Of a DNA stretch of 64,000 bases, positions 1 through 64,000 are shown one piece after another. The stretch is from the NCBI GenBank assembly GCA_002422165.1, contig DITQ01000010.1:56595-120594 (forward strand), in the 5' to 3' direction. Made by a program: the position numbers and the translations under genes. Each line of letters begins with the position of its first letter. Position 1 is the stretch's first letter. This DNA is from Candidatus Pacebacteria bacterium UBA6180. GTDB lineage: Bacteria > Patescibacteriota > Microgenomatia > UBA1400 > PJMF01. A model generated the notes under the pieces. That model was given only the letters and a program-made list of their open reading frames with translations. It ran no database searches and was not told the origin of the DNA.

Positions 1-274
1 TCATTGACCAGGATAACTAAGAAGCTGTTGTTGCTGCTACTACCAGTGACGATCAGTTCTTCTTCTGCAGTGAAAAAATCTTCTTCTGGATTATTGATCA
101 CTAATTGTGAACTTTCTACCACCGCTGATTGAGTACTTTGTGGATTGTTGATCAATTGATCAGTAAGATTGTTCTGGCCAATCTTGGCGCGCTCCGAATT
201 TTGGTAAATACCAAAAGTAATCATGAGACCAAGAGTGATGCCGACAAAAACTGCTAAAAGGATTTCTTTACGCA
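1..274 (-). CDS. Hypothetical secreted or membrane-anchored protein; start codon in window (RC of 272-274), 3' end beyond window start
   Basis: Manual minus-strand translation from ATG at 274 gives MRKEILLAVFVGITLGLMITFGIYQNSERAK... with no stop before position 1. It has an N-terminal hydrophobic segment. It is absent from the ORF track because it lacks an in-window stop. Confidence 0.4.
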
Positions 275-328
275 TATTTAAGCTAAGAGAGAGTATCTTA
301 GGGCAATTATACACAAAAGTCAAAGATT

Positions 329-494
329 TTTAGCTGAATATCTAGATTACAGTCATACTCAACTAAAAACTTAGCTTCATTTTAACTAACAATCTTTTTT
401 TCGTTCGACGAAGTCGACGTCAACTTGCTATTTTATTTTGTTACCCCTTTTGCCCGCCGACTTCGACGGACTGTAATCTAGATATTCAGCTATT
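329..494. repeat. MITE-like or cruciform element: 24-bp perfect inverted repeats (331-354 and 469-492) with nested inner IRs (about 405-419 and 455-470)
   Basis: tagctgaatatctagattacagtc at 331-354 is the exact reverse complement of gactgtaatctagatattcagcta at 469-492. Inside, cgacgaagtcg and cgacttcg arms also pair. The element lies in the divergent intergenic region between the minus gene starting at 274 and the plus gene starting at 541. Confidence 0.6.
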
Positions 495-540
495 TAATTA
501 ACTTCGAAATTTTACAAGTTTATGTTACACTCTGAAGCAT

Positions 541-1197
541 ATGCAAATCACTTATCACGGTCATTCTTGTTTCAAGCTCAAGGGCGAATTGGGGAGTGTG
601 GTGCTTGATCCTTTTGACGAAAAAGTGATGGGTTTTCCACTCGCCAAACTTAGTGCTGAGTTGGTGACCATCTCTCACAATCATGACGATCATAACGCTA
701 AGGATAAGGTCAAAGGCACTTCCAAGCGCGAGAAGCCTTTTATCATTGATTTTCCCGGTGAATATGAAGTTGGTGGGATTTCTGTTTTTGGTACCAAGAC
801 TTTTCATGATCAAGTTGGGGGCGCCGAGAAGGGCAACAACATTGTTTTTAAGATTTTAATTGATGGCTTGTCTGTTTGTCATTTGGGTGACTTGGCTCAC
901 CAGCTTGATGAGAAGCAGTTAGACTCCATCGGCATGGTAGATGTCTTGTTTTTACCTGTTGGAGGGCCTTTTTCCCTGATGAACGAAGAAGCAATTAAAG
1001 TTGCCAACGCCATCAGTCCCAGTATCCTGATTCCTATGCACTACAGTGACAGTGCCTATCCAAGTGACACCAGGGTTAAGCCGCTCGAGCAGTTTTTACA
1101 GAGTTTCGGCGTGACCTTAGAACCAGAAGACAAATTAATCGTCGAAAAAGATCGCTTGCCAGAAGAAATGCAATTAGTAGTGCTGCGCCGCAGCTAA
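541..1197 (+). CDS. Metallo-beta-lactamase-fold metal-dependent hydrolase (UPF0173-like)
   Basis: The N-terminal MQITYHGHSCFKL and HNHDDH motifs are typical of small MBL-fold hydrolases. Length is 218 aa. Confidence 0.6.
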   Translation: MQITYHGHSCFKLKGELGSVVLDPFDEKVMGFPLAKLSAELVTISHNHDDHNAKDKVKGTSKREKPFIIDFPGEYEVGGISVFGTKTFHDQVGGAEKGNNIVFKILIDGLSVCHLGDLAHQLDEKQLDSIGMVDVLFLPVGGPFSLMNEEAIKVANAISPSILIPMHYSDSAYPSDTRVKPLEQFLQSFGVTLEPEDKLIVEKDRLPEEMQLVVLRRS

Positions 1198-1210
1198 GGC
1201 TAAAATCAAA

Positions 1211-2530
1211 ATGTCCAACGATCCCAAAATTCCTCCTCACGATCTCGATGCTGAGCGCAGTGTTTTGGCGGCGATTTTGATCGACAAAGACGCTATGATC
1301 AAGGCGTCCGAAATCCTCAAGCCAGAATCCTTCTACAGTCGTGCTCACCAAGTGATTTTTTCTGCCATGATCGAGCTTTACGACAAGCGCATGACTATCG
1401 ATGTCATCACCCTTAAAGATCAGTTGACCAAAGACAAAAACATTCGCACTGCTGGCGGAGTATCTGGCATTAGTCAGTTGTCCAATTTGCTGTCGACTGC
1501 GGCCAACGTTGAAAATTACGCTAACATGGTCAAGGAGAAGTATGTCAAACGCGAGCTAATCGCTTTGTCCAATGAGGTTGGCACCTTAGCTTTCGATGAG
1601 AGCAAGGAAGTCAACGAAATTCTCGACAGTGCTGAGCAGCAAGTGCTCGCCATCTCTCAAACTCATGCTCGCCGTGACTTTTTACCGATTAAGCAGACCT
1701 TAGTGGAGAGTTTTGATCGTTTGGACGAGCTGCAAAAGAGTGGGGGGCAATTGCGTGGTTTACCGACTGGTTTCTCTGATCTTGACAGAATGTTGGCTGG
1801 TTTGCAGAAGTCCAACCTAATCATTCTTGCCGCCCGGCCAGGCACTGGTAAAACTGCCTTTGCTGTCAACATCGCTCAATACGCTTCAATCGTAGCCAAG
1901 AAAAAAATTGGTATTTTCTCTTTGGAAATGAGTCGCGAAGAATTAGTGGATCGTCTGTTAGTGGGTCAAGCCGACATTGATGCTTGGAAGCTCAAAACTG
2001 GCCGCCTCTCACAAGAAGATTTTCTCAAGATCTCTGATGCGATGGGTGTTTTGGCAGAAAGCAAACTTTTTATCGACGATACTCCAGGTTTAAGCATCTA
2101 CGAAATGCGCACCAAAGCGCGCCGTCTAATGATGGAGCAAGATATCGATTTGTTAATCGTCGACTATTTACAGCTAGCTCATGGTCAGAATCGTGAGAAT
2201 CGCGTCCAGGAAGTTGGTGAAATTTCCCAGGGTCTCAAAAACATTGCTCGTGAGCTCAAAATTCCAGTTTTAGCTTTGGCACAGTTGTCGCGTGCGGTCG
2301 AGCAACGTGGTGAGAAAGCACCACAGCTTTCGGATCTTCGCGAATCAGGTTCGATTGAACAGGATGCTGACGTGGTGATGTTTTTGTATCGTAAAGATGA
2401 TGATCTACGCGAATCAGTGACCCTCCGCATCGCTAAGCACCGCAACGGTGGGCTGGGGGACATCGAACTTTACTTCAAGGGTGATCGCGTCAAATTCTTT
2501 GGCATGGAAAGTCGCAGTCATAATCAGTAA
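1211..2530 (+). CDS. dnaB: Replicative DNA helicase DnaB
   Basis: It has the N-terminal ERSVLAAILID motif and Walker A ARPGTGKTAF. Other DnaB-family signatures are DLLIVDYLQL, LAQLSRAVEQR and RESGSIEQDADVV. Confidence 0.9.
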   Translation: MSNDPKIPPHDLDAERSVLAAILIDKDAMIKASEILKPESFYSRAHQVIFSAMIELYDKRMTIDVITLKDQLTKDKNIRTAGGVSGISQLSNLLSTAANVENYANMVKEKYVKRELIALSNEVGTLAFDESKEVNEILDSAEQQVLAISQTHARRDFLPIKQTLVESFDRLDELQKSGGQLRGLPTGFSDLDRMLAGLQKSNLIILAARPGTGKTAFAVNIAQYASIVAKKKIGIFSLEMSREELVDRLLVGQADIDAWKLKTGRLSQEDFLKISDAMGVLAESKLFIDDTPGLSIYEMRTKARRLMMEQDIDLLIVDYLQLAHGQNRENRVQEVGEISQGLKNIARELKIPVLALAQLSRAVEQRGEKAPQLSDLRESGSIEQDADVVMFLYRKDDDLRESVTLRIAKHRNGGLGDIELYFKGDRVKFFGMESRSHNQ

Positions 2531-2554
2531 AGCAGAAACTCAAAAGCACGCACT

Positions 2555-2788
2555 TCAAGCGTTGCCAATGCCGAATAACAAGTAAATCAAACCTCCAGAC
2601 AAGAGCAAAAACATGGTGAAAAAACCCAAGTTGGCTTTGAGCTTATTGCTCTGTAGATTATTACTTTGGTTGTCTACGCTAACAATGATGACGAGGGCAA
2701 TCACTAGCCAAATACCACCTCTTACTACCACTGACCAAATGCTGTCAACGGCGAAGGATTTGATGACTAGATCACGAATAGCATCCAT
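2555..2788 (-). CDS. Small two-TM membrane protein (hypothetical)
   Basis: The 77-aa product has two hydrophobic helices. The overlapping plus-strand ORF 2613-2843 looks less protein-like. Confidence 0.3.
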   Translation of the reverse strand: MDAIRDLVIKSFAVDSIWSVVVRGGIWLVIALVIIVSVDNQSNNLQSNKLKANLGFFTMFLLLSGGLIYLLFGIGNA

Positions 2789-2858
2789 AGTTTACCAATA
2801 TCATGACGGATTTTTGAAGCGTCGACAAGTAGCTTTAGCATGATAAAATATTTGCCTT

Positions 2859-3638
2859 ATGAGCACGGCTATTTTTAATCCAATAGATATGATGGTGATA
2901 GCTGATTTTGATGGCACTTTTACCAAGAAGGAAGTGCTTGGTAAAAAAACCTCATCGCTTATGACAGTTCTTGTCAACGAGAAGTATTTGGGTAAGCAAG
3001 GTACTAGGGATTGTCAGGCTCTTTTTGAACACTATTACCCAATTGAAATTGATCCTCATTTGCCTCAGCCAGAAAAAGCCATTTTGATGCACGAGTGGTG
3101 GTATAAAACCTTTGAAGTTTTGAAAAAATCCGGTTTGACCAGAGAGATGTTGCTAGAAGTATGTGATTCGCCTCTTTTGGCCTGGCGCGATGGTTTATTG
3201 GATTTTTTGAGATTATTAGAGCAGCAAAAAATTCCCTTAATTATTTTTTCGGCCGGTGGTTTTGGGCAATTGGCTATTGAATATTTGCTGTCTAAAATTG
3301 GCCTATTTGGTCCCAATGTTCAAGTAATGAGCAATCGTCTTGTTTTTGATGATCAGGGGAAATTTGTGGAGATTGTCGAACCAATCATTCACATCGCCAA
3401 TAAAACTAGCGAGGTTTTGATCAGAAATGGTTTGCTGCCCATCAAGCCGGAGCGCCGCCAGTGCTTGTTGATCGGCGACACCCTCGAAGATGACCAGATG
3501 GTTCAGGGTTTAGATTTTGAACTGATACATAAAGTAGCTTTCGCTGGTCACAATGATGCTCATTTCGAAGAGCGCTTCGATTTGGTTTTGGGAAAAGACG
3601 CCGGTTACGAGCAGATTAGTGCTTTAATTAGTTCGTGA
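2859..3638 (+). CDS. HAD-superfamily hydrolase (5'-nucleotidase-like)
   Basis: The N-terminal DFDGT motif is HAD motif I, with a later GD motif. Length is 259 aa. Confidence 0.5.
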   Translation: MSTAIFNPIDMMVIADFDGTFTKKEVLGKKTSSLMTVLVNEKYLGKQGTRDCQALFEHYYPIEIDPHLPQPEKAILMHEWWYKTFEVLKKSGLTREMLLEVCDSPLLAWRDGLLDFLRLLEQQKIPLIIFSAGGFGQLAIEYLLSKIGLFGPNVQVMSNRLVFDDQGKFVEIVEPIIHIANKTSEVLIRNGLLPIKPERRQCLLIGDTLEDDQMVQGLDFELIHKVAFAGHNDAHFEERFDLVLGKDAGYEQISALISS

Positions 3639-3728
3639 GCTAGTTTAGACAATATGCAGGATTAGACTTGCAGCGAAAATAGGGTAGAATATAGCTCGTC
3701 CGCAAACTCAATATTTGATTAGTTTTTA

Positions 3729-3812
3729 GCCGAGATGGCGGAATTGGTAGACGCGTAGGTCTCAAAAACCTATGAAGGCAACTTCATGAGGGTTCGATTC
3801 CCTCTCTCGGCA
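3729..3812 (+). tRNA. tRNA-Leu (anticodon CAA), long variable arm
   Basis: gccgaga...tctcggc forms the acceptor stem. A GG-containing D-loop is present. The anticodon loop ctCAAaa reads CAA. A long variable arm and a GGTTCGATTCC T-arm follow. CCA is not encoded. Confidence 0.85.
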
Positions 3813-3868
3813 CCGCCAAGTTTGCGAAGCAAACCTGGCTAGTCCTCGAAGAGGGCGCGATACGGTTT

Positions 3869-4663
3869 ATGCTACCCATCATTCTCGACCTGCCATTTTT
3901 CCGTCTCAAATCTCTCGCTCTTTTGGCTTTTTTAGCAGCTTTTTTTTCAGCTTTCATCTTTTGGCGCAAAGGCAGAGAGGAGCACTATGATACTTTGGAA
4001 ATTTTTGATGCTTTTCTTGCCTCTGGAATTTTTGCTTTTATCGTTGGCCGTTTGGCTTTTGTGGCTTTTCATTTTAGTCAATTTAGCGGCAACTTTTGGC
4101 AGGTTTTCAATGTTTTTGAAAAATCTGGCAATGAACCAATGGTTGCTCTCGCTGCCGCCACTTGGTTTATTTATCGGCGTGCTATCAAAAATAAATGGGA
4201 TGCTTTTGAAATTTTGGATTTTTACGTGACGGCCATCAGTTTAGGAATGGCTTTTATTTATTTTGGCTTTTTTCTCGACGGCAGTTACGGCGGTACTTTT
4301 ACCAAGTTGCCTTGGGGAGTGATTTCTGTGGGAACTTTTGAAAAGACTCATCCAGCTCAACTTTATTCTCTTGCTTATTATTTGTTTGCTTACTTCTATC
4401 TTAGCAAGATGGAGTATCGCTATCGTACCCTTGAATGGTATCGCAGTGGTAAAAAGACTGCTCAATCTGGTTTTTTATTTAGCACTTTTTTGATTTTAAC
4501 TGGTTTTTTTCACATGTTGACTCAGGGCACCCGTTTGCCTAGCTTTTTTGTGAACGGTCTAACTCTCGACTATTTTATTTACTTGGCTTTATTGCTGTTT
4601 GGCGCAGTCTTGCTTTTCAAGCGTTCTGGACGCACTTTTATTAAATTTTCTAGAAAATCATGA
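3869..4663 (+). CDS. lgt: Prolipoprotein diacylglyceryl transferase
   Basis: The polytopic membrane protein carries the Lgt-like signature HPAQLYSLAYY (compare HPTQLYE) and G-rich loops. Length is 264 aa. Confidence 0.65.
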   Translation: MLPIILDLPFFRLKSLALLAFLAAFFSAFIFWRKGREEHYDTLEIFDAFLASGIFAFIVGRLAFVAFHFSQFSGNFWQVFNVFEKSGNEPMVALAAATWFIYRRAIKNKWDAFEILDFYVTAISLGMAFIYFGFFLDGSYGGTFTKLPWGVISVGTFEKTHPAQLYSLAYYLFAYFYLSKMEYRYRTLEWYRSGKKTAQSGFLFSTFLILTGFFHMLTQGTRLPSFFVNGLTLDYFIYLALLLFGAVLLFKRSGRTFIKFSRKS

Positions 4664-5514
4664 CAGCGCAAATTATTTATGAAGATCGCGATTTACTAGT
4701 TTTAAATAAAGCCAGCTTCGTCGTGGTCAATCGCGCTACTACGGTTCAGGTTTCCACTTTGCAAGATTGGTTTGTCAATCGCTTCGGCGAAGAATTTTTT
4801 ACTGAGGAGTTTTGGCAAGCGGAAACTGGCTGGCAAGAGTTGATTCCTGCCGATTTCGACTCAAGCTTTGGCCAGCCATTACAAATCTGGCAGGAGCGCT
4901 TGGGGGTAGTTCATCGTCTAGACAAAGATACTAGCGGCGTGTTGGTGATGGCCAAAAATCCCGGTGCGCTGCTGCACTTGTTAGCGCAGTTCAAAAAGCG
5001 CCAGACCAAAAAAACCTACTTAGCTCTAGTGCATGGCAAATTGGCAGAAAAGAGTGGTCAAATAATCGCGCCTTTGGCCAGAAATCCCCACAATCGTCTC
5101 AAGTTTGCTATTAGCGATGGTGGTCGACCAGCTGTCACTAATTACATAGTCAAACAAGAATTTAGTCAGCTGCGGGAAGATTTTTTGCTAGAATTGTCCG
5201 ACCAGCACCACCTGCGTACCAAGAAAATCAAAGAGCTGTATCAAGCAGGTTTTTCCCTGCTTGAGTTGTCACCTGAAACTGGTCGCACTCACCAAATTCG
5301 TGTTCATATGTTGGCAGCTGGTCATCCACTAGTAGCGGATCAGCTCTACGTTGGTAAGAAACGTGCTCAAGTGGACACGCTTTGGTGTCAGCGTCAGTTT
5401 TTGCACGCTAGTGTGCTTGAGCTGACTCACCCTCGAAGTGGTGAGCGCCTAAAACTTGAAGCGCCTCTGGCGACTGATCTAGAAGCCTGTTTGCAAGAGC
5501 TGATTCAAGCTTGA
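4660..5514 (+). CDS. RluA-family 23S rRNA pseudouridine synthase (RluD-like)
   Basis: The catalytic motif HRLDKDTSGVLVMAKN is present, and the C-terminal HQIRVHM motif is typical of the RluA family. Confidence 0.85.
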   Translation: MTAQIIYEDRDLLVLNKASFVVVNRATTVQVSTLQDWFVNRFGEEFFTEEFWQAETGWQELIPADFDSSFGQPLQIWQERLGVVHRLDKDTSGVLVMAKNPGALLHLLAQFKKRQTKKTYLALVHGKLAEKSGQIIAPLARNPHNRLKFAISDGGRPAVTNYIVKQEFSQLREDFLLELSDQHHLRTKKIKELYQAGFSLLELSPETGRTHQIRVHMLAAGHPLVADQLYVGKKRAQVDTLWCQRQFLHASVLELTHPRSGERLKLEAPLATDLEACLQELIQA

Positions 5515-5533
5515 TTTTTGACTTGTCCTACGC

Positions 5534-5539
5534 TATAAT
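5534..5539 (+). promoter_or_regulatory. Candidate -10 box (TATAAT) for the phosphoribosyltransferase operon
   Basis: A perfect TATAAT sits about 260 nt upstream of the 5801 start. The upstream TTGACT is only 10 nt away, so the -35 assignment is doubtful. Confidence 0.35.
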
Positions 5540-5670
5540 CAAGTTACATTAAAAACAGTAATTAAGAGTGCGAAAAGACGTTTAGTTTTTCGTATTCCCA
5601 AGTAACAAACTCGACCGAGAGATCGAGGGGACACCAAGTGAATAAGAAAAAGTGGGCGTCTTTTTTTATT

Positions 5671-5775
5671 TTTTCGGACCCTCCTTTTTTGAGAAACAAA
5701 AAAGGAGCAGGTACGAAAAATGCAAAGCGAATTTCGGACCCTTTGGTCACGAAAGACGCAACGGGTTTTCGGAAA
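5671..5775 (+). repeat. Tandem ~32-bp imperfect-palindrome repeats (locus A): GGTACGAAAaATGCAAaGCGAATTTCGGACCC x2, plus a partial half-site and a 10-bp-stem hairpin at 5683-5708
   Basis: Unit 1 (5710-5741) differs at only 2 of 32 positions from the reverse complement of the unit at 59184-59215. Unit 2 (5744-5775) is a degenerate copy. The half-site ttttcggaccc lies at 5671-5682. Each unit has half-sites GGTaCGAAA and TTTCGgACC around a 13-nt spacer. Confidence 0.75.
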
Positions 5776-5800
5776 GTATTAGACGAAAAAAAGGAAAACT

Positions 5801-6397
5801 ATGACCTTTCAGACAGACAGCTTCACAGGCGACGACGCCAAATACATCACGCCTAGCTGGGATCAGCTGGATAGCTTGACTTTGCACGTGGCCAAGCAAA
5901 TCAAAGCGGCCCAGTTGCATTTCGACCTAGTGGTCGCTTTAGCCAAGGGTGCCTGGCCGATGAGTCGTTCGCTGGTTGATTATTCAGGTATCAAAGAACT
6001 GGCTAGCTTGGGAGTCAAATTTTATAAGGGCATTAACAAACGCCTAGACAAGCCAGAAATTTATCAAGAATTGCCTACTTCGGTTCAGGGCAAAAGAGTA
6101 CTGGTCTTCGACGATGTCGCCGATAGCGGTGAATCACTGGCTTTTACCCTCGATTATTTGCGTCAAGCTGGAGCTAAGGACATCAAAACTGCCACTTTGT
6201 TTTTTAAACCTTGGTCGGTTTTGACCCCAGATTTTTATGGTGAGACAACTGAAGCCTGGATTATTTTTCCTTTCGAAAAGCGTGAAATGATCGAATTATT
6301 GACCAAAAACTGGCGAGAGCAGGGTAGAAGCAAAGAAGAAATTTTAGCCAGATATCAGCAGTTAGGTTTTATGGAGGTTTACGACAGTGTCTGTTGA
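5801..6397 (+). CDS. Phosphoribosyltransferase (purine/xanthine PRTase-like)
   Basis: The PRPP-binding motif VLVFDDVADSGESL is present. Length is 198 aa. Confidence 0.7.
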   Translation: MTFQTDSFTGDDAKYITPSWDQLDSLTLHVAKQIKAAQLHFDLVVALAKGAWPMSRSLVDYSGIKELASLGVKFYKGINKRLDKPEIYQELPTSVQGKRVLVFDDVADSGESLAFTLDYLRQAGAKDIKTATLFFKPWSVLTPDFYGETTEAWIIFPFEKREMIELLTKNWREQGRSKEEILARYQQLGFMEVYDSVC

Positions 6398-7292
6398 ACT
6401 TTTTAATGCAAGCAGAATTCAAGTCGAGCAGCAAGCTCGTATTCAACGCCGCGAAACCCTGCGAGATATTCTCAGAGAAATTTCTTTGCTCATTGTTAAC
6501 ACAGGTAATGATGCTAAGGCTCTAGCAGCTCTTCAACTTGCACAGGCACTTGTAGATCCAGAGCTATCTGTGATAAATGGTAATGTTTTGCAACTTCCTT
6601 CAAAGAAAGATGAGCCAGCAACAGTGCGCGCTGAGGATGTGGCCAGATACAAGGCAGAAACTGCTCGACATGAATATATAGAGGAATATTTTCCAGAACT
6701 AAAAATTTTGCTTACTGCTGTTCAAATTGCTTTACGTAATGATAATGATCAGCTTTTACAGCAACTTATGATCAGTATCACCAATCTTTTGCATGGCAAA
6801 GTGTTTGTGGGAAAAGATGTCAACGCTTTTGTTAATGGAGTGCAGCACCACAAGTTGGAGCGTCGTTATGGTGTAATTTTACCTGAATTCGCTTATGAGG
6901 AACTGCGACGAGATCTATATGAAACCTATGTTTTTCCCGAAAATGGAGTGATAAAAGTTACCTGGGAAATTGCTTCTGTTTACATTAATGGTAAAACTAG
7001 GGGGGCTGTTGATTGGGTGGAGGTCGTTTCCTTACCACTTGATAGAGAATTGGTAGATCATTATTTAGCCAAAGCAGTCCAGGACGGAAAAGTTCTAAGC
7101 TCAAACACTCATATTGCGGCCTTTGAAATGCTTTGCGAACATACGGAACGAATGCTAAGCATCGCCTTGGTATCCAAAGAAATGCTTCAGCAGGGTTATA
7201 CAATTGCTCACTTTCGCCAGTCTCCCAAGCCAGAGTTGCTCGCTGCTGCCAAAAAATCTATTAAAACCAATGTGTCGGTTTACGTGCAATAA
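6387..7292 (+). CDS. Hypothetical protein, translationally coupled to the upstream PRTase (GTG start overlapping by 11 nt)
   Basis: The 301-aa product has no motif I recognise. It is a same-strand overlap. Confidence 0.45.
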   Translation: MSVELFNASRIQVEQQARIQRRETLRDILREISLLIVNTGNDAKALAALQLAQALVDPELSVINGNVLQLPSKKDEPATVRAEDVARYKAETARHEYIEEYFPELKILLTAVQIALRNDNDQLLQQLMISITNLLHGKVFVGKDVNAFVNGVQHHKLERRYGVILPEFAYEELRRDLYETYVFPENGVIKVTWEIASVYINGKTRGAVDWVEVVSLPLDRELVDHYLAKAVQDGKVLSSNTHIAAFEMLCEHTERMLSIALVSKEMLQQGYTIAHFRQSPKPELLAAAKKSIKTNVSVYVQ

Positions 7293-7493
7293 TTTCCATA
7301 GTTTAGTCCCTTGATTTTTGGCCCAAGCCCTTTACAATCAATTCTATGTTTAAAGCTGCTTTTCATTTTCAGCTCTCTTACGCCACTCTCTAATTGTTTT
7401 CTAGTTTTTTGCGGAGCGATTTTTTAGTCGCTGCTTTTCTTTTTTTCTTGCACACTATTTATTATTTTTGAACTCATAGAAAGAACATTTTTT

Positions 7494-8141
7494 ATGCAAC
7501 CTACACAATCTTTTGCCAAAAGCTCGCGCGCTCACAAGCTCGACTTGCTTTTGGCCATCTACATCACCTGCGTGGTGGCGGCCGAGCTGATGGGGGCCAA
7601 AACCTTTCCTTTTTTGTGGCTCAATGCTTCGGTGGCGATTTTTACTTTGCCGATTACCTTCATCATCAACGACGTGGTGACTGAGGTGGAAGGGCGGGCG
7701 AGAGCGCTTAATTTCATGCGCAGCACTTTCGTGATCCTGCTGCTTCTAGCGGCTTTCAATGTTCTGGCGCTCAGTTTGCCACCAAGCACTAGAGCCGCCG
7801 CCTTCGAGCCGGCCTACCAAGAGATTTTTGGCAAATCACTACGTATTACTCTGGCTAGCTTGGCTGCTTTTTTCGTGGCTGAGCGTTTGGATATTTTGAT
7901 TTTCAGTCAAATTCGTGCCAAACTTAAAAACAGCGGCTTGTGGTTGCGTAGTAATGCCTCCAATATCATCAGTATGTTTTTTGACACAGTGATCTTTATG
8001 TTCCTGGCTTTTTTCGAGCCTGGCCACGCTGCTTTTGTCTGGTCGCTGGTTCTGCCATACTGGGGACTGAAGTGTCTCTTCTCGATGGTCGAGACGCCGG
8101 TGACCTATTTGGCAGTGCGCTGGCTAAAAAATACTAAATAA
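7494..8141 (+). CDS. VUT/YhhQ-family membrane protein (putative queuosine-precursor transporter)
   Basis: The polytopic protein carries a PITFIINDVVTEV motif resembling the YhhQ/DUF165 signature. Confidence 0.5.
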   Translation: MQPTQSFAKSSRAHKLDLLLAIYITCVVAAELMGAKTFPFLWLNASVAIFTLPITFIINDVVTEVEGRARALNFMRSTFVILLLLAAFNVLALSLPPSTRAAAFEPAYQEIFGKSLRITLASLAAFFVAERLDILIFSQIRAKLKNSGLWLRSNASNIISMFFDTVIFMFLAFFEPGHAAFVWSLVLPYWGLKCLFSMVETPVTYLAVRWLKNTK

Positions 8142-8165
8142 CTTATATTAACCCTAAAGGAAAAA

Positions 8166-9509
8166 ATGCAAAAAAACACCAAAACTCAAATTAAAAACCA
8201 AGATCCCATTTTCGACCTAGTCCGGCAAGAAGAGCAGCGCCAACTAGAAATGATTGGCCTGATTCCTTCGGAAAACCAGAGCTCGGAGGCGGTCCGCAGT
8301 GTCTTGTCGTCCTGTCTGTCCAGCAAGTATGCTGAAGGTTATCCCAAGCGCCGCTACTACGAGGGCAATCAAGTCATCGATCAGATCGAAATTCTGGCTC
8401 AAGAGCGAATCAAAAAACTTTTTGATGTAGAGCACGTCAACGTTCAGCCTTATTCTGGTTCGCCCGCTAATTCGGCGGTTGAATTCGCTGTCCTGGAAGC
8501 TGGCGACACCATGATGGGTTTGGCGCTCTCAAGCGGCGGTCACCTAACTCACGGTCATCCCAAGGTGACTTTTTCGGGGCGTTACTTCAACTCGGTTCAG
8601 TATGGTTTGGACAAAAATGCTCGTATCGATTACAAGGCAGTTCGCCAGTTAGCTCTCAAGCACAAGCCTAAATTGATTGTGGCAGGCACGACTGCTTACC
8701 CTTTCGCCTTGGACTTCGCCAAATTTGCGGCCATCGCTGATGAGGTTGGTGCCTATTTGCTGGCTGACATTTCTCACATCACGGGTCTTGTGGCAGCTGG
8801 CGAGCACCAGAGTCCAGTGCCTTACGCTCACGTGGTCATGTCGACCACTCATAAAACTTTCCGTGGGCCGCGTGGAGCGATGATCATGGTCACCAAGCGT
8901 GGTTTGAAGAAAGATCCTGATTTAGCCAATAAGATTGATCAGGCCGTCTTTCCAGCCTTGCAAGGTGGACCGCACAACGAAACGACTGCCGCCATCGCCA
9001 TTGCTGCTGGCGAGGCCCTGCGACCAGAGTTTAAAAAATACGCCAAGCAAATTCGCCGCAACGCCACAGCTTTGGCAGTCGCTTTGCAGAAGGAAGGCCT
9101 AAAACTAGTTGGCGATGGCACTGATAACCATCTCTTGCTGGTTGACTTGACACCTTTTGGCGAAGGTTTTGGCACGCAAGTCGCTTTTGCCATGGATGTG
9201 GCTGGCATCTACGCTAACCGCAACACCATTCCCAATGAGCCTTGCTCACCCTTCTATCCCTCTGGCCTGCGCATCGGCACGCCGCTAGTCACCACCAGAG
9301 GTATGAAAGAGCGAGAGATGACAAAAATTGCTCAATGGATCGCTGGGGTAGTGGACCATATAAAAACCGAACAATTGCCTGCCGACAAAGCACTGCGCCG
9401 CAGCTTTTTGCAGGAATTCAAGAAACGGGTGGTCAAAGATAAGACACTTTTAAAAATTCGTGAGGAAGTAAATGAGATGGCTTTGCAATTTCCGTTATTT
9501 AGTTGGTAA
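8166..9509 (+). CDS. glyA: Serine hydroxymethyltransferase
   Basis: Canonical SHMT motifs are present: LIPSENQSS, KYAEGYPKRRYY, GGHLTHGH and the PLP lysine in TTHKTFRGPRG. Confidence 0.92.
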   Translation: MQKNTKTQIKNQDPIFDLVRQEEQRQLEMIGLIPSENQSSEAVRSVLSSCLSSKYAEGYPKRRYYEGNQVIDQIEILAQERIKKLFDVEHVNVQPYSGSPANSAVEFAVLEAGDTMMGLALSSGGHLTHGHPKVTFSGRYFNSVQYGLDKNARIDYKAVRQLALKHKPKLIVAGTTAYPFALDFAKFAAIADEVGAYLLADISHITGLVAAGEHQSPVPYAHVVMSTTHKTFRGPRGAMIMVTKRGLKKDPDLANKIDQAVFPALQGGPHNETTAAIAIAAGEALRPEFKKYAKQIRRNATALAVALQKEGLKLVGDGTDNHLLLVDLTPFGEGFGTQVAFAMDVAGIYANRNTIPNEPCSPFYPSGLRIGTPLVTTRGMKEREMTKIAQWIAGVVDHIKTEQLPADKALRRSFLQEFKKRVVKDKTLLKIREEVNEMALQFPLFSW

Positions 9510-9525
9510 GGGTAAAATAGACTTC

Positions 9526-10560
9526 ATGACCCTGATTTTTAACGGCGAGCAGCTAGCCAAGCAAAAAGCCCTCAAGCTCAAGCAGAAGGTGCTGTCTTAC
9601 CACGCTAAGGGGATTTATCCCAAGGTGGCCGCCATCTTTTTTCGTGAAGATGCTGCCAGCGCGCTTTATACCACCCTTAAAAAGCAAACCGCCGAAGAGC
9701 TGGGCATTGCCTACCAGGCAAAAGCTTTTTCTTTTACTGACTCCGTGGAAGAAATTCAAGCCTACATTGAAGAACTAAACGCTGACCCAAGCATCACCGG
9801 CATCATCATCCAGAAGCCCTGGACACGAAAATGGCTTGAGGTGGTGCCAGGTGGAGATTTTGCTAAATGGTGGAGCAGTTTGGTCTCGCACATCGCTACC
9901 AGGGAGTCGCACGGTGTCAACAAAGACGTCGACGGTCTGGCGCCAGCCACTTTGGCCGCGATCAAAGCCGGCACTTGGATGCAGCAGAGCATGGTTTTGC
10001 CTGCGACTGCTCGAGCGGTTTTGTCGATTCTCAAAGATTACCGTGCCAAAGTTGATCCTAACTTTTCTTATCTGACCGAAAAAGTGTTGATTATCGGCCA
10101 GTCAGATTTGCTGGGACGACCCTTATATTGGCACATCAAAAACCTAATGCAAAAGGGGGCGAGTGTGCCGGTTGCTTTCGGGGAAGCTTGCCAAATTGCG
10201 GTGGAGGAAGCGCAGACTAGCGATAAAAAGTGCGAAGTCAAATTGGTTGGTAAACAGGGATTAGGAGAGCTCATCGAACAAAAAAAGTCACTAAGAGATT
10301 TTCGCGTCATCATCAGCGCCACCGGTCAGAAAAATTTGCTTCACGGCGATCTCGTCGCTGCTCACAGTATTTTAATCGATGTGGGTGAACCGCAGGGCGA
10401 TATCGACTTTCCTAGTTGTCTCAACAAAGCTGACTTCATCACTCCTGTACCAGGTGGAGTAGGGCCGATGACGGTGATTTCCTTGATGGCCAATGCAGTG
10501 GATTTGCTGAAGAATAGTCTGCTAGAATTAAAAAAGCAAACGGAAGGATCAAATGATTAA
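9526..10560 (+). CDS. folD: Bifunctional methylene-THF dehydrogenase/cyclohydrolase FolD (with an internal insertion)
   Basis: The C-terminal TPVPGGVGPMTV motif matches FolD. The ORF track starts at 9472, but the first ATG matching the FolD N-terminus is at 9526. It is longer than a typical FolD. Confidence 0.7.
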   Translation: MTLIFNGEQLAKQKALKLKQKVLSYHAKGIYPKVAAIFFREDAASALYTTLKKQTAEELGIAYQAKAFSFTDSVEEIQAYIEELNADPSITGIIIQKPWTRKWLEVVPGGDFAKWWSSLVSHIATRESHGVNKDVDGLAPATLAAIKAGTWMQQSMVLPATARAVLSILKDYRAKVDPNFSYLTEKVLIIGQSDLLGRPLYWHIKNLMQKGASVPVAFGEACQIAVEEAQTSDKKCEVKLVGKQGLGELIEQKKSLRDFRVIISATGQKNLLHGDLVAAHSILIDVGEPQGDIDFPSCLNKADFITPVPGGVGPMTVISLMANAVDLLKNSLLELKKQTEGSND

Positions 10561-11089
10561 ACCGAATGAACCTCAAACTGTTTTAAGTGCCATTGCTGAT
10601 TCAAAATTAGAAAAAATTGGTTTCACTGCTGTTCCAGGCATGCATGAAATTGACAATTCCAGATTAGAGCGTATCGCCAGATATTTAGAAGCGGTGGCCG
10701 TAGTAGCTAGTAATCCTACGATTAAAGCTGCAACTCTCAAAGTAATTGATGAACAAATAGATTTAATTCAGCAAAGAGATCTTACAGATCTATATGAAAT
10801 TATGAATTTAATTAGAAGAATAATTGCAAATTTTACTAATGAGCCAGCTTTAAAACTAGCTCTCGAATACGCATCTTCAGACAGATCTCAAGACTTAATC
10901 GCTAGAGAAGGGCAGGGTTTGGGCATATATTTAAAAGACGAGCGATTGTTAGACGCAGCGCTTTCAGCTTTAGAATTAGCCAAAGAAAAATACGCTCAAG
11001 AGCATGGTGGTAGAGCTTACCAGACATCTGAGCAGTTGGAAGCCTTAGCTGAGGCAAAAACACGTTCTGCAAAAGCCAAAATTCAATAA
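10553..11089 (+). CDS. Hypothetical alpha-helical protein
   Basis: The 178-aa product overlaps the folD stop by 8 nt. No motif I recognise is present. Confidence 0.4.
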   Translation: MIKPNEPQTVLSAIADSKLEKIGFTAVPGMHEIDNSRLERIARYLEAVAVVASNPTIKAATLKVIDEQIDLIQQRDLTDLYEIMNLIRRIIANFTNEPALKLALEYASSDRSQDLIAREGQGLGIYLKDERLLDAALSALELAKEKYAQEHGGRAYQTSEQLEALAEAKTRSAKAKIQ

Positions 11090-11092
11090 ATA

Positions 11093-11596
11093 ATGCCTCT
11101 AGATAATACTCAAGAACTTTTTTACCGCGTCGATGATGACGATCAAGTTTTAGGCTCCGTGACTAGGGGAGAGGCGCACCAAAATTCTGACATCAAGCAT
11201 CGCAGTATTTTCATCTTGGTTTTTAATGAGGCGGGAGAGCTGTTGCTGCAAAAACGCAACGAGAATAAAGACACCTTCCCTGGCTTTTGGACTTTGTCCG
11301 CCAGTGGCCACGTCAATTATGGCCAGACTTACGATGAAGCCGCCAAGCGCGAACTTAAGGAAGAATTAGGTTTAGAAATCGACTTAACCACCCAGAAGAA
11401 AATTTATCTTCCAGAAGAACGAGAATTTTGCTTTATTTATAAGGCTTTTTTGCCAAATGAGCGCGCAATTAATTTCGACCGAACGGAAATTAGTGAAGTG
11501 CAGTTTGTGAAAACTCGCAAGCTTGAAGCTTTTGCGCAAGGGCATTCGATGACTCCTTCGTCAAAAAGAGTGTTGCAGGCTATGGATTTATCCTGA
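11093..11596 (+). CDS. NUDIX hydrolase
   Basis: The Nudix box is present as GHVNYGQTYDEAAKRELKEELGL (GX5EX7REUXEEXGU). Confidence 0.8.
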   Translation: MPLDNTQELFYRVDDDDQVLGSVTRGEAHQNSDIKHRSIFILVFNEAGELLLQKRNENKDTFPGFWTLSASGHVNYGQTYDEAAKRELKEELGLEIDLTTQKKIYLPEEREFCFIYKAFLPNERAINFDRTEISEVQFVKTRKLEAFAQGHSMTPSSKRVLQAMDLS

Positions 11597-11722
11597 CTTT
11601 GTGTTACAATTCCCTCTATTACAAACTTGTGTGCTCTAGAGCTTTGGTCCTGATCTAGCCCTAAGCACCGTTTTTTGCTTTTAGCCAAAAAAGCCAAGCA
11701 AAAATAAACAAAGGACAAACAT

Positions 11723-12673
11723 ATGACAGAAGTCAAAAAGACAGCCAAAAAAGCTCCAGTCAAAAAAGTTGCCAAAGCTGCTAAGCCAGAGGCTAAAGCC
11801 GCTCCTAAAAAAGCAGTCGCTAAGAAGGCCTCCGCTCCTAAAAAGGTTGTTGCCAAAGAGCCAGCCGTTAAAGTTAAAGCAGCAGAAGAAGTCAAAGCTT
11901 CAGTTGCCCCAGAAACTACCATTGAAGCCCCTGCAGCAGTCGAAGCAGCCAAAGCCGCTGCTCCAGTCAAACCAGCCACCACTAATACCGCCGAAATTAA
12001 CCTTCAGGAAATGTTGGAACTTGGTTGTCACTTTGGCCACCAGGCCAGCAAGTGGCATCCGAAGATGGCCGAATACATCTATGCTCAAAAAGACGGTATT
12101 CATCTTTTCGATTTGCCCAAGGTCGGTGAGCTTTTAGAAGCAGCCAAAGCTTACGTCTACAACCTCGCCAAAGAGGGCAAAACCCTAGTTTTACTGGGTA
12201 CCAAGAAGCAAGCTCGCGACGTGGTCAAAGAGGCCGCTATGGACGCTTCTTGCTTTTACATCAACGCTCGCTGGATGGGGGGTCTACTGACCAACTGGCC
12301 TCAAGTCAGCAAATCCATCAAGCGCATGGAAGAGATTCGTGAAGGTCTGGCGACTGACAAATATAAGGGTTACACCAAATACGAGCGTGTCCAGCTAGAA
12401 AAAGAACAAATCAAACTCGAACGCTTTTTTGGCGGACTCAGGGGTTTAAAAGGCAAGCCAGACTGTATTTTCATCGTTGATCCTAAGAAGGAACATATCG
12501 TCGTCGCTGAAGCCAACAACGTCAATGTGCCGGTGATTGCCTTGACTGATTCAGACAGTGATCCACGCCCAGTGCAATTTGTCTTGCCCGGGAACGATGA
12601 CGCCGTCAAAAGTATCAAGTACTTCGTCGATCACATCGCCGCCGCTTACAAAGCTGGTCGTGCCGCCAAGTGA
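11723..12673 (+). CDS. rpsB: 30S ribosomal protein S2 with a ~95-aa Lys/Ala/Pro-rich N-terminal extension
   Basis: The S2 core begins LELGCHFGHQASKWHPKMAEYIY. The N-terminal AKKAPVKKVAKAAKPEAKAAPKK repeats are histone-H1-like. Confidence 0.88.
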   Translation: MTEVKKTAKKAPVKKVAKAAKPEAKAAPKKAVAKKASAPKKVVAKEPAVKVKAAEEVKASVAPETTIEAPAAVEAAKAAAPVKPATTNTAEINLQEMLELGCHFGHQASKWHPKMAEYIYAQKDGIHLFDLPKVGELLEAAKAYVYNLAKEGKTLVLLGTKKQARDVVKEAAMDASCFYINARWMGGLLTNWPQVSKSIKRMEEIREGLATDKYKGYTKYERVQLEKEQIKLERFFGGLRGLKGKPDCIFIVDPKKEHIVVAEANNVNVPVIALTDSDSDPRPVQFVLPGNDDAVKSIKYFVDHIAAAYKAGRAAK

Positions 12674-12692
12674 ACTGACAGAAAGTAAACTA

Positions 12693-13151
12693 ATGAACAT
12701 TTCCATGGATCAAATCAAAAAACTCCGCGAACTAACTGGTGCTCGCATCTTGGATTGCCAGAAAGCGCTGCAGGAAGCCGCTGGCGATCTGGACAAGGCC
12801 GTGGCCATTGTTGAAGCTAAAGGTTTAGCGAGAGCAGAGAAGAACCAAGATCGTGAGACCAAGGTTGGTTATATCGCCACCTATACTCACAACACTGGCA
12901 TGGTCGCAGCCATGGTCGAGATGCTTTGTGAGACTGATTTTGTCGCCCAAAACGAAGAATTTCGTCAGATGACTCGCGACATCGCCATGCAGGTAGCCGC
13001 CATGGGCGCTGAGAACGTCGAGGATTTACTGCAGCAAGACAGCATCAAAGACCCCGAGAAAACTGTCGAGCTAGTGATCAAGACTCTCTCTGGTAAAATC
13101 GGCGAGAAAATGATCTTGAGCAGATTCGAGCGTTTCGCCATCGCTGCTTAA
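12693..13151 (+). CDS. tsf: Elongation factor Ts, unusually short (153 aa)
   Basis: The N-terminal UBA-like motif LRELTGARILDCQKAL and the following TDFVAQNEEF match EF-Ts. The ORF track start 12558 overlaps rpsB, whereas the ATG at 12693 follows the rpsB stop. Confidence 0.8.
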   Translation: MNISMDQIKKLRELTGARILDCQKALQEAAGDLDKAVAIVEAKGLARAEKNQDRETKVGYIATYTHNTGMVAAMVEMLCETDFVAQNEEFRQMTRDIAMQVAAMGAENVEDLLQQDSIKDPEKTVELVIKTLSGKIGEKMILSRFERFAIAA

Positions 13152-13170
13152 GTTAAAATGAAATTTAGAG

Positions 13171-13202
13171 AAGCCTGCTTGCTCGCAAGCAGGCTTTTTT
13201 GT
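13171..13202 (+). terminator. Rho-independent terminator after tsf
   Basis: The stem aagcctgcttg / caagcaggctt (11 bp perfect) with loop ctcg is followed by TTTTTT. Confidence 0.8.
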
Positions 13203-13233
13203 AAGATTAAGCCGCGCTATCAAAGCAAAAAAC

Positions 13234-14082
13234 ATGCTCAAAGATTATTCTGCCGTCGCCAAAACTGCCAAAGTCAAAAAAGAGACAATTCTTAAGCAGG
13301 GTTTGACCTGGAAAATTGCTTTGTTTCTGTTATTTTCGGTCGTAGTTATTGTAGTAATTTTGCTAGGGCTGGGTGAATTTCGCAAGCTTTTCTCACTGCG
13401 TGACAACCAGCGCATTCTGTTGGTGCACAACCACCAGCCAGTGGCAGTCTTGTCTTTTCGCGTAGCTGAGAATCAGCTCCTGATTAGCGACTTGCGCACT
13501 ACCGAGTTTGATTTGAAAATGGAGAATTGGGAGAGCGATGAGCTAGTGGCGACTGAGGCATCGAGCAACCTAATTTATAGTTTTATTTTGGGCACAGTTC
13601 TTGATCAAGTTGATGATTATCAATTTGAGGATTTTAGCAAAACCAATCTGTTGAATTTTTTCAAGGCAAAGCGGTCTCACTATTTATTTCTCCAAAATCC
13701 AGACCTCTTAATCAGAGAACAGCGTTTTAGCGGGAGTTTACCTGCTTTGCGCGAGAGTGATTTTGCTTGCCCGATCGCCTTAATTAACACTACGACTGAA
13801 AGCGGCTTGGCTACGACGATGGCCATGGTTTTGCAGCAGAGTTCTTTTTCGATTGTCAAGAAAGACAGCACCAAGGATAATCTTACTCAAAGTAAAATCG
13901 TCTATGATCCGCAAGTGCCAGCATGTAAGTCAGTTTTAGCGAAGCTGCAGAAATTTTTACCAGGTAGTTTTTTGGAGGCTGACGAGACAATCGAAGCAAC
14001 CCATCGCAGTAGCGTGGCGGTTTATATTGGTCAAGATTTGGCGAAACTACACGTCTTTTTTGTTGATCTTTTCCATCGCTAA
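13234..14082 (+). CDS. Membrane-anchored protein with a LytR_C-like C-terminal domain
   Basis: An N-terminal TM helix is present. The C-terminal CPIALINTTTESGLATTMAMVLQQSSFSIV...IVYDP resembles the LytR C-terminal domain. Confidence 0.4.
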   Translation: MLKDYSAVAKTAKVKKETILKQGLTWKIALFLLFSVVVIVVILLGLGEFRKLFSLRDNQRILLVHNHQPVAVLSFRVAENQLLISDLRTTEFDLKMENWESDELVATEASSNLIYSFILGTVLDQVDDYQFEDFSKTNLLNFFKAKRSHYLFLQNPDLLIREQRFSGSLPALRESDFACPIALINTTTESGLATTMAMVLQQSSFSIVKKDSTKDNLTQSKIVYDPQVPACKSVLAKLQKFLPGSFLEADETIEATHRSSVAVYIGQDLAKLHVFFVDLFHR

Positions 14083-14784
14083 CTCGAGTTCGTCTTCGTC
14101 ATTTTCTTCACCTGTGACTTCAAAAGGAATATCCTCTTCTAGGATGAAATCATTGGGGAGAACCAAGTTGCCTTGTGATTTGCTGGGAAATGAAATTAAT
14201 TGTGAATTTTTCTTGGAGCGAAAGGTTTCTTTGATTTGCACTAAACACTGTTTTTCGTTAACCTTATAGACAACACAGCGATATTCGTTGCCATTGCCAA
14301 TCAGTTTGCTCAAGCGAAAAGAAATGTCCTCAGGTAAAGCACCAATGTGTTTGCCATGTTCATCAACGATGCTGATGTAGCGATTTTTTAGTTGCAGTTT
14401 GCAAACTTGGCCAATTTTGACTTTCTTGATTTGTTCTCGACCAGTAAGGCGATGTAAAGCGACAATCTTGCTTTTTCCTGGTTCTTCGATGAAGTCATTG
14501 TTTTTGTCAAAAATAATGTCAGGACTAACTTCATTATTTTTAAGTTTACTCAAGTGTTTATTAGCGATAATGTTGGAACTATCGATCTCCAAAACCTGCC
14601 TAAAAGTTTTTTTGGCCAAGCCAAGTTGTTCGGTTTTAAGCAGCGCCAATCCAAGGCGATTCATCGCTTCCAGATCACGGCTATTTTGTTCTAGGATTTC
14701 TTGGTTGAGGGCAATGGCTTTTTGCCAGTCGGCATTTCTGGCGGCATTAATGGCTTCTTGTCGAAGGAGCATTTGGCTTTGCAT
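14047..14784 (-). CDS. TPR-repeat protein with an uncharacterised C-terminal domain
   Basis: The N-terminal 80 aa show a TPR-like pattern (WQKAIALNQEILEQN..AMNRLGLALL..AKKTFRQVLEID). Its 3' end converges on and overlaps the upstream plus-strand gene by 36 nt. Confidence 0.5.
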   Translation of the reverse strand: MQSQMLLRQEAINAARNADWQKAIALNQEILEQNSRDLEAMNRLGLALLKTEQLGLAKKTFRQVLEIDSSNIIANKHLSKLKNNEVSPDIIFDKNNDFIEEPGKSKIVALHRLTGREQIKKVKIGQVCKLQLKNRYISIVDEHGKHIGALPEDISFRLSKLIGNGNEYRCVVYKVNEKQCLVQIKETFRSKKNSQLISFPSKSQGNLVLPNDFILEEDIPFEVTGEENDEDELELAMEKINKKDV

Positions 14785-14952
14785 GAGTAGAACCTTCCTT
14801 TAAAATTCTCCGAGATGTTACAGGTCTCACTTGTAAAAGTCAATAGTCCTCTCAAATGTCATCAGAAAAGACTAAAACATGCTAAAATCTATACTTAACT
14901 AGCCAATTGTCTTGTTTAGCAGGAAGTCTAATACCCAAAGAGAAAATTTATT

Positions 14953-15513
14953 ATGTCTGGTCACAGTAAATGGAACAACATCAAAAATCGTAAGGGCGCC
15001 CAGGACAAGCTCAAAAGCAAAGTCTTTAGTCAGCTGTCTCGCCTGATTAGGGCGGCTGCTCGTCAAGGCAATTCTGGCGATCCCAAGAGCAACCCGAGCT
15101 TGCGTCTGATTCTCGATAAAGCACGCTTAGCCAACATGCCCAAGGATAAAGTTCAAAAAGCCATCGATGTCGGCTTGGGTAAAAATGACGGTAAACAGAT
15201 TCAAGAGATAGTTTATGAAGCTTTTGGTCCTGGTGGTACAGGAATGATGATCGTCGCTCTCGCTGACAACGTCAACCGCAGCAGCTCAGAAATTCGTTTC
15301 ATTCTAAGCAAATTTGGCGCCTCCCTCGGTTCTCCTGGTTCAGCCAAGTACATGTTTAGTCGCAATGACGAAGGCGAATTTGTTGCTACTATGAAACTTG
15401 AGTTGAGTGGGGAAGATCAGTCAAAAATGCTTGAATTAATGGACAGTTTGCGGGAGAACGAAGATGTGGAGGATGTTTTTGTTGCTTGCGACCTCCTCGA
15501 TTCGTTAGATTAA
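14953..15513 (+). CDS. YebC/PmpR-family transcriptional regulator (short form)
   Basis: The N-terminal MSGHSKWNNIKNRKGAQD is the YebC/TACO1 signature. At 186 aa it is shorter than typical. Confidence 0.7.
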   Translation: MSGHSKWNNIKNRKGAQDKLKSKVFSQLSRLIRAAARQGNSGDPKSNPSLRLILDKARLANMPKDKVQKAIDVGLGKNDGKQIQEIVYEAFGPGGTGMMIVALADNVNRSSSEIRFILSKFGASLGSPGSAKYMFSRNDEGEFVATMKLELSGEDQSKMLELMDSLRENEDVEDVFVACDLLDSLD

Positions 15514-15529
15514 TTAGGATTATTTAAAT

Positions 15530-16297
15530 ATGCGTCGTCGAGAAAAATTTGTCATTGTTTCTGTTTTGCTCAGCGCTGGACTTTTGGCTACCCAATATAT
15601 TCCACTTGATTGGCGCTATTTGAGTATTCTAGTCTTGTTTTTGCTATCATATTTGAGTTCAGTTTGGGCCTTGTCAGACGATTTGCAGGCTCACGAGTGG
15701 TTAACCATTGTTCCTTTTCCGGCTCTGTACGCGAGCGCAGTAGCCTTGTTTTATTTTTTATTACCAGAGATTTTTTGGTCGAGATTGATTGTCATTTTGG
15801 TTTTTGGTGTCGGTATGTATGGCTTGTTTTTGACTTCTAACATTTTTTCAGTTGCCAAAGGTCGCACGATTCAGTTACTTTATGCAGCTCATGCAGTTGG
15901 TTTGTTTTTTACCATGTTGACCTCGCTTTTGTTTAGCAATGTCATTTTTTCGCTGCGCCTGCCTTTTTACTACAATGCTTTGCTTCTTTTTGCCAGTCAT
16001 TTTCCACTGGTTCTGATGTCTCTCTGGTCAATTGAATTGCGCCAGAAAATTAGTCGCGAACTTACCCTTTATTCTCTGGTTTTTAGTTTAATTTTGGCTG
16101 AGTTGGGAATTTTATTTTCTTTCTTGCCTTTGCAAATTTGGAGTCAGGCTCTTTTTGTCATGTCTTTTTTGTATTTAGGTCTTTCTATCCTTCAAAATCT
16201 CTTCAAAGGTAGGTTATTTCGCAATACCATCAATGAATACAATTTAGTTGCTTTCTTAATGTTGTTTTTGTTTATCATTTTGTTTCCTTCTAAATAA
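15530..16297 (+). CDS. Polytopic membrane protein (hypothetical)
   Basis: The product is 255 aa with at least seven hydrophobic helices. Confidence 0.45.
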   Translation: MRRREKFVIVSVLLSAGLLATQYIPLDWRYLSILVLFLLSYLSSVWALSDDLQAHEWLTIVPFPALYASAVALFYFLLPEIFWSRLIVILVFGVGMYGLFLTSNIFSVAKGRTIQLLYAAHAVGLFFTMLTSLLFSNVIFSLRLPFYYNALLLFASHFPLVLMSLWSIELRQKISRELTLYSLVFSLILAELGILFSFLPLQIWSQALFVMSFLYLGLSILQNLFKGRLFRNTINEYNLVAFLMLFLFIILFPSK

Positions 16298-16326
16298 AAA
16301 AGATTGATACATCAATCTTTTTTATT
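16297..16326 (+). terminator. Rho-independent terminator
   Basis: The stem agattga(t) / (a)tcaatct with a 3-nt loop is flanked by an A-run and TTTTTT. Confidence 0.7.
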
Positions 16327-17362
16327 GATTATTCCTCAAGCAGGGTAGAGTGATTGGGGTTTTGCAGGCGTCAGTTAGACCTAATGAGAAGAGTTGGTTG
16401 GAAAATAATCAGATTTTCCGACGCCTTTTCGATTTAAAAAGGCTTAAAAAGCAAAAAGCAGTCGGAAATAAATTTTTTTTAAATAAATTAAACTAGGGAA
16501 GAGGTCTGGAAAATTTTGGCATACCCATGTAAACAGGGTAGAGTGATATAGTTTGATACAGTCGTGAAAATTGTGGAAAACTCAAAAGTTATAGGACTTT
16601 GTAGCCTGGAGTGACCTAGTTTGAGCTATAAAACTTAGATAACTTGCTGCAAAAGTATGCGGTAATAAATTCGTCTTGATTTCCCAGATCAGGGCGAATA
16701 AGTTAATCTCGATATCTGCCAGATGAGCTTGGGCCTCTATTCTGAATAGTTTAAGTGTTCAAAATATCCTGATAAGTCAATAAAAAACCCGAATAGACTT
16801 ATCCAGGGAGGGGTCAAAGGTAGGAGCTTATGTCTGAAGCAAGAAAGTCGCTAAGGGGTGCAGGCGCGGAGAGTGTAAAGCGCTCTTAAAAGAATAAGCA
16901 AGAAATTATTTTCTAACACTTCTGCCCCAGCAGTAGGGGGTCAGTTTTTTTGAAATTAGGCTAGATAGATTATGTCGCACAATATAACTTTTGCGACATA
17001 AACAACTAATTAAGCCGAGAGGGTTCTTTTTATTTGTTTACCTTTTGTTTTCATTTCTTCGCACCAACTCGATGTTTACAGCTGTTTTATGGCTAGTTCT
17101 CCTCTGGGACTGCTCGCCTTCGCTGTCAGATCGTAATTAGTCAGTTTGACTCCTAACTGCCTATCTAGATGATCTGCCCCAGATGTGCCCAGGCTAAGAA
17201 TCTCTGTCTCGTGGAGCAGCCATTAGACAAATAAACTGATATATCAAGGTATTTACCTCTAGTGAGCCGTTTAGCGGCCCAAAATCGGCTTTTTATGGCG
17301 GAGGCTTGCCTTGGTATCGGCTGAAATGAGTGAATCGCTCATGTTACAATCGTTTTTGGCAA

Positions 17363-17947
17363 ATGACAGAGCTTTTTCTAAGCAAACCAGCACTTCGTTA
17401 TAAAAACAGCTTCTTGGAAGCAGTGCGGGAGGTGCAGGCTGAGCGAGCCAGCAATCCTTTCAGCGCCACGATGGCGGAAAACCACTTAGACATCGACCAG
17501 CTACGAGACGACTTTCTTTTCGAAGGGTTTTTGGAAAAAATGGAGCGCGAGTCGCTAGCCACGACCACTGATGAAAATGGCTATGTGCCAAACACAACTT
17601 TGTGGTTGATTGGGCGAGCGGCTGACGACACTGAGGTTTTCATCGGCCGCGTCAACATTCGTCACTACCTAACTGAGAAATTACGCAATACTTTTGGACA
17701 TTCGGGGTTTTTAATTCGACCGACAGAACGTGATAAAGGCTACGGGCGATCGCTGCTTCAGTTAGCGTTGTTCAAAGCTAAAGAGATTGTTACTGATGCG
17801 GAAAAATTTGACCACAAAGTTCTAATCACTTGCAGAGCCAACAACGCCATTTCTCAAAAAATTATCATAGGCGCTGGCGGCATCTTTGAACGGAGCGTCA
17901 TTTTGCCAAGCGGCGAGAGCGAGCTGCTCCACTGGGTACCACTTTAA
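17363..17947 (+). CDS. GNAT-family N-acetyltransferase
   Basis: The Q/RxxGxG/A-like acetyl-CoA motif RDKGYGRSLL is present. The ORF track starts at 17330, and the first plausible ATG is at 17363 (MTELFL...). Confidence 0.55.
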   Translation: MTELFLSKPALRYKNSFLEAVREVQAERASNPFSATMAENHLDIDQLRDDFLFEGFLEKMERESLATTTDENGYVPNTTLWLIGRAADDTEVFIGRVNIRHYLTEKLRNTFGHSGFLIRPTERDKGYGRSLLQLALFKAKEIVTDAEKFDHKVLITCRANNAISQKIIIGAGGIFERSVILPSGESELLHWVPL

Positions 17948-18224
17948 CGAGTTCTCCCCTCTCTGGAATCTCGAGGGCCTTTTTGGTGTGAATGCTATAT
18001 TGTGAAAAGCAGCTGCAACAGCATTCTCTATGGCAAAAAAGACTGATTCATAGCGAGAAATGTCATATAGATCAAATTAGCAGAATTTAGACTCGTCTGC
18101 CAAAGACTGATAATAATTCCTAAAAAATGAAAAGAAAAAACCTTACCAATTGATAAATTGATTGAAACGCTGCTGCCGCTAGTGCATTAAGCTTAAATTT
18201 ATTGTAGATTGAAGTCAGTAACAA

Positions 18225-19172
18225 ATGCAATCACCAAAACACAACAGAACTAACCCTGATCTCGCCTTGATCGACTTTTTGGAATCCCTTGAAGTCGAAA
18301 AAAACCTGAGCCGATTAACTATTCGTAACTACGGTCACTATTTGCGCCGTTTTAACGAGTGGTTTAAGGATCAGGGCTACAAAGATCTCAAAGAATTGGA
18401 CCGAGAAATTCTGCGCAAATACCGGATTTTTCTTGCTCGCTACAGTGACGAAATGTCAAGAACCCTATCAAAAAAGACACAAAGCTATCATGTGATCGCC
18501 TTGCGTTCTTGGTTTAAGTGGCTGACCAAAAATGACCAAGAAGTCATGCATCCGGAAAAAATTGACTTGCCTAAAGGTGAATCAACCCACATGCAGTTTG
18601 TCAACGTCGAAGAAATTGAGCGCCTGCTGTCGCAGCCAGAGCTTTCAAGTAAGGAAGGTCTTCGTGATAAGGCTATTTTGGAACTACTCTTCTCTACTGG
18701 TTTGCGGGTTAGCGAATTGGTGGGCCTCAACCGCGACCAGATTGACCTAGGCCGGCGCGAATTTGGTGTGATCGGCAAGGGTCGCCGGCCACGAGTAGTT
18801 TTTCTAAGCGAGCGAGCAGCTACCTGGCTGCAGCGCTATCTGGTTTCCAGAGAGGATAATTGGCGACCAATTTTCGTTCGTCACTCTGGTAAAAAACCTG
18901 ATCCTCTGATGGATGGCGATGAGATGCGCTTGACCACTCGCAGTATTCAGCGTCTAGTCGACCATTATGCTCGGCAGGCGCGCCTGACAGTCAAATTGAG
19001 TCCGCACGGCATCCGTCATAGTTTCGCCACGGATTTGCTAATCAATGGTGCAGGCTTGCGCGATGTCCAGGAGATGCTTGGGCACAAAAACATTGCCACG
19101 ACGCAGATTTACACCCATGTTACTCAGCCACAGCTTAAGAAGGTCTACGATGAAACCCACTCGAAGATGTAG
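18225..19172 (+). CDS. xerD: Tyrosine recombinase XerC/XerD family
   Basis: An N-terminal core-binding domain is present. The C-terminal HGIRHSFATDLL...LGHKNIATTQIYTHV carries the R-H-R-Y catalytic signature. Confidence 0.8.
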   Translation: MQSPKHNRTNPDLALIDFLESLEVEKNLSRLTIRNYGHYLRRFNEWFKDQGYKDLKELDREILRKYRIFLARYSDEMSRTLSKKTQSYHVIALRSWFKWLTKNDQEVMHPEKIDLPKGESTHMQFVNVEEIERLLSQPELSSKEGLRDKAILELLFSTGLRVSELVGLNRDQIDLGRREFGVIGKGRRPRVVFLSERAATWLQRYLVSREDNWRPIFVRHSGKKPDPLMDGDEMRLTTRSIQRLVDHYARQARLTVKLSPHGIRHSFATDLLINGAGLRDVQEMLGHKNIATTQIYTHVTQPQLKKVYDETHSKM

Positions 19173-19249
19173 GCTTAGTTTATAGAAGTGGCGCATTGAA
19201 AACCAAGTCTAGTGATGTTAAAATTCCCCTTGTCTTAAAATCACAAATC

Positions 19250-19323
19250 GGGCCGGTAGCTCAGTTGGCTAGAGCGCTTCTATGGCATAGAAGAGGTCAG
19301 GGGTTCAAGTCCCCTTCGGTCCA
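19250..19323 (+). tRNA. tRNA-Ala (anticodon GGC)
   Basis: The acceptor stem gggccgg / tcggtcc includes a G3:U70 pair. The anticodon loop atGGCat reads GGC. A GGTTCAAGTCC T-arm is present. CCA is not encoded. Confidence 0.85.
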
Positions 19324-19326
19324 CAC

Positions 19327-20196
19327 ATGAATAGACCATTATATCCTGCTTTTTCGCTTCTTTTGGCTACTTTCCTCTACAGCTTCTTTGGTGTCTTGAC
19401 TAGGATAATGGGCTTTGATTTGCCGATTTATTTCGCCAGTTTTACAAGAGATCTGGCGGGAGCGCTGATTTTGCTGCTACCTCTGGTGCTACTGGGCAAA
19501 TTGCAAAAAGTTGCTAAACAAGATTGGCCTTGGCTGATTTTACGCTCGGCTGGCGGAGTTTTTGGCTTCCTTGGTTCTTATTATGCTATGTATAATTTGC
19601 CGATTGGCACGGCTTATTTCATTTTCTATGGTGGCTCGACGATTTTTGGTTTCCTATCTGGAGCTTGGCTATTCAAGGAAAAAATTAGCTTCATCGAAGG
19701 CTTGTCGCTTTTGGTTTCGCTGCTTGGCTTGATCATGATTTATTCCATCGGTGGAGTGGGCGTTGGTTTATTGCCTTACGTGATTTGGGCTTTTGTAGGC
19801 GGCATGGGGGCAGCGGTCTGGAACACTTTTTCCAAGAAAATCTCAGGGATTTACAGTGCTACTCAGCTCAATGGTTTGGATTTTGCGATTTTTACAGTTA
19901 TGATGCTTGGTTTATCGCTTTTGGCTGGTGAAACTTGGGTGGCGCCTGCATGGAATCTAATTTGGCTAGCTAACTTACTCTTCGTCATCATGTTTGTGGT
20001 GACTGGTCAGTTGATGATTTATGGTTTTAAGTACCTCGATGCGCAGAAAGGCAGTCTGATTATGCTGCTAGAGGTAGTTTTTGGCGCACTGATTGGTTGG
20101 CTGTTTTATCAGGAAGCGCTTGGTATAGGAGCTCTCCTTGGTGGCTTACTGATTTTGCTTGGGGCGGTATTGCCGCAGGTAAGCAAAAAAGCTTAA
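19327..20196 (+). CDS. EamA/DMT-family transporter
   Basis: The 289-aa product has ten predicted TM helices in two repeated halves. The start lies 4 nt after the tRNA, and an alternative ATG exists at 19405. Confidence 0.55.
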
Positions 20197-22934
20197 GCTT
20201 TATCCCCTTCACCCTCGTCCATGGTTAAGGCCACAGCGACAACCTGATCACCATCGCTCATTTTCATCAGGATCACGCCTTGTGTGGGACGAGTCAGGGT
20301 GGGAATGGAAGCTTTGCTGATCGGCATTTTGATAGCTTTGCCGGTTTTGGTGCTGATGACGACTTCTTTATTTGCGTCAGTGACCATTTTGGCAGAGGCG
20401 ACTTTGCCAGTGCGCTTGGTGATTTCAGAAACTTTGACTCCGAGGCCAGATCGTTTCTGAAGTGGGTAGTTCTCTAGAGTAGTGCGCTTGCCCATGCCGT
20501 TTTCAGTGATAATGAGCAAGCTGTTTTCTTTGAGAACTTCTTTTTTGTCCTCAAAAACCTCGACGCCGACAACAGAATCGCCGCTATGTAGGGTAATGCC
20601 TTTGACACCCTTGGTGTCGCGTTGGCTGGATTTAACCTCTTCTTCGCTGAAGCGAATTGATTTACCATCGTGAGTGATGAGCATGATGTGGTCGTGACCC
20701 GTGGTGATCTTGCCCCAGACGAGCTCATCACCGTCGTTGAGGATGATGGCTACGATGCCGCTTTGGCGAATATTGCTGAAGAGTTTGAGGGCAGTTTTCT
20801 TGACTAGACCATTTTTGGTGGCCAGGGTGACAAATTTATCTTTGTCAGCTTCTTGATCGACGACCAGTATGGAGAGAACTTTCTCTTCGCCCTTGAGATT
20901 GAGAATGTTGACGATGGCGGTGCCTTTGGCTTGGCGGCTGGCGTCAGGGATCTCGTAGGCCTTCATTTCGAAGACACGGCCCTGATTGGTGAAGAGGAAG
21001 AGGTTGTCATGAGTGTTGCAGGTGACGATACACTTGAGGACATCCTCAGCTTTCATGTTGAGGCCTTTACTGCCTTTACCGCCGCGAGACTGCGAGCGGA
21101 AGGCGTCTGGACTGAGGCGCTTGATGTAGCCACTTTCAGTCAGTGTGATAACCGTCGATTCATCGGCGATTAAGTCTTCTTCGTTGAATTCACCAATTTT
21201 GCCTTTGATGACTTTGGTGCGGCGCTCGTCACCGTAAAGCTCGATCATTTCCTTGGTTTCTTCAGCAATCTTGGCCAGAATTTTGGCAGGATCATTGAGC
21301 AAGTGGATCAAGATGCCAATGGCAGCCTGAATGGCGGCATATTCTTCTTCAATTTTCTGGCGCTCGAGAGCGGCCAGACGCTTGAGTTGCATTTCCAGGA
21401 TGGCGGATGCCTGCAGGTCACTGAGGCCAAATTTTTTCATCAGGGCTTCATGAGCGGTGGGCGTGTCTTTGGAGGAACGGATAGTTTGGATGACTTCGTC
21501 GAGATTATTGAGGGCGATAATCAGGCCTTCGAGGATGTGGGCGCGGTCGCGAGCTTCCTTGAGCTCGTTTTGGCTGCGGCGGACGACTACTAGTTGGCGG
21601 TGAATGATGTATTCGCGTAGTACCTGGCGCAAAGTCATCAGAGAAGGAGTGCCTTCGCTGTTGAGAGCGACCATATTCATCGAGAAGCTGCTTTGCAGCT
21701 CCGAGTATTTGAAGAGCTTGTTAAGGACGACGTTTGGGCGAGCGTCTTTTTTGAGCTCGACGGTGATTTCCATGCCCTTGCGGTCAGAGTCGTCGCGCAG
21801 GTTGCGGATGCCGACGATTTTTTTGTCGCGGACCAGGTCGGCGATCTTCATTAGCAAGCGAGCTTTGTTGACCTGATAAGGTAACTCGGTGATCGAAATC
21901 GAGAAAGAGCCTTTCTTGTCTTCCTCGATGCTGGCTTTGCCACGGATGACGATGCGACCCCGGCCAGTACGGTAGGCCTCAGAAATCTCCTTTTGGTCAT
22001 AGATGATGCCGGCGGTGGGGAAATCTGGACCCTTGATGTGCTCCATCAGTTCTTCGTGAGTAATGTCGCTTTCGAATTTACCAGTTAGAGCACTTGGTGC
22101 AGCAGCTAAAATAGCGTTAATACACTCCGAATCAGAACTGAGTTTCTCCTCACCAATTTCAATGGTGCTTTCAGTGGTAGCTTTGCCCTTGGCCAGCATG
22201 GCGACGATAGCGTTGCTGACCTCAGTTAAATTGTGAGGGGGGATTTTGGTGGCCATACCCACAGCAATACCTTCTGAGCCCATCAACAGGAAATTGGGAA
22301 TACGAGTTGGCATGACAGTGGGCTCTTTGGTGGAGCCATCGAAGTTGTCGACAAAGTCGACGGTACCTTTATTAATATCGGCCAAAAGTTCTTGGGCGAT
22401 TTTGGCGCTGCGAGCTTCGGTGTAACGCATAGCCGCTGGGCTGTCGCCGTCAATCGAACCAAAGTTACCCTGCCCATCAATTAGTGGGTAACGCATGCTA
22501 AAGTCCTGCGCTAAACGCACTAGGGCCATATAAACGGCACTGTCACCGTGAGGGTGATATCTACCCAGGACATCACCGACGATACGCGCAGATTTCTTGT
22601 AAGGCGTGTTGTAGTGAATGCCCGATTTGAACATGGAATAAAGGATGCGGCGGTGTACTGGCTTGAGACCATCACGGACGTCAGGCAGAGCGCGCGAGAC
22701 AATGACGCTCATCGCGTAATCGAGGTAGGATTTTTCCATCTCGTTGACGATGGAAGTGTGTTTGAGTTTGCCATAAGCACTGTCCTCGATGGTGCCGATT
22801 TTAGAGGCGAGCTCTTCTTCATTAATTTCTTCGATTTCGCTGGTAATTTCGTGTTTAGTGGTCTCGTCGGCAGAGTCAGTCTCTTCGAGATTTTCAACGC
22901 TGATGTTTAATTCGTCTGCCTGTGCTTTTGACAT
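20193..22934 (-). CDS. gyrA: DNA gyrase subunit A
   Basis: The N-terminal [28 protein letters not shown] includes the catalytic Tyr region. Length is 913 aa, with C-terminal beta-pinwheel repeats. Confidence 0.95.
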
Positions 22935-23069
22935 ATTGTTTTACTTATTGATCTATTGTTTTATATATTGATTGTTTTTGATTATACTTGAGTAAATAGA
23001 TTGATGAGTCAATCAAATTATTTACTTAGCCCTTTTAGCAGTCAATTCTCTACTCTGCTAATTAGCTGC

Positions 23070-24023
23070 TCACTTGCTCGCTCCAAAAATTGCCTCGATC
23101 GGTGGAGCGATTTCTTTCTTGCGTGACAAACGCGCGCCGATATCTAACACTTGTTTGGTCACTTGACCGCCGAAGGCTTGCTCAGCCACAGCAGCACCAC
23201 TTTCGTCCAAAACCAAGAGTTTGCTATTGAGCTTGAGGATATCGGTAATGACCACGAAAATGTGTTCGACACCGAGGTCTTTTTTGACCTTAGCCATCGC
23301 TTCCAGTAAGCAGTCTTTTTTGTCGGCTAAGATGGTGTCTTGTTCGACTGTCTCCAGCTGATCGATCATGACTTTCGAACCAGCGAAATCAAAGATCTTG
23401 TAATCGTTTTTGACGATTTCTTCACAGCTTAGTTTGCTTACATCTGACTTAGCTTTGAAGATCTCCAAAGTGAAGGCGTCGACGTCGTCAATGTTTGCTA
23501 ACCCTGCTAGCCAAGCCGCTACATCGCGGTCCTTGGGGGTGCAGGTAGCGGACTTGAAACCAACGGTGTCGGATAAAATGGCCGCCAGCATCAGAGCTGC
23601 TAATTTGGAATCCGGGGTGAAGTTATTTTTTTGCATCATGTGGGCGATGATGGTGTTGACAGAGCCCCAAGGTTTGAAAGTTAGGAAGATTGGCTGGTTG
23701 AAGTTGAGGTTGGCTTTGTGGTGATCAACGATCTCGACAATCTGTTTTTCAGGCAGATCGATCAAGCGCTGATTCGCTTCGTTGTGGTCGACCAGAACGA
23801 CTTGGTCATCGGTTTGCAGTTGTGTGGCAGTGAGCACATTGGGAGCAGATAATTCAAATTTGTCTAAGAGAAACTTAGTCTCGTTGTTGACCTCTTCTGT
23901 GATAGCCGGAATAACGTCCTGGTAGCCGAAGCAATCAGCGCCCTGGTAAAGAGCAGCTAGCGACATGGCTGCAACTACAGAGTCAGTGTCTGGTTTGAGG
24001 TGTCCGATGACGTAAGTTTTCAT
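23070..24023 (-). CDS. ppaC: DHH-family manganese-dependent inorganic pyrophosphatase
   Basis: The N-terminal GHLKPDTDSVVAAM carries the DHH motif. The ~310-aa length and DHHA2-like C-terminus fit PpaC. Confidence 0.7.
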   Translation of the reverse strand: MKTYVIGHLKPDTDSVVAAMSLAALYQGADCFGYQDVIPAITEEVNNETKFLLDKFELSAPNVLTATQLQTDDQVVLVDHNEANQRLIDLPEKQIVEIVDHHKANLNFNQPIFLTFKPWGSVNTIIAHMMQKNNFTPDSKLAALMLAAILSDTVGFKSATCTPKDRDVAAWLAGLANIDDVDAFTLEIFKAKSDVSKLSCEEIVKNDYKIFDFAGSKVMIDQLETVEQDTILADKKDCLLEAMAKVKKDLGVEHIFVVITDILKLNSKLLVLDESGAAVAEQAFGGQVTKQVLDIGARLSRKKEIAPPIEAIFGASK

Positions 24024-24059
24024 ATGGTGCTCTCTACTCCTTTCTGTTTAGGTTTTAGT

Positions 24060-26195
<2,136 letters not shown>

Positions 26196-26212
26196 TTACT
26201 GTATTTTACAGG

Positions 26213-26863
26213 CTAGTTGCGTAGGCCTACCAGAGAAAAAAAGCATTTTTCTAGAGATAATTGCACGTTTTGGTTGTGTCGCAGCGCCTGGTAAGCTTCC
26301 AGGAAACTTTTTTGTGCTGGGGAATTGGCAAGCATGAGTCCTCCGATGAGGCTGAGGGCTTTGTTGCGATCTTTGTTTGCTTGCGCCAACTGGATCGCCT
26401 CGGTGTAGTTGTTTGGCCAGGAGAAGTTGTTTTCTACCCTAGTTTGACTCTGGGCAAGTGAGATCACTAAGCAGCGTGAAATAATGGTTTCCAAAATTTT
26501 CCAAAGTTCGTAGACTGGCAACAAAATCAAGGTGTGAGCTGGACTTTCCTCGAGGATTTTGAGGGCGGCATTTTGGGCCTCGGCACCTGCCGTTTCGAAG
26601 TTGAGCAAGACGAAGGCGCGTTGGCCTTGGCCTGAGAAGCTGCTGCTATAGGCAGCAGCAGTTTGCATCAGTCTAACTTCTTCGATGGGAAAGTTGGCGT
26701 AAGTTTCGTTAAAAAAAGTGATATTTTCTCTTGTAATGTTGATTTTGGTCGCGCTTAGGTAATCAAGAACATTTTGCTTGACCACTTCGATTTGATTTTC
26801 TGGCTCAAGTAAAGCATTTCCTTGATCTAACAGTAAAATTTGACTAGTATGAAAAACTGACAT
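26213..26863 (-). CDS. DNA polymerase III delta'-like clamp-loader subunit (degenerate, no Walker A)
   Basis: RAFVLLNFETAGAEAQNAALKILEESPAHTLILL resembles the NALLKTLEEPP sensor motif of HolB/DnaX. Confidence 0.45.
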   Translation of the reverse strand: MSVFHTSQILLLDQGNALLEPENQIEVVKQNVLDYLSATKINITRENITFFNETYANFPIEEVRLMQTAAAYSSSFSGQGQRAFVLLNFETAGAEAQNAALKILEESPAHTLILLPVYELWKILETIISRCLVISLAQSQTRVENNFSWPNNYTEAIQLAQANKDRNKALSLIGGLMLANSPAQKSFLEAYQALRHNQNVQLSLEKCFFSLVGLRN

Positions 26864-26950
26864 TGCATTAACCGATCTTGCTTCGTAAAAATCTACTTTG
26901 ATTCTTCAACTCAGATTGATTTTGTGCCATTATAAAGGCAGAGTTTAGAT

Positions 26951-28723
26951 ATGTTAACTGCCCAAACCGATTCTAGCGGAGCTGTGTATATCCCCACCAA
27001 TTCTTTTGTGGATGTTTTGTATCAAAAAGGCCAATTGACTCAGGCTCAGGTTGAATTGTTGCGCCAAGAACAATTGAGTGCTTCGGAAGATTATGAATCT
27101 TTAATCAAAAATCAAAATTTACTTAGTGCAGCAATTATCAATCAAGCCAAAGCTGAATATAACCATTTGGGCTACGTTGATTTGGCGGCGGTGGGAATTG
27201 ACTCAGAGGCGCTTGGTTTGCTTGATGAAGCAATTGCTAAGCGTTACAAAGTGTTGCCTTTTGCTCTAGATAAAGAGCAGGACTCGATCAAAATCGCCAT
27301 GCTTGATCCTTTGGATTTGACGACGATTGAGTTTTTGCGCCAAAAAACAGGTCATAATGTCGAGGCTTACTATGCTGACGCTGAAGCTTTGGAAAGGCTA
27401 ATAGTTGAGCGTTATTCTCAGAATTTGTCAACCGAAGTTGATGAGGCTCTGCGCACCACCAGTCAATTTCAGAACCAAGCGGCGCGAGGCGTGGCAGTTA
27501 ATAATTCTGGTCAAATTTTGCGCGATGCACCAATCAATCGCATTGTGGAGAATATTTTGGATTTCGCCATTAGTTCGCGAGCTTCTGACGTTCACATCGA
27601 ACCACAGGGAAATAGCGTCCGAGTGCGTTATCGCATCGATGGTATTTTGGTAGAGAAATTAATTTTACCGCGCAATGTCCATGATGCAGTGATTTCAAGA
27701 ATCAAAATTATGTCCAACTTGAAGATTGACGAAAAGCGTTTGCCTCAGGATGGACGCTTCGATTATGCATCTTCTGGCAAGGAGGTTGATTTACGTATTT
27801 CTACTCTGCCAACTGTACATGGAGAGAAAATCGTAATGCGTCTACTTGAAAAGAACACGGCCGTGCCTTCGCTACAGGATTTAGGATTGCGTGGACTAGC
27901 GCTACAGCGAGTTATGGACAGCATCAAGATTCCTCACGGCATTATTTTGATCACTGGTCCTACCGGTTCTGGTAAAACTACTACTCTCTACTCCATCCTA
28001 CACATGATTAATAATGTCGGAGTCAACATCATGACTATTGAGGATCCAGTTGAATACCAGATTCCTGGAGTTAGCCAGGTGCAGGTTAACCCTAAGGCAG
28101 GTTTAACTTTTGCTTCTGGTTTGCGGTCATTTTTGCGTCAAGATCCAGACATTATTATGGTGGGAGAAATTCGTGATAACGAAACTGCTGATCTGGCTTT
28201 GCAGGCTTCACTAACTGGTCATTTGGTGTTCTCCACCCTTCACACAAATAGTGCGGCTGGAGCGTTGCCTCGTCTACTCGACATGGAGGCTGAGCCATTT
28301 CTCTTATCATCATCGATGCTCTTGACTCTTGGTCAACGGGTGGTACGACGTATCAATCCTAACTATAAAGAAGAATACAAGCCAGATGAAACTGTGATTG
28401 CCAATATCAAGAAAGTTTTGGGACCACTTTTTGAAAATTTTTGCAAAGAAAACAATAAAGATCCAAACAACATCACTCTTTTTCGTCCGATGGCCAATCG
28501 GCCGCCTACGGAACCAGAATACAAGGGTCGGGTGGCTATTTTTGAGGTGATGGCGATAACACCACAAATTTCTCAACTTATCATGAAGCGTAGTTCTGAG
28601 CCAGAATTAGAGGGCGTGGCGCTTCAGCAAGGGATGATGCTGATGAAGCAAGATGGTTATCTCAAGGCTCTTGAGGGAGTAACGACGATTGAGGAAGTAA
28701 TTAGAGTGGCTGAGGTCAAATAA
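26951..28723 (+). CDS. pilB: Type IV pilus assembly ATPase PilB (GspE family)
   Basis: Walker A GPTGSGKTTTLYS, the Asp box and a His box are present. The N-terminal GSPII-like domain fits PilB. Confidence 0.9.
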   Translation: MLTAQTDSSGAVYIPTNSFVDVLYQKGQLTQAQVELLRQEQLSASEDYESLIKNQNLLSAAIINQAKAEYNHLGYVDLAAVGIDSEALGLLDEAIAKRYKVLPFALDKEQDSIKIAMLDPLDLTTIEFLRQKTGHNVEAYYADAEALERLIVERYSQNLSTEVDEALRTTSQFQNQAARGVAVNNSGQILRDAPINRIVENILDFAISSRASDVHIEPQGNSVRVRYRIDGILVEKLILPRNVHDAVISRIKIMSNLKIDEKRLPQDGRFDYASSGKEVDLRISTLPTVHGEKIVMRLLEKNTAVPSLQDLGLRGLALQRVMDSIKIPHGIILITGPTGSGKTTTLYSILHMINNVGVNIMTIEDPVEYQIPGVSQVQVNPKAGLTFASGLRSFLRQDPDIIMVGEIRDNETADLALQASLTGHLVFSTLHTNSAAGALPRLLDMEAEPFLLSSSMLLTLGQRVVRRINPNYKEEYKPDETVIANIKKVLGPLFENFCKENNKDPNNITLFRPMANRPPTEPEYKGRVAIFEVMAITPQISQLIMKRSSEPELEGVALQQGMMLMKQDGYLKALEGVTTIEEVIRVAEVK

Positions 28724-28735
28724 AGGGGTGAACAA

Positions 28736-29791
28736 ATGCAAATACAAGACTTACTTCAATTTATAATTGATAACAAAGGTTCTGATATTCATCTAGTAGC
28801 TGGGTCACCGCTGTCAGTGCGGGTCAATGGTGTTTTGAGTTTTCCAGCTGGACCACAACCGCTCAATAAAGAGCAGGTGCAAGCTCTGATTTTTGCTATT
28901 CTCACTCCAACTCAGCGCACTGCTTTGGAAGAAAAAAAAGAAATTGACTTGGCTTATCAGTTCGCTGATCGAGGTCGTTTTAGAATCAATGTTTATCGGC
29001 AAATGGAAAGCTATGCTGCAGCACTGCGTTTGATTCCTGATACGATTCTAAGCATTGATGATCTTGGTTTACCCAAAATTTTTCACAGTTTCGCCAACTA
29101 CAATCAAGGTCTAGTGCTTTTTACTGGGCCAACTGGCGAAGGCAAATCAACTTCGTTGGCAGCTATTATCGACGAAATCAATCAGACTGAGAGCCGCCAC
29201 ATTTTAACCATTGAAGATCCAGTTGAGTTTGTCTACAAATCCGCCAAAAGCGTAATTTCGCAGCGTGAGGTGGGTAAAGACACTCATGCTTGGCAGGCGG
29301 CCTTGCGCTCGGCCTTGCGTAGTGATCCAGACGTAGTGTTGGTTGGTGAAATGCGCGATTTCGAGACAATTTCTTTGACGATGACCTTAGCAGAGACTGG
29401 TCACTTGGTTTTTGCGACCTTACACACCAACACTTCCTCGCAGACCATCGATCGCATTGTTGATGTTTTTCCATCTCACCAGCAAGCACAAGTTCGCCAA
29501 CAACTTTCAACAGTACTTAACGCAGTGGTCTCGCAGCGCCTGGTTCCTAGAATCCATGGCGGGCGTGTGGCAGCGGTAGAGATTATGCTCAACACGCCCG
29601 CCATCGCTAACTTAATCCGTGAGAAAAAAGTTTTTCAGATCGATGGTGTTATTCAGACATCTTCTGGTTCTGGGATGATGCTTTTGGAGAGTCACCTGCT
29701 GGACTTAGTTAATCAAAAAATTATTAGCAAAGAAACTGCGCTCAAGAGAGCTTTTCGACCAAACGAGCTTATTAGATTGATGGGTGACTAA
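28736..29791 (+). CDS. pilT: Twitching-motility retraction ATPase PilT
   Basis: Walker A GPTGEGKSTSLAA is present. The 351-aa length and AIANLIREKK motif fit the PilT family. Confidence 0.9.
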   Translation: MQIQDLLQFIIDNKGSDIHLVAGSPLSVRVNGVLSFPAGPQPLNKEQVQALIFAILTPTQRTALEEKKEIDLAYQFADRGRFRINVYRQMESYAAALRLIPDTILSIDDLGLPKIFHSFANYNQGLVLFTGPTGEGKSTSLAAIIDEINQTESRHILTIEDPVEFVYKSAKSVISQREVGKDTHAWQAALRSALRSDPDVVLVGEMRDFETISLTMTLAETGHLVFATLHTNTSSQTIDRIVDVFPSHQQAQVRQQLSTVLNAVVSQRLVPRIHGGRVAAVEIMLNTPAIANLIREKKVFQIDGVIQTSSGSGMMLLESHLLDLVNQKIISKETALKRAFRPNELIRLMGD

Positions 29792-29815
29792 TTTTTGAAA
29801 ACTTGATTATTAGAT

Positions 29816-31018
29816 ATGCCAATTTTTAAATACGTAGTCAAAAATAAACAGGGAGAAACTGTTAGAGGTAAGGTGGAAGCATCTTCGCATGTCCAAGCAG
29901 TTTCTACTCTGATGGGTCGAGACTTGTTTGTGATCGACGTGGTTCCTTTGGGTCAGCAGGATGGATTTTTGACTGGACTCTTGCACAACAAAGTCAAATT
30001 TGAAGATTTGGTCAATTTTACTCGTCAATTAGCGACCATGATCAATGCTGGTTTGCCTTTGGCGACGTCGCTTTCGATTTTAGAGGAGCAAGGCAAATCG
30101 GAAATGGCCAAATTAACAGGCAATTTACTCAAGGATGTTGAAGGCGGACTCAGCTTTTCTGCTTCTTTGGATAAGTATAAGGATAGTTTTTCACGAATCT
30201 ACGTGCAGCTAGTGAAAGCTGGTGAGATAGGTGGTGTTTTGGACAACGTCTTGGATCGGTTGGCTGTGACCATGGAGAAAGAAAAAGATTTTCGTGCCAA
30301 AACTAGAGGAGCGATGGTTTATCCAGTTATCATTATCTTGGCGATGGTGGCGGTTGTGATTGTGATGATGGTAGCAGTTATTCCAAAATTGACGGAGATG
30401 TATCAGGATTTCGGGGCGGACCTGCCAATGGCAACTCAAGTGCTAATGAGTGTGTCTAATTTTTTTGTCAACTCTTGGTGGTTTTTGGCTTTGTTGACGG
30501 CTGGCTTGGTTTTTGCTTTGCGCTCTTTCAAGAAAACTCCTCGTGGTGAAAAAGCAATTGATGGTCTTTTTTTGCGTATGCCAATCATCGGAGTGCTTAA
30601 GCAAAAAATTGTTTTGACTGATTTCACTCGCACTCTCTCTCTTTTGCTAGGAGCAGGTGTTTCTCTTCTCGAGGCTTTAGACATCGTGGCTTCAGCAATT
30701 AGCAGCGCAGTTTACCGAGAACAGTTACAAGAGATTAATAAACAAGTTGAAAAGGGCGTTGCTCTTTCTGACGCCATTTCTAGTTATGAAAACTTCCCCC
30801 CCATCTTGCATCAGATGGTTGCTGTGGGTGAAGAAACGGGCAAGTTGGACGAAATTTTATCTAAAATTTCTGAATATTTCGAGAAAGAAAGTGAGTACGC
30901 TATCAAGAATTTAACTACTGCCATTGAGCCAATGATTATGATTTTACTTGGCATTGGGGTCGGATTTATCGTGATTGCGATCATTATGCCAATCTACAGC
31001 TTGACTAGTCAGTTTTAA
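29816..31018 (+). CDS. pilC: Type IV pilus platform protein PilC (GspF family)
   Basis: Two GspF repeats and three TM segments are present. Length is 400 aa. Confidence 0.88.
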   Translation: MPIFKYVVKNKQGETVRGKVEASSHVQAVSTLMGRDLFVIDVVPLGQQDGFLTGLLHNKVKFEDLVNFTRQLATMINAGLPLATSLSILEEQGKSEMAKLTGNLLKDVEGGLSFSASLDKYKDSFSRIYVQLVKAGEIGGVLDNVLDRLAVTMEKEKDFRAKTRGAMVYPVIIILAMVAVVIVMMVAVIPKLTEMYQDFGADLPMATQVLMSVSNFFVNSWWFLALLTAGLVFALRSFKKTPRGEKAIDGLFLRMPIIGVLKQKIVLTDFTRTLSLLLGAGVSLLEALDIVASAISSAVYREQLQEINKQVEKGVALSDAISSYENFPPILHQMVAVGEETGKLDEILSKISEYFEKESEYAIKNLTTAIEPMIMILLGIGVGFIVIAIIMPIYSLTSQF

Positions 31019-31034
31019 TTGCGCTAAACTATTT

Positions 31035-31682
31035 GTGAATAGGAATTCTATGCAAAAAATTAAATTTTTCCAAAAAATTAAAAATCAGGCTGCTTTCACC
31101 ATGATTGAGCTTTTGATCGTGATCGCGATTCTTGGTATTTTGGCAGTGGCTGTTTTGGCAGCTATCAATCCAATTGAACAGATCAACCGCGGTCGTGACA
31201 CTGGTTCTCGGTCTGATTCTGAGCAGTTGCTCAGTGCCATTGATCGCTTCTATGCTTACAAGGGTTACTACCCATGGTTGACTAATCCCAATGACACTTC
31301 AACTTTAGCCTGGCGCGGTGTGGCCGGAGATACAACAATCACTTTTAGTGATGGAGGCTCGATTTCAGCTTGGCCTGACAACACTTCTCCAGATCCTTGT
31401 TATGTTTTGGATAAGATTGCTAATGGAGATGGCAGCACTTGTGACGGCACCAACGAGGTTAAACGTAGCTTCGTCGATAAAATAACTAAATCTGATTACA
31501 ACCATCTCTATGTTTATTACAATGGTGACCCAGGGAGCAGTCTCTATGTCTGTTTCAAGCCACAGTCAGGAGCCATGAAGGAAGAAGCTTCGAGTCGCTG
31601 TAGTGCTGGATTGCCAGAAGATCTGCAGGGTGCAGTTAGCGAAATTTGTACTTCAGGCGCAGAATACATCTGTCTCCCATAA
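31035..31682 (+). CDS. Type IV pilin (prepilin N-methylation motif; candidate major pilin)
   Basis: A class III signal QAAF|TMIELLIVIAILGILA is present. Residue -1 is Ala rather than Gly. Length is 215 aa with a Cys pair near the C-terminus. Confidence 0.8.
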   Translation: MNRNSMQKIKFFQKIKNQAAFTMIELLIVIAILGILAVAVLAAINPIEQINRGRDTGSRSDSEQLLSAIDRFYAYKGYYPWLTNPNDTSTLAWRGVAGDTTITFSDGGSISAWPDNTSPDPCYVLDKIANGDGSTCDGTNEVKRSFVDKITKSDYNHLYVYYNGDPGSSLYVCFKPQSGAMKEEASSRCSAGLPEDLQGAVSEICTSGAEYICLP

Positions 31683-31688
31683 ATTCTG

Positions 31689-32489
31689 ATGCTATTTTTT
31701 GAATTAGCTTTGGTTTTTATTTGCTCCTACTTTTTGGCGATCCTAGCTAGCTTTTTTAATGTGGTTATTTTTCGTACAGCCAGAGAAGAGTCTTTTGTTG
31801 GGGGTCGTTCTAAATGTGAGCACTGTGGGAAGCAAATCAGTTGGCGAGACAATCTACCCATCTACTCTTTTATTATGCTTGCTGGTAGGTGTCGAAGCTG
31901 TCACAGTCAAATATCTAGGAGACATTTCATCAGCGAATTATTAGCTTTTGTTAGCGGCTGGTTTTTCTATTTTGGTTTATTGCATGCACAAGCTTTACAG
32001 GGTTTACCAATAGGGCAGCTGATTGTCTATTTTTTATGCTTTTTTGTGTTGGCTTTCATAGTTTGGGCAGATCTACAGTATTTTTTGGTTCCAGATTTTC
32101 TAGTAATTTTGCTGACAATTTTTACGGTGATTTTGCTCTTTTTGACTGAGAGTGCTTGGCAAACTGCGTTGTTAGCAGTAATTTTCTCTTGTGCTGTTTT
32201 TGCCATGATTTACTTGGTGGCGCGCAAATTTTTAGCCAAAGAAGCCCTGGGCTTAGGTGATTTGAAATTGATGGTCCCCTTGTCTTTGCTGCTTTCTTGG
32301 CCGCTAATTCTTGTCAATATTTTTTTAGCGTTCATTTTAGGTGGGATTTTTGCTATGATTGCTTTAGTTACAGGTCGTAAAAAATTTGGCCAAGCGTTGC
32401 CTTTTGCTCCTTTCCTTGTTTTGGCAGCGTTGATTAGCTTGTTTTATGGTAAGTTTTTGATCGACTGGTATTTAGGTTTTTTGTTATAA
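31689..32489 (+). CDS. pilD: Prepilin peptidase PilD (A24 family)
   Basis: The N-terminal zinc-binding CEHCGKQ...CRSC motif and polytopic membrane topology fit PilD. Confidence 0.8.
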   Translation: MLFFELALVFICSYFLAILASFFNVVIFRTAREESFVGGRSKCEHCGKQISWRDNLPIYSFIMLAGRCRSCHSQISRRHFISELLAFVSGWFFYFGLLHAQALQGLPIGQLIVYFLCFFVLAFIVWADLQYFLVPDFLVILLTIFTVILLFLTESAWQTALLAVIFSCAVFAMIYLVARKFLAKEALGLGDLKLMVPLSLLLSWPLILVNIFLAFILGGIFAMIALVTGRKKFGQALPFAPFLVLAALISLFYGKFLIDWYLGFLL

Positions 32490-32499
32490 AAATAAATTT

Positions 32500-33501
32500 A
32501 TGCGTATCATAAAGTTTTTTTTAGCAGCTCTCTTAGGCACGATTATTATTGGAGGATTGGTTATATTGGTTCTTCGCGAAGTAGTTTTGGTGGCGGGCGC
32601 ATCTTCCTTATCTGGAGACTATAAGAGCTTGCTAAATAAAAACTATAGCCAAGAGTGTATGCGCCAGCACGGTTATGTCCAAGATTATTTCACGCAAATT
32701 CGTTTCACTTCCAACAGAGAATATAAGACCGAGGTTGTCTGTGCTGATTTTACCTCCACGCCAATTGTTTTAGAAAGTAAAAAATTGCCGATATTGTTAT
32801 TCAAAACCTCAATTGGTTCTGGCTTTGTGATTGATGAGCGAAAGTTGCCTTCGACAATTAAATTGAGTTCTCTAGGTCGGAAGATTTTTGTCTATACAGA
32901 GAATGGTCAAATGCACAGCAACTACCTGCGACCAGCAGATTTAGATTATGAGCTGGGGCCAGTTAGTGTCTGTCAGGCCCACGATTACCAGTGTTGCGAT
33001 CTGGATGTTCAGAGTGGCGAAGGAGAACAACTAACCAGAGTTAACGATTGCCCAAAGAGTTGCTATACCAGCTGTTTGTTGAGGCCAGTAGTGTTGTCTT
33101 TCAATACTCGCCCCGCGCTTGATACAGAAACGCGCATTGTCGAAGTGCGCGCAAATGAATTGGTCACTTTTTCTTACGTAGTTGGTGATGGTAAAACTGA
33201 TGTTTTTGCTGGTCAAATTGCCAAAAATGAAGAGTTAAATTTACTAGAAAAAATGCAAGCTTTAATCGCAGGTCCCAAATCAAGTAAAGCTGGCGGTTTA
33301 TCTTTACCAGTTACAGTGACAATAGACTTTGGTGATGGAGAGATTTGGCAAAGCAATAAGTTACAAGACACCATTGATCATCAATACGCTTGTACTAGTC
33401 AAACTTGCGTTTTTCAGGTCAAATTAAGTGCAAGTGACAGCCGTGGAGTCTTGTCAGTTGGTAATGAATTGACTAGAATGATTATTAAGGTGGACAGGTA
33501 A
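32500..33501 (+). CDS. Cys-rich, membrane-anchored hypothetical protein inside the pilus operon
   Basis: An N-terminal TM helix is followed by about 12 Cys (VCQAHDYQCCDLDV, NDCPKSCYTSC). No homology I recognise. Confidence 0.45.
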   Translation: MRIIKFFLAALLGTIIIGGLVILVLREVVLVAGASSLSGDYKSLLNKNYSQECMRQHGYVQDYFTQIRFTSNREYKTEVVCADFTSTPIVLESKKLPILLFKTSIGSGFVIDERKLPSTIKLSSLGRKIFVYTENGQMHSNYLRPADLDYELGPVSVCQAHDYQCCDLDVQSGEGEQLTRVNDCPKSCYTSCLLRPVVLSFNTRPALDTETRIVEVRANELVTFSYVVGDGKTDVFAGQIAKNEELNLLEKMQALIAGPKSSKAGGLSLPVTVTIDFGDGEIWQSNKLQDTIDHQYACTSQTCVFQVKLSASDSRGVLSVGNELTRMIIKVDR

Positions 33502-33515
33502 CAGAATTCAAGATC

Positions 33516-33935
33516 ATGAAAAAAAACAAACAAAAAGGTTTTACTCTTCTAGAAATCCTTGTGGTTATTTCGATTATTGGCATTTTGGTGGCACTGGGAA
33601 CAGCGGCTTTTTCGACCACTCAGAAGAAAAGTCGCGATGCACGACGTAAATCTGACCTTAAGGCTGTCCAGAACGGTTTAGAACAATATCACGCCAAAGT
33701 TGGCTCCTACCCGACATCATCTGAAGAGGCAAATGACGAGACAATTTTCCCAGCTGGTCTGCCTGAAGACCCTAGAAATATTAGTCCAAATACCTACACA
33801 ATCAACTTTAATAGTGATTCTTTCTGCGTCTGTGCCCTTTTGGAAAATAGTGCGGGCAATGCTGCCAACCTGCCTTCTGGTTCTGCTTGTGAGTACGGCA
33901 GTGGCAACTATTATTGTCTGGGGAATCTGCAATGA
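33516..33935 (+). CDS. Minor pilin / pseudopilin
   Basis: KQKG|FTLLEILVVISIIGILVALG is a canonical prepilin cleavage/methylation motif. Confidence 0.8.
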   Translation: MKKNKQKGFTLLEILVVISIIGILVALGTAAFSTTQKKSRDARRKSDLKAVQNGLEQYHAKVGSYPTSSEEANDETIFPAGLPEDPRNISPNTYTINFNSDSFCVCALLENSAGNAANLPSGSACEYGSGNYYCLGNLQ

Positions 33936-34336
33936 ACAAAAAAAATCGTGGCTTCACGATGATTGAATTATTGGTGGTGGCGACGGTGATTATTTTATTA
34001 ACAGCGATAGGCTTAGTTTCCTTTAGTCAGACAGTGCGTAGTAGCCGCAATGCCAAGCGCAAAGCCGATTTGGAGACTGTTAGACAAGCCCTAGTGCTAT
34101 ACAAACAAGACCACACTTATTATTCTGACAATACTAGTTTGAACTTTGATAGCTTAGTTGGCGAACTACATGCGGCAGAATACCTAACAGAATCAACCAT
34201 AGTGGATCCTAAGAACACGATTCCTTACACCTATCAAGCGATTTGCTCGACAGTCAGTGGCCCGAATTGCATCAAGGTGACTTTGCGAGCGGTGCTAGAG
34301 CCAGATGAGCAAACCTATGACCTTATCGCTCTCTAA
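33932..34336 (+). CDS. Minor pilin / pseudopilin
   Basis: KNRG|FTMIELLVVATVIILL is a prepilin motif. ATGA overlaps the upstream stop. Confidence 0.8.
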   Translation: MNKKNRGFTMIELLVVATVIILLTAIGLVSFSQTVRSSRNAKRKADLETVRQALVLYKQDHTYYSDNTSLNFDSLVGELHAAEYLTESTIVDPKNTIPYTYQAICSTVSGPNCIKVTLRAVLEPDEQTYDLIAL

Positions 34337-34844
34337 GAGACAATCCAATGCAGCTTTCACTCTAATTGAGATGACAATCGCTGTTTCTGTGATGGTTATT
34401 TCCTTGTTAATTGGTTTAGCCAACTATTTACGTTTTCTAGACAAACAGCGTCTTTATCAGGCAGGGGCAAATGTAGAGATAATGCTTAAGGATGGTCGTT
34501 CCAAAGCGCAAAATGGATATTTAGGTAGTGAGGAGTTGGGTTATTGCACACAACTGGCGGGAGTAGAGATTAGTTCTGCGACCGATGTTAGCGGTCGAAT
34601 TTCAATTATTGGGCGCTTGAGTTGTGCTGACGATAGCTCTTTGATTTATGAAAGCTTCACTCTTGAGCAAGCGGAAGTTGCTATCGACCAGCACTTTCAG
34701 ATTATATTTTTACCTTCTCGGGGAGCTCGTTTGACCCTTGGTGGAGCTACGACCAGTAGTGGCGCTGCTGTGCTTAGTCAGCGTGATAGTGCAGTTATTT
34801 TTAATTTAGATCAGGGAGGAACGATTGATGTCAGTTATCAGTAG
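34305..34844 (+). CDS. Minor pilin / pseudopilin
   Basis: SNAA|FTLIEMTIAVSVMVISLL is a prepilin-like motif with Ala at -1. Confidence 0.65.
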   Translation: MSKPMTLSLSKRQSNAAFTLIEMTIAVSVMVISLLIGLANYLRFLDKQRLYQAGANVEIMLKDGRSKAQNGYLGSEELGYCTQLAGVEISSATDVSGRISIIGRLSCADDSSLIYESFTLEQAEVAIDQHFQIIFLPSRGARLTLGGATTSSGAAVLSQRDSAVIFNLDQGGTIDVSYQ

Positions 34845-35325
34845 AGCAGCTGTGGGAGAACCCATCGCTCACCGCGCGCAGCGCGGTTCTACTCTAGTAG
34901 AAATTTTAGTGGCGGTGACCATCATCTCTCTGGTGTTGACGGCGGTTTCAGCAATGATTTCCATGTCTGTTAAGCTAGCGGAAAGTAACGAAAAAAAACA
35001 ACTAGCATTGCAAAAAGCTGAAGAAGCAATGGAGTTTTTTCGCAAAGAACGAGTGATTTCTAGTTGGTATAGTTTTTCTACTCCTCTGACTGATGGGGCA
35101 ACTTATTGTGTAAGTAGTTTGCCAGAAGATGTTGCTAGTTTGTCAGCGAAGTTAGGTGGTTGTAGCAATAGCGACACGATGGAAGCTGCGCGATATAGCT
35201 TCCAGCGTCAGGCAGTTGTCAATTTTAACAGCGTCAATCGACTTAATATACAGATAGAGATGCTCTGGAATGATGGCTCTAAGGCAAAGAACTTAGTTTT
35301 AGAGCAGAGCTTTGAGAATTATTAG
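34825..35325 (+). CDS. Minor pilin / pseudopilin (PilV/FimT-like)
   Basis: AQRG|STLVEILVAVTIISLVL is a prepilin motif. Confidence 0.65.
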   Translation: MMSVISRAAVGEPIAHRAQRGSTLVEILVAVTIISLVLTAVSAMISMSVKLAESNEKKQLALQKAEEAMEFFRKERVISSWYSFSTPLTDGATYCVSSLPEDVASLSAKLGGCSNSDTMEAARYSFQRQAVVNFNSVNRLNIQIEMLWNDGSKAKNLVLEQSFENY

Positions 35326-35874
35326 TTAATTTCTTGTTACCACGCCACTACCAAAATCCAGACTACTCGTTCTTGGGTTGTTCTCTATTTCGTCAGAACC
35401 AACTTTTAAATTAAAGTTGACTTCAATGTATTTTTTTCCCTCTTCTGTCGGGTAACAAGTAAAGAGTAAGTTTTGAACATAATCTGTACTTAGACTGCTG
35501 CCTTCAGTCAAGTAATATTTGCCATTTGCAGATATAGAGGCGATGCGATCATCTTCTTCACGGATAATAGTTTCCAAATCATCGCTGCCGATAATAGATA
35601 TGTAGTCAAGTTGAGTTTCACTCTCGCAGGGTGAAGTGATTTCGTTTGCGTTGCGCAGCATGTCAATGATCTGACGAGTAGCGTTGCCACCGGACTCACG
35701 CAAGTTTTGACTGATACGGCTTTTGTATGCGGTGGCCAGGAAAGTGATAAAAAGGCTGCTGATGGCTAAAAGTAGCAAAGCTGTGACGCCAGTGGTGATA
35801 AGCAGCTCAAGTAAAGTAAAGGCGCGCTGAGAGATGGTGGAAAATAAAGTGGTTTTCGAAGCAGATCGAGACAT
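35326..35874 (-). CDS. Pseudopilin-like protein
   Basis: SQRA|FTLLELLITTGVTALLLLAISS is a prepilin-like motif with Ala at -1. It is the first gene of a divergent minus-strand block. Confidence 0.6.
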   Translation of the reverse strand: MSRSASKTTLFSTISQRAFTLLELLITTGVTALLLLAISSLFITFLATAYKSRISQNLRESGGNATRQIIDMLRNANEITSPCESETQLDYISIIGSDDLETIIREEDDRIASISANGKYYLTEGSSLSTDYVQNLLFTCYPTEEGKKYIEVNFNLKVGSDEIENNPRTSSLDFGSGVVTRN

Positions 35875-35935
35875 AGATAAATTCGTAGTTGATTTTTGCT
35901 ACATGCCCACTATTTTTTTGCAACTTTTTAATTGC

Positions 35936-37732
35936 CTACTGTGTGATTAACCGTGGATTGATTTCGCGCCAATTGCTAGTACTAGCCTTGAGTTTGACTG
36001 GCCAGTTGAATAGTAGATCGGAACGATAGATGAAATTTTCGATCGCTTGGTTGTTATTGAGAATGGGGCCAAGATTTCCATCATCAAATGTACGGTTGAG
36101 AGTGACGCCGCCCCAGCCAACGAAGGTGCCAGCCCCGATGAACTTGCGATCAGGAGGAACTTCGCCGATGTCGGTTTTGCTTTGCAGGATTAGGCTATCA
36201 TTGGCGATGAAAACACCTTCTAAATTGCTGTTCGCTATAGCAACCACAGGCACTGTAGGCGTATTAGGATCGAGCTCATAGCCGATATTTGGTGTAATCC
36301 AGATGTCACCGCTAGCGATGAAGGCCAGGAAGCCTCCGTTGGCAACGCTTGTGATTTTGCGATTAGTGTCTCCAGGATTGCTGTCATCGAAGGTCAAGCG
36401 GCCGTCGACAAAGACGACCAGCTGTTGGCCACTAGACAGAAAGAAACCTTGGCTTTCATCAATGCTGACATTGCCATTGATTTTGACATAGTTAACCTCA
36501 TCAGGTTGCCACCAGGGGGCAGAAGTAAAGTCACTGAGTAGAGGTTCCAGGTCTTCACCATTACCTATAGTGATAGCACTGTTTTCAGCTAGTCGGTAGA
36601 AATAGTCATAGGAAAGCGGTGCCAAATCAGTACGTAGAGCATAGGCATTACGGTTTTCAGGTCGAGATGTCAAATGAAGGTAAGAGTGATAGGCGCTACT
36701 GACGTTGCTGGTTTGAACGCGGCTTGGATCACTACTCGTGATAATCGTAAAGCCGCTGCTGAGAGGATTACTGCTGTTGCTGGGCAAGTTTAGGGCTGGT
36801 TGGCAGCCAGGATCGCCAGCACAAAAACTTTCGGGGATGGTGCTGGCGACTAAGTTGCTGGCAAAGAGATTGCCGCCGAAAACTTGAAACCAAGAAGTAT
36901 TGGAGAGACTGTATTCTCTTAGGTAAAAATTGACTCCTGCTAGTGGTGGATAAACGCCTGAGTAGCGACAGAGATAGGGGTCAGTGACACTGATTGGCGC
37001 AGGACAGGAACAAACGTAATTGGTTCCAACCTGATTGGTAAGATCTAGAGTAACGGTGTAACCAGTGCCCGTCATGACATTGGAGATGCTGTAGTTACTA
37101 GGATTAGCGAAGCTAAAGGTGGCATCCTGGGTGGTTTGGCTCGGGGCCGACGCACGCAGGGTAATGTTTGATAAGTTATTGATCGGGGAAGCGCTGGCCT
37201 GGGTGCAATAAGCGCCACTGAGGGCAGCAGAAAGGTCGGTTTGAATTGAGCCCTGTATGAGACTGACAGTTGGGGTAGGTGTAGGTGTAGGTGTGCCTGT
37301 CGGGGGAGGTGTGCCTGTCGGGGGAGGTGTGCTACCACCACTTCCATCATCTTGCGGAGGCTCACAGTTACAGAGGACGTCGGCTTCCTCGTATATGCAG
37401 TTGCCACCAACCTCCGAGCAGTCACTGCATCGAACTTCATTACAACAAACTCCAGAGACAGGGTAAAAATTATTTGGATCGCTTGGGTCAGTGCAAGCAC
37501 CGCTGTCAAAGCACTCATAAGTTGCACATTGAGCCGGAGCTGGAGGTGGATTACTTGGGCAATTCGCATCACTTGAATAATTTAAGGTATGGGAATAAAT
37601 AACCGTTTGGGTACCGCAGTAGCCGCTACATTCACCCCAGACGGTGTCGTTGCATGCTGCTAAAGCTTGATTATTTGTAGTTAATAAAATTAGAAATAAT
37701 ACGGTAGTAATTATGGTTGATTTTAATCGCAT
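35936..37732 (-). CDS. Large secreted protein: signal peptide, ~100-aa Cys-rich module, Pro/Thr linker, ~430-aa C-terminal domain (candidate pilus-associated adhesin)
   Basis: Signal peptide is MRLKSTIITTVLFLILLTTNNQALA. At least 16 Cys occur in the first 110 mature residues. The PPPTGTPPPTGTPTPTPTPT linker is encoded by tandem nucleotide repeats at 37257-37340. Confidence 0.6.
   Translation of the reverse strand: MRLKSTIITTVLFLILLTTNNQALAACNDTVWGECSGYCGTQTVIYSHTLNYSSDANCPSNPPPAPAQCATYECFDSGACTDPSDPNNFYPVSGVCCNEVRCSDCSEVGGNCIYEEADVLCNCEPPQDDGSGGSTPPPTGTPPPTGTPTPTPTPTVSLIQGSIQTDLSAALSGAYCTQASASPINNLSNITLRASAPSQTTQDATFSFANPSNYSISNVMTGTGYTVTLDLTNQVGTNYVCSCPAPISVTDPYLCRYSGVYPPLAGVNFYLREYSLSNTSWFQVFGGNLFASNLVASTIPESFCAGDPGCQPALNLPSNSSNPLSSGFTIITSSDPSRVQTSNVSSAYHSYLHLTSRPENRNAYALRTDLAPLSYDYFYRLAENSAITIGNGEDLEPLLSDFTSAPWWQPDEVNYVKINGNVSIDESQGFFLSSGQQLVVFVDGRLTFDDSNPGDTNRKITSVANGGFLAFIASGDIWITPNIGYELDPNTPTVPVVAIANSNLEGVFIANDSLILQSKTDIGEVPPDRKFIGAGTFVGWGGVTLNRTFDDGNLGPILNNNQAIENFIYRSDLLFNWPVKLKASTSNWREINPRLITQ
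37257..37340. repeat. Coding tandem repeats (6-bp ggtgta x3 and 21-bp cctgtcgggggaggtgtg-containing unit x2) encoding the PT linker
   Basis: gtaggtgtaggtgtaggtgtgcctgtcgggggaggtgtgcctgtcgggggaggtgtgct is visible directly in the sequence. Confidence 0.8.
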
Positions 37733-38307
37733 AGATCAGTAACAATAATTTTCTTCACATAGTTGGTTCTAGCTTGATCAAAATCTTCAGTGAGCTGGAC
37801 TAAGAGAAAATTTAGTTGATTGCTTTTTTCGACGAAGTCAGTGAAACTAATGATTTTTTCTCCAGGAACAAACAAGGTTGCTCCATCCTTGACTGGAATT
37901 CGCAGGTTCTTCAGAGAATAACTTTTGCCAGTGTTGAGATCGGTATATGTTTCTGGCACACAGTAAACGCTTTGGCTAGGAGATAACTTTAGATCAACAG
38001 GTTCAAACAAACTACTCTGGGTAAAAGCGATAGCAGCCCTAATATTTAAGGTTTGTGAAGTCTCATCGTAGAAGTTGAAATAACCCTTCATTAAGGAATG
38101 GTTATTTAAGCCATCAGTGTTGTTAGATTTGATAACTTTAGAGGGGTTGATGCCTTTAGAATCAAGCGCAGTTTTTTCCCACTGACCAGTGAATTGGTTA
38201 TAGAAATCGCCTTCTATTTTATTACTTTGCTTGTTTTGGTAAAGGTAGTAATAAATGGCAAAAAAAGCCAAGGAAACGAGTAGTAAAACCAACCATGTTT
38301 TTTTCAC
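37723..38307 (-). CDS. N-terminally anchored hypothetical protein
   Basis: An N-terminal TM helix is MKKTWLVLLLVSLAFFAIYYYL. Length is 194 aa, with an 8-nt overlap with the upstream gene. Confidence 0.45.
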   Translation of the reverse strand: MKKTWLVLLLVSLAFFAIYYYLYQNKQSNKIEGDFYNQFTGQWEKTALDSKGINPSKVIKSNNTDGLNNHSLMKGYFNFYDETSQTLNIRAAIAFTQSSLFEPVDLKLSPSQSVYCVPETYTDLNTGKSYSLKNLRIPVKDGATLFVPGEKIISFTDFVEKSNQLNFLLVQLTEDFDQARTNYVKKIIVTDLCD

Positions 38308-38351
38308 CTACTTAGTTTAGCACGATAGCGAAAGTTAAAGCAATTATATGA

Positions 38352-39974
38352 TTAGTTACCGGCTTCTAATACTAGCACTTTTGCTTCTAAAAGGGGTAAT
38401 TTATTGTTAACTTGGTTTCCAGTAATGACATTGTGAGTTTGACTTGATGGAGCTAGCCCCTCATAGTCAGTGGTTGGTTCTTTTCCGTCTGATTTGGGGT
38501 AGGATTGAGCAAATTCTGCTTTTTGATCCACTTCGTACATTACGTAGTACAATCTATTTATTTTGAGTGCTTTATAAAAATCGCTGATTTCCCTGATTTT
38601 TCCAAGGTTGGCAGCTTTGAAGTTGTCTCCATACAGATTAGGGGCTCCAGTTATCAATACTGTTGTAACTGAAAAGGGATCGCTTTCATTGATTACAAAT
38701 CCCATCAAGGTGCCAGCTACGCCAAAACCAGGAATATTTATTTCTCCAATCTCTTTTCCCAAAAAGAAAGTTGGAACCATGTTAACTTGTTTTCCGTATG
38801 CTTTATGTAAATATTCAGGATTAGTCAAGCCTTGAAGATTTGGGTCTGTTACCCACTGAGGATCAACTTTCTCTCCGGCCGGCCAAGGGAAATTGTCAAA
38901 ATTACCGAACATAATATTTTGCGAGCCTTCAATTCTAATCCACGATCCTTTATAGAAAACATGGGTGTACCCCTCGTTATCAACTACTCTTGGAAGAGTA
39001 TTGTCGATGGTTCGTTGTTCGGCGGAAGTGCCGTCGCTGACCGGCTTAAAATCTAGGGTAACAGGGTCGATATAAAATTTGTCACCATTTCTATCTGTAA
39101 AAATAATTGGGTTAGAACCTCTTCTCGCGTCCTTTTCTTTGTCCAGGGCAATGCTAAAGGTCTTGCGTTGTTCAAAGCTAAGAGAGCTGACATCAACGCT
39201 GCCTCCCTCCATAGCTTCATCTACCAATTTTTGGATTATTTCTGCTTCGCTTAGCACAACCACTTCAACTGTTGGAGAGGGTGGCTGAGTGGGAGCCTCC
39301 GCGGTCACAATCGGATCTTCCTGTGGTGGTGGCGGAGTCAAGCTGGGGTCAACTTCTCCTGGGAAGTTAGGAGCGCTTGCTTGGTTGGGATCAACATCAG
39401 CTTTGGGGGCAGAAAGTCCGCAGGCTAATTGCATCGCACCCAGAATTACAATTAAAGTTAAGCCTGCGTAAACGCCTTTAGGCATTGCGTAGAGTACTCT
39501 GTCAAATAATTCGGCAAAAGATGTAAATGGTTTTTTAAGTTCTTCCAGTAAATAACGTCGCATCAGAGCAGCTAATTCTGCCTCATTTTTTGGTGTGGAT
39601 TTTGATTCAACGGCAATGTTTTTGGCTTGTCGTTTGAGTTCTGCTACACGACTTCTAATTTGTTGCCAATTAGCTTGTAATGCTGCAGCAACTTCTATTG
39701 GCAAGTTCTTCTCGCTGATATCGAGAATTTGTTCATTTAATAAATAATTAAGTTGAAGAGCACGGGCGGTATCAATGGTTTGTTCTAAACCTTTTAGCTG
39801 TCTTTTCTTGGTTTTTCTAGCAAAAGCTTTTTTTCCAGACTCAAGAACTGAAGCTACTGTGGCCTGCTGAGGACTAAAGGGTTCGTGTTTATCTCTGTCG
39901 CCGCGAAGTTGTGAGCGAAAATTAATTTCTGCTCGCCTTTTCGAATCACTATTATGTAGTTCTTTTCTCCCCAT
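38352..39974 (-). CDS. Bitopic membrane protein with Pro-rich spacer and large extracytoplasmic domain (hypothetical)
   Basis: A ~190-aa cytoplasmic coiled-coil-like N-terminus is followed by a TM helix GLTLIVILGAMQLAC. A PPPPQEDPIVTAEAPTQPPSPT linker and a ~300-aa domain follow. Confidence 0.5.
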   Translation of the reverse strand: MGRKELHNSDSKRRAEINFRSQLRGDRDKHEPFSPQQATVASVLESGKKAFARKTKKRQLKGLEQTIDTARALQLNYLLNEQILDISEKNLPIEVAAALQANWQQIRSRVAELKRQAKNIAVESKSTPKNEAELAALMRRYLLEELKKPFTSFAELFDRVLYAMPKGVYAGLTLIVILGAMQLACGLSAPKADVDPNQASAPNFPGEVDPSLTPPPPQEDPIVTAEAPTQPPSPTVEVVVLSEAEIIQKLVDEAMEGGSVDVSSLSFEQRKTFSIALDKEKDARRGSNPIIFTDRNGDKFYIDPVTLDFKPVSDGTSAEQRTIDNTLPRVVDNEGYTHVFYKGSWIRIEGSQNIMFGNFDNFPWPAGEKVDPQWVTDPNLQGLTNPEYLHKAYGKQVNMVPTFFLGKEIGEINIPGFGVAGTLMGFVINESDPFSVTTVLITGAPNLYGDNFKAANLGKIREISDFYKALKINRLYYVMYEVDQKAEFAQSYPKSDGKEPTTDYEGLAPSSQTHNVITGNQVNNKLPLLEAKVLVLEAGN

Positions 39975-40083
39975 TTTTCCTCACTTTCACTTCTTCTTCA
40001 CGAAGAAACAAAATTGATATTTTTTGACTGCGGTTTGCTGCAACACCTGAGTGAACAGTTAAAGTTTGATTCTACCTTATGTC

Positions 40084-41184
40084 CTATAACTTTGTCAAAT
40101 CCTCTACTAGCTCTTTAATTTTTTCCTTCCCCACCTGTTGCATCACCAGGACGTGGGCGAACTCATCGGAGATAGCCAGTTGCCATTTTTCGCAAATTTG
40201 CTTTGGTGGTTTCTGGAAATAGACAATGTTGGAGTACGGATTGAGCCAACTTGGCCAGGCGATGTCCTGGAGGCGCTGATGTAGGTACTTGGCGTTGGCT
40301 AGGCAGGCGCGGGCTTCTCGAGCGAAGCCCTGCCTGCCCCTAGTCTGAATAGCGTACCAGAGGAATAAAGGGGTGTGGCCGTTGCGACAGCCAGCGATGG
40401 TGGTGTCCAGCGAGCCGATGTAGTCGACGGCGTTGCCGACGCGCTCCACCAGCGATTTTCGCGCCAGGACGATCCCCACAGGCATGTGGGTACCGATAAA
40501 TTTGTGGCCAGAAATAGCTAGACTGCCGATGCTCTGACGAAAATCTGCCTGAGGGGCGCCGCTTAGGAAGGGCAAAGTCATACCGAAGAGGGCGGCGTCG
40601 CAGTGTAGGTGGAAGCGCTTGATGCCTTGTCGCTTGAGGACTGCTTCAGCCAAGTCGATTCGGTCAATTGCTCCGCGCATGGTGGTGCCAAGGTTGAGAT
40701 TGAGGAGGACGGGTAAGTGGCGGCGAGCGGCAATTTGCTGTTCTAGATCAGTGTAGTCGATCTCGCCGTGGGCTTGGGACTTAACCATCACGGTAGGGAT
40801 GCGCAGCAGGCGAGCAATTTTCTGAATCGAATAATGAGTGTCAGCGGAGAAGTACAGGACGCCTTCTGGGTAGAGTTGGCGGCCGACAAAAATTCCGTAA
40901 GTGTTGCCCTCAGTGCCGCCTGAAGTCAAGTAACCCCAGAAGTCTTCCTTGGGCATTCGGTAAAGCCGGCCAAAAAAGCGTAACGCCTCCTGCTCAAACT
41001 TTTCAGAATTGATCCGCCAACTAGAGGGAACAAAAGGATCACCAAGATTTATGAGAGCATAATCGAGAAAATCATAGAGGGGACGAAAATTAGCACTGGT
41101 GTTGATTGGATAGCCGAGCATGGAAGCAGTTTTGGCATCCATGTCTTTTTTGAACGAAGTAAGCCGCTGGTTGACTTTATCCAT
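40084..41184 (-). CDS. hdc: PLP-dependent (group II) histidine-decarboxylase homolog
   Basis: WGYLTSGGTEGN, YFSADTHYSI, GEIDYTDL and the PLP-lysine motif SGHKFIG align closely with bacterial PLP-dependent HdcA (WGYVTNGGTEGN ... SGHKMIG). Length is 366 aa. Confidence 0.65.
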   Translation of the reverse strand: MDKVNQRLTSFKKDMDAKTASMLGYPINTSANFRPLYDFLDYALINLGDPFVPSSWRINSEKFEQEALRFFGRLYRMPKEDFWGYLTSGGTEGNTYGIFVGRQLYPEGVLYFSADTHYSIQKIARLLRIPTVMVKSQAHGEIDYTDLEQQIAARRHLPVLLNLNLGTTMRGAIDRIDLAEAVLKRQGIKRFHLHCDAALFGMTLPFLSGAPQADFRQSIGSLAISGHKFIGTHMPVGIVLARKSLVERVGNAVDYIGSLDTTIAGCRNGHTPLFLWYAIQTRGRQGFAREARACLANAKYLHQRLQDIAWPSWLNPYSNIVYFQKPPKQICEKWQLAISDEFAHVLVMQQVGKEKIKELVEDLTKL

Positions 41185-41297
41185 GTATCATCTATGTTTC
41201 TATCACAAATGATCTCAACTTATCAATCTTGCGCTTCCTTTCCCAAGCAGGTATAATCAAACTCTTCTAAAGTCAAATCTAAAGAAAAAGGACACCT

Positions 41298-41453
41298 ATG
41301 GGAGCATTACCCAAGAACAAAATTACTCGAGTCGAGCAAGGTAAGCGTCGCGCGGGCAATAAAGCCCAAGTCAAAAAAGACCCTAAAGTCACCGCTATCC
41401 CTCTACACAAGCAGGGTTTCGTGGCTAGCATGCGCAAAAGCCTGGGTTTATAG
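41298..41453 (+). CDS. rpmF: Small basic protein, possibly 50S ribosomal protein L32
   Basis: The 51-aa manual translation is MGALPKNKITRVEQGKRRAGNKAQVKKDPKVTAIPLHKQGFVASMRKSLGL. The N-terminus resembles L32 (MAVPKRKTSKSRR...). An RBS-like aaaggaca sits upstream. It is below the ORF-track length cutoff. Confidence 0.4.
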   Translation: MGALPKNKITRVEQGKRRAGNKAQVKKDPKVTAIPLHKQGFVASMRKSLGL

Positions 41454-41502
41454 GTTTCTTTTGCCTATTGAAAAAGCCGTCGCTCTCCCCTAGTCTACCT
41501 AT

Positions 41503-41964
41503 ATGTATTTTCTTGATGATGACGATCGAATCAAGGGTGAAGGGCGTCACCAGCGTCGTGCTTTCTTGATGCAGTTGCTTTTTGCTCACACTTTTGATGA
41601 AGTTGGAGATCAAGCTCTTAGTGAACTAGATGAGCAAGCTTTGCCAGAGGCAGAGAGTCAGCTTCTAGAGCAAATTTTGGCTGCTGCTCCAGACATTGAC
41701 ACTTTGATCGCTGCGCACGCGCCAGAACGCCCACTCTCAGAGATCAATCGGGTAGATTTATCGATTATGCGCTTGATTATTTTCGAGAGTCAGACCGAGA
41801 AAACCCCCAAGAAAGTTTTGGTCGACGAAGCCGTCGAGTTAGCTAAGGAATTTGGTAGTGATACTTCTGCCAAATTCGTCAATGGAGTTTTGGGCAAAAT
41901 TTTATTTACAGAGCTTGACCAGGCTGAGGTTAGCTCTTCAGACGAGAAAGAAAACCAATTATGA
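41503..41964 (+). CDS. nusB: Transcription antitermination factor NusB
   Basis: The C-terminal VDLSIMRLIIFE...KVLVDEAVELAKEFGSDTSAKFVNGVLGKI matches the NusB core. Confidence 0.7.
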   Translation: MYFLDDDDRIKGEGRHQRRAFLMQLLFAHTFDEVGDQALSELDEQALPEAESQLLEQILAAAPDIDTLIAAHAPERPLSEINRVDLSIMRLIIFESQTEKTPKKVLVDEAVELAKEFGSDTSAKFVNGVLGKILFTELDQAEVSSSDEKENQL

Positions 41965-42242
41965 GTTTCGCCAAAATTGACCCAGAAGTTTTTAATCGCC
42001 TTCGCCAAGTGTTGGTTGAGTTGACAGGTAATGACATCGAGGAAGTGGTGCCTGATTCTGATCTGGAAGAAGACCTTGGTCTCAATCTCGATATCGACAT
42101 GGCTAGAATCGTGTCCCGTCTTAACCAAGAATTTGACATCAATTTGCAAGAAAAATTAGTTTATCAAGAACTAACTGAGGAAACTGGTGCTAGTGTGGCA
42201 GAGTTAGCCAAATTAGTTTATGATGAATATGAATTAGGCTGA
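41961..42242 (+). CDS. Acyl-carrier-protein-like small acidic protein lacking the phosphopantetheine-attachment serine
   Basis: EEDLGLNLDIDMARIVSRLNQEF aligns with the ACP sequence [21 protein letters not shown], but the Asp-Ser-Leu serine is replaced. Its position immediately upstream of rnc matches the acpP-rnc arrangement. Confidence 0.45.
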   Translation: MSFAKIDPEVFNRLRQVLVELTGNDIEEVVPDSDLEEDLGLNLDIDMARIVSRLNQEFDINLQEKLVYQELTEETGASVAELAKLVYDEYELG

Positions 42243-42243
42243 T

Positions 42244-42909
42244 ATGACCCTGACTTTTCGCAACCCAGAACTCTTAGAGACTGCTCTTAGTCATCGCAGC
42301 TCGCTCAATGAAAAAAGCCAGTCAGGCACAACCTCGATGCAGTCCAATGAGCGCTTGGAATTTTTAGGTGATGCTGTCCTAGAGCTGGCAGCTACTCTTT
42401 ATCTTTACAATCACCAGCCTAACGAAAATGAAGGCAAGCTAACCGCTTATCGTAGTGCTCTGGTTCGCACTGAGACCTTGGCGGCTCTAGCTCGTGAGCT
42501 GGAGCTCAATAAGCAGATGTATCTGAGCAAAGGTGAGGAGCAAGGTGGTGGCCGCGACAACGACAGTTTGCTGGCTGACTTGATGGAGGCAGTCATAGGC
42601 GCTCTCTACCTCGATCAAGGCTTCGAAGCCGTCCAGGATTTTCTAGCCCAGCATTTGTTTCCCAAATTTGAAAATATTTTGCAAAATAAAAGTTACAAAG
42701 ATCAAAAAAGCTTGTTGCAAGAAGAAGTTCAAGCTCGCTCGCTTCCCACGCCAGTTTATCGTTTGGTCAAAGCTGTTGGCCCAGATCACGACAAAGAATT
42801 TACAATAGAAGTTCTGGTCAATGATCAAGTTTGGGGAGTCGGCACGGGTCACAGCAAGCAAATCGCTCAGCAGGCAGCAGCAGCTAAGGCATTGCAAAAG
42901 ATCGCTTGA
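42244..42909 (+). CDS. rnc: Ribonuclease III
   Basis: The RNase III signature ERLEFLGDAVLEL and a C-terminal dsRBD are present. Confidence 0.9.
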   Translation: MTLTFRNPELLETALSHRSSLNEKSQSGTTSMQSNERLEFLGDAVLELAATLYLYNHQPNENEGKLTAYRSALVRTETLAALARELELNKQMYLSKGEEQGGGRDNDSLLADLMEAVIGALYLDQGFEAVQDFLAQHLFPKFENILQNKSYKDQKSLLQEEVQARSLPTPVYRLVKAVGPDHDKEFTIEVLVNDQVWGVGTGHSKQIAQQAAAAKALQKIA

Positions 42910-42942
42910 GAAATTGGCGACTTCAAGGTAAAATTCATCTCT

Positions 42943-43353
42943 ATGCTAAAAATAAAACTTGCTAGATTCGGTAAAAAACACCAAGCCCACTATCGTATCG
43001 TGGTCAACGAAGCTCGTGACAAAAGAGATGGCAGTTACACTGCTCTACTCGGCCACTACAGCCCAGTTGTACCCAAGAAATTGGAAATCGACGTTGCCGC
43101 TTACGAAGCTTGGATAGTCAAGGGTGCTCAGCCAACTGAGACAGTCGCTGCTCTTTTCAGGCGTTTCAAGTCTGGCGATCCTTTCCCTGTCAAGAAGCCT
43201 GGTCTCTCCAAGAAAGCCAAAGCCAAGGCTGTAGCTGCTGCTAAGCAAGCTAGTGAGCCAGTTGTCGAGCCAGCCAAAGAAACTGTCGCAGAAGAAGCTG
43301 CTCCAATTGTCGAAACCGAAGTCGCCGAAGCTACTGAAAAAATTGCTGCTTAA
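42943..43353 (+). CDS. rpsP: 30S ribosomal protein S16 with Ala/Lys/Glu-rich C-terminal extension
   Basis: The N-terminal MLKIKLARFGKKHQAHYRIVV matches S16. The C-terminal ~55 aa are low complexity. Confidence 0.88.
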   Translation: MLKIKLARFGKKHQAHYRIVVNEARDKRDGSYTALLGHYSPVVPKKLEIDVAAYEAWIVKGAQPTETVAALFRRFKSGDPFPVKKPGLSKKAKAKAVAAAKQASEPVVEPAKETVAEEAAPIVETEVAEATEKIAA

Positions 43354-43365
43354 GTAAATTATTAT

Positions 43366-43623
43366 TTGCTTGTAAATCAAAATAACACTATGAAAAGCTT
43401 ACTTGAATTCATCTTACTTCGCATGGTCGAACACCCAGAAGATCTAAAGATTGATGAGGTTCAAGAAATGGGTCTGACTATTTACAAACTTAAGCTTCAT
43501 CCTGATGATGTTGGTCGCGTGATTGGTCGCTCTGGCAACGCCATTAAAGCTATTCGCAAACTCGCCAGTGTGCGTGCGGTAAAAGAACGCTTGCGCGTGA
43601 GAGTGGTTTTGCAGGAAGACTAA
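43366..43623 (+). CDS. KH-domain RNA-binding protein (YlqC/UPF0109 family)
   Basis: The VGRVIGRSGNAIKAIR GXXG KH motif is present. Synteny after rpsP is conserved. An alternative start exists at 43390. Confidence 0.75.
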   Translation: MLVNQNNTMKSLLEFILLRMVEHPEDLKIDEVQEMGLTIYKLKLHPDDVGRVIGRSGNAIKAIRKLASVRAVKERLRVRVVLQED

Positions 43624-44465
43624 AGCTCTTCTTCAGTTTCATTTATTCTACTCAGTTCATCAGCTGGTTCTACAGATGCATTTAGGCTTTGTTCTAACTC
43701 TTCAACGCTCAGGTTTCCAATTCCAAATAAATTGCCGCGGTCACCGCGGATAACCTGGTCTTGAAGCTGCAGATCTCCCGGGATTAGTTGGTTGATGTTA
43801 TCGAGAATTTTGCGCTCTGCCAAGGTAATGTCAGGTAAGGGATTGGTGATAGTGGTGCGAATGGATTGGGTGAAATAAAAACTGCGCAAGACCAGATCAG
43901 CCTGAGCAATAGCGTTGCGATCTTGCTCAATATTGCGATTAATTGAGATGCTGGTAATAGTGCTGATTGGAGTAACTTGTTCTATTAGACTCATAAACTC
44001 CTGAATGCGCCAAAGTGGACCACTGACGCTAAAATCTAAATCGAGAAAATCATAGCTTGTAGTGTTGCTGCTGCGGCGTACTTGAGTGGAATCAGTGGCA
44101 ATTTCACCAGGATTGAGGCTGAAGTTTTTGATCACCACCTCTGTGGTGTTGGCAACTTTGTTAAGATTATTGAGAATTTCTAAAAGTGGTTTGTGAGAAG
44201 GCAAAACTTTATTGATATCAGAAGCCTGGTTGAAATTGGGGTCGATGGCTAGCTGTTTGAGTTGTTCTGCCTTATTATAAAATTTGGCTAGCTCTAGTTC
44301 ACGCTCATTAAGTTTATTTAAGTCAGTCAAAATTGGAGTAATTTGTTGGATCACGCCAATTAATAAAACTAGTCCAGCGAGGATGAAAAAAAGTACTCCT
44401 AAGACTAATTCCTTACGAGTGTTCCAAAATAAGCGCCAGTTTACTTCGGTTTTATTTTCAATCAT
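43620..44465 (-). CDS. PilO-like type IV pilus assembly protein (bitopic)
   Basis: An N-terminal TM helix and a coiled-coil precede the periplasmic domain. It sits downstream of pilM and pilN on the same strand with overlapping ends. Confidence 0.45.
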   Translation of the reverse strand: MIENKTEVNWRLFWNTRKELVLGVLFFILAGLVLLIGVIQQITPILTDLNKLNERELELAKFYNKAEQLKQLAIDPNFNQASDINKVLPSHKPLLEILNNLNKVANTTEVVIKNFSLNPGEIATDSTQVRRSSNTTSYDFLDLDFSVSGPLWRIQEFMSLIEQVTPISTITSISINRNIEQDRNAIAQADLVLRSFYFTQSIRTTITNPLPDITLAERKILDNINQLIPGDLQLQDQVIRGDRGNLFGIGNLSVEELEQSLNASVEPADELSRINETEEEL

Positions 44466-45018
44466 TTTTTTTGAGTTCTAATTTGAGAGTCAGTTTATAG
44501 CTACCATTGTCTGCTCTAGACAAAGTATTTTTTTCGATGTCATGATATTGCCCTCGTAATTTTTCGCTATCTAGAATTTGGTTGACTTCTCTGAATTTGA
44601 AGATATTTTCGCTGCTTAATTGCAACACCAACCCACCCTGCTCTTCCTGGTAGCTCATGCCGACAATTTCAGCTTTTTCAGCAAAAGTTTCAGAGAAGTA
44701 GTTCATTGCAGCCTGCTTATCACTACGTTTTTGATAAATTTCACTGATGGCTCGAATTTTATTGACAAAAATTAAATAATTAAGCTCGACATTTTCTTGG
44801 GCGAGAATGCTTGCTCGATATTCCTTGATTTTGTTTTCGGTAGTATTAATGCGCAAATTATTAAACAATTTAAAACCAAAAACCCCAATCATGAGTAGGC
44901 AAGCTACTCCCAATACATAGCTGCTTAAGCGAAAAATGCGAACATCTTGCTCTTTTTGCTTGCTTTTTTGTTTAACACGGTTGGCTAAAAAATTGATGTT
45001 GATCATGAGTTTTGCCAT
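44458..45018 (-). CDS. pilN: PilN-like type IV pilus assembly protein
   Basis: The N-terminal ININFLANR resembles the PilN INLLP motif. A single TM helix is present. Length is 186 aa. Confidence 0.55.
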   Translation of the reverse strand: MAKLMININFLANRVKQKSKQKEQDVRIFRLSSYVLGVACLLMIGVFGFKLFNNLRINTTENKIKEYRASILAQENVELNYLIFVNKIRAISEIYQKRSDKQAAMNYFSETFAEKAEIVGMSYQEEQGGLVLQLSSENIFKFREVNQILDSEKLRGQYHDIEKNTLSRADNGSYKLTLKLELKKND

Positions 45019-45022
45019 TAAG

Positions 45023-46030
45023 CTAGAGCTGTCTAGTGATTAGGCCCATGCAAACGCTATAGCTAGCTTGATTGAGTTCTGGAACTTGGCCTTTGGCTTT
45101 GGCGAAAGGAGCTGCTATCAACACTTCCACTCCCAAATTTTGACTGATTTTTTCGACCAAACCCTTTAGTTGAGCTGGCCCACCAGCTAAAGCAATGCGC
45201 TTAATTTTTTGTTCAGGGTGATTTTGGTTAAAAAAGCGCATCGTTTTTTGCAAATCAATGATTAGGTTGTTAATAATTGGGTCAATGACTTGGTATAGCT
45301 TGCCTTCCATTTGATTGGGATCGAGACCATAGTTAATTTTGTATTCTTCTGCCTGTTTAAGGTCGAGATTGAAACTTTGGCTAATAGCAGCGTCAATTAG
45401 TGAGCTGCCAGTTTTAGAATTAAAAACGAACTCGAACATATTATTGGCAACCACAGCGATGTCGTTGCTACTGGAGCCCATTTGGACAATGATGGTCTCA
45501 GGATCATTGGCTTCTATATCTAGCGAGCGAATGACAGAAAAAATTTGGGTTTCAAGAAGGGTTGCTTCGATGCCAATGTTGAGAAAAACATTATTGATTT
45601 TTTCAACCAGGGATTTACGCGATCCAACTAGCAAAACTTTCATTGTTGCATTAACTGCTTTTTTATTGGGTTTTTCTAGAACTTGATACTGCAAGATAAG
45701 GTCATTTTTGGGGATGGGGATGGACTGTTCAGCTTGCCAGCCAATCGCTGAAGCCAGCTCAGCATCACTAAGGACAGGCACATCAATCACTTTACTAGTG
45801 ACTAGATATTCAGGCAAACTAAGTCTGACGTCGCTTTGATCGAGCTTGTAGTCGTGGAAAAGGTTGCTAATTAGCTCAGCGAACTGCAGTGCTTCTTGGT
45901 CGCTTTTGGGAGCGACTAATCCTAATTTATTTTTGATTTCTACAGCTTTATTAATCGCTTGACTTCTGCTGTCTTTAGCAACAACGATCTTAATCGTGTG
46001 GGTGCCGATGTCTAGGGCAGTTATTGACAT
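45023..46030 (-). CDS. pilM: Type IV pilus assembly protein PilM (actin-like ATPase fold)
   Basis: The N-terminal ITALDIGTHTIKIVV matches the PilM/FtsA-like phosphate-1 motif. Length is 335 aa. Confidence 0.7.
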   Translation of the reverse strand: MSITALDIGTHTIKIVVAKDSRSQAINKAVEIKNKLGLVAPKSDQEALQFAELISNLFHDYKLDQSDVRLSLPEYLVTSKVIDVPVLSDAELASAIGWQAEQSIPIPKNDLILQYQVLEKPNKKAVNATMKVLLVGSRKSLVEKINNVFLNIGIEATLLETQIFSVIRSLDIEANDPETIIVQMGSSSNDIAVVANNMFEFVFNSKTGSSLIDAAISQSFNLDLKQAEEYKINYGLDPNQMEGKLYQVIDPIINNLIIDLQKTMRFFNQNHPEQKIKRIALAGGPAQLKGLVEKISQNLGVEVLIAAPFAKAKGQVPELNQASYSVCMGLITRQL

Positions 46031-46040
46031 ATTTATAGTT

Positions 46041-46838
46041 TTATTTTGCTAAACTTCCTCCGCTAACTAGGGCAAAATCCATAAAAGCCGGGGCGGCAGG
46101 AATTGACCTTTTAACCTCGATGGCTTTGGAGCTAGAACCATCTGGCATCTGAGCCATCGACAAAATCGTGTATTGGGCGCTGGCTAGTAGGTTGCTGCTG
46201 CCACTCAAGTGAAGATCGGTGCCCTGGTCAAGTGGTAGGATGCGTAAAAAAGCTCCTTGGTTATTACTGCCGTCAATGCCGATGGTGTATTGAAATTGGT
46301 AAAGATCTTCTGTGGAGGCTGTTGCGCTAAGTAGGTTCTGGTCACTTTGGCTAGCACAGTTGCCAACCATATAATAATTAACATCCGTCGCGCCACCACT
46401 AAGGAAGTAATGACCAATTAGAAGGTTGGCCGCTCCCTGATCACAAGCACTTTGAGACCAGTGTAGAGTTAGATTGCCAGTTTGTGTGTCGCTAATGCGC
46501 ACTTCCAGCGCTGTTTTTTCTGGCACAAAACCAGTGAATTCATCAGCAGAGCTAATACTGACCTGGTTAAAGTTGGCATCTTCAAAGGAAAATTCAGCAG
46601 GCAATTGGATATTTTGATCGCTTTCGAATTGAAAAATGTTGCCGAGAGCTTGTTGGATTCCTGATTCGGCAGTACTAAAAACGCGAGCAGTGTCCTCTTG
46701 TGCGATATTACTTTGACTTTCTCTGATGGTGCGGTTGGCGATGGAAAGGCCAATCACCAAGATGATGGCTGAAATTAGTAGGACAATTACCCCAACTTGC
46801 CCATCTTGACTGGAACTAAAAGCAATGTGTTTCTGCAT
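46041..46838 (-). CDS. Membrane-anchored hypothetical protein at the head of the pilMNO cluster
   Basis: An N-terminal hydrophobic helix is VGVIVLLISAIILVIGLSIA. Length is 265 aa. It is pilus-associated by context only. Confidence 0.4.
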   Translation of the reverse strand: MQKHIAFSSSQDGQVGVIVLLISAIILVIGLSIANRTIRESQSNIAQEDTARVFSTAESGIQQALGNIFQFESDQNIQLPAEFSFEDANFNQVSISSADEFTGFVPEKTALEVRISDTQTGNLTLHWSQSACDQGAANLLIGHYFLSGGATDVNYYMVGNCASQSDQNLLSATASTEDLYQFQYTIGIDGSNNQGAFLRILPLDQGTDLHLSGSSNLLASAQYTILSMAQMPDGSSSKAIEVKRSIPAAPAFMDFALVSGGSLAK

Positions 46839-46881
46839 GCTAAATCATGATAGCAGAATTGCTTGTTTGTAAGCAAGTATA

Positions 46882-48936
46882 CTAATTAGTGGCAGCTTCA
46901 AGCGTGGCGTTCTGGATTTTTTCCAAGTATGGTCGCAAAAAAGATTGATAGTTTGGTTCTTGTTGCAGCAGAGTTGCAGCTTGGTGGATAATTTCAGTAT
47001 TGGTCCAAGAGGCAAAGCGTAAATTGTGCAGACCACTTTGGTTGTAGCCAAGTAAATTTCCTGCCCCACGATTTTCTAGATCAAGTTGGGCCAGTTTAAG
47101 CCCATTTTTTTCTTGGCAGAAATTTTGCAAACGCTTTTGATTTTCTGGATTTTTATCGATGTCAGTCGAGCTAAAAAGTAAGCAGTAACTAGTTTGGCCA
47201 CGCCGACCAACGCGACCTCGCAACTGGTGTAAACTCGATAAGCCGAAGCGTTCGGCCGATTGAATCAGCATAATGTCAGCATTTGGCAAATCAACTCCAA
47301 CTTCGATCATTGGAGTACTAATAAGGATTTGGATTTCCTGACTGTAAACTTGCTCTATAATGGCTGTTTGCTTTTTTTTGCTCAGCTTCGAATGTAAGAC
47401 ATCAATTTTGAATTGTTGGTTAGTTGGAATATTGAGGCGTTTATAAATTTTTTGAAGTTTTGTCTCAAGTAAGGATGAGGCTTCTTTGACGGCGGCGACA
47501 TTTTCTGTCGCTGCTGCTGTAGATGGATTGATAAAAGGACAAACAATTAAAGCCTGCTTAGTTCGTTGTTGATGGACTTTAGTTGAATTAGCTTTCGTGG
47601 AGTTGAGCAACTCCTTGACTAGCCATTCAATGGCTTTATCCTCTTTGTGTTTAGGTACCAGCCAAGTGGTGGCCATTTGTCGCTGGTTAGGCATTTCATC
47701 TAAGTGACTGAGGTCCAAATGACTGAAAATACTGAGCATCAAGCTTCTGGGAATGGGTGTTGCAGTCATGCTGAGCAGGTGTGTTCTAGTCTCCGCTTGA
47801 TCTAGATGTTCTTCTAGTTGGCGGTGTTTAACTCCAAAGCGTTGTTGTTCATCGTAAATCACCAAGCCTGGTTGAATCTGTTCTAGTTTGCCAAGCAGGC
47901 TATGAGTACCGACATAAAAAGTGGCCCGATCGCTTCGTGTGAATTTCTCACCAGCTTGGACGAGAGTGAGCTTGATGTCAGGTAGTAGGCTTTGTAATTT
48001 GTCGAAGTGTTGTTTGGCCAGAATTTTGGTGGGGGCAAGCAAGCAGACATTTTGACCTGCCTGAACGAGCAAGCTGGCTGGCAAAGCAGCGACAATAGTT
48101 TTGCCGCTGCCGACGTCGCCAACTAATAGTCGGTTCATTGGGGATTTTCGTTGTAGATCACTGATGATTTCCTGAACTGCTTTTTTCTGAGCAGTAGTGA
48201 GCGTAAAAGGTAGTTGTGGCAAATTGTGTTTATCAGCTTCCTGAAGTTGAAATTTGGCTCGTTTGCTTTGGTGAAGTTGTTTGTTGGCAGCGGATTTTTG
48301 CATCAGGAAAATGATTTCTTCTCTAGCTAAGCGTTCGCGTGCTTCGACAACTTCTTGAGTCGTATTTGGGAAATGCAGATTTTTGAAGAGTTGCTCGAGT
48401 TCGCCAGCCTGGTGCAGTTTACCGATGACTTCCGCGAGCAGGCGGCGGAGATTGCCTTGTTTGAGGTCGCCGAGTTTAGGGTAAATGGGCACCAGGCGGC
48501 CAGTGTGGATATTTTGCTCAGTAATTTTTTCGACCGTGGCCTGCATTAGTTGGCCGTCTTTGATTTTACCTGAGAAAAAATATTCTTGACCTACGAGAAG
48601 TTTATTTTTGAGAAATTTGTTATTAAACCACAGGCAGTTGATTTGATCGCTCGTGTCGACGATGGTGGCCCGACCAATCAATAAACGGCCTTTGCGGTAT
48701 TCTTGCCATTTAAGTAGTTTAGCCTGGCAGGTGATGAAGTTTTTCTCTCCTATTTCGCCGCTAGCGGCAGCTTGTTTGAGCTCGGCGATGTTTTTGGTCA
48801 AGGATCTATCCTCGTAGCGCAAGGGCAAAAATAATAAAAAATCGAGCAATTGCTCGATTTGGTATTCTGCAAGGGCAAAATTTAGATTGTCACCGATGCC
48901 TTTGATCGTCAGAACAGGATCTGCTAGTTGGTACAT
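46882..48936 (-). CDS. recG: ATP-dependent DNA helicase RecG
   Basis: Walker A is DVGSGKT. A DEQQRFG-like DEAH motif is present. An N-terminal wedge domain and TRG-like C-terminus complete the 684-aa protein. Confidence 0.88.
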   Translation of the reverse strand: MYQLADPVLTIKGIGDNLNFALAEYQIEQLLDFLLFLPLRYEDRSLTKNIAELKQAAASGEIGEKNFITCQAKLLKWQEYRKGRLLIGRATIVDTSDQINCLWFNNKFLKNKLLVGQEYFFSGKIKDGQLMQATVEKITEQNIHTGRLVPIYPKLGDLKQGNLRRLLAEVIGKLHQAGELEQLFKNLHFPNTTQEVVEARERLAREEIIFLMQKSAANKQLHQSKRAKFQLQEADKHNLPQLPFTLTTAQKKAVQEIISDLQRKSPMNRLLVGDVGSGKTIVAALPASLLVQAGQNVCLLAPTKILAKQHFDKLQSLLPDIKLTLVQAGEKFTRSDRATFYVGTHSLLGKLEQIQPGLVIYDEQQRFGVKHRQLEEHLDQAETRTHLLSMTATPIPRSLMLSIFSHLDLSHLDEMPNQRQMATTWLVPKHKEDKAIEWLVKELLNSTKANSTKVHQQRTKQALIVCPFINPSTAAATENVAAVKEASSLLETKLQKIYKRLNIPTNQQFKIDVLHSKLSKKKQTAIIEQVYSQEIQILISTPMIEVGVDLPNADIMLIQSAERFGLSSLHQLRGRVGRRGQTSYCLLFSSTDIDKNPENQKRLQNFCQEKNGLKLAQLDLENRGAGNLLGYNQSGLHNLRFASWTNTEIIHQAATLLQQEPNYQSFLRPYLEKIQNATLEAATN

Positions 48937-48949
48937 AACTAATTTAATT

Positions 48950-49059
48950 TAATAAGAGAAAAATAACAGTACAGCGCTGGCGGCGCTGCTCAAGATCAGA
49001 AAAGCAATTGCCGCGATTGCAAATCCTTTAATGAGAATGTCTTTTTGTTTTTTAGTCAT
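48950..49059 (-). CDS. Possible 36-aa small membrane protein overlapping the tyrS stop
   Basis: Manual translation gives MTKKQKDILIKGFAIAAIAFLILSSAASAVLLFFSY. It is below the ORF-track cutoff and speculative. Confidence 0.2.
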
Positions 49060-50245
49060 TTTTATGAGTAATTCTATACCAATCGCGTTTGCCCAACTTC
49101 ACTTGACTGTCCTCCGGCAAATCTAGCAACTGCTGGCGAGTGGTGATTTTTTCTAAGTTAGGTAGCAGTTTGACGGCGCCTTGCTCGAGGCGACGATTGA
49201 TTTCACTAGAACTAAGTGGTGGTTCTGCGGTGATCGTTTTGTCACTAATAATCAGGGTGCCGAACTCTGATGAGTCTGGAGCGGCATCACCCTGTACAGT
49301 ATCAGTAAAAAACTGCGCGGCTTCTACGGCAGCTACTTCATCATGTAGGTCTCTGGTTATAGTTAGGGCGAGCTTTTTCTTGAACTGCATGGGGTTTTGG
49401 CCAGCTCGCATAGCTCGCTCCATCTCTTCAATCTCAGTGAGCGAGATATCAGTTAGCAAGGTGAAATATTTAATAATTAGTTCATCTGCGACTCGCATTA
49501 GCTTGCCGTACATGTCGCGCGGCGCTTCAGTCAAGGCGACGTAGTTATTAAAAGACTTGCTCATCTTGCGCCCATCAGTGCCTTCGATGAGAGGGGTGCT
49601 AAGCACCCATTTCTCGTGCTGATTGTATTGCTGCTGGAGGTGGCGACCCATCAGCATGTTGAAAGTCTGGTCAGTGCCGCCAATTTCAAGATCGACGTCC
49701 ATAGCTACTGAATCATAACCCTGTAAAAGTGGGTAGATAATTTCGTGGCCATGAATCGGTAGTTTTTTAGCGAGGCGCTGCTCAAACATGTCGCGCTCGA
49801 GTAATTGCTGGACGGTAGTTTTAGCCATCAGTTTGACCATGTCGGCGTAAGTAAGCTTGTCTAGCCAGTCGCCGTTGTGGCGAATTTCGATCAAGTCGAA
49901 GTCAAGAATCTTACTCGCCTGCTTCTTCCAATCTTGAAAATTGGTTTCGATGGTGGCTTCATCCAACATCGGTCGACTCTCATCACGCCCGGTAGGATCG
50001 CCAATTTTGACCGTGCCGTTGCCGACTAGCAATATGACTTGGTGACCCAACTCAGCGAATTGCTGGAGTTTGCGTAGGGCTACGGCGTGTCCGAGGTGCA
50101 AAAAGGCACCTGTGGGGTCAATTCCTAGGAAGAGGCGAATTTGTCGTTCCGCCATGAGCGCCGCCAGAGTTTCTTTTTTAGGCAGAATTTCACTAACTCC
50201 TCTTTCGAGAACTGAAGAAATTGTTACTGAATCGGTATTTGGCAT
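49052..50245 (-). CDS. tyrS: Tyrosine--tRNA ligase
   Basis: The HIGH-class motif GIDPTGAFLHLGH and KMSKS are present. A C-terminal S4-like domain is present. Confidence 0.9.
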   Translation of the reverse strand: MPNTDSVTISSVLERGVSEILPKKETLAALMAERQIRLFLGIDPTGAFLHLGHAVALRKLQQFAELGHQVILLVGNGTVKIGDPTGRDESRPMLDEATIETNFQDWKKQASKILDFDLIEIRHNGDWLDKLTYADMVKLMAKTTVQQLLERDMFEQRLAKKLPIHGHEIIYPLLQGYDSVAMDVDLEIGGTDQTFNMLMGRHLQQQYNQHEKWVLSTPLIEGTDGRKMSKSFNNYVALTEAPRDMYGKLMRVADELIIKYFTLLTDISLTEIEEMERAMRAGQNPMQFKKKLALTITRDLHDEVAAVEAAQFFTDTVQGDAAPDSSEFGTLIISDKTITAEPPLSSSEINRRLEQGAVKLLPNLEKITTRQQLLDLPEDSQVKLGKRDWYRITHKND

Positions 50246-50301
50246 AAGGTGTAAATTCGCCTTATTCTAGCATTAACTCCAATATTTGGTAAAATGATTA
50301 T

Positions 50302-53031
50302 GTGTTTACTACTCTGAGGAAGAAAATACTTGGCTTGTTGCCTCGCAGGTGGCGTGTTTATTTCATGCGTAGTCGTCGTGTCGTTTCCACTGAAAGCAAA
50401 AAACTATTGAAGGTCAAGCGCCTGCGCTTATTGGCCATCGGCTTTTTGGGCCTAGTGATCTTGGGCATGATTGGTTTCCTGATCATGTTTGCCTGGTATT
50501 CCAGAGAATTACCTAAGCCTGGTGAAGTGGTGAGGCGAGAAGGTTTTAGCAGCAAAATTTATGATCGTGATGGGCAACTGCTTTACGACTTGTTTGAAGA
50601 AGAGCGTCGCAACCCAATCAAATTGGCCGACGTGCCAGTAGACCTTAGAAACGCCACAGTGGCGATCGAGGACCGCGACTTCTACAAGCACAAAGGTTTT
50701 GATTTCATGACCATCGTGCGCATTCCTTATAACCTACTTTTTCGTCAGCGAGTGGTCGGTGGCTCTACTCTGACTCAGCAATTGGTCAAAAATGTCCTCC
50801 TTACCAACGAAAAAACTATCACTCGCAAATTCAAAGAGTTCGTCATTTCCGTGCAGATTGAGCGTAAGTTTAGCAAAGATGAAATTTTGGAAATGTATCT
50901 CAATGAGGCTCCTTATGGTGGTAATGGTTGGGGGGTCGGTACAGCGGTCGAAATTTACTTCAACAAGCCACTGACAGAATTGACCTTGCTAGAATCAGCT
51001 TTCTTAGCTGGTTTACCTCAAAGGCCTAGCGTCTATTCACCATATTCTGGAATTTTAGATGACGATGGGAAACCCTACTGGCAATTGCGCACTCGCGCTG
51101 TGTTGGCGGCGATGAAGGATAATGACTACATTACTGAAGCAGCTTACCAGGACGCCCTCTCGTCCATAGAAAACCTCAAGTTTGAGCGGGCTGTTTCCCA
51201 GATCAAAGCTCCGCACTTTGTTTTTTACGTCCGCTCCAAACTCGAAGAATTATTTGGTAGTGAACTAGTCAGTCGTGGTGGTTTGAGAGTAACCACTTCA
51301 CTTGACTGGAAGTTACAGGAAAAGACCCAGATGGTAGTGATGGAAGAAGTGGAGACAGTTACTAAATACAACATAAGCAATGGCGCTGCCCTGGCCATGA
51401 ATCCACGCAGTGGTGAGATTTTGGCGATGGTTGGCAGTAAAGATTATTTCGACTCTGAAATTGGCGGTCAATACAATGTAGCAGTCGACGCTTTGCGTCA
51501 GCCTGGTTCGGCGATCAAGCCGATCACTTACCTGGGGATGATTCAGCAGGGTTATAACCCAGCTTCGATGTTGATGGATGTGCAGACCACCTTCAACCGC
51601 AACGATCGTGAGCAACCCTACACCCCCAGAAACTACGACGGTGTTTTTCGCGGCCCAGTTAACCTGCGCGAATCGCTTGGCAGCTCACTCAACATTCCTG
51701 CGGTCAAATCTTTGGCGATTATTGGTCTAGATCACTTTCTCAACTTAGCCTACAGCATGGGTCTAGAAACTTTGCAGCCAACCAAGGAAAATTTGCAGCG
51801 TTTCGGTTTGGCGGTGACTTTGGGAGGTGCAGAGGTAAAAATGATTGATTTAGTGACAGCTTACAGCTCTTTTGCCAATGGTGGAATTAAGGTTGAGCCA
51901 GTTTCTATCCTGCGCGTCGAAGATTCAGATGGCAAATTGCTCTACGAGCATCGTCCAGTCGAGGGTCCGCGAATTATTGACGAAGGTGAAACTTTCATCA
52001 TCAACGATATTTTGTCTGATAACAACGCTCGTCTGCTGGCCTTTGGTGCTAATTCTCTACTCAACACTGGCAAACCTATCGCAGTTAAGACTGGTACAAC
52101 CAACAGCATGAAAGACAACTGGACGATTGGCTGGAGTCAAGAAGTGATCGTTGGCACTTGGGTGGGTAATAATGACGGCACAGCCATGAGCTACGTGGCC
52201 TCTGGTATTACTGGTGCCTCCCCAATTTGGCGACGGATTATTTTTGCAGCGCTCGATCTTGGTTATCAAGCTCCAGAATGGAAAATGCCAGATAATGTGG
52301 AGCGAGTTGAGCTGGATGCTTTGTCTGGTTTTCGTAGTCACGATAATTTCCCAAGTCGCTGGGACTTTGTTATCAAGGGTACCCTCAGTAATGAACTTGA
52401 CCCGATCCATCGATTACTGCGTGTTTGCAAGGGCGAGGAGCATAAGCTAGCTACGGAAGCCAAGATTTCCGCCGGCGACTCGGTCGAAAAGGAATTTATT
52501 ACCTTGCGCGAAGATGATCCTTTCAGTGAAGATGGTCGCAATCGCTGGCAGGAAGGCATCGATGCTTGGCTTAGTTCACAAACCGATTCACGCTACGGCA
52601 ACCCCACCGAGTATTGCGGTGAAGAGTCAGACGTCAGCGTTAGTTTGAATCGTCCCAAAAACGAAGAAAACTTCGATGGTGAAAAAATTGCTTATCAAAT
52701 CAAGGCAGGTAGTGATGATGGTATCGCCAAGATTGAACTGTACGTCAAGAAAGAAGGTGGTGATTACAAGCTCGAAAAAACCTTTGACAACGAACGCGAA
52801 GTCGCTGCAGAAATCGAACTCAAGCGTGGCAAGTACGAACTCTACGCTAAGGCTTATTCACGCGGCGGCAAAACAAAAGAAAGCTCCAAGGTCAAAATCG
52901 GCACTGGTGGGATGGCCTGGGATTTCAAAGAGCCAACTCCAACCCCTTCACCTACCCCAACTCCCACAGTTATTCCAACTCTTAGTGTAACTGTGAGCCC
53001 GACCGTTTCCCCCACTCCAAAAGACGATTAG
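50302..53031 (+). CDS. Class A penicillin-binding protein (PBP1A, glycosyltransferase + transpeptidase) with Pro/Thr-rich C-terminal tail
   Basis: GT51 motifs are EDRDFYKHKGFD and GGSTLTQQLVKN. Transpeptidase motifs are SAIKP (SxxK), SLNIP (SxN) and KTGTT. The tail is EPTPTPSPTPTPTVIPTLSVTVSPTVSPTP. Confidence 0.9.
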   Translation: MFTTLRKKILGLLPRRWRVYFMRSRRVVSTESKKLLKVKRLRLLAIGFLGLVILGMIGFLIMFAWYSRELPKPGEVVRREGFSSKIYDRDGQLLYDLFEEERRNPIKLADVPVDLRNATVAIEDRDFYKHKGFDFMTIVRIPYNLLFRQRVVGGSTLTQQLVKNVLLTNEKTITRKFKEFVISVQIERKFSKDEILEMYLNEAPYGGNGWGVGTAVEIYFNKPLTELTLLESAFLAGLPQRPSVYSPYSGILDDDGKPYWQLRTRAVLAAMKDNDYITEAAYQDALSSIENLKFERAVSQIKAPHFVFYVRSKLEELFGSELVSRGGLRVTTSLDWKLQEKTQMVVMEEVETVTKYNISNGAALAMNPRSGEILAMVGSKDYFDSEIGGQYNVAVDALRQPGSAIKPITYLGMIQQGYNPASMLMDVQTTFNRNDREQPYTPRNYDGVFRGPVNLRESLGSSLNIPAVKSLAIIGLDHFLNLAYSMGLETLQPTKENLQRFGLAVTLGGAEVKMIDLVTAYSSFANGGIKVEPVSILRVEDSDGKLLYEHRPVEGPRIIDEGETFIINDILSDNNARLLAFGANSLLNTGKPIAVKTGTTNSMKDNWTIGWSQEVIVGTWVGNNDGTAMSYVASGITGASPIWRRIIFAALDLGYQAPEWKMPDNVERVELDALSGFRSHDNFPSRWDFVIKGTLSNELDPIHRLLRVCKGEEHKLATEAKISAGDSVEKEFITLREDDPFSEDGRNRWQEGIDAWLSSQTDSRYGNPTEYCGEESDVSVSLNRPKNEENFDGEKIAYQIKAGSDDGIAKIELYVKKEGGDYKLEKTFDNEREVAAEIELKRGKYELYAKAYSRGGKTKESSKVKIGTGGMAWDFKEPTPTPSPTPTPTVIPTLSVTVSPTVSPTPKDD

Positions 53032-53035
53032 TTTC

Positions 53036-54274
53036 CTAAATTAGCAAATAAAACAATGCTGTCAAGCCCAAGCCTGAAAACTGGGTTAGCAGATAGTGAT
53101 CCAGGCTGGCGATGGCCAGAAGTATAAGGGTTTTTTGGTAAAAGCGCTCAATCTTGACTTGTCTGATTAGGAAAAACAAAATTATTAACAACAGTAAACC
53201 TCCCTCACTTAAGATTAAAAATAGCAAATTGTGAACTGGTTGAACGAAGCGCACGATTTCCTGATTGATGGCAGCGCCAGCGTATTTTTCGACTTGAATA
53301 GTGAAATTATTGATGCCCACTCCAAAAAGTGGGTTAGCTTCAAACATAGCGAAGGCAGCCTGGTTGAGGGCGTTGCGGCGGTTAACCGAATTTGTGTCTA
53401 GTTTGCCGTATACGCTTCCACTTAGTAGGTAGGGCAAGAAAAGCAGAAAAAAATAATAAGTGATAAACAAAATAGCTTTTTTGGCCTTGATGCGATCGAG
53501 CAACAAATAGAGCCCAAATAAGCCAAGGGTAAGCAAGGCTGAGAAAGACTGGGTCAGGAAAATAATTAGCAAAGCGTTCGCCAGCAAGAGGACTTGCGCT
53601 TTAATGGAGCCTTTGCTCTTGTTGATGAGTAAAATCGACAAAATAGTGATCAGTCCAGCCAAAACATTGGGATGAGCGAGAGTACCATAGGGCAAAATGC
53701 GTTCGCCGAAGGCAAATTGCGCCCGACTGATGTTGGCCAGATCGCGCAGATTAGTCTCGCCCAGGAATTGGTAAGCCAAAAGCGACTGCTGAAAGACGAA
53801 TTGATAAACCGCCAAGAGACTCTGAAAAATGACCACTGCCAAGAGCGAACTGAGGATAAACTTCTCTGCCCTCTTGGTTTTGAAAAGTGGGTTGGATCTA
53901 ACCACGCTAAAAAATAAGAAAACTTCCAGCAAATGGATCAAGTGGGTAAAAGCAGCCAAGGCAGAAGTGCTGAAAAGCTGCCGCAGCAGTAGCAGTATGA
54001 CCAATAGGCAAAAAAAAGTGTTGAGCTTGATCTTTTTGAGCTGGTGCAAGTTCAGAAGTAGAAAAGGAAGCAGAAAAATTTCCGCTAGGTAGAATTTGGG
54101 AATTAGATAATCTATTAGTAAGCCGTGGACGTAGGCGCCATCGAGCGAGATCTTGTAAAACAAATTGAGACTAAAAGTAAAAATGATGAAAAAAAGCAAA
54201 AACAAGTGCAATAAGTCAAGATTGCTTTGAACAAAAGATTTAAATTTCCCCCACCAGTTTAGCTTTGAATTCAT
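53036..54274 (-). CDS. O-antigen-ligase-family-like polytopic membrane protein
   Basis: About 10-12 TM helices surround a central loop. Length is 412 aa. This is a weak, topology-based call. Confidence 0.35.
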   Translation of the reverse strand: MNSKLNWWGKFKSFVQSNLDLLHLFLLFFIIFTFSLNLFYKISLDGAYVHGLLIDYLIPKFYLAEIFLLPFLLLNLHQLKKIKLNTFFCLLVILLLLRQLFSTSALAAFTHLIHLLEVFLFFSVVRSNPLFKTKRAEKFILSSLLAVVIFQSLLAVYQFVFQQSLLAYQFLGETNLRDLANISRAQFAFGERILPYGTLAHPNVLAGLITILSILLINKSKGSIKAQVLLLANALLIIFLTQSFSALLTLGLFGLYLLLDRIKAKKAILFITYYFFLLFLPYLLSGSVYGKLDTNSVNRRNALNQAAFAMFEANPLFGVGINNFTIQVEKYAGAAINQEIVRFVQPVHNLLFLILSEGGLLLLIILFFLIRQVKIERFYQKTLILLAIASLDHYLLTQFSGLGLTALFYLLI

Positions 54275-56246
54275 CTTGGCCTACCTTGACAAGCTTCTGC
54301 CTAATGGGCTCGACTGCTTCATTGCTGATATTATCCTTTTTGTCCTGAAAAATAAAGCTAAAACTGTAGTTGTTTTGGTAAATGTCCAACAACTCGACTT
54401 GCTTGATGCGCTCGTCAACCGATTTGAAGCGAGCTATTAGTTCGCCCACTGCGATGCCGTCAGGTAAAGTAAAAGTCATTTCTTCGCTGATGGCAGCGGT
54501 TTTGATGAGCTTCTGGTAGCGAGGGTAGCGCTTGGCTACTTGCAGCAAGGCTTGCCAATTGAGTTCTAGAGCGGTGGACTTGTTTTTTAGCAACTGCAGC
54601 GAGCCAATGTTAGTTTTAGTTTTACCGTATTTAACGATCAAATCGGCCTCTTGTCTGGCAAGCGGCGAGCTGATGTCTTTTTTAATTTTCTCCTGTGTCA
54701 GCAGCTCGCCGCCATTAGCAAAAACGAACAGGCGCGCCAAGAGGTTTTCTAGAGCGCCCTTGACTTGGCGGTAAGGCTTGGTAGAAAGCATGGTCAACAT
54801 TAATGGCTGCTCTGGCAGATCTCCTAGTTGAGGGTGGTAAACACAAGCCAATTCGAAAATAGACATGTCTTTGCGACTTGGGTTGGTGGCGACAATTTCC
54901 AGAAGCGACGGGATGAGGCTGCGCCGCAAGTAGGTGTTTTCTTCTTTGAGCGGGTTGGCAAGCTTGAGGTGCTGGTCAAGGGTGAAGCCAGCCTCCAGCG
55001 CTTGGCTCGCGCTTACTAGTGAATAGCTGTAAATTTCCTGCCAGCCTAAGTTGGCCAGGAAATGTTTAACTAAATTTTCGAAATGATAATTGGTGCTTGG
55101 ATCGGTTTGAAGGGCTAATTCTCCAGGCATGAGGCGGCTAGGCAGATTGTGATAACCATAGATGCGAGCGAGCTCCTCGACCACGTCGGCAGGAATTTCG
55201 ATGTCCGGTCGGAAAGTCGGCGGAGTGACGACAATGTAGCTAGGCTCAATTTTTACCAGACAGCTGAGGTCAGTCAAAATTTCTTTGATTTCCCCATCAC
55301 TTAGTTTAACCCCAAGGTAATTTTCGACTGTTTGCTTAGTAACTTTGACCGGTTTAGGTTTGATCTGACCAGGGAAATAATCATAGAGTGCTGAAGCAAC
55401 TTTGGCGCCACAGAGTTTCTCAAGCAGGGCGACGCCGCGCTGCAAAACCTCCAAAGCTAGGTGCGGATCGACGTTTTTTTCGTTGAGCTGGGCGGCGACT
55501 GTGCGAATGGCGTGCCCCATCGAAGCTTGGCGAACTTTTTTGGCATCGAGCGACTCGATCCAAAACAACACTGATTTGGTGTTAGTGTCGACGCCAGTGT
55601 TGAGCGTACCCTTGATCGCGGGTAAGTCGATAATTTCGCCGCTGACCGACTCGAAAACGATTTCTCCGCCCAGAGTCTCATGTTCCACCTCGTCGAGGGT
55701 GACGAATTTTTTACCTTTGCGTGCTTCGGTAATGATAATTTTGCCACCGAAGCTCATAACTTTGTCATAGTCAAATACGTGACAAGGGTGGCCAAGTTCG
55801 TGTGTGATGTAGTTACTGATGTCAATCAAAGCATCGTGGACGTTGACCTCGATGGCTCGCAGGCGTTCTTGCATGACTGTAGGACTTGGGCGTAGGGTCA
55901 AATCAGTCAGCACTACGCCCAAAACGCGGCGCACGGCGTCAGTTTGATAGACGATTTCTGGCAGTGGCAGGTTTTTGCTAGGATGCTGTTTGATTTCTGC
56001 CAGCTCGAGTGGCTTGAGCTTGGCGGCGATGCCGGCACGCTTGAGGATGGTGGCTGCTTCGCGAGCGATGCCTCGAACCGACATACTGTCGACGCGGTTA
56101 GTGGTGACTTCGATGTCGTAGACTTCGTCGTTATAAATCCGCTCCACCGACGGCCCACTCAGTGACAGATACTTCTGCAGGTCTTTTTTGCTGGCTTTAG
56201 TCTGGAGATGTTCACGCAGCCACTGGTCAGGAATGAGGATGTTCAT
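54240..56246 (-). CDS. pheT: Phenylalanine--tRNA ligase beta subunit (short form)
   Basis: The N-terminal MNILIPDQWLREH resembles the PheT MKFSELWLREW. B3/4 and B5 regions are present. It overlaps pheS-side and downstream neighbours as in an operon. Confidence 0.8.
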   Translation of the reverse strand: MNILIPDQWLREHLQTKASKKDLQKYLSLSGPSVERIYNDEVYDIEVTTNRVDSMSVRGIAREAATILKRAGIAAKLKPLELAEIKQHPSKNLPLPEIVYQTDAVRRVLGVVLTDLTLRPSPTVMQERLRAIEVNVHDALIDISNYITHELGHPCHVFDYDKVMSFGGKIIITEARKGKKFVTLDEVEHETLGGEIVFESVSGEIIDLPAIKGTLNTGVDTNTKSVLFWIESLDAKKVRQASMGHAIRTVAAQLNEKNVDPHLALEVLQRGVALLEKLCGAKVASALYDYFPGQIKPKPVKVTKQTVENYLGVKLSDGEIKEILTDLSCLVKIEPSYIVVTPPTFRPDIEIPADVVEELARIYGYHNLPSRLMPGELALQTDPSTNYHFENLVKHFLANLGWQEIYSYSLVSASQALEAGFTLDQHLKLANPLKEENTYLRRSLIPSLLEIVATNPSRKDMSIFELACVYHPQLGDLPEQPLMLTMLSTKPYRQVKGALENLLARLFVFANGGELLTQEKIKKDISSPLARQEADLIVKYGKTKTNIGSLQLLKNKSTALELNWQALLQVAKRYPRYQKLIKTAAISEEMTFTLPDGIAVGELIARFKSVDERIKQVELLDIYQNNYSFSFIFQDKKDNISNEAVEPIRQKLVKVGQDEFKAKLVGEI

Positions 56247-56266
56247 AAGTTTTAGTTTTTCGTTGT

Positions 56267-57316
56267 CTAAAATTGCTCCAAAAATTCTAAATTACCGCTG
56301 TAAAACAAGCGAATGTCATCGATGTTTAGACCTTCCTTGAGGGTGTAGGTGCGTTCGACTCCCCAACCGAAGGCGAAACCGGTGTAAATCTCTGGGTCAA
56401 TGCCACCAGCCTTGAGGACATTGGGGTGGACCATGCCGGCACCGCCAACTTCGTGCCAGCCAGATTTACAAAAACGACAATTTTCTTTGCCGCGCGAACC
56501 AGTGCCGCGGCAAATGTGGCAACTGAAGTCAACTTCGAAAGAAGGTTCGGTAAATTTGAAGTGAAAGGGGCGGATGCGGCTTTTGGTGCCTTTGCCATAA
56601 AACTGCTCGGCGAAATAATCGAGCGTACCCTTGAGGTGCTGGATATTGATGCCCTGATCGACCACCAAACCTTCGAACTGGTGAAACATCTGGGTGTGGG
56701 TGGCGTCGCTTTGGCGACGGTAAGTGCGAGCGATGTTGATCATGCGAATGGGCGGTTTGGACTTGAGGCGCTCCATCTCACGCACCTGTCCATTGGAGGT
56801 GTGGGTGGTGAGGACGACTTTGCCCATTTTCTGGTCAGCGGGAGTGTCGACGAAGAAAGTCTCCCACTCGTCGCGTGCGGGGTGGTTTTTAGGCATATTG
56901 AGGGCTTCGAAGACGTAATAATCGAAGTCAACTTCTGGATATCTGACTCGATTGAAGCCAATTTTTTCGAAAATCTGACTAATTTCTTCGATGGCTTGGG
57001 AAATTGGGTGTAGGTGACCTACTTTTTGCCGTTCTCCAGGCAGGCTGAGATCGAGATTGCTTCCTTGGCTTTTACCCTGCTGCTGCAGATTTTGCAGGTA
57101 GCTCTCGATTTTACCCTTAAGTGAATTGAGTTCTTGACCAAAAACTTTTTTTTGATCGTTAGATAAGTTTTTGATTTCAGCTCCAAGCTGTTTGAACAAG
57201 CCGTTTTTACCCAGATACTTGATGCGCAGGTCCTCTACTTGCGCTGGTTTTTCAGCGACAAGTTTTTGCCAGAGGGCTTGGCAAAGTTGGACTGGGTCGG
57301 CTTGAGTCATGATCAT
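56267..57316 (-). CDS. pheS: Phenylalanine--tRNA ligase alpha subunit
   Basis: Class II motifs FNRVRYPEVDFDYYVFEALNMPKNHPARDEWETFF and GFAFGWGVER are present. Confidence 0.9.
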   Translation of the reverse strand: MIMTQADPVQLCQALWQKLVAEKPAQVEDLRIKYLGKNGLFKQLGAEIKNLSNDQKKVFGQELNSLKGKIESYLQNLQQQGKSQGSNLDLSLPGERQKVGHLHPISQAIEEISQIFEKIGFNRVRYPEVDFDYYVFEALNMPKNHPARDEWETFFVDTPADQKMGKVVLTTHTSNGQVREMERLKSKPPIRMINIARTYRRQSDATHTQMFHQFEGLVVDQGINIQHLKGTLDYFAEQFYGKGTKSRIRPFHFKFTEPSFEVDFSCHICRGTGSRGKENCRFCKSGWHEVGGAGMVHPNVLKAGGIDPEIYTGFAFGWGVERTYTLKEGLNIDDIRLFYSGNLEFLEQF

Positions 57317-57553
57317 TTTATATTCTAAAAATTTACCTTTAGTTTTAAAACACAGTTTCGTTCTTTAATTCAGTCCATTGAAGGCGCTGAGCTGCAGTGT
57401 AAACGAATTGCAATGCTCTTAGACAGCGCCTTCATTGAGTAAGAAGAAGATTGTTGATTTCAATGAAGCAAGCATTTTCGTCGCACGTGACTGGATTAAA
57501 GAACGAAACTGTGTTTGTATTATAACGCTAGATCTTAGCCAGGCCAAGCTCTT
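57317..57553 (-). promoter_or_regulatory. pheST promoter (TTGGCC-N17-TATAAT, minus strand) plus structured leader with nested or alternative hairpins and an 18-codon leader ORF
   Basis: The minus-sense sequence reads ...agagcTTGGCCtggctaagatctagcgtTATAATacaaacacag.... The 22-bp outer arms at 57348-57369 and 57495-57516 pair exactly. Inner hairpins tgaaggcgctg/cagcgccttca and cttcattga/tcaatgaag are mutually exclusive. The leader ORF at 57419-57475 encodes MLASLKSTIFFLLNEGAV. Confidence 0.5.
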
Positions 57554-57710
57554 TTAGGTAAGCTAACAAGTATAATTCTGGAGAATTTGATTGAAACTGA
57601 GGGTGTTTTTGCATAATTTGTCCTAAACTCTTAGCCTTGGAGGCTAAGACCTGATAGGCTTTGGAAGCCGAATTTTTTTCTGAGTCGACAAAATGCGTGT
57701 TGTCTGGCAT
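57528..57710 (-). CDS. Hypothetical 60-aa ORF between the rplT terminator and the pheST promoter (possibly spurious)
   Basis: No recognisable motif is present. Its 3' end overlaps the predicted pheST -35 region. Confidence 0.2.
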   Translation of the reverse strand: MPDNTHFVDSEKNSASKAYQVLASKAKSLGQIMQKHPQFQSNSPELYLLAYLKELGLAKI

Positions 57711-57785
57711 TTTTCGCTTCCTTTCTTTTTATTTAGAGTTTTCGCTTTCCGCCTCAGATGTTTTTTGAAACAAGGCCTATTAACG

Positions 57786-57820
57786 AAAAACCCCGCTTGG
57801 TGAAGCGGGGTTTTGGTTTT
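57786..57820. terminator. Bidirectional rho-independent terminator downstream of rplT
   Basis: The 8-bp GC-rich stem ccccgctt / aagcgggg with loop ggtg has an A-run on one side and a T-run on the other. Confidence 0.8.
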
Positions 57821-57935
57821 ACTTTAACTAATTTATGTACCAATTACCCCACTCTTCCCTTCATCAAGAAGCTTTGAAAAGAAATAATGGTGTGTTGGCG
57901 ACAAGCTTTGAACATTGAATTTATTATTTATACAC

Positions 57936-58289
57936 TTATTTTTGGGTTTTGGCAACAATTTCCTTAAAAGTGTCAAAATCTTTGACGGCGATCTCAGAAA
58001 GCATCTTGCGGTTGAGTTCAATCTTGGCAGTTTTGAGAGCCTTGATAAATCTGGAATAGTTGAGACTCTCACCAATTGATTTGACAGCGGCGGTGATGCG
58101 GACGATCCACAAGCGACGAATATCTCTTTTGCGCAATTTGCGACCAATGTAGGCGTATTGGCCAGCGTGAAGCAGGGCTTCATGAGCGCGTTTGTAGAGG
58201 CGGTTATTGGTGCCACGAAAACCCTTGGTGAGTTTCAGGACTTTTTTGTGGCGTTTGTGACGAACAACGCTAGTTTTGGTTCTGGACAT
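57936..58289 (-). CDS. rplT: 50S ribosomal protein L20
   Basis: MSRTKTSVVRHKRHKKVLKLTKGFRG is the canonical L20 N-terminus. Confidence 0.93.
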   Translation of the reverse strand: MSRTKTSVVRHKRHKKVLKLTKGFRGTNNRLYKRAHEALLHAGQYAYIGRKLRKRDIRRLWIVRITAAVKSIGESLNYSRFIKALKTAKIELNRKMLSEIAVKDFDTFKEIVAKTQK

Positions 58290-58315
58290 AATCTAATCTT
58301 TCTAGTTGATGCAAC

Positions 58316-58519
58316 TTAGGCGAGACCAAGCATTTTCTTGATCTTCAGGGCAAATCTGCCGGTGACTTCGACTGGAATGCGGTAATTTCTAATGGCTTTT
58401 TTGCTTTTGTTCTTGCGCAAGTGGCGGCGGTTTTGGATGCGACGCATGACCTTACCGGTGGCTGTCAAATGAAAACGTCTAGCGACGCCTTTTCTGGTTT
58501 TTACTTTGATTTTTTTCAT
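58316..58519 (-). CDS. rpmI: 50S ribosomal protein L35
   Basis: MKKIKVKTRKGVARRFHLTATGKV is the L35 signature. Confidence 0.9.
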   Translation of the reverse strand: MKKIKVKTRKGVARRFHLTATGKVMRRIQNRRHLRKNKSKKAIRNYRIPVEVTGRFALKIKKMLGLA

Positions 58520-58527
58520 AGTTTTCC

Positions 58528-59157
58528 CTATTTTTTCTTGCCAATTGGGTCGATTTGTGCTTGTAGCTTCTTGCCAAGCAGTTTTGGCTCGATGCCTACT
58601 TTGCCCAAATCTTCATTTTCTTTAAAAATCCTGTTAATGACCTCGAAGCCGAGATCTTTGCGGACAATTTGACGACCCTTGAAGGTTAATGTCAATTTGA
58701 CCTTGTTGCCCTTTTCCAAAAAGTCTCTAACCTTACGGTTGCGAGCTTCGAAATCTGCTTCGCCCATGAAGGGGGTGAAGCGCAGCTCCTTGAGTTCCAG
58801 AGTCTTGGACTTTTTGCGCGTATCAGCCGTCTTTTTCTTGAGCTGATACTTGTATTTTGAAAGTTCAATAATCTTAACGACCGGCGGGTTAGCCTTCTCA
58901 GTGACTAAGACCAGGTCACTTTCTAACTCCATGGCTTTGGCCAGGGCCTCGTTGGAAGACATCTCTCCCAAGGATTCCCCAGACTCGCTTAGAACATACA
59001 CTTTGGGAAAACGAACCTGATGATTCGCCTTCACATATATTTGTTCGCTTCTATTTTTGTTGTATTTTTTTCTAATCACAAAAGATCGTTTATTATATAC
59101 CAATTGTTTAAAAATCTCGACGAGAGGAATTATAACCGATGAAGGCTGTTGTAGCAA
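58528..59157 (-). CDS. infC: Translation initiation factor IF-3 (true start uncertain, possibly a non-AUG start downstream of 59157)
   Basis: The C-terminal VKEIKFRPF-like ELRFTPFMGEADFEARNRKVRDFLEKGNKVKLTLTFKGRQI matches the IF3 C-domain. Synteny is infC-rpmI-rplT. Confidence 0.8.
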   Translation of the reverse strand: MLQQPSSVIIPLVEIFKQLVYNKRSFVIRKKYNKNRSEQIYVKANHQVRFPKVYVLSESGESLGEMSSNEALAKAMELESDLVLVTEKANPPVVKIIELSKYKYQLKKKTADTRKKSKTLELKELRFTPFMGEADFEARNRKVRDFLEKGNKVKLTLTFKGRQIVRKDLGFEVINRIFKENEDLGKVGIEPKLLGKKLQAQIDPIGKKK

Positions 59158-59183
59158 TTAGAGCTTGCGTTGCAAAAAGCGTG

Positions 59184-59290
59184 AGGGTCCGAAATTCGCG
59201 TTGCATCTTTCGTACCAAAAGGTCCGAAATTCGCGTTGCATCTTTCGTACCAGCTGCTTTTTGCCTTGCAAAAAGACAGGGTCCGAAATA
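59184..59290 (+). repeat. Tandem ~32-bp imperfect-palindrome repeats (locus B): GGGTCCGAAATTCGCGTTGCATCTTTCGTACC x2 plus partial third copy
   Basis: Near-identical units lie at 59184-59215 and 59220-59250. A partial gggtccgaaat sits at 59278-59288. The reverse complement matches locus A (5710-5741) at 30 of 32 positions. Confidence 0.8.
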
Positions 59291-59311
59291 TAATCACCAG
59301 TTGTTGTGAGT

Positions 59312-59386
59312 CGAGCTTGTAGCTCAGTTGGTTAGAGCGCTTCGTTGACATCGAAGAGGTCAGAGGTTCGAGTCCTCTCAAGCTCA
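59312..59386 (+). tRNA. tRNA-Val (anticodon GAC)
   Basis: The acceptor stem gagcttg / caagctc is perfect. The D-arm is tagctcagttggttagagc. The anticodon loop ttGACat reads GAC. A GGTTCGAGTCC T-arm is present. Confidence 0.85.
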
Positions 59387-59421
59387 CGATTTTTCAAACC
59401 AGTAATATAAAAAATAATAAA

Positions 59422-59646
59422 ATGACAGAGCAAAATATCGTAGGTTCACCACATCGATTAACTTCAGAGGAAGAGGCTGTTTGCGCATCTCGGGTATATG
59501 ACCAAGAATATTTAAATAAAATTGCTATTTTAGCCAATGAAAGAGGTATACCTGCAAATGTAATAGCAAGGGTTGTTTTATCAATGAAGCGAAACGCTTC
59601 AACTCCACATCGCTGGAGAGACTCGAGTTCTATGAAGGGAGTTTAA
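59422..59646 (+). CDS. Small hypothetical protein (74 aa)
   Basis: It lies immediately 3' of tRNA-Val. No motif I recognise is present. Confidence 0.3.
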   Translation: MTEQNIVGSPHRLTSEEEAVCASRVYDQEYLNKIAILANERGIPANVIARVVLSMKRNASTPHRWRDSSSMKGV

Positions 59647-59734
59647 ACTAATTTCTTTGGCAATTTTCACCCCATGGGAAACTCAATGGTTTTCAGCTCC
59701 AACTATATCAAATTATATCCAAATATGGTATAAT

Positions 59735-59743
59735 ATAGGCTGT
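59735..59743 (+). promoter_or_regulatory. Extended -10 promoter (TGgTATAAT) about 130 nt upstream of the GC-rich membrane-protein gene; strong RBS AAGGAGG at 59864-59870
   Basis: tggtataat is visible. aaggagg lies 6 nt before the ATG at 59876. Confidence 0.45.
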
Positions 59744-59875
59744 TCTTTCGAAACTGTGGCGATCGCTGCCACTTGGTTTGCGTGAGCAAATCTTCGGAGG
59801 AACGATCTTTAATAAAAATCATCATCCAGGCTCGCGGAGCTTGGAGGTGATTAGACAAACGCATAAGGAGGCGTT

Positions 59876-60637
59876 ATGAGCGGAAAGAGGTTTTTCATTG
59901 GGCTGAGTGCAATTGTAATCTCGCTCGCCCTGGGAGGCATCATGACCTCCCTCACCCGTGATCCGCGGTGGATTGAAATTCCACTGTGGCTCTACGGCGC
60001 CACCCTAGCACTGCTAGTGGTCTGGGGTCTTTACAGGCTATACCAGACAAAGGGGCCGGGGGTGGTGATTTTTGGAGGGATGGGAGTAGGCAGCATCGTT
60101 GCTTGCCTGCTACTGTCATACTTAGGGGGAATGTTCACGAGGTGGGGTTCCACGGTCAACGTGGCCAGCTCCCTTGGTGGATACCAAGGCAGCTGGTGGG
60201 AGTACATCGGTACTCCTGGCTTCATCTACTTGGGATTCCTGGCCGCCGCCTTTGTCACCATCTGGGTGACGGGGGCAAGCCGTTGGCTCCCAACCCTAAT
60301 TTTGGCTGGCGCCAGCTTTGCAGGCGCCCTCTATCTAGGTCAGGTAGAGGTGTTTTGGAAGGCGGCCGCTGGCGGCGCAATTAGCGTCGTCATCGGAACA
60401 GCCCTCGACCTAGGGCTGGTGAAGAAACCCTCCGCCAGCAGCGGCTTGACAGCCGTTGCTTTCGGTGCCATTGCCCACTCGATCATTTATCTGGTCGTGG
60501 GGGCGTTGCTCGCTCAGATTACTCTGAGCGTGGGGTTCTTCAATCCGTCTGCTGGGCAGACGGTCATCGCCGGCTTCCTCGCCGGTGCTGGTGTAACCAG
60601 CATGGTGAGGAACTACATTTTTTTGAGGGGGGTTTAA
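59876..60637 (+). CDS. Gly/Ala-rich polytopic membrane protein encoded by a markedly GC-richer segment (hypothetical, likely horizontally acquired)
   Basis: The 253-aa product has about seven TM helices and GxxxG-rich stretches. By eye its nucleotide composition is much more GC-rich than flanking genes. Confidence 0.55.
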   Translation: MSGKRFFIGLSAIVISLALGGIMTSLTRDPRWIEIPLWLYGATLALLVVWGLYRLYQTKGPGVVIFGGMGVGSIVACLLLSYLGGMFTRWGSTVNVASSLGGYQGSWWEYIGTPGFIYLGFLAAAFVTIWVTGASRWLPTLILAGASFAGALYLGQVEVFWKAAAGGAISVVIGTALDLGLVKKPSASSGLTAVAFGAIAHSIIYLVVGALLAQITLSVGFFNPSAGQTVIAGFLAGAGVTSMVRNYIFLRGV

Positions 60638-60653
60638 ATGCGTTTGTCGAAAA

Positions 60654-60700
60654 AGAGGTCTTGTGGAAGCGAAAGCGACCACAAGACCTCTTGATCTATT
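60654..60700 (+). terminator. Terminator-like hairpin after the GC-rich gene
   Basis: A 13-bp perfect stem agaggtcttgtgg / ccacaagacctct with a 12-nt loop is followed by a T-rich tract. Confidence 0.5.
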
Positions 60701-60836
60701 TATTTGACTGTGATTTTGTTCTAGTTAGCTGACAGCTTAAGCCAATTAACAAGCTTAAACTGACTATTTACTCTAAGGGTTGTTTTTTGTTAGACTGGTG
60801 GATGGCAGCTTTTTTGTTTTTAGGAACCCTCTCACC

Positions 60837-62387
60837 ATGCAGATCATGAGGCTGATTAGGAGAGTTTTTGCTCCTGTCCACAGGCTTACCACCAGCGAAC
60901 TACTTGCCAATTTCAAGCAATCTAACTTTTTGAAGCGTTTGCTTGGCATGGCAAAAGTCGGCGATCGCCGCTCTGCTTTAGTGCGGGCCAAAGCAGTTTA
61001 CCAGCAGCTCATCGGTGACAAGCATCACCAAGGTCAGCTAAATTCTCTTGAAGTCGAAAACATTTTTCTCACTCAAACTGGAGTACTGGTTTTTTACCAT
61101 GTCGTCCAAGGACAGCAAATTCAAATTTGGACGATGCTTTTCGAAACTGCTTCGCCACGCCATTTCCTGTGGCGCAAACCGCGTTTGATTACGGAGTTCA
61201 GAGATGAGGGGGACGAGTGGCGTTTCATCTCGCTGCAGCAAACTGACTCGAACTTTGAAGCCTTCTGGCACTCCAAACTTTTGGGTCAACTGCTCAAGGT
61301 TTATCCCAGATACCGCTTTCAGCGGCAAATCGAACTCAAAAACCCTATTCCTCTACTGATGAAGCCGCATCACTACAACCCGATGATAAGTCCGCACCTC
61401 AGAAATTCTTGGGAGGCGCTTTCGACTTTCAACCCAGCGGCTTTTTACGCTGCTGATCAAGTACATTTACTTTACCGTGCGCAAGGTTTTGACTATGTTT
61501 CGCAAATTGGTTACGCGACTAGCAGCGATGGCCTCACTGTTACCAAGCGTTTTACAGAGCCTATTTATCGACCGACAGCTGCATTTGAGGGAGCGAGTTT
61601 GCCACCTGGTGATCCAGCTGGCCAATTTGCTTCTGGTGGCGGCAGTGGTGGGATTGAAGACCCGCGTGCGACTGTTATCGATGATCGCGTTTACATGACC
61701 TACGTCGCTTATGACGGTTGGAGTCCGCCGCGAGTGGCCTTGACCTCGATTGCCTTGACTGATTTTCTGAATCACAATTTCCTCTGGGAGAAGCCGGTTT
61801 TAATTTCGCCTCCAGGCATAGTCGATAAGAGTGCCGTAATTTTTCCGGAGAAGATCAATGGCAAATACGTCATCATGCATCGAGTTTTCCCAGATATCTT
61901 AATTGACTATGTCGATTCTTTGGATTTCGATGGTAATACTTTTCTAACTGGTCAACACAAAATTTCTCCGCGCTCTCGTGATTTTTGGGACAGTCGCAAA
62001 GTTGGTGCTGGCGCACCACCCCTCAAAACCCCAGCCGGCTGGCTACTCATTTACCAGGGAGTGGATGACAAAGACGCTAGTGAATACAAGGTTGGAGCGA
62101 TGCTATTAGATCTAAATGACCCTGCCAAAGTCTTGGCTAGATCCGCTGAGCCGATTCTTCTACCCAGAGAAAAATATGAGAATAATGGTTTTAAGGCAGG
62201 CGTAGTTTACCCCTGTGGCGCCCTGATCAAAGACGACACTTTGTTCGTCTATTATGGCGGAGCTGACTCTTACGTCTGTGTCGCTACTGCTGTGCTAAAC
62301 AAATTTCTCGAAGCTTTACAAAAAACTGGCAACACCAATTTAAACTCAGTCTTATTGGCTGTAGAACAGGAAGATCCTCATGAGTAA
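60837..62387 (+). CDS. GH130-family glycoside phosphorylase/hydrolase with ~190-aa uncharacterised N-terminal region
   Basis: The C-terminal ~320 aa carry GH130 hallmarks: GIEDPRATVIDDRVYMTYVAYDG, VVYPCGALIKDDTLFVYYGGAD, WDSRKVGAG. The ORF track begins at a TTG at 60780, and the first ATG is at 60837. Confidence 0.7.
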   Translation: MQIMRLIRRVFAPVHRLTTSELLANFKQSNFLKRLLGMAKVGDRRSALVRAKAVYQQLIGDKHHQGQLNSLEVENIFLTQTGVLVFYHVVQGQQIQIWTMLFETASPRHFLWRKPRLITEFRDEGDEWRFISLQQTDSNFEAFWHSKLLGQLLKVYPRYRFQRQIELKNPIPLLMKPHHYNPMISPHLRNSWEALSTFNPAAFYAADQVHLLYRAQGFDYVSQIGYATSSDGLTVTKRFTEPIYRPTAAFEGASLPPGDPAGQFASGGGSGGIEDPRATVIDDRVYMTYVAYDGWSPPRVALTSIALTDFLNHNFLWEKPVLISPPGIVDKSAVIFPEKINGKYVIMHRVFPDILIDYVDSLDFDGNTFLTGQHKISPRSRDFWDSRKVGAGAPPLKTPAGWLLIYQGVDDKDASEYKVGAMLLDLNDPAKVLARSAEPILLPREKYENNGFKAGVVYPCGALIKDDTLFVYYGGADSYVCVATAVLNKFLEALQKTGNTNLNSVLLAVEQEDPHE

Positions 62388-64000
62388 AATTCTTGCCCGT
62401 CGCTGCGACCGCAACCCCTTGCTGATTCCCGACGAGCAATTGCTTTGGCAGGCCCGGGCAGTCTTTAACGCTTGTCCAGTTGACCTTGGTGAGAAAATTG
62501 GCTTACTGTATCGAGCAGAATCAGAAGAACAGGAGTTTGAAGGTCGATCTTACCGCGTTTCGACTATTGGTTACGCTGAGAGCAATGACAGGAACGAGAT
62601 TTCTGGAATCAGGCAATTCATCTCGCCTTCAGAAAGTTTTGATAAATTTGGCTGTGAAGATCCGCGAGTTACCAAAATAGACGATCAATACTTGATTTTT
62701 TATACAGCGCTCTCTGATTTTCCACCCTCGGCTGATTCCATCAAAGTTGGCTTAGCCATAAGTCCTGATCTAAAAACCGTTGCCGCTAAACACCTAGTTA
62801 CCCCCTTCAACGCCAAAGCAATGGTGCTTTTTCCAGAGAAAATCAATGGTCAATACGTGGCGATTTTGACCGTCAACACGGATCGCCCACCTTCCAGCAT
62901 TGCTCTGGTGCGCTTCGATCGTTTGGAGCAAATTTGGGATCAGCAGTTTTGGTGTGACTGGTACGCTACTTATGAGGAGAAAACTTTGCCTATTCAGCGC
63001 TTAAATACCGATCACGTCGAAGTTGGTGCGGTGCCTGTTAAAACCAGTGCGGGTTGGATTATGGTTTATGCTCACATACAGCACTACCAAAATTCAGAGC
63101 AGCGCATTTTTGGGATCGAAGCAGTTCTGCTTGATTTGGACGATCCGAGTCGCATAATTGGTCGCACCACTGAGCCATTTTTGCAGCCAGAGCTAGAGTA
63201 CGAAAGAAAAGGTGTGATTCCCAATGTCATCTTTCCTTCTGGGGCAATTATTAGGCAGGATGAGCTGCGCATTTATTACGGAGCGGCAGACACGGTGGTG
63301 GCGATGGCGCGCTTGAAGCTAGATGCACTACTGAGCTACTTACAGCAGAATGTTCATTTGGTAGCACCCAAACTGATCAGGTTCAGGGGAAACCCCATCC
63401 TGACACCCATTGAACAAGTCAACTGGCGTGCTCAGGCTGTTTTTAATTCTGCCGCAGTTTATGCCAATGATAAATTTCATTTGCTTTATCGCGCCATGTC
63501 ACCAGACAACACCTCGACAATTGGCTACGCCAGCAGTCGAGATGGTTTCAACTTCGATGAGCAGAGTTTGGAGCCAGTTTACATTCCGCGGATGAGTTTT
63601 GAGCAAAAAACCAGAGTAAATGATTTTTCTGGCTGCGAAGATCCAAGACTGACGCTTTTTGAAGACAGGTTTTATATGTTTTATACTGCTTACGATGGTA
63701 TTCGCCCACCTCAGGTGGCTCTGACTAGCATCGCAGTTGCTGATTTTGCTAGGCAGGAATGGCTGTGGAGCGAGCCGATCTTGATTTCTGATCCGACCAC
63801 TGATAACAAAAATGCTTGCTTGTTCCCCAGGAAAATCAAGGATAAGTTTGTCATTTTACACCGCGTTCTTGGTCAAGACATCGCCATAGATCTTGTGGAC
63901 GATTTAGAGTTTAAGCAAGGTTCTTGGTTGGAGAAGGAGGGTTTGATTTCTGCGCGTGCTGGTCACTGGGACAGCGCCAAGATTGGCATCGCTGGTCCAC
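62380..64000 (+). CDS. Tandem double GH130-domain protein (3' end beyond window); ATGA-type overlap with upstream GH130 gene
   Basis: Manual translation from ATG at 62380 gives at least 540 codons without a stop. Domain 1 has GCEDPRVTKIDDQYLIFYTA and IFPSGAIIRQDELRIYYGAAD. Domain 2 begins at about 63360 with GCEDPRLTLFEDRFYMFYTAYDG. It is absent from the ORF track because it has no in-window stop. Confidence 0.7.
   Translation, partial: MSKILARRCDRNPLLIPDEQLLWQARAVFNACPVDLGEKIGLLYRAESEEQEFEGRSYRVSTIGYAESNDRNEISGIRQFISPSESFDKFGCEDPRVTKIDDQYLIFYTALSDFPPSADSIKVGLAISPDLKTVAAKHLVTPFNAKAMVLFPEKINGQYVAILTVNTDRPPSSIALVRFDRLEQIWDQQFWCDWYATYEEKTLPIQRLNTDHVEVGAVPVKTSAGWIMVYAHIQHYQNSEQRIFGIEAVLLDLDDPSRIIGRTTEPFLQPELEYERKGVIPNVIFPSGAIIRQDELRIYYGAADTVVAMARLKLDALLSYLQQNVHLVAPKLIRFRGNPILTPIEQVNWRAQAVFNSAAVYANDKFHLLYRAMSPDNTSTIGYASSRDGFNFDEQSLEPVYIPRMSFEQKTRVNDFSGCEDPRLTLFEDRFYMFYTAYDGIRPPQVALTSIAVADFARQEWLWSEPILISDPTTDNKNACLFPRKIKDKFVILHRVLGQDIAIDLVDDLEFKQGSWLEKEGLISARAGHWDSAKIGIAGP

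Follow-up and report, generated by a model that had tools for sequence, protein, structure and literature searches.

A conserved two-gene array of GH130 domains with divergent phosphate-pocket residues in a Candidatus Pacebacteria genome

Organisation of the locus

Two adjacent genes, ORF1 and ORF2, were found at the end of the window (the whole 64,000-nucleotide stretch of Candidatus Pacebacteria bacterium UBA6180 DNA analysed here), where they encode three complete GH130 domains, D1 in ORF1 and D2 and D3 in ORF2, as the preliminary description had it (Table 1). ORF1 was predicted as a 516-residue gene in two independent assemblies and orthologues of it were found. ORF2 has no stop within the window and was left out of the ORF table for this reason, as had been stated earlier. 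On the parent contig (ENA ERZ27315062 k141_1531375, 161,661 bp) it is intact and contains two full GH130 domains; its stop lies at the window-equivalent position 64296, and a convergent gene comes next. A frameshift or stop just beyond the window had been named as a threat to the tandem-domain interpretation; no frameshift was found on this contig, the stop follows two full domains, and the two-domain ORF2 stands.

The overlap of the two genes had been described as a translationally coupled ATGA. Its position at 62380 was confirmed but its length was observed to be eight nucleotides (ATGAGTAA) rather than four, which is consistent with translational coupling. A perfect hairpin located upstream, immediately 3' of an unrelated membrane protein gene, is likely a terminator, delimiting the GH130 operon on its 5' side. 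Scans for consensus promoters and terminators around the operon gave no matches, and the hairpin was overlooked by the terminator scan because its loop exceeds 8 nt.

Table 1. Features of the GH130 locus (window coordinates)
Feature	Position	Strand	Description and evidence
Hairpin	60653..60692	+	Perfect 14-bp stem, 12-nt loop; repeat search; immediately 3' of an unrelated 253-aa membrane ORF
ORF1	60837..62387	+	516 aa: N-terminal leader, GH130 relic, domain D1
ORF1 leader	60837..61031	+	aa 1-65; poorly conserved, predicted helical, low model confidence
GH130 relic	61044..61343	+	ORF1 aa 70-169; last blades of a degenerate fourth propeller; seven predicted beta-strands
Domain D1	61350..62318	+	ORF1 aa 172-494; Pfam; PDB matches 9fj8 and 7fip; Foldseek TMt 0.83-0.86
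AGGAAG	62368..62373	+	Shine-Dalgarno-like, 6 nt 5' of the ORF2 start, within the ORF1 end; read from the sequence
8-nt overlap	62380..62387	+	ORF2 ATG at 62380, ORF1 TAA at 62385-62387
ORF2	62380..64000 (cut by window end)	+	D2-D3 fusion, 638 aa in full
Domain D2	62380..63363	+	ORF2 aa 1-328; Pfam, PDB matches, conservation, AF2 model
Domain D3	63370..64000	+	ORF2 aa 331-638 (331-540 in window); Pfam; 9fj8 E 2.4e-63; TMt 0.89-0.90

Family, fold and predicted linkage

The assignment to GH130 was upheld by the Pfam family PF04041 (Glyco_hydro_130, cut-off 26 bits), which matched ORF1 at residues 172-494 (E 1.2e-49, 169 bits) and two stretches of ORF2 (E 5.5e-59, 200 bits), and the motifs noted earlier in ORF1 were located at residues 274-277 (EDPR) and 472-477 (YYGGAD). 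Among PDB sequences, all three domains matched the 1,2-beta-oligomannan phosphorylase Teth514_1788 and the beta-1,2-mannobiose phosphorylase Teth514_1789 of Thermoanaerobacter sp. X-514 (9fj8 and 7fip; E 1e-42 to 1e-63, 36-47% identity) as top matches. These nearest characterised relatives belong to GH130_6, to which the domains would be assigned by nearest neighbour. The AF2 models (pLDDT 78.5 for ORF1; pLDDT 93.7 and pTM 0.86 for ORF2) were found to share the five-bladed beta-propeller of 9fj8 and 7fip (Foldseek TMt 0.83-0.90, E about 1e-26). No tandem GH130 structure was found in the PDB, the top TMq of 0.43 being a match to a single domain.

A Glu adjoining the catalytic Asp together with a Lys at the position of UhgbMP R150 (the E/K pair) marks GH130 enzymes acting on beta-1,2-mannosides, and beta-1,4 enzymes carry Y/R instead (Li et al. 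2020, PMC7660257). The E/K pair is present in D1 (E274/K331), D2 (E93/K146) and D3 (E420/K477) and was conserved in 100% of 120+120 orthologues as well as in 59-84 further species. It marks all three domains as putative beta-1,2-mannoside-type enzymes and not as enzymes of beta-1,4-mannan or N-glycans; the beta-mannan or N-glycan salvage proposed in the preliminary description finds no support here, the nearest enzymes being beta-1,2-mannoside phosphorylases. The proton-donor Asp and the Asn and Asp of the -1 subsite (N73, D131 and D344 in BfMGP) correspond to N199/D275/D477 in D1, N30/D94/D304 in D2 and N356/D421/D622 in D3, D622 lying past the window. They were observed to be essentially invariant, occurring in 118-120 of 120 orthologues and in 65-84 of 67-84 further sequences. 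With R214 in D1 and R45 in D2 the sugar subsites and proton donor of these two domains are intact, and R371 belongs to the corresponding signature of D3.

Neither NCBIfam profile was reached by a single domain. The beta-1,2-mannobiose phosphorylase equivalog NF052550 (cut-off 450 bits) scored 226.7 on ORF1 and 457.9 on ORF2, the latter as a sum over two domains that each stay below 450, and the BT3780-type profile NF058598 (cut-off 550) scored 113 and 190 bits.

Phosphate pockets of the three domains

GH130 phosphorylases were recognised by an Arg/His pair (UhgbMP R168 and H231) with a third basic residue. D3 is the only one of the three domains to keep the full phosphate-binding set, formed by R495 (in H494-R495), K534 and, past the window, H553; Arg, Lys and His occupy these positions in 83-84 of 84 sequences.

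In D2 both members of the pair are gone. L163-T164 replaces His-Arg, with T164 (or V165) at the Arg position, A231 replaces the His and H212 occupies the third basic position. The Arg position is Thr or Ser in 65 of 67 sequences while the His position is Ser, Cys or Ala in all 67, and the Arg/His pair was absent from all 187 sequences of the D2 family. The -1 subsite remains conserved (Asn in 65/67, the other sites in 67/67). Furthermore, E214 (codon 63019-63021) is Glu in 67/67 sequences where phosphorylases have Gly. Residues 212-215 form a beta-strand in the AF2 model, so that H212 and E214 would lie on the same face. When D2 and BT3780 were aligned indirectly, by way of the NCBIfam profile, E214 fell at position 267 or 268 of BT3780, with an uncertainty of one residue; Glu268 is the catalytic base of this beta-1,2-mannosidase (PMC4599007). 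No counterpart of BT3780 E227 was found in D2. D2 also carries a Trp-rich helical insert at residues 182-201.

In D1, R349 and K388 are present but Q407 replaces the His (Gln in 114/120), and the pocket varies with lineage, from the Arg/Lys/Gln found here to Ser, Asn or Gly, a hydrophobic residue and His in others, such that the phosphate Arg is missing in most other lineages. The proton-donor Asp and the -1 subsite residues of D1 are nonetheless invariant (59/59). The alignment of phosphate residues called for earlier thus classes D3 as phosphorylase-type and leaves D1 and D2 without the complete Arg/His pair. The differentiated specificities proposed for the three domains hold as a functional differentiation but with no visible difference in the sugar subsites, which are invariant; the change lies in the pocket of the nucleophile, phosphate.

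The N-terminal region of ORF1

The region preceding D1 had been described as novel, a view that the evidence does not bear out for residues 70-169. A profile HMM built from the N-terminal domains of ORF1 orthologues of about 630 residues, in which two Pfam GH130 stretches are found and the fourth propeller is still intact, aligned these residues to model positions 187-292 of 292 (32.6 bits, E 2.5e-12). Using hhalign, ORF1-type N-termini matched the N-terminal domains of the long orthologues at 99.7% (E 1.5e-25) and a canonical GH130 profile at 95.3% (E 2e-8). These matches rule out a new domain at residues 70-169, which we identify from sequence comparison as the C-terminal blades of a decayed fourth GH130 propeller. 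Structure prediction, suggested earlier for this region, was informative for the relic strands at residues 71-156 (pLDDT 78-92) but of low confidence at residues 1-40 (pLDDT 42-47). In the decayed domain EDPR has changed to SDFHF, and the genes upstream of the D2-D3 fusion range from 358 to 645 residues across lineages.

Residues 1-65 are neither conserved (top-residue frequency about 0.25 among orthologues) nor of detectable homology. A helix is modelled at residues 39-63, and when 1.84 billion representatives were searched by phmmer with one sequence as query, only three matched, one of them a repetitive 1193-residue protein that aligned solely to the helical stretch.

Distribution, neighbours and localisation

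The array had been called unexpected in a reduced genome but was found to be a conserved module of Patescibacteria. Each protein has more than 6,000 relatives in the database (E<=0.001), of which the top 120 for either protein have the same architecture, and bacterial species with tiny genomes in which a D1 gene precedes a D2-D3 fusion number at least in the hundreds. The pair was present in 50 of 59 testable loci, with the end of the D1 gene within 150 nt of D2 and mostly at -19 to +60 nt. Outside Patescibacteria, the pair and its signatures also occur in the cultured Bacteroidota Arthrospiribacter and in the Asgard archaeon Atabeyarchaeia, and pairs of single-domain D3-like genes were observed in Thermoanaerobacter, Caldithrix and several archaeal MAGs (e.g. 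Halobacteriota).

No signal peptide, hydrophobic N-terminus or transmembrane segment was detected in ORF1 or ORF2, and a cytoplasmic location is the best reading of both products. None of the loci examined had a transporter linked to the pair, the region downstream of position 64000 included, where one had been sought, and there was no conserved neighbour as the flanking genes differ in every locus examined; a search of 81 other loci gave no relative of the 253-residue multi-TM protein encoded upstream. No mannose-pathway genes were found in about 82 kb of contig examined. With neither signal peptide, transporter nor conserved neighbour, nothing points to the host-derived glycans suggested earlier. 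Glycolytic genes often lie near, with GAPDH and TIM here, a PEP-synthase-like gene in Arthrospiribacter and alpha-amylase or enolase elsewhere.

Comparison with known systems

The Teth514_1788/1789 system resembles the module in its E/K pair, absence of a lid loop, cytoplasmic location and adjacent paralogous genes, and its full catalytic and phosphate-binding set is common to D3. It differs in consisting of two separate single-domain phosphorylases within an ABC-transporter/GDP-mannose cluster, whereas here two propellers are fused, three (ancestrally four) are present in total, two phosphate pockets are remodelled and neither a transporter nor a mannose-pathway neighbour is found.

D2 resembles the GH130_3 beta-1,2-mannosidases of Bacteroides, BT3780 and BACOVA_03624 (5a7v and 3qc2), in retaining the Asp, the -1 subsite and the E/K pair and in lacking the phosphate Arg and His, and by profile mapping it has a Glu at or adjoining the position of Glu268. 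These secreted enzymes form a distinct subfamily with two glutamates in the pocket (Glu227 and Glu268), whereas D2 is predicted to be cytoplasmic, has one Glu, is fused to a phosphorylase-type domain and falls far under the NCBIfam BT3780 cut-off.

Probable members of this family, identical in architecture, are the bimodular GH130-GH130 entries of CAZy, four of which were counted by Li et al. 2020 (PMC7660257), and the two GH130 genes without signal peptides listed by Kadnikov et al. 2020 in the complete Microgenomates genome Ch65 (PMC7143001). We found no paper on GH130 in Patescibacteria beyond such a one-line listing; this earlier work consists of counts and listings and does not extend to the catalytic signatures of the individual domains, the conserved partner gene encoding D1, the relic of the fourth domain or the distribution.

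The GT108 enzymes MTP1-MTP7 of Leishmania (6q50) share the five-bladed fold (Foldseek E 5e-9) and beta-1,2-mannan chemistry and likewise form a paralogue set, in which changes of phosphate contacts switch between transferase and phosphorylase in the turnover of a cytoplasmic reserve. They belong to another CAZy family (about 15% identity) and their switch is Arg to His, in contrast to Arg to Thr/Ser with a new Glu in D2 and His to Gln in D1; a mannan reserve is hypothetical here.

Proposed function and alternatives

We favour, with moderate confidence, a GH130 enzyme of several propellers that would act in the cytoplasm on beta-1,2-linked mannosides and have a single phosphorylase site beside two that are remodelled. 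From the 8-nt overlap, the fusion of D2 with D3 and the strict order of the genes we infer that the ORF1 and ORF2 products act as one hetero-oligomer, in which residues 70-169 of ORF1 are a structural relic of the fourth propeller. D3 would be a canonical, reversible, inverting mannoside phosphorylase where Asp421 donates the proton through a substrate O3 relay and phosphate, held by Arg495, Lys534 and His553, attacks C1 to release alpha-mannose-1-phosphate. Judging from its residues, phosphate-independent chemistry is most likely for D2, which would cleave or transfer without phosphate, hydrolase-like as in BT3780, its Glu214 being directed towards the pocket that once held phosphate. Because its sugar subsites and Asp are kept while its phosphate pocket drifts, D1 would either be a phosphorylase of weakened or altered activity or act as a partner that holds the substrate; with its Arg/Lys/Gln set it may still bind phosphate.

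It seems unlikely that D1, D2 and D3 are all ordinary phosphorylases of beta-1,2-mannosides which differ in chain-length preference only and salvage imported beta-1,2-manno-oligosaccharides to mannose-1-phosphate. Their nearest relatives are indeed an adjacent pair of oligomannan and mannobiose phosphorylases, paired D3-like genes exist in Thermoanaerobacter, Caldithrix and archaeal MAGs, every sugar subsite is intact and D1 retains two of three basic residues here, but the pair that defines phosphorylases is missing from D2 in 187/187 sequences, the His of D1 is missing here and its Arg in most other lineages, and the loci examined have no linked transporter, unlike the Thermoanaerobacter cluster.

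D1 and D2 could also be dead pseudo-enzymes, propellers that bind carbohydrate or act as a scaffold while D3 provides the single active site, with the relic as further decay. We consider this improbable as the invariance of the Asp and -1 subsite in D1 and D2 over very divergent taxa, the archaeon included, exceeds the needs of binding, an invariant Glu was gained in the D2 pocket and real decay looks different, as seen from SDFHF in the relic. The loss of the phosphate triad in D2 and its drift in D1, the decay or loss of the fourth propeller in many lineages, as reflected in the lengths of the upstream genes, and the obligate oligomerisation of GH130 enzymes (PMC12814180) would agree with it.

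A low probability is likewise given to a biosynthetic or cyclic module that maintains an intracellular beta-1,2-mannan reserve like Leishmania mannogen, where a remodelled site would be a synthase using GDP-mannose or mannose-1-phosphate and D3 would mobilise the product. All tested beta-1,2 GH130 phosphorylases also have GDP-mannose transferase activity, and in the related GT108 family the balance shifts from phosphorylase to transferase activity when phosphate contacts are lost (PMC12814180); however, reverse phosphorolysis by GH130 enzymes exceeds their transferase activity about 1000-fold. The apparent cytoplasmic location, lack of a transporter, retention in minimal genomes and nearby glycolytic genes (GAPDH and TIM here) fit such a reserve, but the neighbourhood hints are inconsistent among loci, a nucleotide-binding site has no positive evidence and beta-1,2-mannan was never reported from these organisms. 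To our knowledge, no source of beta-1,2-mannosides is known in Patescibacteria. Slightly less probable still is the fuller proposal of a mannogen-like beta-1,2-mannan cycle in Patescibacteria and scattered prokaryotes, where the propellers of one hetero-oligomer would be divided into synthase/transferase, hydrolase/debrancher and phosphorylase. If such a cycle were true, minimal cells would own a carbohydrate reserve that is mobilised to sugar phosphate with no ATP spent.

Significance

GH130 is a textbook case of how edits to the nucleophile pocket turn a phosphorylase into a hydrolase or transferase. In the favoured multi-propeller enzyme, three pocket states (four with the relic) lie side by side in fixed order in taxa that are phylogenetically very far apart. 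CAZyme annotation, when automatic, labels all domains "beta-1,2-mannobiose phosphorylase", which is probably wrong for two of the three. The pair is also one of few sugar-active systems conserved in nearly all CPR genomes, stripped of most metabolism as these are, and its retention there implies that the substrate is something these cells always meet or make. As the cultured Arthrospiribacter ruber carries the same module, the question is open to laboratory work.

Organization of the gene pair

A match to the Pfam family PF04041 (Glyco_hydro_130) was found in ORF1, at aa 172-494 (E 1.2e-49), and the match in ORF2 falls into two stretches (E 5.5e-59). We refer to these domains as D1 (in ORF1) and D2 and D3 (aa 1-328 and 331-638 of the ORF2 product). 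An identical ORF1 product is encoded by an ENA metagenome contig of 161,661 bp and by a Logan contig, and the gene downstream of it there encodes a complete protein of 638 aa with two GH130 domains and is directly followed by a convergent DUF5660 gene. Therefore, the preliminary description of three tandem GH130 domains, with ORF2 continuing past position 64000, holds beyond the window. The two genes had been described as overlapping through an ATGA, but the ORF1 stop codon TAA sits at 62385-62387 and the overlap is in fact 8 nt (ATGAGTAA). Separately, the two arms of a perfect 10-nt inverted repeat were observed to flank the entire intergenic region, the second arm overlapping the ORF1 start codon. 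This repeat is probably due to chance, though it could sequester the start of ORF1.

Features of the gene pair and of the remainder of the window
Feature	Position	Strand	Description
ORF1	60837-62387	+	ATG at 60837; 516 aa
ORF2	from 62380	+	ATG at 62380, open until window end; 540 codons inside window
AGGAAG motif	6 nt upstream of ORF2 start		read from sequence
Perfect 14-bp hairpin	60653-60692		3' of unrelated upstream membrane ORF; marks 5' limit of operon
Inverted repeat, first arm	60600-60609		GCATGGTGAG
Inverted repeat, second arm	60831-60840		CTCACCATGC
D2 helical insert	62923-62982		aa 182-201
Upstream membrane protein	59876-60637	+	253 aa, about 6-7 hydrophobic segments
Type IV pilus gene sets	26951-35325, 43620-46838		
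ORF without Pfam match	35936-37732	-	598 aa
ORF without Pfam match	38352-39974	-	540 aa
Tyrosine recombinase (Phage_integrase)	18225-19172	+	directly upstream of tRNA gene
tRNA-Ala(GGC)	19250-19324	+	

Family and substrate class

The nearest relatives of D1, D2 and D3 were found to be the beta-1,2-mannoside phosphorylases Teth514_1788 (9fj8) and Teth514_1789 (7fip), with E-values of 3e-53, 2e-42 and 2e-63 respectively, and Foldseek comparison with these structures gave TMt values of 0.83-0.90. An Asp proton donor is required throughout GH130 (Li et al. 2020, PMC7660257; Cuskin et al. 2015, PMC4599007; Ladeveze et al. 2025, PMC12814180). According to the same studies, the pair formed by the residue beside this Asp and the residue at the position of R150 in UhgbMP is E/K in beta-1,2, E/R in beta-1,3 and Y/R in beta-1,4 enzymes; phosphorylases are marked by an Arg/His pair with a third basic residue in the phosphate pocket and hydrolases by glutamates that replace the basic residues of the pocket (PMC7660257; PMC4599007; PMC12814180). 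Residues were counted in 120 orthologues per protein and in 59-84 further species from GTDB genomes. [quoted passage not shown] Membership of the three domains in GH130 is secure.

Phosphate pockets

[quoted passage not shown] The D3 pocket consists of the canonical R495, K534 and H553, which are kept in 83-84 of 84 sequences. The D1 pocket in this lineage is R349, K388 and Q407, with Gln found in 114 of the 120 orthologues. The full Arg/Lys/His triad was observed in only two other species (loci L061 and L056), about 12 species have Arg/Lys/Gln or Tyr, and in about 45 of 59 the pocket reads Ser, Asn or Gly, then a hydrophobic residue, then His. Across these sequences, the pocket of D1 drifts and its sugar site is constant. 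Losses of Arg and of His in D1 were apparently mutually exclusive, as though one phosphate contact were always retained.

Leu-Thr replaces His-Arg in D2, where Thr or Ser occupies the Arg position in 65 of 67 sequences, the third basic position is His or Gln and the pocket His is replaced by Ser, Ala or Cys. Residue E214 of D2 is invariant (67/67 and 120/120), at a position where phosphorylases carry the Gly of the "R/K-x-G" motif. Residues 212-215 form a strand in the predicted model (pLDDT 93.7, pTM 0.86), so that E214 and the phosphate-binding position 212 point to the same side. The catalytic base Glu268 of BT3780, a Bacteroides GH130 beta-1,2-mannosidase, was located indirectly by placing D3 fragments on the NCBIfam BT3780 model, where fragment residues 1-33 align ungapped with profile positions 244-276 and calibration gave offsets of +10 (D142) and +9 (D363). 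By this mapping, Glu268 would correspond to the Gly/E214 position or to the residue after it, and only the Gly/E214 position faces the active site. D2 also contains a family-specific, Trp-rich helical insert with three invariant tryptophans (W186, W191 and W194), absent from D1, D3 and Teth514_1788, which may serve as an interface or as an additional platform for sugar binding.

The N-terminus of ORF1

Orthologues of ORF1 vary in length from about 360 to 645 aa and those of ORF2 are all about 640 aa. Two Pfam GH130 stretches were found in the ORF1 orthologues of ~630 aa, and their N-terminal half is therefore a divergent GH130 propeller; the profile of these N-terminal domains matches that of D3 with 99.9% probability (E 5e-37). 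An HMM built only from these domains matched ORF1 at aa 70-169 (32.6 bits, E 2.5e-12), covering model positions 187-292 of 292. In profile-profile comparison, ORF1-type N-termini matched the N-terminal domains of the long orthologues (99.7%, E 1.5e-25) and the canonical GH130 profile of D3 (95.3%, E 2.3e-8), aligning in register with the D3 blades "GWLLIYHG...LLDL.DP..V..R...PIL". AlphaFold2 predicted seven strands at aa 71-156 (pLDDT 78-92), and the helices ahead of aa 71 are of low confidence and barely conserved in sequence. The EDPR motif is already lost in the fourth domain of long orthologues, for example as "CSDFHF". This fourth propeller is a decaying GH130 domain that is reduced in ORF1 to its last blades. 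The GH130 assignment made earlier stands but the proposed novelty of the N-terminal region does not. Its novel look is explained by a single-sequence search with aa 1-170, which gave only three matches among 1.84 billion representatives.

Distribution and genomic context

More than 6,000 relatives of each protein were found (E<=0.001), with named sources in Pace-, Woese-, Roizman-, Shapiro- and Beckwithbacteria or the "Patescibacteria group", and a scan of GTDB species genomes gave at least 600 matches. Among the best 80 of these and three loci from an exact-protein look-up, with domain classes assigned by custom HMMs for D1, D2, D3 and the N-terminal domain, the D2-D3 fusion occurs at 68 loci. 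Enough upstream sequence was available at 59 of the 68. At 50 of these, a same-strand D1-type gene ends no more than 150 nt from the fusion, with a spacing of -19 to +60 nt in most cases. The N-terminal GH130-like domain is retained in 18 of the D1 genes found upstream.

The module is found in Microgenomates-type and Parcubacteria-type lineages and, outside CPR and with unchanged D2 and D3 signatures, in Pseudobacteriovorax, Arthrospiribacter ruber and an Asgard Atabeyarchaeia chromosome. The cultured Bacteroidota A. ruber DPMB0001 (NZ_RPHB01000008.1, comparison locus L053, 4644-7929) has overlapping genes of 455 aa (D1, 4644-6011) and 646 aa (D2-D3 fusion, 5989-7929), with Leu-Thr and His..Glu in D2 and the D3 signature of the window's pair, adjoining a PEP-synthase/PPDK-like gene and an AraC regulator. 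This organism is therefore a tractable experimental system. In the Atabeyarchaeia chromosome CP147779.1 (comparison locus L051, 3439-7914), an IS605 OrfB/TnpB gene separates the fusion from a D1-type gene of opposite orientation, which points to horizontal transfer of the module or to its rearrangement.

Genes flanking the pair are not conserved among the loci examined. In the window they are housekeeping genes, namely IF3, L35, L20 and PheST on the upstream side and trigger factor, GAPDH and TIM on the downstream side; a type IV pilus cluster lies farther off. The pilus gene sets hold two T2SSE ATPases, a PilC-like T2SSF protein, a prepilin peptidase, N-methyl pilins and PilM, and several ORFs next to them match no family. 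The upstream membrane protein, which matches nothing in Pfam or NCBIfam, precedes the pair in the closest contigs alone and has no counterpart at 81 other loci. No entry in the gene index matches the product of the 540-aa minus-strand ORF exactly; a different start was probably chosen there. The tyrosine recombinase is either a housekeeping protein of the XerC/D type or the border of an integrated element. Across the whole window, GC skew is positive in 31 of 32 2-kb bins irrespective of gene strand (maximum 0.16; -0.01 at 8001-10000) and its cumulative curve rises near-monotonically, resembling the strand composition disparity of genomes in the Microgenomates order UBA1400 (PMC7143001).

Proposed function

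The best-supported reading, to which we give somewhat more than even weight, is that ORF1 and ORF2 encode a cytoplasmic hetero-oligomeric enzyme acting on beta-1,2-mannosides. No hydrophobic N-terminus was found in either product, and the same has been noted for both GH130 genes of Ch65, a complete Microgenomates genome (PMC7143001). The fusion, the overlap and the fixed gene order argue that the two products act together. D3 would carry out reversible phosphorolysis to alpha-mannose-1-phosphate, as its catalytic signature is complete. D2 would bind the same sugar with the same proton donor, have no canonical hold on phosphate and offer a carboxylate instead, which is most simply read as hydrolysis or as some other transfer that does not depend on phosphate. 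D2 is a candidate member of the BT3780-type hydrolase class. The part played by D1 is the least certain of the three; its sugar site is strongly constrained and its nucleophile pocket is not.

A biosynthetic cycle resembling that of mannogen, the beta-1,2-mannan reserve of Leishmania (GT108), is given a small probability. GDP-mannose transferase activity was present in every beta-1,2 GH130 phosphorylase tested and, in GT108, transfer is favoured by loss of phosphate contacts (PMC12814180); a transporter-less cytoplasmic module kept in minimal genomes also needs an internal substrate. Dead scaffolding domains are similarly unlikely. It is also improbable that all three domains are plain phosphorylases, D1 and D2 lacking the Arg/His pair with a third basic residue that defines this class.

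Four GH130-GH130 proteins have been counted in CAZy (Li et al. 2020, PMC7660257) and the description of one Microgenomates genome lists "Two GH130 enzymes" (PMC7143001). No tandem GH130 was found among solved structures, nor did our literature search find a paper analysing the D1 and D2-D3 module. The observation in the preliminary description is confirmed after two corrections, the length of the overlap and the relic nature of the N-terminus, and its interpretation is only partly supported. The module is ordinary by family and unusual by its architecture and by its conserved division of catalytic states.
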